In this document: piece after piece, positions 1 to 64,000 of the stretch
Position numbering within the stretch: the stretch's first letter is position 1
Layout of the letters: each line of letters begins with the position of its first letter
NCBI GenBank assembly: GCA_964016885.1
Contig: OZ024743.1
Location: 207,390,001 to 207,454,000, forward strand
DNA: 64,000 nucleotides
Source of the DNA: Eledone cirrhosa
Lineage: Eukaryota
Reading direction: 5' to 3'
Notes under the pieces: model-generated
Databases searched by the model: none
Seen by the model: the letters and a program-made list of their open reading frames with translations, nothing else
Told to the model about the DNA's origin: nothing
Made by a program: the position numbers and the translations under genes

Positions 1-905
1 GATTTTTAACTCTAATTAAGGTATGATTAACTTTAGAAATCACTGGTAACCCAACCAAATGCTGTGTAATATTGTTATAAAATAACTATGTGTGTGAGTA
101 TATATATGTGTATATATGTGTGTATATTGTTTTGTATGTTTTGCTAACTGACTACACAACAATTTATTGTAAAAAGAGCTTATTAACTGGGTTAAAATGA
201 GTAAAAATGTCAAAAGTAGAGAACCTTTAAACATTTGCACATTGTATCTTCCTTTCCATTACAGTTGTTCCATTGCTGCTTGAATTACAAGTTAATTCAG
301 TTGTCATTCAGGCTCACCACTTTGCGGTCCTTAAAAGGTCAACATTTTGTTTAAAAGTCCACATGACAAGCCCCACTTTTCATGCTTTTTCTCTCTTTTC
401 GTCTTCTTTGCTGTGGATGTAATCTCTGTTTTGTGTGTGTGTATGTGTGTGTATGAATATTTGTGTGTGTGTGCATATGTGTCTGGTGGATATCTGCGTG
501 TGTGTGTGAATTTGTGTTTGTGTGGAAGCATGTATGTGTACATGTAAGGTAGCAAAAGAGGTGAGTGTGTGTGACAGAGAGAGCCTGGGGGAAGAGATGG
601 AGAATGATAGCAATGGATAGAAACAGAGAAAGGAAGAGATTAGGAAAGAGAGTGTGAGAGAGAGGGGAGAGGCAGAGAGAGAGTTGTTGTTTTTAGTCCA
701 ATTATTTGGCAGTGATGTTAAAACAACATTGAACTTTGTTTTGTTAATGTTGTTTTTTCTTGATCCAACATCCCTATATTTCTGTTTTATATGATATCTT
801 TGATTCCGTAATTAAATTAAGTAATTTACTAATTAAACGAACAATTAACTATCTGTCAGATAGATAAATCTAATTTATAACAACAAATGTGTGTGTGTGT
901 GATTT

Positions 906-956
<51 letters not shown>

Positions 957-961
<5 letters not shown>

Positions 962-1113
962 ATATTCCGTTATAACGAATTTTTCAGTATAACAAAATTT
1001 TGTTTCAATCCCCGGCCACACAATGTACTCCAGTCGATCTTGTTATTAAGAATTTTTTGTTACAATGAATTTTTTTTATACCCCATGAATTTCGTTATAA
1101 CGGAATTTTACTG
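957..1113. mobile_element. Tc1/mariner-pogo-type MITE
   Basis: Imperfect terminal inverted repeats gtaatattccgttataacgaa...ttcgttataacggaattttactg, followed by TA; internal repeats of the TIR core. Confidence 0.6.
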
Positions 1114-1169
1114 TATACAGTCCTGATGTGTGCAAGTCCTGATGTATGGTGTTGTCATCTGGCCAGACT

Positions 1170-1803
1170 TGTCTCATAACAAGACCACCCAGTTCCACAC
1201 TGTAAACATGGTTGGTAGTAAGAAGGGCATCCAGCAGCTGTAAAAACCCAACCTAAATACGGTCCCACTATGTGCAAGGCATGGCACGGACAACTGGCCA
1301 GACCTTCCTCATAATGGTACCACCCAGTTTCACACTGTAAACATGGTTGGTGTTAGGAAGGGCATCCAGCTGTAAAAAATTCCAGCAAAAATACAGTTCT
1401 GTTTGAACAAGTTGCGGTGTGGCCAGCTGGCAAGACTTGTCTCATAACATGGACAACCCGTTTAACCCATGCAAGCATGGAAAAATAGACATCAAACAAC
1501 GATGATGATGATGTTAATATTATATATATATATAAAGCGCCCAGTCCACACTGTAAAGTGGTTGTGTAGGAGTCATAACAAAAAGCGCCCAGTCCACACT
1601 GTAAAGTAGTCATGTAGGTGTCACGACAAAAAGCACCCAGCACACACTGTAAATGTCGTTGGCATTAGGAAGGGCATCCAACCGTAGAAACCAAGCCCAA
1701 ATCATTCCTGTGTGAGCAAAACATGGTCCTCTGACCTGATCTCTTATAAAGGGACAGCCTGTCCTACTCATGCTAGCGTGGAAAAATTGATGATGATGAT
1801 GAG
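1170..1803 (+). mobile_element. Two 5'-truncated RTE 3'-UTR/tail copies
   Basis: ggttggtgttaggaagggcatccagc...catgc(a/t)agc(a/g)tggaaaa...(gat)n, matching the 3' UTR of the RTE LINEs at 50445-50933 and 29920-30220. Confidence 0.75.
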
Positions 1804-3141
1804 ATATATATATATATAATGAAGGAAGAGTGGTAAGGAACCAGATGGACCATAATGCACCAAAGTACTCAATACTATATATATATATATATATATATAT
1901 ATTTGGCAGGGATTTCAAGAACAGAGATGTCAATGATTTTCTACCTAACTCTAATTAGGAAATAGCAAACAAGCCTTATGCAGTAGATTAAGGGTCAGCT
2001 CTTTAGCCTATCTCAAATGGCTCAAACACTCTGATGTTTTTATTCATTTATATATATATATTTAAAATTTTATTTAATCTGCATCACCTAACACCTCGGT
2101 AATACAAGCTGCCAATGATGACAAGAACTTCACTGTCAGCAGCCCAACTCCACCAACGGCTCTAGGCTCCAACGTGACATGCTGGAAAAATAGTTATTTG
2201 ATAGTCCCCACCCCCACCCTGGTATTTATGATATGTGTTCATATTTGTATTTATATTTTCATTCTGTAAGAACTATAAACAATATGTAATGTTTTGTTGT
2301 TTGTTTTGATATGTAGCAGGATGGGATTTGAACTCAGCATATTTCAGTTCAGAAACTGGTTTTCTCATCAACAATTTCTATATCCACCTCTAGCACACCT
2401 TGGTTGTATTTGTCAGCCAATAATGAATCTATATTGATTTCTTGTATACAATTGTGTTAATAATTATGACAGTAGATTGACAGTCATTAGAGCATTGGAC
2501 AAAATGCTTTGTACCAGGGTTGATAAAATAAAGTACCAGTCATGTACTGGGTTCAGTGTAATCAACTTTCTCTTCCTTACAAATTGTTGGCCTAGGACCC
2601 AAAATTAGAAATAATTTTTGTTTATAATAAATTATGTGGCTCTGATAGTCTCAATTATTTTGGCGAAGGTAGGCCAGGCTAAAATGGCTCTTTATATTGA
2701 AAAGTCCTGTTCAACCCATGCCAGTATTCAAAAGTCAATGTAAAAATGATGAGGATATACCCTTTAAAACAAGCAGTATTGTATCATAGAACCGGAGGTG
2801 GTTCAGATAGTTTGGTGTAAAAAGTCGAAAATATAAAGTATTATTTTTCACTTTTTCCTTTTTCTTTATTCAAGGTTTCAAGGTTACATTATAAATTATG
2901 AGTTGGAGAGTTCCTGGAACTGTGAGATTGTTCTGTAATCAGGTGGGATTTTAGTGTTCAACATATAATCTAATGAGAAACTCAGTGAAACCCAGTAGAG
3001 CTTCTGTAAAAGCCATGTCTACTGGAGACCTGCTCTCATATATCACCTACCAGTGTCACCTTACCATTGAGAAATTTGTCACAAACACAATGTTGTGTTT
3101 GACATCCGCAAAGCATTTAACCCTCTAGTGTTTGGCATATA

Positions 3142-3460
3142 GTGAAGGCTTTGTGGTTAGGGTATTCGGCTTACAATCGTATGGTTGTGCTTGATTCCTG
3201 GTGGTGCATTGTGTCCTTGAACAAGACACTTTATTTCACATTGCTCCAGTCCATTCAAGTGGCAGGAATGAGTTGTACCTGTGGTTCAAAAGGTCAGCCT
3301 TGTCACATTCTCTGTTGTGCTGGATCTCCCTGAGAACTACATTAAGGGTGCACGTGTTTGTGGAATGCTCAGCCACTTGTATGTTAAATTTACGAGCAGG
3401 CTGTTGTGTTGAATGGATCAACTGGAACACTCATCATCATAACCGACGGAGTGCCTCAGT
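3142..3460 (+). mobile_element. Old tRNA-derived SINE (family 2)
   Basis: tRNA-like head gtggttagggtattcggc followed by tgtgtccttgaacaagacactttatttcacattgctccagt; related copies at 34700-34850 (+), and more distant ones at 13860-14110, 55440-55615 and 57495-57730 (-). Confidence 0.6.
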
Positions 3461-4254
3461 TTGGAACATAAATCTAAACTGAGCTGTCTGTTTCTTGGAT
3501 CAAAAGTATTCTCATTACATATGCTGATAGAGTTTTCTTTGACCCACACACCATCCATCAACTCTTGTGTGTGTCTCAAGGTTTGATTATATCTCCCACA
3601 TTTTTTCTCTTCTAAACATAAACAATCTCTTTGCTATCATTGCCAATGATAGCCACTTCATTTCTTGCCACTTGCATACAGAGGTTTGGGGATGCTTGGG
3701 GCTAACACCTTGATTGTATGCCCCTAAAACTCAAGTATAGGGCTTTTTTTTATTTGAGCAAAATTTTAGGTGGGCACTTGAGAAATCTAAGTGGGCACAG
3801 CCCTGTAACCATATTGAATGGAGATTTTGTTATGTTCCAAACACTGAAAATGGTAGGATTAGGGTTACTCTTGATGAAATCATAGAAGTATTTTGGGCAC
3901 TTCAAACCTGGTGGAGTTTATCACCCCTCCAGATCAGAACACAGCTTATTTCTTCTAGAGGAGGGGAGTAAGAGAGGGGGCGAAAACAGAGAAGTGAGAA
4001 ATGGATATTGATGAAAAATCACCCCCAGTATTGAACTGGTTCTATTTTATCAACCTGGAAAGGATGAAAGGCAAAGTTAACTTTAGGTGGGATTTAGTAC
4101 AAAAACCTCAATGAATACCATAAAACATTCTGTCTGATGTTTTAACAACTCTGCGCTGGTTATATTACTTGATTATTTTGGAAATTATTTGAACATCATA
4201 TGTAGTGTCTTTCATTGGAAATATAAGGAAAGGGCTAAAGAGTTTGATAATGAT

Positions 4255-4628
4255 AATATAATGAAAATTATTGTGTACTGTGTTCAAGTGCACTATAACT
4301 CATCAAAGGTACTTGTATAGTGCATAGAATAATGTACAAATGTCAGGAAAGTGAACAATGTATGAGTCATGACATACACAGATACATGCGTGTATGAATA
4401 TGGAGGGGGAATATCAGGTGAGGTAATAATGATAATAATGAAATTATTGTGTACAGTGCTCAGTTGGTGAATTTCAGGAAGCATGGAAGTTTTGAAGGAT
4501 GCAGTGTCCTGACAGTGAACAACTGATGCTGGTAGTTTGTTCCATGCTTCAACAACTATGAGCGTGAAAAAATGTTTCAAAAATTCATGGGAGCTGTACT
4601 ATTTTCTGACTTTGTAAGCATGTCCAAT
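4255..4628 (-). mobile_element. CR1/L2-group LINE 3' end remnant
   Basis: Translation KHFFTLIVVEAWNKLPASVVHCQDTASFK matches the typical ORF2 C-terminus FF..RVV..WN.LP..VV...FK; a short related piece lies at 22040-22115. Confidence 0.65.
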
Positions 4629-4903
4629 GTAAACTTTGTGCCATATTGTATTTTTCAAGAATATTATGTAATTTCATGCACTACAAGACATTAAGATATG
4701 GTCACTGCAGCAGGGCAGCTGATATCTTTAACTATACATAATGTATTTTCTGTTCCAAAATAGCAGGGTTGTTTGCACTTGAAGGAAATTTTGATGGAAA
4801 CATTCCACCAATACTCCTTGTTTTCTGTATTTTTCTATGTGTTTATGTATGTGTATGTGTGTGGGCGTTTATGTATGCTCATGTGTGAGCATATATATAT
4901 ATA

Positions 4904-5087
4904 GGGCGGTGGATTGGCAGTACCGGTAGAGGGTAGGACGCCATGCTTTGCAGCATAGAGTTACGGCCCTTTATGATCTGAGTTCAAATCTCGCCGAGGT
5001 CAACTTTGCCTTTCATCCTTACGGGGTCGATAAAATAAAGTACCAGTAATACACTGGGGTAATTGCTGGCCTTGTGCCAAAAGTAGA

Positions 5088-5092
<5 letters not shown>
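4904..5092 (+). mobile_element. tRNA-derived SINE (family 1), full length
   Basis: A box tggcagtaccgg, B box gagttcaaatc, core ctttgcctttcatccttacggggtcgataaaataaagtaccag, end ggccttgtgccaaaagtagaaac. Confidence 0.85.
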
Positions 5093-5125
<33 letters not shown>

Positions 5126-5284
5126 AGAGAAGAAGCATGTATTTTTTCAACTCCATTTTATTTCCTATTATGCTGCATTTCAAAAGTGATGAATAGCTTA
5201 CTAGTTTCTTGTTCATTGCATCACTCATCAGATACACACCATAGATTGTTGACCTAAAAAAAAGCAACAACAAATTACTATACA

Positions 5285-5680
5285 GATCATCATCATCATC
5301 ATCATCATTCCTGTTTTACATCCATTCTTCCATGTTAGCATGGGTTAGACGGGTTGTCCTGTTGTGGGCAATGTTAGGTCGGGTGACCTTGTCTTGCTCA
5401 TACGGGAACTGATTTTAGCTTGATGCCCTTCCTAACACCAACCTTATTTACAGTGAGTACTGGGTACTTTTTTTGTCATGACACCTCCACGACCTCTTTG
5501 CAGTGGGAGGGGTTGGGGGCATATCTATATGCTTCGACTTCGGCTTGTTCCTGTGGAAAGTCAGGTCTTCTGTATTACTGCGTGAGAGGTGCAATTGGGC
5601 AAGGTCCGCTTTTATCACCTCATCCCTGGTCTTCTTGGGTCTCCCCACCCCATGGCTTCCATCAACTTTTAGTACTATAC
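5285..5680 (-). mobile_element. RTE LINE 3' fragment (subfamily B-like)
   Basis: LKVDGSHGVGRPKKTRDEVIKADLAQLHLS plus 3' UTR and (gat)n tail; similar to 29750-30220. Confidence 0.8.
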
Positions 5681-5719
5681 AGATATATATATATATATAT
5701 ATATAAATGAAAAATTCAG

Positions 5720-5808
5720 AACTCCAACGGCTGAGCTCCTGCCGTTTCGTTTCAACAGCTAGATCCAAGTTCGGATCTAGCTGTTGAAACAGCAACTGTT
5801 GGGGTCCC
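5720..5808. repeat. Short palindromic (MITE-like) element
   Basis: Inner hairpin gtttcaacagctagatcc-aagttc-ggatctagctgttgaaac with outer imperfect inverted ends; relatives at about 32322-32360 and 33156-33216. Confidence 0.55.
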
Positions 5809-6379
5809 AAATGTTTCCTATTACCCACTCTACTACCCCAACTATCGAGTACTCTAGTGCATAATGGCCTAACTGGCTTTTACTGTATCCATTTGATATA
5901 TATATATATATATATATATAATTATCCATTATACCTTTGTTTTATAAAATAGCAGCATGTGATTTGAAGATTTGGCTGCTGTTTCTAGTAAATTTTGTGA
6001 CTTTGGAATTATTGTATATTGTTCTTCTCATACTGGGTGGTTAGGTACAAATGTTACCTTATTTCTTGGCATCAAAAACTCTATCACATTCCTGAAATAT
6101 TTCTCAAAAAACGTTGCTTCCTTGAGGATGAAGGTTACATTTTTCATAAGTCACTTTTGACACAAGAGATGTGCTATCTATGCTAGACAGTAAGAATTTG
6201 AACTCCCTACATGAACTCTGAAAGAAGAATATAAATCATGCTTAGGTAAGACAGGAAATAAACAAAAATTATAATTAAAAAGTATATTAACCGCCCCCCC
6301 CGGACATAATTGCAATAATTCATTCCCATATTAGCAGATGACAGCTGATGAGCCAGCTCGCTAATATCAATTTACAGGT

Positions 6380-6835
6380 TGCTGTTGTTGCTGTTCTTCT
6401 TCACCCTCTTATCCCCCCCCCCCCCGAGAGGATCATGGAGGGAGGCACAGTCCTCAAACACTCCTTCCAGCAGGTCCTGTCAGAAGCACCCATCTTGAAC
6501 TGATTTGGTTGGATTCCCAAACGAGAACAGCCAAGCTCATGGATGTTATCCAATCATCTTGGTTTTGCCCAAAAAATCTGTCCACCAATTTTTTCCTGAG
6601 ACATTCTAACCCATAGTATTGAAACTGTGATCTCTTAACTTGGAGAAGTACCAGCTCTACTTGGAGTGACTCTCTTATCTTCGAGCTATGCACTTTATCA
6701 AGTAACATTACTCCGATGACCCTTTGGAGAAACCCCATTTTGGCAGCTTGTATTTGCAATCATATTCTTTCAGTCATTACCCAAGATTCATAGGTAAGGG
6801 CTGGCACGAATACTGAATTGAAGATAGATAGCTTT
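6380..6835 (-). mobile_element. Degenerate RTE-type LINE 3' fragment (second RTE family)
   Basis: IQAAKMGFLQRVIGVMLLDKVHSSKIRESLQVE...SQFQYYG resembles the RTE ORF C-terminus; related pieces at 22680-22985, 24940-25050 and 56570-56765 (+). Confidence 0.7.
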
Positions 6836-7103
6836 TACACCTACCTCAAGCAATTCTTGTACTTAATTCAGCCTCCTGCTTTCCATCACTCATGGTCACT
6901 AAGTATAATAGATCAACAAGCTCTATATATCTCTAAGCCAATGACTATATAGGATCAAGAAGATCTATATGTCACTAACTACAGGGGTTTAACAGATCTA
7001 TGTCATTAATCTACTAACAAAACATCTAGGTAAAATACATTTATTATTTTAATGCTGATATTAAAATTGTGGTGTGTCTTCAATACCTGGAAATATGGTA
7101 ATT

Positions 7104-8525
7104 GTAGCAGAGACTTCTGGTGTTCTTGGCCCTAAGACCACCTCCCTACTCACCACCATCGGCACAGAGTTGGCTACCTATAGCAGTAGAGATTTCTGGT
7201 GTCCTGAGCCTTAAGACCACCTCCCTGCCCACCACCATTGGCACAGAGTTGGCTACCTATAGCAGTAGAGATTTCTGGTGTCCTGAGCCTTAAGACCACC
7301 TCCCTGCCCACCACCATTGGCACAGAGTTGGCTACCTATAGCAGTAGAGACTTCTGGTGTCCTTGGCCTTAAGACCACCTCCCTACTCACCACCATTGGC
7401 ACAGAGTTGGCTACCTATAGCAGTGGAGACTTCTGGTGTCCTTGGCCCTAAGACCACCTCCCTACTCACCACCATTGGCACAGAGCTGGCTACCTATAGC
7501 AGTGGAGACTTCTGGTGTCCTTGGCCTTAAGACCACCTCCCTACTCACCACCATTGGCACAGAGTTGGCTACCTATAGCAGTAGAGACTTCTGGTGTTCT
7601 TGGCCCTAAGACCACCTCCCTACTCACCACCATCGGCACAGAGTTGGCTACCTATAGCAGTAGAGACTTCTGGTGTCCTTGGCCTTAAGACCATCTCCCT
7701 ACTCACCACCATTGGCACAGAGTTGGCTACCTATAGCAGTAGAGACTTCTGGTGTCCTTGGCCTTAAGATCACCTCCCTACTCACCACCATTGGCACAGA
7801 GTTGGCTACCTATAGCAGTAGAGACTTCTGGTGTCCTTGGCCTTAAGACCACCTCCCTACTCACCACCATTGGCACAGAGTTGGCTACCTATAGCAGTAG
7901 AGACTTCTGGTGTCCTTGGCCTTAAGACCATCTCCCTACTCACCACCATTGGCACAGAGTTGGCTACCTATAGCAGTAGAGACTTCTGGTGTCCTTGGCC
8001 TTAAGACCACCTCCCTACTCACCACCATTGGCACAGAGTTGGCTACCTATAGCAGTAGAGACTTCTGGTGTCCTTGGCCTTAAGACCACCTCCCTACTCA
8101 CCACCATTGGCACAGAGTTGGCTACCTATAGCAGTAGAGACTTCTGGTGTCCTTGGCCTTAAGACCACCTCCCTACCCACCACCATTGGCACAGAGTTGA
8201 CTACCTATAGCAGTGGAGACTTCTGGTGTCCTTGGCCTTAAGACCACCTCCCTACTCACCACTATTGGCACAGAGTTGACTACCTATAGCAGTGGAGACT
8301 TCTGGTGTCCTTGGCCTTAAGACCACCTCCCTACTCACCACCATTGGCACAGAGTTGGCTACCTATAGCAGTAGAAACTTCTGGTGTCCTTGGCCTTAAG
8401 ACCACCTCCCTGCCCACCACCATTGGCACAGAGTTGGCTACCTATAGCAGTAGAAACTTCTGGTATCCTTGGCCCTAGGACCACCTGACTACTCACTACC
8501 ATCAGCATGGAGTTGGCTACCCACA
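7104..8525 (+). repeat. 79-bp minisatellite, about 18 copies
   Basis: Unit tagcagtagagacttctggtgtccttggccttaagaccacctccctactcaccaccattggcacagagttggctaccta; unit starts at 7181, 7260 and 7339. Confidence 0.95.
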
Positions 8526-8640
8526 TGTGTGAGCCTCGCGAGCTGGAATGACTCTTCCAATGCTGTCTCCCTCACCAACCTCCGGGGAAATGCCTTCTCT
8601 ATTCTGTCCACCGGGTCTGCAGGGTGGCCAGCGCATGGGC
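8440..8640 (+). mobile_element. CRE-like RLE-type non-LTR retrotransposon C-terminal remnant
   Basis: Disrupted reading PIAVETSG.LGP...ELATHMCEPRELE*LFQ/SLTNLRGNAFSIL resembles the C-terminus of CRE-clade ORFs (P.AVET.G.WG...LFQRLS.A..RGNA..IL). Confidence 0.6.
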
Positions 8641-8983
8641 TCCCATCTTCTTATAATAGCGAGAGAGACGGAGGCAGTGAGTGAGAGAGAACTTCAACAC
8701 ACACACACTTGATAAGGCAATGATAGATGTTATATAGAACAACTATAATAGAAAATATATTCCTAAGACATTGGTAGCAGAAACTAAACTTCTTACAGGT
8801 CTTACGAAGCATATTTTAAAGGAAAATCTTACCCAGACAAATACCGTATAAACCAGTTTACAGTAATATACGCTAATATACTGAAGTAATCTTGTAATAT
8901 TGAAGACATTTAGATAAAAATCTTTGTTAATATAGGGGAAAAACTATTCTCAGTGGTAAACAAATTTTCCTCTTATGTTTCAG

Positions 8984-9096
8984 ATAACCAGAAACTGATC
9001 TTGTTCATTGTGCTTCCGGTTTGCTTGGCTGTCGTGGCATTTATTGTGGTGGCCATTTTAGTACGTTGCTTTCGGAGAAGAAAAGCAGCAACGCAG
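8984..9096 (+). CDS. Host gene exon: transmembrane helix plus basic stop-transfer
   Basis: Acceptor ttttcctcttatgtttcag (8983); NQKLILFIVLPVCLAVVAFIVVAILVRCFRRRKAATQ; donor CAG|gttgaa; starts phase 1, ends phase 0. Confidence 0.85.
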
Positions 9097-9569
9097 GTTG
9101 AATATTTTTTGTTGTTTCGATTAATGTATGAACAAGAGGATGATGTAGTTTGCTTGACACATCGTGTAAAATGTAGAAATTAGTGTTTTATTAGAAGGCT
9201 ACCATAATGCAAAAGGGATAGTAATTGTTAAAATATAACAAAGATGTTGCGATGTTATCTTACACTTGTTTAATGATCCTTCTATTTTATGATAAGATCC
9301 TTTTAGTAAAGAATAATTGAAGAAACTAATTTAAAAATGTCAGCGCATTCCTCCATTATTCTTTTAATGAAATTATTTTATCCCAAAATATGGGGACCAT
9401 TAAACAACTCCAAGGTAACATCTTATCATGTTTGTTATTATATTTTTATATTTTTAGCCTTCTAATAAAACCCTATTTTCTAATGTATGAATGTATGTAT
9501 GTAAAGGGGGTTATACAAAGGAATGAGGAGGAGGGCTATGCTCTGGGGGAGAAATTGTAATTGCATTAT

Positions 9570-10015
9570 ATTGGTAGAGCACTAGACACCATGCTTCACG
9601 GCATAGAGTTACAGCCCTTTACGTTCTGATTTCAAATAATGCTGAGGTTAGCTTTGCCTTTCATCCTTACGGGTTGGATAAAATAAAGTACCAGTAAGCA
9701 CTGGGGAGATTTAATCGACCCCCCCCCCCCGAAAAAAACAATTGCTGGCCTTGTGCCTAAAGTAGAAACAATTATTAATATATAATCGCAATATTCGAGG
9801 GCAGTTGATCAGCAGAATCATGAGTACATCAAATGAAGTATATTGTAATATTTCCTTATGGCCTTATGTTCTAAGTTCAAATCTAACAAAGGTGAACTTT
9901 GTGTTTCATCCTTTCAGAGTTGATAAAATATAGTACTAGTCAAATACTGGGGTTGATTTAATTGACTTTCTACTCCCCACCAGATTTACAAGCCTTATGT
10001 CTATATAGAAATCAT
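9570..10015 (+). mobile_element. Two SINE family 1 copies (one younger, one degenerate)
   Basis: Same core as 4904-5092 at about 9570-9775 and 9800-10015. Confidence 0.75.
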
Positions 10016-10051
10016 TATTGTGTATACATTTTTGGGAACACCCTGTATAAA

Positions 10052-10087
<36 letters not shown>

Positions 10088-10092
10088 TGTAT

Positions 10093-10625
10093 ATGTCGGG
10101 TCACTCTTAAGTGCTACTGGTAACATGTAACCCAGTACAATCTGTCGCATGGTCGGGTCGTCGGCGACTAAACCAGCAACCCCATCAAGTTTACTTGGTG
10201 AGGAGCATGATTTTGGACACCCTGCAGGACGAAAAACAAAACCTGACAAAGGACGGAAGAAATCATAAGAGTCAACGGCCATCCAAAAGTTTGTAAATAT
10301 GTATATAGACATGTACCGCGCGGTTAAACCACTGGGAGTGAAGGACCCTAGCCTTTGGCAGGGTATTCTTCTAGGAGAAGGCAACTCAGGAAACTGGGAT
10401 AACTCCGATATAAAACCTGCGGCTCAGTAGTTACTGATGATGTTGATCTCTTCTTCTTTTCGGGTTATAGCTACTGTGGCTCAGGGAGTGGGATTGGCTC
10501 AGTGCACAGTCTTTCCCCACTTTAAAAAATATCTTCACGCACAGGCATTGCACGATAGAATTAATTAATAATTATTATTAATGGTATATCGTGCAATGGC
10601 CATACTCGATAACGAGGGGGCAGCA
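10093..10625 (+). mobile_element. Unclassified ~530-bp interspersed element, copy 1
   Basis: Colinear with the reverse complement of 62817-63430; 12-bp hairpin cattgcacgata/tatcgtgcaatg near the 3' end; (tatg)n immediately upstream. Confidence 0.8.
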
Positions 10626-10770
10626 TATATATATATAGTTTAGGGATTGTAATGTCCAGTTACTGTAGGTTCATAAAAAAGTGAGCACTCGATTCATAGT
10701 TTCCAGTAGGTATATTGGTGTTGTACCAAACACTAGCACCTTGTCCTTTTTTATTATTATTATTATCATA

Positions 10771-11185
10771 GGGCGGTGGATTGGCAGTATCGGTAGAGGG
10801 TCAGACGACATGCTTTGCAGTTATGGCCCTTTATGATCTGAGTTCAAATCCCACCGAGGTTAGCTTTGCCTTTTATCCTTACGGGGTCGATAAAATAAAG
10901 TACCAGTAATACACTGGGGGTCGATTTAATCGACTTTCTCCTCCCCCAAAATTGCTGGCCTTGTGCCTATATAAGAAACCATTATTATTATTATCATAGG
11001 GTGGTGGATTGGTAGTATCGGTAGAGGGTCGGATGCCATGCTTTGCAGCAGAGTTAAGGCCCTTTATGGTCTGAGTTCAAATCCTGCCGAGGTTAACTTT
11101 GCTTTTCATCCTTACGGGGGTCGATAAAATAAAGTACCCAGTAATGCACTGGGATAATTGCTGGCCTTGTGCCAAAAGTAGAAAT
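10771..11185 (+). mobile_element. Two tandem full-length SINE family 1 copies
   Basis: Copies at about 10771-10980 and 10999-11185, each bounded by attattattatcata. Confidence 0.85.
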
Positions 11186-11300
11186 AATAATTATTATTAT
11201 CATATCATCATCATCACCGTAAAACGGTGATGATGATGATGATATATATATAGTCAAAAATATATGGAGGAGAAAGCGAAACATTTATAAACAGGATTTA

Positions 11301-11416
11301 ATTCTGAGTGTTTCGTCTTCAAGTACATTTATAATACAGTAGGTAGACACATATGTGTGTATATATGTGTATATATTCTACAGTTGAGATGCACTTATAA
11401 GACTCATCAGAGAAAA
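11301..11416 (-). ncRNA. Probable degenerate type I hammerhead ribozyme (Penelope pLTR-like)
   Basis: Minus strand: tttct CTGATGA gtctt ataagtgcat...atgtacttg aagac GAAA cac TC agaat; stem II is long and stem III has shrunk. Confidence 0.5.
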
Positions 11417-11811
11417 ATGATTGTCCTTAAAGATGTTGCTGAAGGGAAAGTCCAAGTCTGTACGACAGCAAAGTAAGGCTTCACATTCATGATACATTTA
11501 TTCTTTAAGACAAATGTTTGGAGGTATAAGAACACATCTGCATTCATGATATATATGTATATCAACCCCCAAAAAACCCTTCTGTAATAAGTATATTTAA
11601 AACCCATTGTGCCCCCGACCCCACCTCAGTAAATACCACACCTGACACCTTCTCTAAACAACTGAGTTCTAGCCAGTGTCTAATTATATTCCACTTCATC
11701 ATTCTTCTTCTAAACACTGAACTTAACATCTCACCATTTGTTAATCTTAACTTTGGTGATATTTTAGGATCGACTGGCCTTTGCTTCTTTTTGATTCCAA
11801 TGAAATAATGT

Positions 11812-11843
<32 letters not shown>

Positions 11844-12734
11844 CACACATATATACATACATTTACATATATACACATACACACACACATTTACATACAT
11901 ACTTTTACACACACACACCACATTTCTATATATAAATATATACACACACATATGCATACAGACACATGCATATACATACAGACACACACATATATATATA
12001 TAAATTGAATACAGTTGTTTAATATAGAAAAAAACAAAACACGCAGACATGAAAGGATATCTAATGTTGGCTGGTGGGGGGGGGTGAACAAATATTTGAT
12101 TAAATAGAATACTATAAGCGCATCATTCATTTATAATGTCATTATATAGAGTATGTATGAATCCATACATACACAGTTGTTGGCTGTATGGGAGCTGTAG
12201 TGTCATAAGGCATGCCTTGGGCATTTTAAATTCAGTTTATTACTGTTATGCGCATTTCCGTGATGCCTGCAAGCTGTTACACAATTGTAACTGAGGCTAG
12301 TATGACTTCTTCAGACACCATGCTGCAGATAACCAAAAGGTTACACAAAAGGTTATATTAAGTTGTGGATATATAGTTAAACAAGAGACTTAGATCCATC
12401 ACATCCTGTTAATCCTTTACTATACTAAATAAAGACAACTATATAAAGTGTAGAACTTGACAAACATGATGGTAAAAATAATTTTTACTTTGACAATTCC
12501 TTGATTACAACACTCTATGATAAGGTGATCAAATCATAATTGTTCATCTGCCTTGTCCTCCTCCTCCTCTTTTGTTTTCTTCTTCTTCTTCGTCTTCTTC
12601 CATCACTATATGTCATTTCACACTCAATTAATCACACACACACACACACACATTCACACATACATACATGCATACATATATATATATGCATACATACATA
12701 TATACATATATATATACACATACACACACACATG

Positions 12735-12770
<36 letters not shown>

Positions 12771-14958
12771 TACATACACACATACACACATACATACATA
12801 CATACATACAGACACATACGGAAGTAATGACAGATGAGAAAAGAAGAAAATGTAAAGAGAAAAAAATATTAAGAAAGTGAGGTACAAAAGTGACTCGACT
12901 AGAACAGCAAGTTAATCTGTGTCTAAACAGATTGAACGAGAAAGAATTGTGTTAGAATGGTTCCTCTATAGAACAGGATATCTAATACTTTAGAAAGAAT
13001 ATGTTTGGCCTAACGATAGACAACAATGAACAAATGAAAGTTTCTCAAATAAAAATGGTGGTGGCTTAGTTAATATAATGACGGCTCTGTTGATTATAGC
13101 TACAAGGAAACAGTCGTATGCTGGAATTTACTGCAACTAAATATACATTATATTTATTATAGTCCTTCTTTCGGGCCTCTTGTATTTTTTCTTTTATTTT
13201 TCCATTTTGTTTTTTTTCGTAATGTGAAGATTGTTAGTAGAATAAATAACTAACTACTTGTATATATAAATAGTTTGTCTTCTTTTCTCTTTATTTAAAT
13301 GTTATGTGGGTGAACAATGTATATTTTGTTAGTCCAGTCACTTGGTTTGGTTCTCTGGATATAATAATTATACTTGAAATAGGTGTTCCTTTGCATTGAC
13401 CATTCACTACTTTCATGTGTATATGTGTATGTATGAATGTATGCATGTGTGTGTGTGTATGTGTGATCTTATGTGTGATTGTATGCATGTATGTAGGTAT
13501 GTTTGTATGTAAGTATGTATTTATGTATATATGTGTGCATGTATGCATGTAAGTAGGTATGTATGTAGGTAAGTAAGTATGTATGTAGGTAAGTAGGTAT
13601 GGAAACTCAAAATCTAAGTCGGTGATTATTGTAACATACAGTTGACCTCTGCTTGTATAGTTCTAAATCTAATTTTGTGCAGCTGTTTTACATTTTGTGT
13701 CAATACATGCACTTACATTGTAAATAATGGTTAAAAGACTTAAAACATTTATAAAATGTTAAAAATAGCCATTAAAAATACTTCTCAAGCACAGAGTATA
13801 TGAAACACTGGGTCAATGTACCTAAAGTCTAAAGTCTGTCTTAAGCCAGAAGGTTTGTGAGCCCAGTGCTTATCCCAGTTCCATGGTGTGAAGTGACTGA
13901 GAATACAAGACTCCCTCACTGGACAAGATGCCAGTCCATCACAGGGTTAAACCCCCATCTATCGCTGATACTCATTTTCAGCTGAGTATACTGGAGAAAC
14001 GTGAAATGGCGTGTTTTTCTCAAGAACACAACATGCATCTCAGCCCGGGAATCAAACCCATGGCATTATGATTATAAATCCAACACCTTTATCACTAGGC
14101 CACCTGCCTAAAAGATTTATATAGTTCAGTTCAAAAATTTCCTTAAAATAGGCTTAGTATAATCTATATTAATTCATCTTGATATTTCACTGAAATTGGG
14201 TAGATGGAAATTGTGTGGAAGCCTGTCAGATGAATTGTACTTGAATATCACATATTGCACTGCACTAAGTGAGAGTTATGTTAAGTGTACATATATTTGT
14301 GGAATATTCAGTCACACCTCTTAATCCAATGAGTTGTGTGTTCAGTTCATTGAGGAATTAAACATTCATCATTGGTATCAATGGATAGGACCTTATCAGA
14401 GGGTTGATATTAAATTGTTCAGAAATTAATGTAGGTTTTAAACATTAATTTTAAAATGACATATCTCAGTCCAGAATAAATTCTATTCATCAAAATAAAA
14501 ACCATTAGAATTTCCATATTTTTGCCAATAAGATACCTGTTTATTTATTCCAGTAACATAGAATTTTGAAGTTCTGGAAACAAGGAATTCTTCAAAGGCA
14601 TTTTTATTTCTTTTGTGGCTTTTTTTTTTTTTTTTTTGTGGATGTTTGGTTTTTGAAGACTTTTCCTTGCAAGAAGTTGTTGAAATACCTGAAAATGTGG
14701 AGGGCAGATGGTGAAAGATCCGGATTGTGTGTCCATATATGTGTTTTTGTTTTTGTCCCATAAATTAGTAGTTCAGCAAATAAAGATTGATGAAACAAGT
14801 CCTGGATTGAAATAAAAGCATAAAATAAGCTTTAAAAAATATACAATTTTACACACCTTGCATGAATTTTTATTCTTAAAAAGTATTGAAATATATAAAA
14901 CATAAAACTTGCATTCATTTCGGAACAAGCTAATAGAATCTGTCTTTTCCAATTGCAG

Positions 14959-15073
14959 GCTCGCCGTGTGATTCCAGATTTATGGATTCACCACAGCCAG
15001 GAACTACCTCTTTATGCTGTAGAATGTCCATTAAATGACCCACAAGGTGAACAACTGTCATCTCCAAAAGCTG
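14959..15073 (+). CDS. Host gene exon with DCC/neogenin P1-like motif
   Basis: Acceptor tgtcttttccaattgcag (14958), phase 0; ARRVIPDLWIHHSQELPLYAVECPLNDPQ(GEQLSSPKA); two phase-1 donors, AAG|gtgaac after 15046 and CTG|gtaatg after 15073. Confidence 0.8.
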
Positions 15074-15164
15074 GTAATGATAAAAATATTTGTCACAAGA
15101 TCTGTTCATCTGCTTTTCCTTTCATGCAACCAAATGATCAGAGGATTTAGTTCATGATCATTAA

Positions 15165-15385
15165 ACCTTTATCATTTACATAACTCTATATACAATATTG
15201 TATTTTCATGGTAAAGGCTTTACCATACCTAATTATCTCATATAATATTGAATTTTTGAGATTTTGATATTATTTATTTTGAGAACAATACCTTAACATC
15301 AGTATGAGGGGCCAGTTACAGCCAATTTGAACAGAAAGAGGTGAAAGAATTTTGACTGGATACGGCCGGTTTAAACGCTAAAGGG
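15165..15385. mobile_element. piggyBac-type MITE
   Basis: ttaa-acctttatcattta...taaacgctaaaggg-ttaa; same family as 24118-24349. Confidence 0.7.
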
Positions 15386-16139
15386 TTAAGTTGTGTGTTT
15401 GATTATTGGACCAGGTGGGGCATTGCACCTGATTGCAAGACACTTCATTTCACATTATTCTGCAGAAAAAATAGTTTTAATGATAAATTGTACCTCTTCG
15501 TCTTTATTGCAATAATTATGTTTTTATTTTGTTTATGGTTAATCCAGCCATACTGGACCAGGACATGTGTTTTATTCTGAAGCAAGACATTTCATATTAC
15601 TTTCAGGCTGGATTAAGTCCTTTTGAGGCTCTAAGCACTTAAAACATTATAGTGCCCTCTTCATCATCATCATCTTCCCTTATATAAAGTCTGCAAAAAA
15701 AACCAAAACAATTGAATGACAAATACAATTAATTTGAATAAAATGATGCCCCTCTCCCTTCATGCCCCTCTTCCCTTGATACCCTAAGTACATGATTATT
15801 TTGTTTAATGGTTAATTGGCCCTTGTTAAAATAATTGTTTCTACTTTTGGCACAAGGCCAGCAATTACCCAGTGCATTACTGGTACTTTATTTTATTGAC
15901 CCCGTAAGGATAAAAGGCGAGAGCAAGCAGTTAGGGTTTAACTCTACAATAGACTGACATCCAGGCCAGTAACTGTGTGTGGGAGGAAGAGTGTTGTACA
16001 CTCAGTTCCTTAGCACCAAGGAAACCAGCATAATCTCCAGCCTGAAAAGCTTCTAGGTTTGGGATATACATTGAATTAACGTTTTCTTTCATCACAGATA
16101 TCTCATCAATAATTCTATAATTACTCAAACCATCTAACT

Positions 16140-16570
16140 TTCTATGGAACCTTCCCTACCAATTAATCTAGCCATCAATCACATCCCCATTACATATGTG
16201 ATAGAGATGTGAGCCTCTATTATCCTGTCTGTTAACCTAACTCCCAATCACCCCCCACCTCACCCCACCTCTCATCACAGGTACAGTGTGATGGAAATGT
16301 AAGCTGCTATTATTCTACAATTCTACCTAAGTTGTTGGTTAATTTAACCCCTAACAACATCTCTATCATGTAGACTGTGATGGGGATGTGAGCCCTTATT
16401 ACTCTACAATTTTACCAAGCTGTTTGTTGATCTGACCCGTAATTACATTGCCAGTCACGTGGACAGTGTGATAGAGATGTGAACCCCTGTTGCCCTACAA
16501 TTCTACCTAAGCTGTTTCTAGATCACATCCACATCACGTGGGACATTGTAATATAGACTTGAAGCAGACA
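16140..16570 (+). repeat. Degenerate ~80-90-bp tandem repeat, about 5 copies
   Basis: Recurring gtgat(a/g)g(a/g)(g/a)atgt(g/a)a(g/a)c...tattattctacaattctacctaag motif. Confidence 0.55.
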
Positions 16571-16657
16571 ACCCAGCTTCCTCTGGTAACATTATCAGTG
16601 TTATGAAAATCTACTGTAAATCTTCTGAAAATAGAAAAGGTCAAACAAAAGAATGCT

Positions 16658-16978
<321 letters not shown>

Positions 16979-17022
16979 AACAATATTAAATAAATGGAAA
17001 ACTATATTTATAAAACCATATT

Positions 17023-17088
17023 TATTTCATTATATATATTTCGGGGATATCATATTAACAATATGCTATGCCTTCATCAGACAAAATA
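17023..17088 (-). ncRNA. Type I hammerhead ribozyme (left arm copy)
   Basis: Reverse complement of 18454-18519. Confidence 0.65.
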
Positions 17089-17451
17089 CAATATAAACAG
17101 TTTTATAGATAAATATATTCGACATACCGTAATAAACATCAACTTCATTTGAAGAGGTTTAGTCTAGCAGTGAAAATACAGAGAGAAAGAAAGAGAGAAA
17201 GAAAAGAGGGAAAAAACGAAAGAAAGAAAGACAGAACGAAGAAAAGGAAGAAAAAGAAGAAAAAGAAAAAGAAGAAATGCATGGAACAAAATAGAGAGAT
17301 GGAAAAATAGATAAAGTGAAGAGCTTCATGTAAAGAGACAGAAAGATATATATATATATAGAGAGAGAGGAAATAGAGATAGATACATATATATATATAT
17401 AGAAAATTAGGTAGTGGGAGGTCATTTTGAGTAAGTGTATCAATGATACAT

Positions 17452-17486
<35 letters not shown>

Positions 17487-18453
17487 GCTCAAGTATTAAT
17501 GTAAGGGAGATATATAGAGAGATATAGAGAGATATAGAGAGATATAGAGAGAGAAAAAAATTTAAAAATATCCAGACATATTCGAGGCGTAGAAAACCCT
17601 ATGTTTTAATGTATTAGTATTTATAAAACTTACACTACACTGTAAATATCAGTATTCCTGAATGAAACAAGTATTCACAATGTGTGAAAATTGATTATCT
17701 TATGTTTAGTTTTAAAAATTCATATGTCTATGTGACAGCTACAAATCTCAATGTGAATCCAACTGATTCACTTCGCAAACTCTAAGTTATCGGAAAACAT
17801 TCTCAATGTGGTATAAAAATTTGAGCGTATTATTATTCTTGCGATTACTCTACAAGATTATCTATCAAGCAGAAATAGAGAGCAGATTTCAATATACTAA
17901 TCGAAAATATATATTATATTATAAACATAATAATAAGTAAAAATATAGAATAGAAAACTAAAAAAATATTACGAAAGAATATTACATAATAAAAATATTG
18001 CATATTAAAAATACTACGTATTAAAAAATATTACGTATTAAAGATTTACATATAAAAATTTACATATAAAAATATACATATAAAAATTTACATATAAAAA
18101 TTTACATATAAAAATATATAAAAATATAAAAAAAAAAAAAATATTAAAAAAAAAATAAATAAAATAAAAATAAAAATATTATAGAATACTACAATACTAA
18201 AAGAATAAAAGTAAAAATAAAAATAAAAATAAAAATAAAAATGAAAATAAAAATAAAAATAAAAATAAAAATAAACCACAAAAAAACAACCCTTCAAAGT
18301 TAATTGACAATATATTGCCACGTTCACTACAAGACAAAGCCAAAAATTATCTATCAAATCACATCTAGCAAAGAATATCGTAAAAAAATTCAAATGAAGT
18401 TGATGTTTATTACGGTATGTCGAATATATTTATCTATAAAACTGTTTATATTG

Positions 18454-18519
18454 TATTTTGTCTGATGAAGGCATAGCATATTGTTAATATGATATCCCCG
18501 AAATATATATAATGAAATA
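18454..18519 (+). ncRNA. Type I hammerhead ribozyme, minimal palindromic stem III
   Basis: Stem I tattttgt/atgaaata; CTGATGA at 18462-18468; imperfect stem II ggcatagcatatt-gtt-aatatgatatccc; GAAA at 18500-18503; stem III atatatat; UA cleavage site at 18510-18511. Confidence 0.65.
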
Positions 18520-19583
18520 AATATGGTTTTATAAATATAGTTTTCCATTTATTTAATATTGTAAATATACTCCAAATATTTGTCGAGTGCTTTTATATCA
18601 GTTATAAATATTTACTAGTTGTAACCCAACAATTTTAAATATAACTTTACATGTATATATTTATATATATATTTATATATATATATATTTATATATATAT
18701 TTATATATATATATTTATATATATAATATATATATATGTATATATATATAATGTGGAAAGTACTATATGAAAGAAGGCTGAAACAATGCATGTAAGATGA
18801 AGGCAACAAAAATGTTAGTTACCTCGTAATCTTTGTTTTCAAAGTGAATAGACCGGAATGTTTTTCCCCTGAGAGTTCCTTATACTCTGAAAAAGGGAAT
18901 TTTAAGTCCTGGAATATTAGGATAAAGGAAACAACAACAAAAGAAAACGATGATTACCAGGTAACTAACTTTTTCATTGCCTTCATCTTACCATCCATTT
19001 TGCAAAGTTTAGTCTTCTTACGTATATCACTTTCCACGTTATATATTATATACAATGTTTGAAGCAAACTACAACATTTTGTTATATATATATGTATATA
19101 TAAAATAGGTAGATATAATATCATGTTGAGAACAGTATATTGTATATATGTGTGTGTGTCTATATATATATATATATATACTAGATGTCTAGCCAACATT
19201 GTTTGAGAAAAAAAGAGAAAGATTTTGCAATTTCAGTTATTTTTTGGTTATTTTTCCTTCATTTAACTTTAACCTTAAACCCTGAACTTAAAATGTAAAC
19301 ATACACCATAAAGCTTAAATCCTTTAAACCTTAAATCAGAACCTTAATCTCTGCATCCTGCATTAGAGTTGGGTATTGCTGAAACCATGCCTGAATAGAA
19401 TAAATTACAAAAATACTGTATCAAATGTATATTGTTTAATGCAGGTGTGGGCAAGGTGGTGTGGTTAAGAAGGGCACGTCATAGCCATATGGTTGTAGTT
19501 TTAATTAGGTTTCTTTTATAGTAGCCTAAAGTTTACCAATATGTTGTGAGTGAAATTTTGAAAATGGATCTGTATATGTTTGC

Positions 19584-19624
<41 letters not shown>

Positions 19625-19954
19625 CATCACCATTACCATTTTACGTCCATTCTTCCATGCTAGCATGGGTTAGACGAGTTGTCCAGTTGTGGACAATGAC
19701 AGGTCAGGTGACCATGTCTTGCTCATACAGAACTGATTTTGGCTTGATTTCTACAGCTGAATGCCCTTCCTAACACCAACCCCATTTACAGTGACTACTG
19801 TGTGCATTTTATCGTGGCACCTACAGAACCACTTACAGTGTGGACTGGGTGCTTTTTTGTCATGACACTGCACGACCACTTTACAGTGGAAGGGGATGGG
19901 GCCATATTGTCTATATGCTTCAGCTTTGGCTTGTACCCGTATATATATATATAT

Positions 19955-20660
19955 ATATCTAAGAACGTAGATTTTATATGTGGCCGATGCTCAGGTGCAA
20001 TAAGTAGCAAGTGCCCTCAGGATACTAGCTCTTTCTATTGCCCAGATGGTTCTATAGAAATGGTGGACACCTTCCGTTACCTGGGTGACAAAATCAGCAG
20101 TGGTGGAGGGTGCTCTGAAAGTACAGTAGCTAGAGTCAGAACAGGATGGAAAAAGTTCAGAGAGCTAATACCACTATTGGCCACTATAGGTTTTTCTCTA
20201 AAAATGAAAGGCAGATTGTCTGATGCCTGTATACGAACAGCAATGTTACATGGCAGTGAAGACCCGCCTTGCCTATGTACAAAGTGAAATCTACAGTCAG
20301 TAGGCACCTCTTAACCAAATATATACACCTATTGCCCCCACTTCCACCAACACCTCCCTTTCTCCGTAAAGTTATGTTGGTCCCACAACATCCAGTCCAA
20401 AATAAATGAGGTTGTGTAGGTGTCACGACAAAAAAAAAAACATACAGTCCACGCTGTTATGTAGGTAACATGGTAAAAACTTCCCAGTCCACACTGTAAA
20501 CGTGGTTGGTGTTAGGAAGAGCATCCAGCCGTAGAAAACCTGCCAGACACTCCTATACGAGCGAGACATGCTGACCCGACCAATCTTGCCTCAAGTAGGA
20601 CAATTCCCATCTAAACTCATGCTAGCGTGGAAGATAGATGTTAAACGATGATGATGATGA
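19955..20660 (+). mobile_element. 5'-truncated, internally deleted RTE LINE (subfamily A)
   Basis: KNVDFICGRCSG...RVRTGWKKFRELIPLL...MLHGSE jumps directly to the ORF end (gacccgcc), then 3' UTR and (gat)n; an opposite-strand RTE tail is adjacent at 19625-19935. Confidence 0.85.
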
Positions 20661-23412
20661 TATATATATATATATACTTTGGGAGTGTCATGCTGCCAGT
20701 AAAAACACATGCGCCTGTTGGATTTCACTTCAATTTATTATTATAGTTTCCCAGTCAGTTTATTTAATAACTGGATGGTTGTTTAGTTGTTGATTGTCAT
20801 CAAAGCTCTTTTGTCACACATACTGTGACCACCTCAGTGACTATTTGTGTTGTTATTTCGTGTCTCTCCTTTGTTCTGTCTCACACCATCTTATTTTTGT
20901 GAGCTGTGTACTTGGACTGTGCATGTGTGATATCTGGGTTTGTGTGTGTATGTGTGTGTGTGTTTATTTATTTAATTTTTGAAATATATATTTTTTTGTT
21001 TATTTATACATTTATTTTATTTATTTTCTCTCATTCCTTGTCATTACTTGGTTACTTGTTCTATCTGTGTGGGTCTGGTTTATTTCATTAGTTTAGTTCT
21101 TGTATGTCTTTATATATCCTTAGTTACTACGTTGTGGGGTTGTTGCTATTCTACTTGTGCTTTCTATTTAGTTTTGGTCAGAGTTCGTTTATGTTTGTCA
21201 CTTCAGTAATCTGCCAGAACATAGCATCTGTTCAGTGTGTGGATATAATTTTTATCTCGATGTTCTTCAGTGAGTTCCTATGTTCTATTATGGCATGTTA
21301 GTGGAGTACTGATGATTTTTTCTCAACTTGGAGTACTCACAGGTTAAGCCCACAAATTAACTGTAAAACTGGGAATGTAGTATATAGCATAAGATGCATG
21401 GAGGGTCAGTGTTGGAATAGGAACAAGACATACTTAGGTGGCCCATAGCATAGGAGAAAGGATAAAAGAACACTGGCAAGAATTCCAATACACTAGTTCA
21501 AACTTGCAGAGAGTATATCTCTCTTCTTACATATATGTATCTATATAGTGAAAAAGCAACAGACATATATAGGACAGAGAGAGAAGGAGAGAGAGAGATG
21601 GAATGATGGACAGCCAACAGAAAAATACATTTTTTTCTCATAACTTTCTTAATAATGTATATTTTGCAGTGAGACTTTTTCAAAGGTGCAGATACCAAAT
21701 ATGTTGATAAAGTTAATACAAAAAATTTGATATTTTCACTTGTGGAAACTGCTGATTTTAAAACAAAGGATTATCAACTTTTATTTATAAAAGACAACTT
21801 GTTTATTTAAACACAATTTATATAATAAATATGATTTAAGAAAAAGATAAAAATATGCACACACACACACACATACTCCTCTTACATTCCAACCTCTTCA
21901 TTCTCCAAATTTTGTTTTTTCCTCATGTAGGACTAATGTTTGAGACATTGAAACATTCTTATTTCTTTTTTCGACAAGTGTGAAATTAATAAGATTTTGT
22001 ATAATTCTATTTCTTTGTTTGTCTAGTTTATTTTGAAATATGATAATGAAAATTATTGTGTGCAGTGTTCAGGTGCACTACAACTCATCAAGAGTGCATG
22101 TATAGTACATAGAATAATAATAATCATCATCATCATCATTGAATGTGTGTTATTTTGGTTCGAGTTTTGCCACCTGTTGCCCGTCTCTGGCATGTTTTAT
22201 TTGGAAATTATTTCTAGATATTGTAAAGTCAAACACTTTGAGTTTACAAAAGAAACTGCCATAAATTTCTGGCTCTCAGGGCCGGTTTTCTTTTCTTTTT
22301 ATTGGAAATTATTTTCAAAATGCCATCAAATTTGGTGGTGAAAATTAACAACATGAGGAGGAGAGGGATTGCAGGCTGTGCCTTTCTCTCCCTCAATAGC
22401 AGCCATTTTCTGACATTGACAGTGGCAGTCACTACTCACATGACCAACACTACTGCCAGAATAACAGCAAAGACTAACACTAGGAGAAATAAAACAAAAC
22501 AAAAGGACCAAAATGAAAATCTGTTTTTTGGTGTTTTTTTAACACAAAAGAAAATACATGTTTGATGAAAACAGATGAAATCAATATAACCGACACCACC
22601 ACCACGACCACCACCACCACAACAACAACACTAACGATACCATCACCACCACCATGATCACAACAACAATAAATGTGAGAGATCACAGCTCTGATACTAT
22701 GACATCACACAGAGAAATCACAGCACCAAAACTATGGACATGTGGTTAGAATGTCTCAGGAAAGAATTGCTGGACAGATTTTACAGGCAAAACCAATAGG
22801 TAGGAGAGCCAGGGGTAGACCCTGAACAAGATGGTTGGATTACATCCATGAGCTCGGCTGGTCACGCTTGGGGATCCAGCTGGATCAGTTGGAAACGGTT
22901 ACTTCTGACAGGACATTCTGGAAGGAGTGTTTGAGGACTCTGCCCTCATGACCCTCTCAGAAATAAGTGGGTGAAGAAGAAGTTATTATCGATTCTGTAT
23001 ATTCTGGATTCCCATGCTGCCTTCTCTCACCAGAAAAAAAACAAAAACATTTTGATAGGTGCTGCGACTGACAGAAAGAATCAGCAATGGGAAGACTAAT
23101 AGAAACACAGTTTCCTTGGTCCACTCTAACGATCTGCCCTTTTCTTCTTTGTATATCATAAAAAAAACAGAGGTGGTTTCAGGTGGGTGGGTTGGCATCT
23201 AAAGAGATAAAAGAAAATTTGTCTTGCACGTCCAGTCAAAAGACATCCTTATAAAATTTGTTTTTGAGATCTATCTCTCCTTTATTAACCATTCCCTTAT
23301 TCTGTGTGTTATATAATCCTACATTCTAGAATACTTCCTTCTAATATTCCTAACAGTGAAGACTCTAGATTTTAGAAGATTCCTTAGTATTATATTCTCA
23401 TCTGTTTTGTAG

Positions 23413-23592
23413 ATTTCTCAACAATATGTGAAGTACTGCAAACCTATGTACCCCAGTCCCCTAAGGAAATCCACCTTGAAAAGGGAGAGTTCTTAAAAGT
23501 TGTTGAGAAAGACTCCAATGGGTGGTGCCGAGGGGTGATGGGCACAAATATTGGCTGGTTTCCAGGCAGTTTCGTCAAAGAGATTAGAACAG
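23413..23592 (+). CDS. Host gene exon: SH3 domain (absent from the ORF track)
   Basis: Acceptor tctgttttgtag, donor CAG|gtaaat, 180 nt, phase 1-1; DFSTICEVLQTYVPQSPKEIHLEKGEFLKVVEKDSNGWCRGVMGTNIGWFPGSFVKEIRT fits the SH3 pattern (..Y.....E..L..G....V......GW..G.....GWFP..FV). Confidence 0.92.
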
Positions 23593-24068
23593 GTAAATTA
23601 TAAATACTCATAATGTATGGTTGATGCATGCATTTTGTTTGTGCAATGTTTTATTAACAAGTCTTGCCTGCAAGAATATGGAATGGTAAAACTGCTACAG
23701 CTTCTCAATCATATCTGCAACTAATTCACAATATATTAACTGGTTTTGTACCCTGGGGTCGGGCTGCCTATGCTCTGAATTCAAATCCTGCTGAGGTCAA
23801 CTTTGCCTTTTATCCTTTCGGGGTTGATAAAAAAAAAAATAAAAAAAAATACCAGTCTAGAACTGGGGTCAATTCTTTCTTATTTCCTCTCTATCACACT
23901 CCCTCCTCTGGAAGAAATCAGCTGTGTTCAGACCTGGAGAGAGGATGAGCTTCGCCAGGTTTTAAAAAAATACCCAAAAGATGTGTACATCATTACAGAG
24001 CCTCTAAAGATCCATCACGAGTGACAGGTCTACACATTTATACATAGTTTTTACTGCTTCTTTTTCAG

Positions 24069-24097
24069 CATATCGAGCATGGCCACTCCCCAAATAG
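24069..24097 (+). CDS. Probable last coding exon of the host gene
   Basis: Strong acceptor tttttactgcttctttttcag; phase 1 gives AYRAWPLPK-TAG. Confidence 0.65.
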
Positions 24098-24117
24098 TAT
24101 CAGTGGAGTATTCTTAA

Positions 24118-24349
24118 CCCTTTAGCATTTACATTACTCTATATTTACATTATATTTCCTATTATATTTTCACAATAAACACTTTATCTCACATAATTAT
24201 CTCACATAATATCGAATCAATGAGATTTTGATACTATTTATTTTGAGAACAATACCTTAACATAAGTATGAGTGGCTGGATATGGCCAGTTTGAACAGAA
24301 AGAGGTGACAGAATTCTGGCTGGATATGTCTGGTTTAAATGCTAAAGGG
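24118..24349. mobile_element. piggyBac-type MITE with TTAA target duplication
   Basis: TTAA-ccctttagcattta...taaatgctaaaggg-TTAA, 14-bp perfect TIR. Confidence 0.85.
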
Positions 24350-25059
24350 TTAAATCATAGTTAACAAAGGGAGTGGAATCTAAGCCTCCCAACCCTGCAC
24401 ACAAATCCACAAAATAAAGTTCTAGTTGAAGGAAGTGGATTGGTAGAAGTGTTAAAACATTGGATGAGATGTCTTGCAGTATCTCTCATAACTATGTGTA
24501 TTCTGATGTTAAATCTTGTTTCATGTCACTGGGAAAATAGTGATATGATAGGATTAAAACCTCACCACCATCATTAATACCTCACCACCACCATCATTGA
24601 AACAAAGAAATCTCAAGCTGATTGATTATTGAGATGATGATGATGGTAGAGGTCATTATGACAACCATTATGAGAGAAGTGATGATAATGGTGGTGGTGG
24701 GTATGATGATGGAGGTGATGGGGATAGTACTGGTGGTTATAATGACAATGATTATGATGGAAGTCATGATGATAATGATGATAGTGGATTGTGGTGGTGG
24801 TGGTGGTGGTGGTGAAGATGAGAACATGACTGTCAACAAAATACAACAAAAGTCTGTAACAACAACAAGAGGCAGTTACAACAACAAGAGACAGTTACAA
24901 CAACAGCAGCAATAATAAGATATTGATTAGAACTTCAGTTCTGTGTGATTAGAATGTCTACTGAAAGAATCACTGGACAGATTTTACAGGCAAAAGTCAA
25001 CTGGCAGGAGACCCAGAGTTGATAAGCAAGATGGTTGAAGAACATCCATGACTGAAACA

Positions 25060-25592
25060 TACATCTAGTTGGCACCTCTTAACCATTATACACTGCCCTT
25101 CCATACACTGCCCTCTTAACCATTATACACTGCCCTTCCATACACTTTTCATACCCCAACACTCATCCACCCACTTCTGTTTACACCACCCCTACACTGT
25201 AAGTGGTGTGACAACAAAAAGCACCCAGGCCACACTGTAAAGTGGTCGTATAGGTATCACGACAAAATGCACCCAACCCACTCTGTAAAGTGGTCGTGTA
25301 GGTGTCATTACAAAAAGCACCCAACCCACACTGCAAAGTGGTCGTATAGGTATCATGACAAAAAGCACCCAACCCACTCTGTAAAGTGGTCGTGTAGGTG
25401 TCATGACAAAAAGCACCCAGTACTCACTGTAAATGTGGTTGGCATTAGGAAGGGCATCCAGCCATAGAAACCAAGCCAGAAACAGTTCTGTATGAGCAAT
25501 ACACGGTCACCTGACTCAATTTCCCTCAAATAGGACAACCTGTCTAACCCATGCTAGCGTGGTAAATGGACATTAAACAATTATGATGATGA
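25060..25592 (+). mobile_element. RTE 3' UTR copy with an internally expanded ~45-bp tandem unit
   Basis: About 5-6 copies of aaaaagcacccaacccacactgtaaagtggtcgtgtaggtgtcatgac, then the standard tail. Confidence 0.75.
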
Positions 25593-27977
25593 CTTCAGTT
25601 TGTCTAGCTTAGGGATTCAACTGGATTATTTGGAGACGATTGCTTCTGATAGAACCTTTTGGAAAAAGAAGAAACAGAAGAAGATTACAGCAGTTCTATT
25701 TTCTTAGTGTAACATCTGATATTTCTAATACTCTATAATCCCAGCATGTCATGTTTTTCTAATTATTAGATCCTCCTCTTCACTAACATATTGTATTTCA
25801 ATCTCACCCATGTCATAACAACATGTATATGACAAACCCATAACTTACTAATTCCTTACTGCTACATTTTTGTAATTAATATATACACATATATGTATAT
25901 ACGTCTGATTAAAAGGCTTTGTGGTGTTTGTTTTTGCTCTCTGCATTTTGTGTTCAAATCCTACCATGGTCAACTTTGTCTTTCATACTTTTGGTTTTGA
26001 TAAATAAAATAGCAGTCGAGGTCAGAGGATTGGTGGAATCACTGACCAATATCTCTTTCAGCCTTTCACATTCTGAGTTTACCTGCAAAATCACAGGTGT
26101 GAAGCTGTCTTAGTCATTGCCTTTACCTGGGACAACATTGGTGGCATTGAGAGGGGAGACTGGTATGTATCAGCAACTGCTGGTCTTCTACAAACAACCT
26201 TGCTTGGACTTGTGCATGGGAGGGGAACTTTCTAGGTGCAAATCCCATGGTCATGTGTGATTGAAGGGGATTTTTACCTTTATATATATATCAACTCTAT
26301 GATTACCTATATCAAATGTTTTTGTCATCTCACATGTATAACTTGCTTGATCTGTTATTCACACATCTTTTTCTTTTTCTTTTTCTTCTTCTTCTTCTTC
26401 TTCTTGAGTCAACCTTCCATCGAAGGTCAAACATTCATTTTTCATTTTGCTTTTTCTAATGGCTAGAATATATGCAGTTCACCACATCTGCAGTTCACCA
26501 CATCTGCAGTTCACCACATCTGCACAGATATATACACATATATTCACACACACATAAACACACATTCTACATTTTTTTTTCGCCTCTATTCTTTCTTTTC
26601 TTCTTCTCTCTCTCATTCTATCTTCTGATGAAGGACTAACATCTGAAATGTGAACATACTTTTCCTACTATATCAAGCATTAAACTGTTATATATATATA
26701 TATATATCATCATCACTGTATTATATTGTGCTCCTGTGTTATTGGTTCCTCTCTCTCTCTCAAACACATACATAAACACACACACACGCGCGCACGCACG
26801 CACACACACACACATATGTTTCAACACATGTTTTCATATAAAGATCTTGCAATACAAAAACGAAATATATATTCAATATATATATTCAAACTACTCACAG
26901 AATACGTGAAAAACATTATTAATATTTAATAAGATTATCTTATACCAATGAAAACCGGTTATGTTTAATGCCAAAATTATAAAATTATTCATTCTGTCAA
27001 ATAAAAGAAAAAAATAATCTTTAAATATACTTCTGTGCTATTTCACCTTCACAACTATAACCTTTGTTTTGTATGGGACTTTACTCCCTTTTTCTACAAA
27101 TATAATTTAAATATATATATACATATATATATAATGTTCTTTCTTCTGGCGTTTTTTGCTTTCTTTTACTTTTTTCTTTCTTTACCTCCTATTTTTCACG
27201 AGACTACTGATGCTATAAAACGACACTACCTTCTCCTAGTCATCACATAAAACTCTGTGTATGTGTTATGGCTTGACTGCTATAAGTTAATGTTTTGTCT
27301 TGTCTTTTAATCCATGGACAGCACTTTGGCTTGTGTCAGACGTTGTGACTTTGGGTAGACCAGCAGTACCGTTGGTAGAGGTTGAAACTGCCAGAAGTCC
27401 ATCTCGACAGCTGAAGACTTTGGAGTTCTGCGTCTTTTGCTTGTCTTTTTTTTAAATACCAACATTTTAAAAAAAGTTTTCCCCTCCAAAAAAATTTGTT
27501 GCCTTTTCCTTTGTCATTTTCTCTTTGTTAATTTTCTTAATTTTATTATATATATATATATTTATATATATATATATCATCATCATCATTTAATGTTCAT
27601 TTTCCATGCTAGCATGGGTACATATATATATATATATATATATACTTAATACATTAACAGAGAAAGCTTAAAGCGTTACCCCGACCGTCTCCCATCTCAC
27701 TCACCAAACATTAGGATATAATACCTGAGTATTATCCCAATTATATGTTTGGGGTGCTAACTATATTGTATTACGTGGATAGTTGGTTGTATTATTTTAT
27801 ATGAGACATAATTAAATAAATCTCTCTTTCCATACGATCGTTTCGTTATAAGTTTTCTACAAATTGGGAAAATAATGTCCGGGTTATGTAGAAGCTTGCA
27901 TATAGTCCATAGGTATACATACAAGTGGGCACTTATAATTCATCAGTGGATGCCCAGGCAATATCAATATATATATA

Positions 27978-30900
27978 TATATCATCATCATCGTTTAACG
28001 TCCATCTTCCACGCTTGCATGGGTTTGGACGGGAATTTTCCCACTTGAGGCAAGATTGGTTGTCTTGCTCGTATAGGACTGTCTGGCAGGTTTTCTACGG
28101 CTGGATGCCCTTCCTAACACCAACCACGTTTACAGTGTGGACTGGGAGGTTTTTACCCTGTTACCTACACAGCCATTTTACAGCGTGGACTGTGTGTTTT
28201 TTTGTCGTGACACCTACACGACCTCATTTATTTCGGACTGGATGTTGTGGTACCAACATAACTTTACATCGAAAGGGGTGGTGTGGATGGGGTGGGGGTA
28301 GTGGGACGGGGGTGTATTTTTATTAAGAGGTGCCTACTGACTGTAGGTTTTGCTTTGTACTTAGGCAAGGCGGGTTTTCTGTATAACTGTAGTGCCAAAG
28401 ATCTCGGTCCAGTGACATTGTCTTGGAGAGGTGTAAGTGTGTGAGGTCAGAATTTATCAAGTCATCCCAGGTTTCGCTGGGTCTGCCTACTCTGTGGCTA
28501 CCATCTATTTTTATCGCCCTGCACATTTTTATACAGCTGTTGTCTTTCATGCGCATCACGTGACCATACCAACATAGTCTTCTCTCAAGTAAACAACATC
28601 TGATCCCTGTTATTCCTAATTTCTCCCTTAGTTCATTTATGCTTTGCCAATCACGTATATTACTATTACACATCCAGCGGAGCATGCAAGCTTCGTTCCT
28701 CTCCAGTCTGCATATATCCTCTGCACACAATGCCCAAGTCTCACTGCCATGTAACATTGATGAATGGCTTGTGAAAGCGGTACAAGCCATGTATAGGGGA
28801 GCAGTCAGCAAAGTTAGGATTGGCAATGAGTATAGCGAGGAATTTAGCGTACAGGTTGGGGTCCACCAGGGCTCTGTTCTTAGCCCTCTCCTGTTCATCA
28901 TAGTCCTGCAGGCAATAACGGAGGAGTTTAAGACCGGATGCCCATGGGAACTCCTGTATGCTGATGACCTCGCACTCATAGCTGAATCTATGGTAGAACT
29001 AGAGAATAAATTCCAAACCTGGAAGCAGGGACTAGAGAGAAAGGGCCTCAAAGTCAACATGACAAAGACTAAGGTCCTTATAAGTAGACGAGAAAACAGA
29101 ACCCAGATCCCCTCAGGGAAATGGCCTTGCTCAGTATGTAGGAAAGGTGTAGGTAGGAACTCCATTCTCTGCCCCAAATGCAAACAATGGGTACACAAGA
29201 GATGTAGCGGGATCTCAGGAAGCTTAATTAAGAATGTAGGATTCACATGCAGCAGCTGTGCTGAAACAGCAAGCAAACAGCCACAGGAAACAAGTACCAC
29301 CAATCTCTGGGAGGGCCCTGTAGAAACAGTAGACAGCTTCTGCTACCTAGGTGACCGAATTAGCAACGGAGGTGGGTGCTCAGAAAGTACAATAACTAGG
29401 GTAAGAACGGGATGGAAGAAGTTTAGGGAACTACTACCACTGCTAGCTGCAAAAGGCTTCTCCCTCAGAATGAAAGGCAGACTGTATGATGCGTGTATCC
29501 GAACAGCGATGTTGCATGGTAGTGAGACCTGGGCGCTGAAGGTGGAAGACTTACGTAGATTAGAGAGAAACGAAGCCTGCATGCTCCGATGGATGTGTAA
29601 CAGTAATATACGTGAACGACAAAGCATAAAGGAATTGAGAGAGAGACTGAGCATAAGAGGAATCAAATGCTGCGTGCAGGAGAGGCGGTTACGCTGGTAT
29701 GGACATGTGATGCGTATGAAGGATGACAGCTGCATAAAAAGGTGCAGAGCACTAGAAGTTGATGGAAACCACGGAGTGGGGAGACCCAAGATGACTTGGG
29801 ATGAGGTGATAAAAGCCGACCTTACCCAACTACACCTCTCAAAGTCAATGACACACGACCGTGACTTCTGGCGTCACGCAGTAATACAGGGTACCCGACC
29901 TCCCATGGGTACATGCTGAAGCATATAAACAATATGCCCCCCCCCCCACCGCAAGGTGGTCGTGGAGGTGCCACGGCAAAAAAGCACCCAGCCCACACTG
30001 TAAAGTGGACGTGTAGGCGCCACGAAAAAGCACCCAGCACTCACTGTAAATGAGGTTGGTGTTAGGAAGGGCATCCAGCTGTAGAAATCAAGCCAGATCA
30101 GTTCCTGTATGAGCAAGGCATGGTCAGCCGACCAGACACTGCCCACAACAGGACAACCCGTCTAACCCATGCTAGCGTGGAAGAACGGACGTAAAACAGT
30201 GATGATGATGATGATGATGACAGCCTGCCTTTCATTTTTAGAGAGAACCCTTTAGCGGCCAATAGTGGTATAAGCTCTCTGAACTTTTTCCATCCCGTTC
30301 TGACTCTAGCTACTGTACTTTCAGAGCACCCTCCACCACTGCTGATTTTGTCACCCAGAACCATCTGTGCAATGGAGCTAGTATTCTGTGGGCACTTGCT
30401 GCTACTTATTGCACCTGAGCACCGGCCACATATAAAATCTATATTCTTAGTTAGCTTACCTGTGATCCCACTACATCTTTTATGCACCCATACTTTGCAT
30501 TTGGGACATAAAATGGAGTTTCTGCCTACTCCTTTCCTACACACTGAGCATGGCTATTTCCCAGATGGGACCAGTGCCCTATTTTCCTTCCTACAAACTA
30601 GAACTTTAGTCTTAGACAGGTTAATTTTAAGGCCTTTTGATTCTAGGCCATGCTTCCATGTTTGGAATTTCTTCTCTAGTTCAGCCATTGATTCAGCTAT
30701 GAGCGTTAGATCATCTGCATATAGGAGTTCCCATGGGCAGCCAGTCTTGAACTCCTCTGTTATAGCCTGAAGGGCAATAATAAATAGTAGGGGGCTAAGG
30801 ACAGAGCCCTGATGAACACCAACTTTTACGCTAAACTCTTCACTATATTCGTTGTTAATTATAACCTTGCTGACTGTTTCTTTAAACATGGCTTGTATAG

Positions 30901-31838
30901 CTCTCACAAGCCATTCATCAACACCTAGTTTTCTAAGAGCCCACCAGATAATGGAGCGGGGGACTGTGTCAAAGGCTTTCTCCAAGTCAACAAAAGCTAA
31001 GTATAGGGGTTTACTTTTAGCTAGGTACTTCTCCTGTAGTTGTCGTACAATGAAAAGAGCGTCTGTGGTACTTTTACCTGACACAAACCCAAACTGCATT
31101 TCATCTAGATCAATTCGCTCTCTGATTAAGTTGTGCTATTACTTTTTCTGTGACCTTCATGACCTGGTCAATTAATTTAATGCCTCTATAGTTTCTTCTA
31201 TCTAGGGCGTCTCCTTTACCCTTGTAGCAGTTAATGATGATGCTGCTACGCCAGTCCTTCGGAACAACCCCATTCTGTATGACTTGGTTTACTATCCGGA
31301 TGACCATAGTGTGTCCCACCATTCCAGATGCTTTCAGTATTTCAGCAACTATTTCTGAAGGCCCAGCCGCCTTGCCTGTCTTCATATCTTTGATCACCTT
31401 ACTTATTATACTACCTTCAACTTGCACTGCTGGTCCATCTATTGGATTGATGTGGGGGAGACTGTCTTTCTCCCATTTATTCTCCTCATTTAGTAGCCTT
31501 TCGTAGTGACCCTTCCAAGCTACCTTCTTATCAGCGTCAGTGATGGCAAGTACACCATCATCATTAAGGACACACTTCTCCCCGACAATATCACGGCTTT
31601 CCTTGACACATTGCCTAGCAATCCTGAACACCTCACGTTTTTGGTCCTCGTGTTGTAGAACATGCTTGAACTTCCTTTCCTCTGCTTCCCTTCTTGCGAA
31701 GTACACTTGTCTCCGAGCTTCCCTCCTGGCCACTTGAGAGTCTTCTCTATTTCTCCCATCCCACCATGCTTTCCAAGCCTGCTTTTTGGCCTTGATTGAC
31801 TCCTCCACCTTACTGTTCCACCACCAAGTTACTCTCTC

Positions 31839-31840
<2 letters not shown>
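27978..31840 (-). mobile_element. RTE LINE subfamily A, copy 1 (5'-truncated, disrupted), interrupted by 28758-30220
   Basis: RT motifs MQFGF..GKSTTDALF, FVDLEKAFD, GVHQGSVLSPLLF, LLYADDL; C-terminus LERRLCWYGHVMRM; 3' UTR and (gat)n at about 27980. Confidence 0.92.
28758..30220 (+). mobile_element. RTE LINE subfamily B, 5'-truncated, inserted antiparallel into copy A1
   Basis: Open frame from IDEWLVKAVQAMY to the stop at 29919 with RT motifs and a Cys/His finger; 3' UTR and (gat)n to 30220. Confidence 0.92.
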
Positions 31841-31876
<36 letters not shown>

Positions 31877-32597
31877 CTGGAAAGGGTGAGATTCTTAATT
31901 CAACACCAAAATGTAACTGATTTGAATCAAAGTTATTGTTAGTATTATATGAATCAGTTCTAATTTTCTTAAATTCACAAAATAAATCTAAGATACAGAA
32001 TGCAGAAAATCTGATTTAAATGAGAGCCATATATGGTGGCATGCAATCATGTGACTTATTAGAATATCATCAGTCAGCTGATCCAAAACTTAATACATGA
32101 AGTACATTCATTTGAAGATTTCAAATGATTTCTGTATTTCAGCTAACTATCCCCACCTCACCCAAAATAAAATGGTTATCTTGATGAGATGAATGTCATA
32201 TTTTGATAGAAACAAGTATATAGCTGATGATATATATATTGTCAAACCATGCTAGCGTTGAAAATGGATGTTAAATAATGATGAATATATATATGTGTAT
32301 ATATATATATATAGAGAGAGTCAGAGCCTGATAGCTGAGCTCTTGCCGTTTTGACAGCAAAAAAATTCTCTGCTGAATAATGGTCTTAGTTTAAAACTGG
32401 TAAAATCCTTGTGTGTGTGTTTGTGTGTACTACATGTCTATGCAAGTGTATGTTAGCATGTCTTGTATTGTATTGTTTAATATGGATAAAGTAACAAAAA
32501 TGTTCATTAGACACTACTACTATTACCACCACCACCTACTACTACTACTATTACTACCACCACCACCACCACCACTATTGCCACTACTTCAATTCTG

Positions 32598-32633
<36 letters not shown>

Positions 32634-32740
32634 AAATTCATTTATGCCCATCTAGCTATATTATGTATTATGACATATACGGATATGCATATACAACAGA
32701 TTAACATCTGTTTTTCAGTGTATGTGCTTTTATATCTATA

Positions 32741-32785
<45 letters not shown>

Positions 32786-32809
32786 GTATATATATATATA
32801 TATATACAC

Positions 32810-32876
<67 letters not shown>

Positions 32877-32930
32877 CTCATATATATATATATATACACA
32901 TATATATATATATATATATATACACATATG

Positions 32931-32963
<33 letters not shown>

Positions 32964-33020
32964 CATGCAAGCATGGAACACGGACGTTAAACGATGATGA
33001 TGATGACGATGATATATATG

Positions 33021-33060
<40 letters not shown>

Positions 33061-33216
33061 TACACACATATGTATATACACATATGTATATACACATATA
33101 TATTTATATATATATACACATATGTATATATATATATATATATAGGAACAAGTAAGACCCCCGACGGCTGAGCTCAAGCCGTTTCGACGGCTAATTCTGA
33201 ATTAGCCGTCGAAACG

Positions 33217-33416
33217 NNNNNNNNNNNNNNNNNNNNNNNNNNNNNNNNNNNNNNNNNNNNNNNNNNNNNNNNNNNNNNNNNNNNNNNNNNNNNNNNNNNN
33301 NNNNNNNNNNNNNNNNNNNNNNNNNNNNNNNNNNNNNNNNNNNNNNNNNNNNNNNNNNNNNNNNNNNNNNNNNNNNNNNNNNNNNNNNNNNNNNNNNNNN
33401 NNNNNNNNNNNNNNNN
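33217..33416. other. Assembly gap (200 N)
   Basis: Direct observation. Confidence 1.
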
Positions 33417-34625
33417 CATTTTCACATCATGCAGATAATATACGCTCACGGCGACGTTGGAGTGAGTAAAGTTTCAGGTTTCCAATCGACCCAGTAGTCA
33501 AGGTCTGACATGCATCTATCTTTTCGTGATTGCCCTTTGAGGAGCTTCAAGTTCATGATACTTTGTTTCGTGTGGGGGAGACCACAGTGGACAACAGTAT
33601 CAAGGTGTGGTCGGGCGAAAGTAGAGAAGAGAAGGATAATGGTGCGGGAATCTCTCGACTGGAAGGTTCTGAGGATCCAGGAACACATTCTGCGGGCCAT
33701 GTCAACTTTGCTGCTTATATGCGTGGTCCAGCTTATGTTGCTGTCCACGGTTACTCCCAAGTCTCTGATGTTGTTAGATGCCACGAGAGTTTCCCCGGAG
33801 GGAAGGGAGTACGGGAGTTTCAGAGCATCCCTCTTTTCCAAGTGGATCAGTTCGAATTTGTCTTCGTCAGTAACATGTTGTTCTTTTCTGCCCATTGGGT
33901 AACAGCCAGTAGGTCTGACTGAAGGCTTATCCGGTCATCCACGCCATTGATGACCTTTTGGAGCTTGGAATCATCAGCGAAAATTTTAATGTTGCTGTGT
34001 TGATGATGTCAGTGATGTCATTAATATTAGATGATGAGAGAAGTGGGCCCAACACAGTGCCTTGTGGGACTCCACTACTGACTTTGGCTGGGCTTGATTT
34101 GACTCCCTCAACTACAACATGTTGGGTTCTGTTGACAGGAAGCTCTTGATCACTGCAGCAGCTTTCCCGTGACACCAATATTGGACAGCTTTCTCAGTAG
34201 AATGTTATGATCAACCCTGTCAAAGGCCTTGCTGAAATCAAGGTAGATAACATCAGTGTTGGAACCCTCTCCCAAGGGCTCTCAAAATGTCATCAAAGTG
34301 ATGCAGTAGTTGCGTCAGGCAATCCCTTCCATTACGGAATCCATGCTGGTTGGAGTTCAGCATATTGTTACTCTCAAGGAAGTGGGTCATTCGCGATCTC
34401 ACCACTCGCTCAAATACCTTAATGATATGAGAAGGTGAGTGAGATTGGACGGTAATTCACGGCAAGGATTTGTTTCCCTTTTTGAAAAACTGGGACAACA
34501 GACTGGGATAGAAGGTTTTCTGGCACATATCCAGCCATCCAGTGAGTTCCGCCACAGATTGGCAAGAGAGAAGCTAGTTGGTGTTGACACGCCTTCAAGA
34601 CACAAGCAGGGAACCTATCGGGACC
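33417..34625 (-). mobile_element. CR1/L2-group LINE RT fragment, heavily frameshifted
   Basis: NYRPISLT, VSSGVPQGTVLGPLL, DLGVTVDSNISWTTHI, LFSTFARPHL. Confidence 0.85.
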
Positions 34626-34670
34626 TACATATATATATATACATATATATATATACATATATATATATAC

Positions 34671-34702
<32 letters not shown>

Positions 34703-35043
34703 GGTGGCACATTGGCTTAGTGGTTAGAGGATTGGCCTTGCAATCGAAAGGTTGTGAGTTCAATTCTCAGACCGCTGATGTGTTGTTCCTTGAGCAAGAC
34801 ACTTATTTCACATTGCTCCAGTTTACTCAGCTGTAGAAATGAGATGATAGGGGCTGGGTGTCCCTATCATTCCACTGCAAAGTGGTCGTGGAGGTGCCAC
34901 GGCAAAAAAGCACCCAGCACTCACTGTAAATGAGGTTGGTGTTAGGAAGGGCATCCAGCTGTAGAAATCAAGCCAGAATCAGTTCCCGTCCCACCCTTGC
35001 AAGCAGGGAAAAGCGGACGTAAAATGAAATGAAAAATGAAATG

Positions 35044-36230
<1,187 letters not shown>

Positions 36231-36919
36231 AATTCTTTAATGTCATATATACACATTATCATCGTTTAACATTGTATGCTCAAACACTTCCAAGGGTACA
36301 GTTTTGCAGATATGTACTGAGGAATTGATGTTAATATTGCTTCATACTGCCATTAATAACGACTTGATGGTATTTAAAATGACGAAGAAAAAAAACTGTT
36401 TCCTTAAAAAATATTAATACTAAACAACTTAAGTCAAGAAATATCTGATTTTTTCTCCTTTACTTTTACTATTTCTTGAAGTTAACAAATAAGTTAACTA
36501 GGTGACTGTGTGACCTAGCTTTTATTTGCTCAGAAACTAGATAAGATACAAGAAAATTAGGGATAGAGAGGGAAGGAGGTAGTGGATGGGTGGGCGAGAG
36601 AGGGGTGTGAGGGAGAGAAAGCAAAAGGGGAGAGAGAGGGGAAGTGTGTGTGTGAGAGAAAGAGAGCATGCCTGAAGGGAGTGCCTGAAGTGTGTGTGTG
36701 TGTGTGTGTGTGAGAGAGTAAAAAAGAGAGAGCGTGCCTGAGTGACTATGTAGGGGTGTAGGGGAATTACATGTAAAGAACATAGACTTATTCCAACCAA
36801 GGAGGTCAAGTCTTGTTAAAATTGTGTATAAAACAAATTTAAATTGATAAGAAATTTAGAACAGAATTCTTATTAGACAATTTTTAGGCTATTCTTGTTT
36901 GTGTCATGAACTCTGTCTT

Positions 36920-38575
36920 CACCTTATTTCTAATGAAAGACACTACCTATGTCATTAACCCTTTCATTACCATATTGCTAATAAAAGACACTACCTATGT
37001 CAATAATCCTTTCATTACTATATTTCTAATGTAAGACACTGTCTATGTCATTAACCCTTTCATTACCATATTGCTAATAAAAGACACTGTCTATGTCATT
37101 AACCCTTTCATTACTATATTTCTAATGAAAGACACTGTCTATGTCATTAACCCTTTCATTACTATATTTCTAATGTAAGACACTACCTATGTCAATAATC
37201 CTTTCATTACTATATTTCTAATGTAAGACACTGTCTATGTCATTAACCCTTTCATTACTATATTTCTAATGTAAGACACTGTCTATGTCATTAACCCTTT
37301 CATTACTATATTTCTAATGAAAGACACTGTCTATGTCATTAACCCTTTCATTACTATATTTCTAATGAAAGACACTGTCTATGTCATTAACCCTTTCATT
37401 ACTATATTAACTTTGCCTTTCATCCTTACGGGGTCGATAAAATAAAGTACCAGTAATGTACTGGGTAATTTTCTGGCCTTGTGCCAATAGTAGAAACAAT
37501 TACTATATTTCTAATGTAAGACACTGTCTATGTCATTAACCCTTTCATTACTATATTTCTAATGAAAGACACTGTCATTAACCTTTTCATTACTATATTT
37601 CTAATGTAAGACACTGTCTATGTCATTAACCCTTTCATTACAATATTTCTAATGAAAGACACTGCCTATGTCATCAACCCTTTCATTACTATATTTCTAA
37701 TGAAAGACACTGTCTATGTCATTAACCCCTTCATTACCATATTGCTAATAAAAGACACTACCTATGTCAATAATCCTTTCGTTACCATATTTCTAATGAA
37801 AGACACTGTCTATGTCATTAACCCTTTCATTACTATATTTCTAATGAAAGACACTGTCTATGTCATTAACCCTTTCATTACTATATTTCTAATGAAAGAC
37901 ACTACCTATGTCATTAACCCTTTCATTACTATATTTTTAATGTAAGACACTGTCTATGTCATTAACCCTTTCATTACTATATTTCTAATGAAAGACACTG
38001 TCTATGTCATTAACCCTTTCATTACTATATTTCTAATGTAAGACACTGTCTATGTCATTAACCCCTTCATTACCATATTGCTAATAAAAGACACTACCTA
38101 TGTCAATAATCCTTTCGTTACCATATTTCTAATGAAAGACACTGTCTATGTCATTAACCCTTTCATTACTATATTTCTAATGAAAGACACTGTCTATGTC
38201 ATTAACCCTTTCATTACTATATTTCTAATGAAAGACACTACCTATGTCATTAACCCTTTCATTACTATATTTTTAATGTAAGACACTGTCTATGTCATTA
38301 ACCCTTTCATTACTATATTTCTAATGAAAGACACTGTCTATGTCATTAACCCTTTCATTACTATATTTCTAATGTAAGACACTGTCTATGTCATTAACCC
38401 TTTCATTACTATATTTCTAATGAAAGACACTACCTATGTCATTAACCCTTTCATTACTATATTTCTAATGTAAGACACTGTCTATGTCATTAACCCTTTC
38501 ATTACTATATTTCTAATGAAAGACACTGTCTGTCATTAACCCTTTCATTACCATATTGCTAATAAAAGACACTGA
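36920..38575 (+). repeat. 48-bp minisatellite, about 32 copies, interrupted by a SINE fragment
   Basis: Unit actatatttctaatgaaagacactgtctatgtcattaaccctttcatt. Confidence 0.95.
37408..37498 (+). mobile_element. 5'-truncated SINE family 1 inserted in the minisatellite
   Basis: SINE core flanked by duplicated attactatatt (37398-37408 and 37499-37509). Confidence 0.85.
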
Positions 38576-38582
38576 CTGTGAT

Positions 38583-38886
38583 TTTCAGAAAGCCGGTACA
38601 ATGTGGTATAAATATATAAAGGGCAAGGGGTGACACATAAAGCAAAGTAATGTTTTACCCAGTATATTACAACATATTTCAGGGTTATAACCCTCTTTTC
38701 AAATGTAAAACAAAATCAGTTCAAAACAAAAACGATCAATGCATTCTTCCCTAACATTAATATTTTGAACTATTTTTATTTTACATTTAAATAGAGTGTA
38801 ATAGCTCTGAAATATGTTGAAATACACTGGATTTGTCGTCCTTTGCCTTTTATATATTTCTATCATATTGAACTGGCTTTCTGAAT
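38583..38886. repeat. Old imperfect fold-back inverted repeat
   Basis: ttcagaaagccggtacaatgtggtataaatatataaagggcaaggg vs cctttgccttttatatatttctatcatattgaactggctttctgaa, plus a second inner paired block. Confidence 0.7.
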
Positions 38887-40091
38887 GTGGAGGTTAACTA
38901 GGGAGGAGTTTCCCCAACAGGAGCGAGGTCTTGGATTGAACTGGAAACACTTTAAAATAAACAGTTGTGTGTCAAGGAATCAAGGATTAATTTTAGGCAT
39001 TTTGTAATCAAAAGGTTTAATAAGTAAATCATATTTGCCTTTTCATTGAATAAATTTGAGATTAATCATTGTTTCCGTTACTTTCCTATACAACCAGATC
39101 TGCCCTTCTTTACCCCTTCCCGCCTTTTTTATCATTATTTATATAATTAATTATGAAAACTTAATAAATTATTTACAAAAGAAACAAATCAATAACATTT
39201 TTTGTATTTGATTTTGTTTTTCGCTATTAATGAAATATAACAGTTATTTAAGTGTATTTACTTGGTAGATAAAATAATATAGTTACACTTAAGTGCAGTT
39301 ACTTGGTAGATAAAATATAGTTACACTTAATTGTATTTACTTGGTGTATAAAAGTTTTGTCAATTTTCTAAACTACTTATTGGAACGTGATGTAATTAAA
39401 GTGATTAATATTGCTAGACATTATTTCTGTCTCCAGCCATAGTTTGTGTGTACGTGTGTCTGAATGTCTTAATTGCTTATTAAGTAATGTAGTTTCTCGT
39501 ATCTGATTTCTGACAATAGTGAATAGTTTTAATAGGGATGGCTTCACCAAGGAGCCTGACCTTACAACACAACAGGAAAACGGTCTTTAGTGCTGATTCA
39601 AAAGACTTATTAAAAATGAGGGCACATTATATATATATATATATATAATGTCAATTAAATGTATGATTAACAGCTTTGGTTATTTTGATTATTTTATATG
39701 TTCTGTGAATAACATAATATACCCATGCAGTGAGTGGTCAGTAAATATTGGATTAACTCCAGATGCTCTATACCCAACAGACCAACCGATTATCAACTCA
39801 CATTGAACTTTGCCAAACGTATAGCTGTTTTCTCAACTTGTCTGAACACACACACACATATATATATATATATAAATAGACAATTACATATATATATATG
39901 ATTATATATATATATATATATATATGTAATTGTCTATTTTTCCACACTTGCATGGGTTAGACAGGTTGTCATGTTATGAGATATGTCAGGTTCGGAGATC
40001 ACGTCATGCTCATACAGGTCTGTATTCTGGCTTGGTTTCTACAGCTGGATGCCCTTCCTGACGCCAACCAGGTTACAGTGTGGACTGGGTG

Positions 40092-40155
<64 letters not shown>

Positions 40156-40169
40156 TAAAGTAGAATAAA

Positions 40170-40300
40170 AGTTAGTATTGCAGCATATGTACAAACTTTA
40201 TCATATTACAATTGTTTTGATATCAATCAGCTAAGGGTACAATCATAATGATGGGGCCAGACTCTTCTACATCTCCTCAGATATGCGAGTTTATATGTGC
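40170..40300 (-). ncRNA. Degenerate copy of the 47240-47330 hammerhead family
   Basis: Minus strand gcatat CTGAGGA gatgt...gatatc AAAA caattg TA atatg; GAAA has mutated to AAAA. Confidence 0.55.
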
Positions 40301-40348
40301 ATCAATTGCTTCAAACAACGCACTGCCTGTAACTGTAGTTACACACCT

Positions 40349-40811
40349 CAGACAGACAGACACAGACAGACACAGACAGACACAGACACAGACAGACACA
40401 GACACAGACAGACACAGACACAGACAGACACAGACAGACACAGACACAGACACAGACACAGACACAGACAGACACAGACACAGACAGACACAGACAGACA
40501 CAGACAGACACAGACAGACACAGACAGACACAGACAGACACAGACAGACACAGACAGACACAGACAGACACAGACAGACACAGACACAGACAGACACAGA
40601 CAGACACAGACAGACACAGACAGACAGACACAGACACAGACACAGACACAGACACAGACACAGACACAGACACAGACACAGACACAGACAGAGACACAGA
40701 CAGACACAGACAGACAGACAGAGACAGACGCACAGACAGACAGACAGAGACAGACGCACAGACGCACAGACGCAGACAGAGGCAGACAGAGGCAGACACA
40801 GGCACAGAGAC
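40349..40811. repeat. Compound (GACA)/(CAGACA)n microsatellite at the 3' end of the Tx1-type LINE
   Basis: Direct observation. Confidence 0.95.
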
Positions 40812-41033
40812 AAATTTCTGTTTATTTGCCACTAGGGCACAAAAGAAAGGGACATGTACATGGGTTAGGGGAGTTTACATAAATATCGAGTAAGAAAAAT
40901 ATAACAAACAAAATAGTAACAAGAAGGTCCTCAATAGGGAGGGATCGTTTTGGGGTCACACACACCCCCGAAAAATGTGCGACCCTTCTCCACAGGACCA
41001 CAAAGAGAGGGTGCTCCCTTCTTCCTTTTCCAC

Positions 41034-44000
41034 CTACAGGCTGAGGTAGAGAGAAGGCCCATTCACACGGGCCATTCTTGCAACTTTCACCCACCTTTCA
41101 TAAAACTGGCTGGGGTGCAGCACCTCTCTCTCCATCCTGATCCTTCTTCCGAAATGGTATCGGAAGAAAAGGACCAGTTGTTGGCCGGAAAGAAAGGTGT
41201 CCGACCTCAGCCCTTTCAGACGCGTCCACCATATAACCTCTTTTACCATGGCTATTACACAGAGGAAGACCGCCTCTCCTTCATTTTTGATGGGGGGAGG
41301 CGGCTTGATCGTTACAATGGACTCGGTGGTCAACCTAATTGGTCCCACCCATGACAGCAGTTGTTCGACATAGCCCCACAGATCGGCAATGCCCGGGCAG
41401 TGCACCAATGCGTGCGCGACGGTTTCCTCATCGCGCACGCATCTGGGACAGATCTTTTACGAGGGGTCCCTACCCGGGCGCCCGTGTCTGTAGAGCTTAT
41501 CCCGAACGGGCAGAGCCCCTCGGTAACACTGCCAGGCCAAGGACTTCTGGAAGTTGTCCATAGGTCCCGGGACGAAAGTCCTACCGAATAGACTGGCCAG
41601 TTCGTCCTCCTCCATGCCTAGGGTTTCTCCGAGGGCGCCGTCGCATCCGCTAACCACCAGCCCTCTATAGAATGACAAGGTGGAGTCTCCATCGATAGCC
41701 GGGTCCGCCTGCCAGAGAGCCGTGAGCACCTGGGCACACTCGGTGTGCCAGTCGCCCAGTTTTCTCGGTCTTTGCTTCACCCAGGACTGCAGCTCAGTGA
41801 GCGAGACGAGCCTCGGGAAGGCTCGCCTCACAAACTGAAATAAAAGGAAATAAAAGAGGGCGCGCTCCATTTTGGCGAGGATCTCACCCGGGCAAGGCAC
41901 GACAGTCAAGCGGTAATAGATGACGGACGCTATGTAAGCGTTCGCCACCTCCGCCCGACCTTTCAGGGATATTTTGCACTCGGCCCACTTCTGGGTCAGT
42001 GCAAACACCCTATTCGTCACCTCACCCCAGTTTTTCTCCACTTGGAGGTCCTGTCCGAACCAGACTCCAAGCAACTTCACTGGGCCCTCCATCTACCGTC
42101 CAATGATACCGTCGGACGACATCGCTTTGCCCCTCCACTCGCCGAGTTGCAAAGTGACTGACTTGTCCCGGTTCAGCTTAGCCCCTGTCAACCTTTCGTA
42201 CTCCTCCAGTAAGGTGCCGATTGCCTCGATTTCCGAGGTGGTCGACAGCATTACTGTTACGTCATCGGCATAGGCCGACACCGCTTTGCGCAATCCCGGT
42301 TCCAAAGGGATGCCTGCAACAACTCCAACTTCCGCAGTAGTGGCTCGAGAGCCAATACATACAGAAGGGAGGAGAGAGGGCACCCCTGTCGGATGGAGCG
42401 GGTGATTTCGAACGGCTCCGAAAGGTAGCCGTTCACCTTGACTCTAGAGCAGATGCGGCTGCTGTGCATGGCAGTGATCCAGCCCCTGAAAACGGGTCCG
42501 AACCCAGCCGCCGCTAGCACCGCATCCAGGTAACCATGGTCCACCCTATCGAATGCTTTAGACTGATCTAAATTTATCAGGGCCCCACCAAAGCCGGATT
42601 CGTTCCCAACCCTCTCTATGATGTATCGCATGAGGTGGAGGTTGTCGTGGATGGACCTGGACGGGATAGCGCATGTCTGCGCATCTCCCACCAGGCCCCC
42701 CACGACAAGCGCCAATCTCTTCGCTAACACCTTGGCCAAAATCTTTAACTCTGCATTTAGCAGTTATGGGCCTAAAATTACTAATGTCATCCCCCTTGTT
42801 CTCGTCCTTCCTCACTAGCGAGACTACACCCTTGGTCACAGAACAGGGAATTATCCCATTCTGTTGCCAGTTGCAGTAGACCGCCTCGAGGAGATCGGGG
42901 AACAAGTCCGGCATATTAATATATAGTTCGTAGGGTAGACCATCGAGCCCTGGAGATTTGCGTTTGCCGCATAGGCTCAGCACGTCCCCTATTTCAGCAG
43001 CTGAGATCGGCCCATCACAGGACCTCGCCTCCTTGTCCGAAAGACGCGGCAAGCCATCGAGGTATGGACCGAAATCCACATCCCCAACCGGCCCCCCGCC
43101 CCTCCCGAACAATCGGGCAAAGTGCCTTTGAAAGGCCTCGCACATTTGCTTAGGTTCAAGGATCAACCGTCCATCCTGGTCTCGCAAAGACCGGATAGTG
43201 GATTTAATCCCACTTTTCGCTTCTGTCACGTGGGCCCAGCTAACAGCTTTGGTCCCCTCGTTTCCCAGAGCACGTATTTTGCTTCGGACAATGCAGCCTT
43301 CGTGTTTCGCGTCGAAGAACTGGTTCAAGACCGTTCTCGACGCTTGCACTCTGGCCACGTTGCCGCTTCTCATTGCCTCTTCAACATTAACTTCCAACTC
43401 CCTTTCCTTCCTATTTCTATCTGAGGCTAACTCCTTACTAACTCCTATTGAAACTACTCTAATCTCTCTTTTTAGAGAGCCCCACCACCTGCTGTTGACG
43501 ATGGCGCCCGTCAACCGCTCCTTAACTAAAGTTCTAATCCGGTCCCTGTAAGCTCTACTTGCCGGTAAGGACAAGTTGAGCTTCCAGTAACCGGGCCCCT
43601 GCCTATGCGTTCTATCAAGGTGGACTACGCAGGTCACTAACTTGTGGTCTGAATAGCCCACCATGAGCATTTCTGGACAACTTAAAAAGTCCCTATCCTT
43701 AATTCTAACTAAGAACCTATCTAGGTACGATCTAGATTGACCACTGTTATTTGACCAAGTCCAGGTTGGCACAGTCGGAAAATCTAGTCGGTATCTATCG
43801 GCCAGGTCAAATCGGCCGATTAACCCCTTAAGGCTGTTACACCCCCCTCTATCGGGACATGCCCCTACATAGTCCCAACGTGCATCTAGGATACCATTCC
43901 AGTCCCCCACTAAAAGCAAGGAGCGGGACGTCCCTAGAAAAGTCTCCAGACGATGGAAGAAGTCCGACCGCATTGCCCCAAAAGGGGCGTATACGGCGAC

Positions 44001-44320
44001 AAGCCTAAAAGCTTCGCCTTCACCATTGCCAAGGTCCAGAACCACGAGTCGACCCTCCGGGTCCAAGTGTACTGTCTGTGTAGCGAGACCCAGATGTTTT
44101 TGCAGCAGAACAACCACACCCCCACCTCCGGGCTGACAGAGAGATGCGTGCATCTCAAAGTCATCAAAGGTGGGGCTAGCTGTCACATGCTGCTGATCCG
44201 GGCCTCGCAAATAACCATCACATTTATACATTGTGACCTGAGGTCACTTAGAAGTTTAGCTTGCTTCCAAGGTGAGCCCAGGCCACGCGCATTTAGACAA
44301 CCTACTCTTAACACAGCCAT
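41034..44320 (-). pseudogene. LINE ORF2 (APE endonuclease + RT), several frameshifts
   Basis: Start MAVLRVGCLNARGL; LVAVYAP, VGDWN, SYLDRFL, SDHK, GPGYWKLN, KSPGLDGLPYELY, LDQSKAFDRVDH, RQGCPLS, SAYADDVTV, EETVAHALVHCP. Confidence 0.9.
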
Positions 44321-44794
44321 GTTGGTGGCAAAGAAAGAGGCACTTACCTCTCTGCGTCCCGGGGTTTGGGCCGCTCAGTTTCCATGGGGCTGGTGGAGGG
44401 GTTGATGGGTGGGGTGGTGGTTTGTGGTGGTGTGGGGGTATTAGTGTGTGTGGAGGGGTTGGGGCGTTTGGAGTTGTGTGGGTGTTTGAGGAGGGGAGGG
44501 GAAAACCTTTCAGGAGGACGCGGTTGAGTGGCCTGGTGCAGGGTGGTCCCATGTCCTCAGGGTAAATGTTTTTCAAAGTTTTGAAAATGTCAAGTGGGAC
44601 TTTCACCATTTTCAGGTTAGGGAGTCCCATTGCCGTTACAAAATTCGGCCCTTCGGTTTGTACCGAACGGTTGTTTTCTATTTTTTCTGTTAGGTTTTTA
44701 TTGTTTTTGTTTATGTATGTGTAGAGTTTTTGTGTTGTTTGTTTTTGCTTGTTGTTCTTGAGTGAGTTTGCGTTTTGTTGTCTGTGTTGTGTTG

Positions 44795-46102
44795 TCAGGT
44801 GGGGTTATTTTTGTTTGTGTGGTGTGTGTACGTTTTTTTCTTTTCACTTTTTGGAAGGGAGCCCCCTCGTCTTCCGACGATATGAGCTCCTCTTCCGTAT
44901 TGGAGGAAAGGGGTATATCTCCGGGTTGTGTATGAACTGCGTGTGTTTTTGTATTTGTGTTCTGAGGAGAGGGGCTGGGTGGGACCGTGTTTTGGGTTGT
45001 TTTCTTGAGCTGTTGTTGATGTTGTTGTTGTGGTGGTGGTGTTGTTGGTTTTTGTTGTCGTTGTGGTGGTGATGGTAGTGTATTTTGTTGTTTTTGTGGT
45101 GGTGGTGCTGGTTGTTTTTGTTGTTGTTGTGGTGTTTGTAGCAGTGGTTTTTTTTGTTGTTAGTAGAGGGCAGGCCGTCCTCAGGTGACCTCTGCCAGCG
45201 CAGTGGTAACATGAGGGTCTCCTGCCTTCCACCGTAATATTGAAGGTTCGCTCATCCAGTAGGACTCGGTCGGGTATTCCGAAGATTCTCTCGGGTGTCA
45301 TCTGTAAGAGAACCTCCAGACTTTTCCCCCCGAACAGTCCACTGGTGGACTCCCCTGCTGAAATAAGGATGTTCTTTTCTAGGTCCGTAAATCCTGTTAG
45401 GACGGACCAGATGTTAACTTCTGGCGTTGGGCTCCACATTCTTATTCTTTGTGTTCTTCTTCCTTTATATGTGGGGAAGAAGGTGTATTGTGGTGACACT
45501 ATAGGTGCCACCGAATATTTTTGAGCCAGCATTTCGTCCTTCATTCTGACCATAATGCTGGCATACAGCTTTCTTCTTTCAATAAAGAGTATGTCCTTTT
45601 TAATGTCTTTCAGAACCAGCTCAATTTGACTTTCTGTCAATTGAGCTGGCTTTCTTGTTGCGTTGGTTATAGTCCTGTAGGTTATGGTATTCCTATATAC
45701 CTGTTGACGAACTTCTTCTGGGGAGTTGATCGTAAAAGAACCATCCTCCCCAAAAGATACGTATTTTCTGGCATCTAGCAAATTTTGCCGAGCGTTAGTA
45801 ATATCTATGGGCTTGTATTCAATAGCTTTCCTGACCGTTTGGGCAAAAAAAATGTTGTTGTCTTTGTTGCTTGTTGTTGTAATGTTGTTGGTTTCATTAT
45901 TTGTGGTGTTATTTTTTTCCTCAAAATTTAGGTTTTCATTCGAATTAGTATTCTTTTTTTTTTCATTGGAGAGGAGGGGCTGTTCAACAGTTTGAATTGT
46001 TGTTCCCTCTTTCTCGCTTATTTTTTTGGTAGGCATGGCGTTAGCTTCCAATATGGCTTCCTTGTTTTCGACGATATCGTTTTCAACGATATCGATAAAC
46101 AT
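44795..46102 (-). CDS. LINE ORF1 with gag-like zinc knuckle
   Basis: CYHCAGRGHLRTAC (CX2CX4HX4C) followed by a Thr-rich low-complexity tail. Confidence 0.8.
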   Translation of the reverse strand: MFIDIVENDIVENKEAILEANAMPTKKISEKEGTTIQTVEQPLLSNEKKKNTNSNENLNFEEKNNTTNNETNNITTTSNKDNNIFFAQTVRKAIEYKPIDITNARQNLLDARKYVSFGEDGSFTINSPEEVRQQVYRNTITYRTITNATRKPAQLTESQIELVLKDIKKDILFIERRKLYASIMVRMKDEMLAQKYSVAPIVSPQYTFFPTYKGRRTQRIRMWSPTPEVNIWSVLTGFTDLEKNILISAGESTSGLFGGKSLEVLLQMTPERIFGIPDRVLLDERTFNITVEGRRPSCYHCAGRGHLRTACPLLTTKKTTATNTTTTTKTTSTTTTKTTKYTTITTTTTTKTNNTTTTTTTSTTAQENNPKHGPTQPLSSEHKYKNTRSSYTTRRYTPFLQYGRGAHIVGRRGGSLPKSEKKKTYTHHTNKNNPT

Positions 46103-46984
46103 TTCTGAATTAAATATTTTTCACCCCAAAAGGCGTGAAAATATATTTACCCTACGTTTCTTTCCACATACATATGTGGTTAAATTCAGTACTTTTCCAT
46201 TACTTGAACTTCCTTGCTGGAGAGGTTTTCATCAAATGATATATTGATGGTGATATATTGACCTCTGATGATTGACTTTCTGGCAAGAGAATTGAAATAA
46301 TAAAAAAAAAAAAAAAGACCTAGTTAACTTTAACAATAATCTCCACAAATAAACGCACGTTTGACAAAATTATATATTTCCAACTCTATTTAATAAAACC
46401 AAAATATATCAGTAGCTGTCGCCATTTCTTCTAACAAAGATCACATTTTGTTTTTCCTTCCAGCATAAAAATTTAATTTTCAGTGAAGCTAATTCTCAAT
46501 TTGTTGAAATTACCTCCTATTTCTTTGAGAATTACCACCAATTGCTGTTCAATACATTGGAAAAATCTTTATCTACACCATTTAGTACCTAATTTAAGCA
46601 GCAATATTATTTTAACTCTGTTAGGTGTATTGTGCAGTCTTTGCTTTGTTCATTGTGCTTCTTGCAGATATAATACCATATCATCATCGTTTTTATTTCC
46701 GTTTTTCCACACTTGGATGGGTTCTTCTCAGAACAGCATCTCTTCACTTGCCACGTTTCTTTGTCATCGCCTCTGAGTCTCAGTGATCTAAGGTCAGCTC
46801 TCACCACCTCTGCCCAGATCTTCCTTGGTCAACTTCTACTGCAGCTTCCACTGAGTTTTCCTGGCACTTCTTTACACATCAATCATCTTCAATGTACATC
46901 ACATGTCCGTACCAACAAAGTCTTTTCTCCTGCACAACATCTCGGATTCCTCTTAAACCTAGCCTCTTCTTCAATTCATCCAAG

Positions 46985-47021
<37 letters not shown>

Positions 47022-47130
47022 ACAGTTAGGCGGCAAGCCGTGCGAAGCACTCAATGTTGTTATGAGGTTCGTATTGTTTGGGTTGTATTCCAGTGTTATG
47101 ACTGTAGTGTGCAGAGTGTATATAGATTTA

Positions 47131-47362
47131 AGAGTCAGTGTTGCAGCATATGTTCAAACTTTATTTGCATATTGCAATTGTTTCGATATCAATCAGTTCA
47201 GGGTACAATCAAGGTGATGGGGCAAAGACGCATATAAACTTGCATATCTGACGAGATGTCAAAGAGTAGGGGCTCTGTCACCTTGATTGTACCCTGAACT
47301 GATTGATATCGAAACAATTGTAATATGTAAATAAAGCTTGTACATATGCTGCAACACTGACT
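47131..47362. repeat. ~90-bp inverted repeat with ~55-bp spacer (Penelope-like inverted pLTR)
   Basis: agtcagtgttgcagcatatg...gggtacaatcaaggtga vs tcaccttgattgtaccc...catatgctgcaacactgact. Confidence 0.8.
47240..47330 (+). ncRNA. Type I hammerhead ribozyme with intact core
   Basis: Stem I ttgcatat/atatgtaa; CTGACGA at 47248-47254; stem II gatgtcaa/ttgatatc; GAAA at 47311-47314; palindromic stem III acaattgt; GUA cleavage triplet ending at 47322. Confidence 0.75.
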
Positions 47363-47629
47363 TCGACTCTCCTAAATCTCTTTCTCTTTTTCTCTCTAAT
47401 GATCATCATCATTACTTAACTAATTTCTATGCTTGCATGGATTCCAATGTACTACAGGGTCCAATATATATCATCATCATTTTACGTCTGCTTTTCCCTG
47501 CTTGCAAAGGTGGGACGGGTCCTATTCAGCACAGCATCTCTCCACTTGTCACGGTCCTTCGTCATCTCCTCCGTGAGCTTCAGCAATCTCACGTCTGCTC
47601 TCACTACCTCCACCCATGTTTTATATCAT

Positions 47630-50600
47630 CATCATCATCATCATCATCATCAACGTTTAACGTCCGTGTTCCACGCTTGCATGGGTTTGGACGGGGGTTT
47701 TCCCACTTGAGGCAAGAGTGATTGTCTTGCTCGCATAGGACTATCTGGCGGGTTTTCTACAGCTGGATGCCCTTCCTAACACCAACCACATTTACAGTGT
47801 GGGCCTGGGAGGTTTTTACCGTGTTGCCTACACGGCCACATTACAGCGTGGACTGTCTGGCGGGTTTTCTACAGCTGGATGCCCTTCCTAACACCAACCA
47901 CATTTACAGTGTGGGGCTGGGAGGTTTTTACCGTGTTGCCTACACGACCACATTACAGCGTGGACTGTGTTTTTTTGTCGTGGCACCTACACGATCTCAT
48001 TTGTTTCGGCCTGGATGTTGTGGCACCAACATAACTTTACATTGAAAGGGGCGGTGTGGATGGGGTGGGTGTGGTGGGACGGGGGTGTATTTTGTTAGAG
48101 ATGCCTACTGGCTGTAGTAGGTTTTACTTTGTATTTAGGTAAGGCGGGTCTTCTCTATTACTGAGTACCGCCAAAGGTCTCGGTCCAGTGACATTGTCTT
48201 GGAGAGGTGTAAGTGTGTGAGGTCGGAATTTATCAGCTCGTCCCAGGTTTTTCTGGGTCTGCCTATTCCGTGGCTACCGTCTATCTTTATTGCCCTGCAC
48301 TTTGTTATACAGCTATCGTCTTTCATGCGTATCACGTGACCATACCAACGTAGCCTTCTCTCGAGTAAACAACATCTGATCCCTCTTATTTCTAATTTTT
48401 TCCTTAGTTCGCTTATGCTTTGCCGTTCACGTATGTTACTATTACACATCCAGCGGAGCATGCAAGCTTCGTTCCTCTCTAGTCTGCGTATATCCTCTGC
48501 ACACAATGCCCAGGTCTCACTGCCATGCAACATTGCTGTTCGTATGCAGGCATCATACAACCTGCCTTTCATTTTTAGGGAGAACCCTTTTGTGGCTAAT
48601 AGTGGTATAAGCTCTCTGAACTTTTTCCATCCAGTTCTGACTCTAGCTACTGTACTTTCAGAGCACCCTCCCCCACTGCTGATTTTGTCACACAGGTAAC
48701 GGAAGCTGTCCACTATTTCTATAGAGCCCTCTGCGCAGTTGAAAGAGCTAGTATTTTGTGGGCACTTGCTGCTACTTATTGCACCAGAGCACCGGCCACA
48801 TGTAAAATCTATATTCTTAGTTAGCTTACCTGTGATCCCACTACATCTTTTATGCACCCATACTTTGCATTTGGGACACAAAATGGAGTTTCTACCTACG
48901 CCTTTCCTACACACTGAGCATGGCCACTTCCCGGAAGGGACTGCTGCCTTATTTTCTTTCCTACAAACTAGAACTTTGGTCTTAGCCAGGTTAATTTTAA
49001 GGCCTTTTGATTCTAGGCCGTGCTTCTATGTTTGGAATTTCTTCTCTAGCTCGGCCATTGATTCAGCTATGAGCGTTAGATCATCTGCGTATAGGAGTTC
49101 CCATGGGCAGCCGGTCTTGAACTCCTCTGTTATAGCCTGAAGGGCAATAATAAATAGTAGGGGGCTAAGAACAGAGCCCTGATGGACACCAACTTTTACG
49201 CTAAACTCTTCACTATATTCGTTGTTAATTCTAACTTTGCTGACTGTTTCTTTATACATGGCTTGTTTTCTAAGAGCCCACCAGATAATAGAACAGGGGA
49301 CTCTGTCGAAGGCTTTCTCCAAGTCGACAAAAGCTAAGTATAGGGGTTTACTTTTAGCTAGGTACTGCTCCTGTAGTTGTCGTAAAATGAAAAGAGCGTC
49401 TGTGGTACTTTTGCCTGACACAAACCCGAACTGCATTTCATCTAGATCAATTCTCTCTCTGATTAGTTGTGCTATTACTTTTTCTGTGACCTTCATGACC
49501 TGGTCGATTAATTTAATGCCTCTATAGTTACTCCTATCTAGGGCATCTCCTTTACCCTTATAACAGTTAACGAAGGCCTTAAAATTAACCTGGCTAAGAC
49601 AAAAGTTCTAGTTTGTAGGAAAGAAAATATGGTGGCAGTCCCATCTGGGAAATGGCCATGCTCAGTGTGTAGGAAAGGCGTAGGTAGAAACTCCATTTTA
49701 TGTCCCAAATGCAAAGTATGGGTGCATAAAAGATGTAGTGGGAGCACAGGTAAGCTAACTAAGAACATAGATTTTACATGTGGCCGGTGCTCTGGTGCAA
49801 TAAGTAGCAGCAAGTGCCCACAAAATACTAGCTCCTTCAACTGCGCAGAGGGTTCTATAGAAATAGTGGACAGCTTCCGTTACCTGGGTGACAAAATCAG
49901 CAGTGGGGGAGGGTGCTCTGAAAGTACAGTAGCTAGAGTCAGAACTGGATGGAAAAAGTTCAGAGAGCTTATACCACTATTAGCCGCTAGAGGGTTCTCC
50001 CTAAAAATGAAAGGCAGGTTATACGATGCCTGCATACGAACAGCAATGCTGCATGGCAGTGAGACCTGGGCATTGTGTGCAGAGGATATACGCAGACTAG
50101 AGAGGAACGAAGCTTGCATGCTCCGCTGGATGTGCAATAGTAATATACGTGAACGGCAAAGCATAAACGAACTAAGGAAAAAATTAGAAATAAGAGGGAT
50201 CAGATGTTGTTTACTCGAGAGAAGGCTACGTTGGTACGGTCACGTGATGCGCATGAAAGACGACAGCTGTATAACAAAGTTCAGGGCAATAAAGATAGAC
50301 GGTAGCCACGGAGTAGGCAGACCCAGAAAAACATGGGACGAGCTGATAAATTCCGACCTCACACGCTTACACCTCTCCAAGACAATGTCACTGGACCGAG
50401 ACCTTTGGCGGTACTCAGTAATAGAGAAGACCCGCCTTACCTAAATACAAAGTAAAAACCTACTACAGTCAGTAGGCATCTCTATCAAAACACCCACCTC
50501 CACCCCATCCACACCGCCCCTTTCAATGTACAGTTATGTTGGTCCCACAACATCCAGGCCGAAACAAATGAGATCGTGTAGGTGTCACGACAAAAAAACA

Positions 50601-51785
50601 CACAGTCCATGCTGTAAATGTGGCCGTGTAGGCAACACGGTAAAAACCTCCCAGCCCCACACTGTAAATGTGGTTGGTGTTAGGAAGGGCATCCAGCTGT
50701 AGAAAACCTGCCAGACAGTCCACGCTGTAATGTGGCCGTGTAGGCAACACGGTAAAAACCTCCCAGCCCCACACTGTAAATGTGGTTGGTGTTAGGAAGG
50801 GCATCCAACTGTAGAAAACCCGCCAGACAGTCCTATGCGAGCAAGACAACCACTCTTGCCTCAACTGGGAAAACCCCCATCGAAACCCATGCAAGCGTGG
50901 AACACGGACGCTAAACCTGATGATGATGATGATACTGCTACGCCAGTCCTTCGGAACAACCCCATTCTGTACGACTTGGTTAACTATCCGGGTGACCATG
51001 GTGTGTCCCACTGTACCAGATGCCTTCAGCATCTCAGCAACTATTTCCGAAGGCCCAGCCACCTTACCCGTCTTCATATCCTTGATTGCCTTACTTATTA
51101 TACTACCCTCGACTAACACTGCTGGTCCCTCTATTGGGTCGATGTGGGGGAGACTGTCTTTCTCCCATTTATTCTCCTCATTTAGTAGCCTTTCATAGTG
51201 ACACTTCCAAGCTACCTTCTTATCAGCGTTGGTGATGGCAAGTACGCCGTCATCATTAAGTACACACTTCTCCCCGACAATATCACGGTTTTCCTTGACA
51301 CATTGCCTAGCAATCCTGAACACCTCACGTTTTTGGTCCTCGCGTTGTAGAACATGCTTGAACTTTCTTTCCTCTGCTTCCCTTCTTGCGAAGTACACTT
51401 GTCTCCTAGCTTCCCTCCTGGCCACTTGATAGTCTTCTCTACTTCCCCCATCCCGCCATACTTTCCAAGCCTGCTTTTTGGCCTTAATTGACCCCTCCAC
51501 CTTACTGTTCCACCACCATGTTACTCTCCTCCTGCCTACAGGCCTGCTCCAGCCACAGACTTCGTCTGCCGCCATCAGCAGGTTTGCTTTCAGGAATTCC
51601 CACTGCTCCTCTATATTGTACGACTCTAATTGTTCTTCCTTACTGTCGAAAGCATCAAGTAATATGCTTTTAAATTTATTTCTGTCTGTGGGGTCCTTTT
51701 GCTTCCATATTTTTCTCCTGAGGATAGTCCTTTTCTGTTGTCTAGTACGTCTCGTCCTGACTATTAGGTCGCTAATTATCAGTCT
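47630..51785 (-). mobile_element. RTE LINE subfamily A, copy 2 (5'-truncated), interrupted by 49572-50933
   Basis: TWWWNSKV...YQVARREARR, RT motifs, C-terminus EKTRLT*, ~500-bp 3' UTR with an internal duplication, (gat)n. Confidence 0.92.
49572..50933 (+). mobile_element. RTE subfamily A, 5'-truncated copy inserted antiparallel into copy 2
   Basis: Frame to the stop at 50444, 3' UTR, and a (gat)n tail fused to the host's tgatgatactgctacg. Confidence 0.9.
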
Positions 51786-52813
51786 ATGTATAATATATAT
51801 ATAGGTTGAACAACCAAACACCTTCATGGACATGAACACTTTATTCAAGAGCTGAGTGGAAGGTTTTACTACCTCATGGTTTTAACTGAAGTCATCTGAG
51901 ATGTTAAGGCGTCGATTTGGTCAACATCCACAGAGAATTATTGGCCAAATGTTGAAATATATCAAATTGGTAATTCCTGTGTTATGTTTAGGAAAGGATG
52001 GAGAGTAAAATAAGTGTTTCCACTCATTACGAAAAAAAAAGCTCCTCGAGAAAAAAAAAAAAAAAGCATCAGTGATTAAATTTCTAATTGTTCAACTCTG
52101 CTATATTTCATTTTAATAACGTCTCACTGCAATGTTGGGTAATATTATCTCTTGTGACTGACACACTGAATATACTTCTGGCAAAACACACAATACATAC
52201 ACTTAAACATAAATATATATATATATATACACACACACACTCATATACACATGCACATACAGTCACATATGCACTCACATACAGTTGCACACATATGCAT
52301 TCACACATTTACACATATGCACACACTCACTCTCATGCTCTGACGCACTTTCACACACTCTCTCACACTCTCACTCCCGCACTCACTCTCACACACACCA
52401 TACACAGACACAGAAGACAGGACTCTCTCTCAAAGCCTGTCTCAAGTGTTGGTGGTCTCATTGGCACCAGTCACCAATTTGGTACTCCTTCTCAAAGCTT
52501 CTCTTACCTTATTGGCACCAGTCACTAGTCTGGTACTCATTCTCAAAGCCTCTCTTACCATATAGTGTTGGTGGTCTTAGTCACATCAATCTGTTATTCT
52601 AAAAAGCCCTCACCATATTGACACCAGTCACCAATCTGGTACTTAGTCTCAAAGTCTCGCTCATATTTCTTGACTCTACACTTCGCATTCTTGGGGAAAA
52701 TTATGGCTACTCCCAATGTTGCAATTCAGTAAAACTTCCTGGAGAATATATATATATATATATATATATATATGGGTGTGTTTGTGCATATATACATATA
52801 CGTGCATATGTAT

Positions 52814-52857
<44 letters not shown>

Positions 52858-52868
52858 ACAGACACACA

Positions 52869-52910
<42 letters not shown>

Positions 52911-53952
52911 GGTGTGTTTTTGTGTAGATATATATATATATGGGTGTGTTTTTGTGTAGATATATATATATATATATAAAAATAGTTTATACCATTGTTT
53001 CCAAAGTTACAGAATTCCTTATTTTCTAGTGTTTGTATAATACAGAGAAGACTGTATTGTAAATCACTAGTCCTAACTTATATATCTCTAGTCTTCCCTA
53101 CAGAGAAGACTGTATTATGTCACTAAATCAGACAAGGGCATTAGTTAAGATAAGTAATAAAACTAACAATATGAAAGTAAATAAGAGTGAACAACTAAAG
53201 TCAGAATAATTGAAATAACACTCAGTTGAGTCATTAGTTCATAATTCTTTCATCATCATCATCATCATCCCCATCGTTTAATGTCCATTTTCCACGCTAG
53301 CATAGGTTAGTCGAGGTAGATGTTCATGTCTTGCTCATACAGAACTGATTTTGGCTTGGTTTCTTTGGCTGGATTCCCTTCCTAACACCAACTACATTTA
53401 CAGTGTGGACTGGGTGCTTTTTGTTGTGGCACCTACACGACCACTTTACAGTGTTGACTCGGTGCTTTGTATGTCTGTCTGTCTATCTGTATGTATATAT
53501 ATATATATATATATATATACATACAGATAGACAGTTTGTACAGATAGACAGTTTGTATAGATAGTTTGTATAATTTTGTACATAGATCTGTTGAATATGC
53601 ATGCCAATTCTAACACATATATATCCTAGAAACGATCGTTAAATAATGAACTTTTTTTGTTTAATATAAGGAACTGTTTCATTGTTTTATTCATTATTTT
53701 TTTAATATTTTATCTTGACTCTGTATTCCGTTTATCTTTCACCGAAAGTGATTTTTCATTGCATCTCTTCTTTCCATGATATCCGGACTACATTGAGTTC
53801 TTCATACGGATTGGACACTACCGTAAACTCTTGGTAGATTTATCTACATATATATATATATATATATATACACACACTCATATACACATGCACATAGTCA
53901 CATACAGTCACACACATATGCATTCACACATATACACATATGCACACACTCA

Positions 53953-54001
<49 letters not shown>

Positions 54002-55204
54002 CTTCTGTTGTAGCTTTGTGTGTGTGTATGTATATATATATATATATATATATACAGATCCATATGATGTGCGTCTGTGTATGTCTTCTGTTATAGTTTT
54101 GGATTAACCACTGTCTTGTCAGTGGAATTGTTAGATGAAAAAGCTGTGACTGTTGTAAAAGAAATATAGATGATACAGTCTAGCTTTTAAAATGTTTCAC
54201 AATATTGTTTCCAGCCTCCACTTCTCCCTCGTTTAATGTCTTCTATTGTCTCAACATATAAACAAACTAATTCTAAGAACATAGTTTAAATCTCAGGCCA
54301 TTCTCTGCAGTAATACCTTTACTATTTTGTTTGTGGAGCGGAGCTGAGGCACCGCTCATACTGGGTTGGAGTGCCTGTCCCTCCCCTCTCCCTTTCTTTG
54401 TTAGATCTCTTTTTTTCGTTTTCTTCTTTTCATTTCCTTTTTCCTTCCATTTCTGTTCCCTCTAACAGTGTGTTATATTTTTATTAGATACTGCTCAATT
54501 ATTTTTATATAATATAAATATAAATACAATACCCCACCACACTTCTAGCTCTGTGTTACTTTTAACTTTGAGGTCAATTTATTTGTAAAGTATTGTTTCA
54601 TTTGAAATAAACGTTTTATTTGAGAGAGAGAGAGCTAGAGTGAGAGAGCTAGAGAGAGAAAGAGAGCTAGAGAGAGAGAGAGACCATGGTTGTTTGTGGT
54701 TTGTGAGGAGTTAAAATAACACAAGAAAAACAAACAACCTTAAGTGACAAGTCAGCAGAATGAAGTAAAGAAGTTAGAGAAAAGTAGGGAAGTTAATTGG
54801 TAAAAACTATCGTCTAAATAGGAAGTATTTAGTGTAGTATTTTACTTTAACCTGTGTCAACTCTTTCATTAGTCATACTTTGTTTAGTCTGTTATGTAAA
54901 ACAGGAAGTAGTAGTTGTTACTATTTAAACCTCCTCAGGTCAGTTTATGATCAAAGGTGTTTCAGCCTTGAACATACCACCCCTACACCACCTCCTCCTC
55001 ACGATAATGATGATAATATACAATATCTAGGTAAATATTGTGAAGATATAATTATTCCTACAAATAAACTCGTTATATTTAAAAAAAAAAGACACACACA
55101 ACCACTTCTTCATTCCCTGTCCCCCCCCCCATCCTCTCACCCCACCTTCTCCCATCCTCCTATCCCCCCCCCCCCTCAGACTCTGCCAGCATTTTTTCTG
55201 TCCT

Positions 55205-55385
55205 ATCCCTGATGTCGCATCACTCCAGTGTCTCCCTGGTCTTCTTCTCGATCTTCTGCAGGTGCAGATGGTTAGGGCCCTGATGATAGAGGCCAAAATA
55301 TTGCAGCTTTTACTTATGGTTGCGACCATTTACCTCTCTGTTCCCATCACCAAGGCTCATCAGACTGGAGCTTCATCCAGTTTCA
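55205..55385 (-). mobile_element. Degenerate RTE/BovB-like C-terminal fragment
   Basis: aagctgcaatattttggc = KLQYFG, followed by KIEKK-like residues. Confidence 0.45.
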
Positions 55386-56059
55386 TTGGTGTTAAACAAC
55401 TGAGGGTGGGTTTAACACCCTCCCCCTTTTTTTCTTTCTAGACAGGTTGACAGTCCATAACAAGGTTAACCCCCAGCTGATACTAGTTACTCATTGACTA
55501 GTGCAATGTGAAATAAAGTATTTTGCGCCAGAACACTACACACTATCCAGTTCAAGAATTGAACCAATGACATTACATTTGTAAGTCCAACACTCTAACC
55601 ACTAAGCCACTTACATTCCAAGCTGTGCATAAAAGGTGTTATGTGTTATCAGTTGAAAGCTATCAAATGTTTAAACCAGAGAGAGAGAGTTGTATGAGGA
55701 TTGAATTTAATAGAATGACGCAAACAAAAATTATTAAGACAGCATTTCATACATATTTTAGCAGGAACTTAACACCACTTCTTCAACACAAATACATATC
55801 TATGTTATTGTTTAATGCTAAGTCAGCTCTGATCCAGTCTAGGACCTTCTCACTCCTTTTTGGAGGAACCCCTTCCTGGTTGACCTCCACTGCTTTCTGT
55901 TTGGTTTTGGCCATGTCAGGGGTGTAGTTACATTCACCATGCTTGCTCAATTGCAGGTTAGTGAAGCTATTTAACCCATAGTTGGGGTTAACTGAGGAGT
56001 TCATCTGCTCTTTTAACAGCTCTTGTTTTTTTGTGCTGTTGGAGTTCCATTTACCCTCC

Positions 56060-56280
56060 TCACCAGGCCAGGGTTTGGTGGGGGAGCTGGTTTAGTCGCT
56101 GACCACTTAACATTGAAGCAGGCTCTACTGGCTTATATGGTACCCGTAGTAGGCAAGCCTGACTTTACCAGACCAGAGTCTGGTGGGGGAAGCTGGTTTA
56201 GTCACTGACCACTCGACCATAAAGAAGGTAGTACTGGGTTACATGGTAACAGTAGCAGGCAGAAACCTGACCTGACCAGG
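56060..56280 (-). repeat. Two degenerate tandem copies related to the 5' end of the 10093-10625 element
   Basis: gctggtttagtc(g/a)ctgacca...tactgggttacatggtaacagtagca matches 63345-63410. Confidence 0.6.
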
Positions 56281-58650
56281 CATGATTAGGGAAATCTATT
56301 ATTAAAGATGTGCCAGTTGTGGCCATCCCTGTCTTTTTATTTATCTGTGATTACATTGGTCAAGTGAGGGTGCGATTTGAGGGATATTTGGTTGCTATAT
56401 CCAGCATGTTGAAAACTCCCTTAGATGCTCCAACATTGCCTCATATAAAATGTTATTATATAACAAACTTCAGTTTATAGTTGAGATATAGATAGTAAAA
56501 CAATAGTTTAGAAATTTTGTTGTACTTTCAACATTCCAGTCAAATAATGAAGTTGATTTCAAAGTGTGTAGCATGGCGATCAGAGAGTCACTCCAGGTAG
56601 AGCTGTTACTTCTGTGAATTGAGAGATCACAGCTCCAATACAATGGGTATGTGGTTAGAATGTCTCAGGAAAGAATTGCTGGACAGATTTGTAGCTCGGA
56701 GATCAGTGTTACTCCAGGTAGAGCCGATACTTCTCCGAATTGAGAAATCACAGCTCCAATACTAGTGAAAGTAATTTGGTGATGTTGTTAATCATTTTCA
56801 GAGAAACACTGTGGTCCATTATTAATCACTGTATTCTTCCTGGTACACGTTTAATCTCAAATTGTTAGGCTTTCTATGTAGGATTAGAACAACAAAAATC
56901 CTGTGTATATTGTAGAATCTAGTGATTAATAACAGCCACAGTGTTACCTTGAGAATGATTGGGGACATCAAAGAAAAATCTTAAAGTTATTTACAGCCTA
57001 AAATAAGATTAAATTGTTCCTTTCTCCTCATCTGTTGCAGTGCACATACAAGGATTGTTGTGAGCTCTACTCTCACTCCTTCACTCAGTAATCCATAATA
57101 ATAAAAAACAAATCAATATTAGCTTGCAATATGTTACCTTCCTTATGATTTTATTGTACAGTTAAGTGATGTCAATAATACTCAGACCATACTGTAAATT
57201 GTGTTAAGATATAATGATTTCTAACGATTTATTTTACATAATCTACCAACATTGACAATTGGTTTGATTCACCTCTCATATTTGTAATCCTTATCAGTTC
57301 TGGAAGAGGAAAAGTGATTTGAACTCAAAATGTAAAAGAAATTTAACATACCTTTAAGACATATTCACTGATACTCTATTTTGCCATTTTTAGAAATATG
57401 TATCATATTTGCTCAGCCTTCTAGGAATAGCAGCCAAATTTTCAAATTATTCTCAATGGTCTTAAAAATAAAGTCTAAAGTCTGTCTCATTAGGCCAGTG
57501 CTTATTCTGGTTTCCATAGCATTAAATGACTGAAAGTACAAGACTTCCCCTGGACAGGACACCAGTCCATCACAGGATTAAACTCCCATCTACTGCTGAT
57601 TCTTAGTTTCACCTGTGTATTCTGAAGGAACGTGAAATGAAATGTTTTGCTCAAGAACACAACACACAACCCAGTCTAGGAATTAAACACACATTATGAT
57701 AGTTAGTCTAACACCTTTACCACTACGCCATAAAAATGTAGCCATAGGGTTCTGTTTTAAAAGATTGAACTGTCCTGGTTGGAATATGTTTGCTTTATCA
57801 GGTTGACCTACTTGCTACTAAACAACAACAATAACAAACTGGCCAACAAAGGATGTTTTATGCAGTCACACAACCTGCTAGAAATAGCAGCCACATCTCA
57901 CTCACATGTAACACTCTGGGCTACGTTGGATAAAGTAGTTTCTGACATACACAGTATGCCAAAAAATGTATTCATATTTTCAGGAAAAGTAAAAAAACTG
58001 TTATAAATATTTAACTTGTTTAAATACCCCACCCCTCTTTCTCTCTCTACATACATACATACGTACATACATACATACATACATACGTACATACGTACGT
58101 TGTGATATCTGGATGCAATATTTGTACTGTTGATTAATTGAATATATATATTTATATTTCTGAATGAAGTGTGTATACATTTTATTGGCAGACTCTGTGT
58201 GTGTGTATATATATATATAGGAGAGGAAGCTTTTGATCATGTCTAAATCAATGAAGGATGAGCTAGAGGTAAACAACAACACTTTAAAATATAAAGGTTA
58301 AAAAACAAAACATTAATAATTAATATAAAAACTCATGTTATTGGACTTATTCAACCCTGTTGTAGCTTGTACAACAGTTACAACAACACCACAAACCAGA
58401 GATTGTGTATCGCATTTGGTTTCCCAATATTTTGTCATATTTCTTTTACATTTTAGTAGAAATATATTAAGACTGAATTTCTATCGAATTAAACTACCTG
58501 AACCATTTTTACACGCACACAAATATAGGCACACGCACACAAATATAGGCACACACACACACACACATAGGCACACGCTCATACGCACACACACAGGCAC
58601 ACGCTCATAGGCACACGCTCATACACACACACATATAGGCACACGCTCAT

Positions 58651-58689
<39 letters not shown>

Positions 58690-58737
58690 GATACACGCGC
58701 ACACACACACACACACACACACATATAGGCACACGCT

Positions 58738-58772
<35 letters not shown>

Positions 58773-59439
58773 GCACACGCTCATACACACACACACATAT
58801 GCCCCCCCCCCCCACAAATATAGGCACACGCTCATACACACACTATGCACTTGGATGCACACATTTACACACACCATCTCTCAAATATCTAAAAAAATCA
58901 TTGTCAAATTATTGGAAGAAGTGAGAAGGAAGAGGAATAGAATTACTAAAAACAAAACAAAAATAAAAAACCCAGGGCTTTTCTCAATCCTCAAAATATT
59001 CCCCTTTCTCCTCTCCCCTTCTCCCCTTTGTTTCCTTTAATCCGAACCAACTATGACTGTAGAATGTACTTTAGTGGATCAACTAGTAAATTATTCCTCT
59101 TCACATTAGATCTGTTGACTGTTCCTTGTTAGAATGAGGACAATTTCAATTATTTCAAGTTGAAACAACAGCTGCCTCTTTAAAACATATTTCCAATCTA
59201 AATTCTTTGCTTAATTATTATTTCATGATCCTGTCCCTTGATATTAGAAATACTTTTTTTAGGATCCATTCTGCTGTCAATCTTTATTAGTTGTTTTATA
59301 TCTTTTGTTTTTATAAATCTTACAAGCTGCTGCTTTTATTCATTATGGTTTCCTTATTCCCCCTCCTCCTTTTTCTTTCATTAACTATCTGTATTATTAT
59401 TATCGTGGCTAATAAATGAAATCATTATTATTATTTGTA

Positions 59440-59822
59440 GTTCAAGGTTAACTTTGCCTTTCATCTTTACGGGGTCGATAAAATAAAGTACCAGTAATGC
59501 AATTGCTGACCTTGTGCCAAAAGTAGAAACAATTATTTGTAGTCCAAATCCCGCCGAGGTTAACTTTGCCTTTCATCCTTACGGGGTCGATAAAATAAAG
59601 TACCAGTCACGCACTGGGGTCGATTTAATCGACTTTCCGCTCCCCAAAAATTGCAGGCCTTGTGCCTTAAGTAGAAACCATTACTATTATTTGTAAATAA
59701 TTATTTCAAATCCCGCCGAGGTTAACTTTGCCTTTCATCTTTACGGAGTCGATAAAATAAAGTACCAGTAATACACTGGGTAATTGCTGGCCTTGTGCCA
59801 AAAGTAGAAACAATTATTATTA
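59440..59822 (+). mobile_element. Three tandem 5'-truncated SINE family 1 copies
   Basis: Core repeated three times, each bounded by attatttgta. Confidence 0.85.
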
Positions 59823-59896
59823 TTTGTAAAGTGGCTGTGTTTTTACTCTTTTGATATCAAACTGCCTGGTTCTAAAATTCAAAAATCTTTATTTTA

Positions 59897-59979
<83 letters not shown>

Positions 59980-60145
59980 ATCATCATCATCAGCATCATC
60001 GTTTAATGTCCCTTTTCCACGCTAGCGTGGGTTAGACGGGCTGTCCCATTAGAGGCAAGTCAGATCAGGTGACCATGTTTTGCTCATATAGAACTGTTTC
60101 TGGCTAAGTTTCTAAGGCAGGATGCCCTTCCAAACACCAACCAGT

Positions 60146-62584
60146 TTTTCACTAATTGGCTAAAAGAACTGGAACAGGACTACTGCCAACATGTCCAGAC
60201 AAAACAATATGACATAGATGGGTCAATATTGGAAACAGCTCTACAGAAAATGTTGAATAGGAAATCACCAGGCCCAGACCTCATTACAGGATACTGGTTG
60301 AAGAATTTCACTTTCTATCAGCAAGATCTCATACGGTTGTTTACAGAAACCATTAAAGGCACACAAGAACTGCCCAGATGGTTATCAACTGCTACTACTC
60401 TCCTCATTCCCCAAAATAGCCAAACCACCCTTGCTAAAAATTACCGCCCAATAGCCTGCCAAAACATCATGTATAAATTATATACTGGGTGCCTTAACCT
60501 GTTCTTACAGGATCATTGTGCTACCAACAACATCATAAGACCTGAGCAAGCTGGTGGAAAGAGGGAGGTGTGGGGTTGCATAGATCACCTACTAACTAAT
60601 AAAATGATTCAAGAAAAAACAACAAAGAATCGCAGAAACATGACTGTGGTGTGGCTGGACTATCAAAAAGCATTTGATAGTGTACCTCATAGGTGGATTG
60701 TTAAGGCTTTACAGTTAGCCAAAGTCCCACAACTACTGGTAGCTGCTGTTGAACGTCTGACCAAGAACTGGTACACTAATTTGATCCTTAGGGGTGAGAA
60801 GGAGCAAGTTAAGACTGATAAGATACATTACCAGAAGGGCATCTTTCAGGGTGATAGCTTGTCAGTGCTACTCTCCGTTCTCTCACTAAATCCACTATCT
60901 TACCTACTCAGGAAACAAGGTGGACAAAGAAGTGGGTCCAGAAGTATCTCCCATCTTTTCTTTGTTGATGACCTGAAGTTGTATGGGCCAAATATCAATG
61001 ACATCAAGAAACAATTGGACCTCATTACACAATTTTCAACAGACATCAAAATGAAATTTGGTGAGTCCAAGTGTGCATATTTGGCAGTAAAACATGGAAG
61101 AGCTGTGCCCTCCTCTAGAAATCTAGAGATGAACGGCCTGACAATACAACCTCTACAGTCAGGTGACAACTGCAGATATCTTGGACAGGATGAGAATGTC
61201 AGATATGATGGACCCATAAATAAGGAGAGAACCAGAACTGAATACCTCAGAAGAGTAAAGAAAATATGGTCATCAGAACTGTCAGCGTACAACAAATACA
61301 TTGCCCACAATACTCATGCTGTGCCAATTCTAACGCCAACATTTGGCCTGCTGAACTGGTCATTGCAAGAACTAAGTGAGATGGATGTTAGAACTCGAAA
61401 ACTTCTCAGTGTTACTGGGAACTTTAACATCAATGGTGATGTGGATAGGCTATACTTCTCACGCAAGGAAGGTAGCCGGGGTCTAAAATCCATATTAACA
61501 TCATATGAGACCCGGATAGTAACACTGAAGCAACACCTTCAACAGAGGAAAAAGGTTGGCAACCATCTTGCCCAGGTTTATGAGCATGAAAAAAAAAAAT
61601 CATTAGAATAGACACTGATCTGGAGGAGAGATATGGAATAAAGCCCGATATAAATCTCTCACCCAGAGAAATCGGAAGATCCTATTCAATGTTCAAACAA
61701 GATGAAAAAATTGACCAATTTACAGAAAAAGTTGTGCATGGATACTTGAGACGTAAAACACAGACCATAGAGGGGATAAACCACTCAAAAAGCCTGGCAT
61801 GGAGTTCCGACAAGTTTATGACATCACACCTTGAGGGATATCTCTATGCACTACAGACAGTCCTATGCGAGCAAGACAATCACTCTTGCCTCAAGTGGGA
61901 AAACCCCCGTCCAAACCCACGCAAGCGTGGAACACGGACGTTAAACGTTGATGATGATGACTACAGGAACAAGAACTCCCTACGAAATATCTGCTGCACA
62001 AAAGAGGAGGGCCAGCAGCTGACAATAAATGTAGGCTATGTAAAACAAAGATCGAGGATGTAAGCCGCATTGTTGCCAGCTGTGAAAGAATGTCATCTCA
62101 CTACTACCTCCCCATGAGACACGATGGGATAGCTAGAACCATCTGGAACGCACTTCGGAAAACAAAATTAACAACAAACGAGGAAGAATATATTGAGACA
62201 GATGGCACTAAGGAATACTGGTGGAACCTGAAAATAAAAATTGCCACCAAATTAAAGCACAACCGGCCTGATATTGTAGTTTGGGACCACACATTGAAAA
62301 CGTGTTCTGTTGTGGAGATCAGCTGCCCACTTGATGTAAATGTTGTCAGAAAAATACAGGAGAAGGACATCTATGGACCATTGATGAGTTTACAAATCCA
62401 TATCCAATATAGACCTTTAGCTTCATACCCATCATTATTGGAGCTACGGGTTATATACCAACCCGCTTGGACCAAAGTATGACTGAACTTGGATTTGCGC
62501 AGCTCCCTAATTCATAGTCTACAAATGGCTGCGATAGCTGGCACCTTCAAAATTTGCAAAACATTCTTGCGATTCAAGGGATGA
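60146..62584 (+). mobile_element. R4/Dong-like RLE-type non-LTR retrotransposon, 5'-truncated and disrupted
   Basis: KSPGPDLITGYWLK, YRPIAC, WLDYQKAFDSVPH, GIFQGDSLS, HLFFVDDLKLY; CRLCK..EDVSRIVASC knuckle, RHD, HNRPDIVVWD...VEISCP restriction-like endonuclease. Confidence 0.85.
61857..61959 (+). mobile_element. Short RTE 3' tail inserted in the R4/Dong-like element
   Basis: 7-bp TSD actacag at 61850-61856 and 61960-61966. Confidence 0.85.
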
Positions 62585-62816
62585 CAATTTCTTTTCTTTT
62601 ACAACCTTGCCACCAGGAAGGTGGCCGGTCAAAAAAATATACTCGAAATTAAGAGAAAGAGATTACATACATACATACATGCATGCATGCATGCATGAAT
62701 GCATGAATGAATGAATGAATGAATGAATGAATGAATGAATGAATGAATGAATGAATGAATGCATGCATGCATGCATGCATGCATGCATGCATGCATGAAT
62801 GAATGAATGAATGATG

Positions 62817-63430
62817 GCTGCCCCCTCGTTATCGAGTATGGCCATTGCACGATATACCATTATTAATAATAATTAATTAATTCTATCGTGCAATGCCTGT
62901 GCGTGAAGATATTTTTTAAAGTGACGAAAGACTGTGCACCGAGCCAATCCCACTCTCTGAGCGACAGTAGCTATAACCCGAAAAGAAAAGATCAACATCA
63001 TCGGTAACTACTGAGCCGCAGGTTTTATATCGGAGTTATCCCAGTTTCCTGAGTTGACTTCTCCTAGAAGAATGCCCTGACAAAGGCTAGGGGTCCTTCA
63101 CTCCCAGTGATTTAACCGCGCGATCGGGTGTCCAGCCCGACTATTTCTATGTCCCCGCACATATACATATGCATGCACCCGTGCATATACACATGTACAC
63201 AGACATGTACATGTGTATATACATATTTACACACTTTTGGATGGCCGTTGACCCTTATGAGTTCTTCTGCCCTTTGTCAGGTTTGGTTTTTTGTACTGCA
63301 GGGTGTCCAAAATCACCCTCCTCACCAAGTAAACTTGGTGGGGTTGCCGGTTTAGTCGCCGACGATCCGACCATGCGACGGGTTGTACTGGGTTACATGT
63401 TACCAGTAGCACTCAAGAGTGACCCGACAT
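62817..63430 (-). mobile_element. Unclassified interspersed element, copy 2
   Basis: Reverse complement of 10093-10625 with a longer internal microsatellite; (catt)n/(catg)n tail at 62663-62816. Confidence 0.8.
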
Positions 63431-63477
63431 AACATACATACATACGGACATACATAGTGACATACATACGGACATTC

Positions 63478-63732
63478 CTAAATAAATGAGGTCGTGTAGG
63501 TGTCACGACAAAAAAAACACAGTCCACGCTGTAATGTGGCCGTGTAGGTAACACGGTAAAAACCTCCCAGTCCACACTGTAAATGTGGTTGGTGTTAGGA
63601 AGGGCATCCAGCCGTAGAAAACTCGCCAGACAGTCCTATACGAGCGAGACAACCATTCTTGCCTCAGGTGGGACAATTCCCGTCTAAACCCATGCTAGCA
63701 TGGAAGATGGACGTTAAACGATGATGATGATG
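63478..63732 (+). mobile_element. RTE subfamily A 3' UTR fragment
   Basis: Matches 20400-20660; further tails at 34870-35020, 39935-40095, 53250-53470 and 59978-60145. Confidence 0.8.
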
Positions 63733-63906
63733 ACATACAGATATATAGTCATTAACACTATCATCTTGTTTTCTGTCCATTTGTATCTGTTGTGTACTAG
63801 AACCAGTTGTATTGACCTTAAAGCACCGAAACAATGTATCTCTAGCAGTCAACTGATAAGATGGGACTACTATCTGTATTTGTTCTTTTTTCTGTCTTTG
63901 CCCATA

Positions 63907-63952
<46 letters not shown>

Positions 63953-64000
63953 ATCTAATGTAATTTAATCGTGGTTATTTTATTCTTTTATATATGCTCT

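Follow-up and report, generated by a model that had tools for sequence, protein, structure and literature searches.

An inverted, one-tailed Penelope-like insertion in an intron of Eledone cirrhosa and the ends of its family

The insertion and its surroundings

The window analysed here is a stretch of 64,000 nucleotides from Eledone cirrhosa (assembly GCA_964016885.1, contig OZ024743.1, forward-strand positions 207,390,001 to 207,454,000), in which three exons of a host gene, all with AG/GT ends and matching phases, are accompanied by an inverted insertion with a hammerhead motif in each of its arms (Table 1). The host gene encodes an uncharacterised single-pass transmembrane (TM) protein, in which a cytoplasmic SH3 domain comes after a PDLWIHH motif. 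Annotated Octopus and Argonauta proteins, which are 90-92% identical over the SH3 exon, join the PDLWIHH and SH3 exons directly, and the insertion therefore lies within the intron 15074-23412. A preliminary description of the locus had placed it between P1 and SH3 exons; the intron stands, its exons being real and adjacent in the orthologues, while the likeness to P1 is weak (Neogenin_C, E 0.029). At E 1e-8 the host protein has four matches, namely three octopod proteins and one unnamed, and assignment to DCC/neogenin was rejected, as the orthologues are without Ig and FN3 domains in Pfam.

The insertion was recognized by two inverted arms of 174 nt, said to be identical, about 1.2 kb apart and flanked by (TA)n, and all of this is exact: the arms (16980-17153 and 18389-18562) are 100% reverse-complementary with a spacing of 1,235 nt, and a (TA)n array lies on either side. 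Both ends of the insertion lie inside (TA)n, where a target-site duplication is not readable. The element had been taken to end at 18562, but the insertion continues to ~18652 with a 90-bp tail that had been missed, the right boundary of which is ambiguous up to 18656 owing to its likeness to (TA)n. The interior, described as non-coding and of low complexity, is indeed non-coding, and a tblastn search of the window with the parent protein returned no ORF remnant in the insertion; it is not filler, however, but the 3' UTR of the parent element (see below) on the minus strand. On the natural copy L052, the long copy corresponds to unit positions 2592-4033 (1,367 aligned letters, 45 mismatches), and a complex segment of 416 nt within it is 100% identical to a copy on another contig (L032/L064); the short copy is 100% identical to L052 over 264 nt. 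Since the unit ranges 2592-4033 and 3860-4123 overlap, the arms are the overlap of two truncated 3' ends, which start 1,268 nt apart on the unit.

Table 1. Host exons and parts of the insertion, in positions of the window
Feature	Position	Strand	Remarks
Host exon (TM)	8984-9097	+	
Host exon, PDLWIHH motif	14959-15073	+	phase 0 to 1; upstream of insertion
(TA)n target array, left	16659-16978	.	
Long 5'-truncated copy	16980-18388	-	last ~1.4 kb of parent (3' UTR and pseudo-LTR), without tail, stops at end site A
Left arm	16980-17153	-	portion of long copy mirrored by right arm
Hammerhead, type I, long copy	17023-17088	-	core start 17080, predicted cut after 17031; antisense to host gene
TCACT initiator-like motif	17169-17173	-	within 5'-end pile-up zone, unit 3836-3862
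Head-to-head inversion junction	18388-18389	.	blunt, without microhomology
Short 5'-truncated copy (right arm and tail)	18389-18652	+	pseudo-LTR, unit 3860 to end site B (4123)
Hammerhead, type I, short copy	18454-18519	+	sense to host pre-mRNA
Stem I of plus-strand hammerhead	18454-18461/18512-18519	+	
Core CUGAUGA	18462-18468	+	
Stem II	18469-18499	+	followed by GAA
Stem III, palindromic	18503-18510	+	predicted cut after A18511
90-bp tail	18563-18652	+	on short-copy end only; continues into the ORF start in full copies
(TA)n target array, right	18654-18750	.	
Host SH3 exon	23413-23593	+	phase 1; downstream of insertion

None of the reads and contigs listed over 18388/18389 bridges the junction, which is therefore given by the assembly alone, and four public runs aligned to 16980-18653 contain sibling-family variants and no piece across it. 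The region is also AT-rich and repeat-rich, so that an assembly artefact has to be considered as the source of the inversion; however, the unequal arms match the pattern of the family and end at its two fixed sites, which a chimeric read would ignore, and the probability of an artefact is close to negligible.

Several further repeats are found in the window. CTGA-N-GA...GAAA motifs are also present at 26625-26650 (+) and 33870 (-), the former of which is preceded by a pyrimidine tract and may represent the decayed hammerhead of a further Penelope-like family. A large inverted repeat occupies 47655-50916, with arms of 885 bp (48122-49006 and 49573-50457, 97%) and outer arms of 300 bp, and would give a longer potential duplex than the hammerhead insertion; the RT-coding fragments it contains look to us like those of an RTE-type LINE. 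The stretch 41034-46120 (-) holds a GC-rich LINE, by its motifs presumably L1/Tx1-like, the ORF1-like and endonuclease/RT frames of which are broken by stops and shifts, and 60073-62482 (+) holds a 512-aa RT frame with downstream pieces of another non-LTR element, which we take from its motifs to be R4/Dong-like. Two minisatellites (7109-8521, 79-bp unit x 17.9, 95% matches; 36925-38574, 48-bp unit x 34.4) and an assembly gap of 200 N within 33174-33497 complete the list.

The autonomous parent and its hammerheads

Copies of the element were located by pattern searches of the 3.0-Gb Eledone cirrhosa genome, which contains 10,755 matches to a 24-mer of the motif with at most two mismatches (5,351 + 5,404; control, 0), 3,526 to a 38-mer marking the young subfamily, 14,707 to a pattern for the sibling subfamilies, 11,143 to the tail pattern (at most two mismatches) and 541 to a 24-mer near the ORF start; the first four of these counts overlap and were not summed. 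The interior of the insertion is likewise high-copy. Its parent was traced in twenty larger loci chosen for long inverted pairs, where the interior is the 3' UTR of an element having a 738-aa frame. The full unit (locus L052) consists of a pseudo-LTR with hammerhead, the ORF, a long 3' UTR (~1.9 kb), a pseudo-LTR, the tail and (TA)n, and it measures ~4.1 kb because of the long 3' UTR. A Penelope-like origin and a young age had been proposed beforehand, together with a search for an autonomous partner with RT and GIY-YIG, and the pattern searches and fetched loci led to such a parent, with both in its 738-aa ORF, in the same genome; of the 61 full-length protein matches that were scored, as the best of 96,819 candidates, 55 lack a stop. 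Judged from its sequences, the family is young and likely still active. Partial tandems occur at L051/L052, L048 and L059, and inverted copies in most loci. At G000:C7:78452852-78463087 (-), three intact ORF copies stand in perfect tandem, ~4,011 bp apart, and form an array of the parent that is longer than one unit. More distant hammerhead families, with ATAT(A/G)TAT as stem III and other stems I and II, were chance finds at L202:4498-4939, L090:5071-5135, L008:2283-2353 and L040:2841-2910, and hence the genome holds a radiation of related elements.

In the 738-aa ORF we identified what we take to be the RT motifs QLDI, MGSSDS and YRDD and the nuclease motifs IVY...YVG. The predicted model of the protein (pLDDT 91.6) has telomerase RT as its best fold match (TERT 3du5, E 5e-10), and its nuclease domain gave no separate fold match; neither Pfam, searched with the ORF, nor a PDB sequence search with a 13-sequence profile of it returned a match, and the nearest database proteins, unnamed Argonauta ORFs among them, are ~40% identical. 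The protein carries the Hydra-type signature, namely RIRWR at 36 (with a conservative R for K), DKT at 119, the linker CNCRDRSKC at 597 (CxCX5C) and, near its end, CDLC at 695 (CxxC) and CKH at 722 (CxH) around the conserved E and N, with no CCHH in the nuclease and a single Cys between IVY and YVG, and the (TA)n targets and canonical hammerhead are further traits of the Hydra clade. By these motifs, and with the reference proteins compared by eye, the parent is assigned to the Hydra-type EN+ Penelope-like elements (PLEs), and the identity of the element can be regarded as very nearly certain.

Each arm contains a type I hammerhead as preliminarily described, with CTGATGA (at 18462 on the plus and 17080 on the minus strand), a mismatched stem II, GAAA, a palindromic stem III (ATATATAT in both arms) and a stem I of 8 bp, which is mostly A-U and G-U and includes two G-U pairs; the cut had been expected after 18511, and H17 is A18511 in the predicted fold. 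Covariation among genomic copies, suggested earlier as a check on the motif, was assessed in 36 hammerheads picked for diversity, out of 110 distinct motifs that the fetched loci contain. In this set, 90.6% of the 720 cells are paired in the hammerhead fold, with 107 both-side changes that fall on 5 of 8 pairs of stem I and 9 of 10 pairs of stem II. None of 500 shuffles reached this level and the slid controls were all lower, with the caveats that kinship of sequences can beat shuffles and that the core belonged to the search pattern of this set; two other measures were non-significant (23 and 253 of 500 shuffles). RNAalifold recovered stem II alone, and an Rfam scan of 15500-20000 returned low-complexity matches only and no hammerhead family. 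N7 is the sole common core variant in the tail-anchored sample introduced below, and the fourth position of stem II is a C.C mismatch in all 36 of the aligned hammerheads; when variants of it were sought, 11 matches and no covariation were found. The present subfamily has A.C beside the core and G.A where its siblings have A-U and C-G, and position 10.1-11.1 is A.C here vs A-U or G-C in the siblings, a bulged-A register with G10.1-C11.1 being possible. The active monomer fold is calculated at -0.9 to -3.0 kcal/mol with a stem I pairing probability below 0.07, and shuffles fold as well as the 265-nt sense copy (z -0.69), the lowest-energy fold of which differs from the hammerhead. From the comparison of copies, the hammerheads appear as passengers of the pseudo-LTR that are selected within the family.

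In the host pre-mRNA a sense ribozyme would be combined with its perfect antisense, as had been pointed out, and formation of the 174-bp arm duplex (-263 kcal/mol) is plausible; the dimer envisaged for cleavage, however, needs two sense copies, and as the hammerheads are on opposite strands, no dimer can arise within one transcript. In the available parts of a survey, metazoan minimal hammerheads are reported not to cleave as monomers and to cleave poorly as dimers (Cervera and de la Pena, 2014; PMC4209133). With a perfect antisense copy and no second sense copy at hand, the present hammerheads are predicted to be nearly silent. Regulation of the host gene, whether by cleavage at the sense hammerhead, by masking in the duplex or by antisense RNA from a promoter in the long copy, could draw on the real intron, the energy of the duplex and an initiator-like motif directed antisense to the gene, as well as on the more than 1 million hyper-edited sites of the octopus CNS and the heavy editing of a lizard Penelope (PMC5625713, in part). 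However, the copy is very young, thousands of like insertions exist in the family, the active fold is weak and the cleavage reported for such hammerheads is poor, so that a regulatory role is very improbable. As the same geometry occurs in a large share of the family's copies, the duplex is not special to the host gene, and by its predicted pairing it would be an ordinary ADAR substrate, without sign of a host-gene role.

Ends of the insertions and origin of the inverted layout

In the first 100 exact hammerhead matches of the listing, neighbouring motifs at distances up to 10 kb are outward-facing in 37 cases, inward-facing in none and on the same strand in 3; in 17 of the 37 the spacing is similarly short, at 154-194 bp. 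Together with the lack of an ORF and the identity of the arms, this spacing speaks for a non-autonomous unit that spreads as such with two hammerhead terminal repeats, be it retrozyme-like, as in the preliminary description, or a MITE-like fold-back. The interior of the insertion, however, is colinear with the parent's 3' UTR, the junction 18388/18389 is absent from every other fetched locus, the short palindromic copies have junctions that differ among copies, and retrozymes are same-strand tandem repeats in the text available (10.64898/2026.07.22.740005), unlike the present inverted pair. A unit with terminal arms is hence hardly credible, and the locus is instead read as a truncated and inverted insertion that arose once, from an autonomous family having intact genomic copies. 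A MITE or fold-back DNA transposon was also rejected, as the ends are asymmetric and the junctions vary between copies.

The ends themselves follow a rule across the family. From the first 100 listed exact tail matches, five internal tails before an ORF were dropped, leaving 95 tail-anchored insertions, of which 61 have an inverted arm stopping at site A (unit 4026-4045) and seven another inverted layout; in 27, no inverted arm was seen within up to 6.5 kb. Because this sample is anchored on the tail, hammerhead-anchored pairs were counted too. One tailed and one tail-less end are found in 12 of 13 such pairs of the present subfamily, the remaining pair being without any tail, and in all 19 pairs of the sibling subfamilies (by eye), which makes 31 of 32 in combination. 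In the tail-anchored sample, arms within one insertion differ at 41 of 9,596 sites (0.43%), vs 2.6% between insertions, and of 123 other arms only 3 match that of the window exactly. At diagnostic positions, the arms of an insertion agree in 369 of 373 cases, vs 68% when shuffled. Of 60 simple pairs, 21 have, as here, a tail-less arm that extends further toward 5', and 11 a tailed arm that does so.

The 5' ends are clustered as well: 62 of 151 fall within unit 3836-3862, around the TCACT motif, and single-arm copies also begin in this hot spot. No pile-up was seen at the predicted cut (3982/3983), with 1 of 151 ends within 5 nt. A splice acceptor at the hot spot (pyrimidine tract and AG, unit 3850) was disfavoured, as ends lie on both sides of the AG and have no common upstream exon. 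TCACT has been called Inr-like in rotifer pseudo-LTRs (PMC3846280, in part), and the pile-up near it likely marks the transcription start of the element. Some ORF-bearing copies extend far upstream of the hot spot, and read-through or circular templates therefore also exist.

With high probability, the insertion consists of two 5'-truncated PLE 3' ends lying head to head in intronic (TA)n, likely from one insertion event carried out by the reverse transcriptase-endonuclease of the family itself. The tail on one end, the common source variants and the 5' ends away from the cut suggest that uncut RNA is primed by both of the broken DNA ends, a scheme we infer from the insertion footprints alone. 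The GIY-YIG nuclease would nick both strands of the (TA)n target, and each free DNA end would start cDNA synthesis on the uncut RNA of the element, at site A for one and, 83-90 nt further 3', at site B for the other. The two cDNAs would then proceed toward the 5' end of the RNA; the short one would halt near the likely transcription start, the long one after 1.4 kb, and repair would join the two unfinished cDNA ends. Two separate primings are indicated by the pairs with a longer tail-less arm (21 of 60), as a tail-less cDNA cannot template the tail; one common source by the low divergence and the diagnostic agreement within insertions; and an uncut template by the distribution of the 5' ends between hot spot and predicted cut. 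Gene conversion subsequent to insertion could likewise account for the likeness of the arms. In vitro work on an anole PLE has described two RT start sites that flank the tail; both strands are cleaved and extended, a dimer is predicted and hammerhead cleavage is unnecessary (PMC11167929, available parts); a covarying hammerhead with few 5' ends at the cut fits the result that cleavage is unnecessary for insertion. Counting against the proposal are the 27 of 95 insertions without an inverted arm, the 7 of 95 with other layouts and the 1 of 13 pairs tail-less at both ends. On balance, two-ended priming is the reading we favour, with some reserve.

The inversion might instead arise by fold-back, or antisense self-priming, of a single strand on a palindrome close to the pseudo-LTR's 5' end, a model that has been proposed before and also predicts junction overlaps (PMC3846280, in part). 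Of 60 junctions, 8 are blunt and 17 carry inserts; an overlap of one letter or more occurs in 35, and in 20 it reaches at least four letters (local palindromes). In 19 of 60 pairs, the two 5' ends lie within 5 nt of each other; among the 26 pairs outside the hot spot the number is 5, against a permutation mean of 0.47 (p 5e-5). Both the overlaps and the close 5' ends speak for self-priming. It does not fit the present junction, which is blunt with arm starts far apart on the unit, nor the 21 pairs with a longer tail-less arm, which fold-back of a tailed, sense-templated cDNA cannot yield, and single-arm copies also start in the hot spot; we therefore consider it unlikely as the origin of the layout. 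Two-ended priming could be extended to the claim that both broken ends copy one and the same uncut RNA, every insertion being born palindromic with one tail; this stronger form is tentative and, in our estimate, more probably wrong than right. If true, the thousands of footprints would provide a genome-scale test of an open mechanism, and an active Hydra-type element would be a steady source of long perfect intronic duplexes in a heavily A-to-I editing animal.

Comparison with known systems

Taken alone, the insertion is routine debris of a known retrotransposon class and carries little weight. The family is more useful, as a young octopod Hydra-type PLE with many intact ORFs, the insertions of which are regular enough to test how inverted ends and tails are formed, a question that is named as open in the available parts of PMC8557442. 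Its thousands of intronic palindromes would, moreover, be natural targets for mapping octopus RNA editing to repeats. Inverted truncated copies, the one-sided tail, (TA)n targeting and minimal hammerheads have all been described previously. No description of the present family or of the counted A/B rule was found in the literature searched, the coverage of which excluded most subscription papers and Repbase, and neither hammerheads nor Hydra are mentioned in the available parts of PMC13282606.

Following the accessible portions of Craig et al. (2021; PMC8557442), the Hydra clade, which includes Hydra-1_Obim of Octopus bimaculoides, shares with the present family a single ORF with RT followed by GIY-YIG, the motifs RW(K/R) and DKT, a CxCX5C linker, the absence of CCHH, and a terminal CxxC and CxH. 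(TA)n targets are also shared, as is a type I hammerhead close to the 3' end, in which a position beside the core is often unpaired or variable, and an inverted 5'-truncated copy at the 5' end is listed for Penelope-13_HM. Hydra-1_Obim itself differs in protein and hammerhead, by comparison by eye with the supplement of that paper. The clade tends to less than 3 kb, which is a tendency and no strict criterion in the portions at hand, vs the unit of ~4.1 kb here, and further differences are tails of 30-40 vs 83-90 nt, RWK vs RWR and the invariant C.C in stem II of the present family.

The metazoan PLE minimal hammerheads are likewise of type I, with a long stem II and a palindromic stem III suited to dimers, and opposite-strand pairs of motifs 100-700 bp apart have been reported in Schistosoma (Cervera and de la Pena, 2014; PMC4209133, in part). 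The present hammerheads differ from these in their 8-bp stem I of mostly A-U and G-U pairs and in A.C at 10.1-11.1. The non-LTR retrozymes, as far as the source is available, are also non-coding, carry a type I hammerhead and derive from PLE pseudo-LTRs (10.64898/2026.07.22.740005), yet they form same-strand tandems, whereas the present insertion is inverted and colinear with its autonomous parent. A correspondence in layout is seen with inverted-pLTR insertions, which in the available parts of two studies share the head-to-head arrangement and one-sided tail (Arkhipova et al., 2013, PMC3846280; Craig et al., 2021) and, in the former, the TCACT initiator-like motif and palindromes at many junctions. 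In contrast to those insertions, the target-site duplication of the present copy is unreadable inside (TA)n, and the rule of one tailed and one tail-less end can here be counted in a high-copy family, in which it holds for 31 of 32 pairs.
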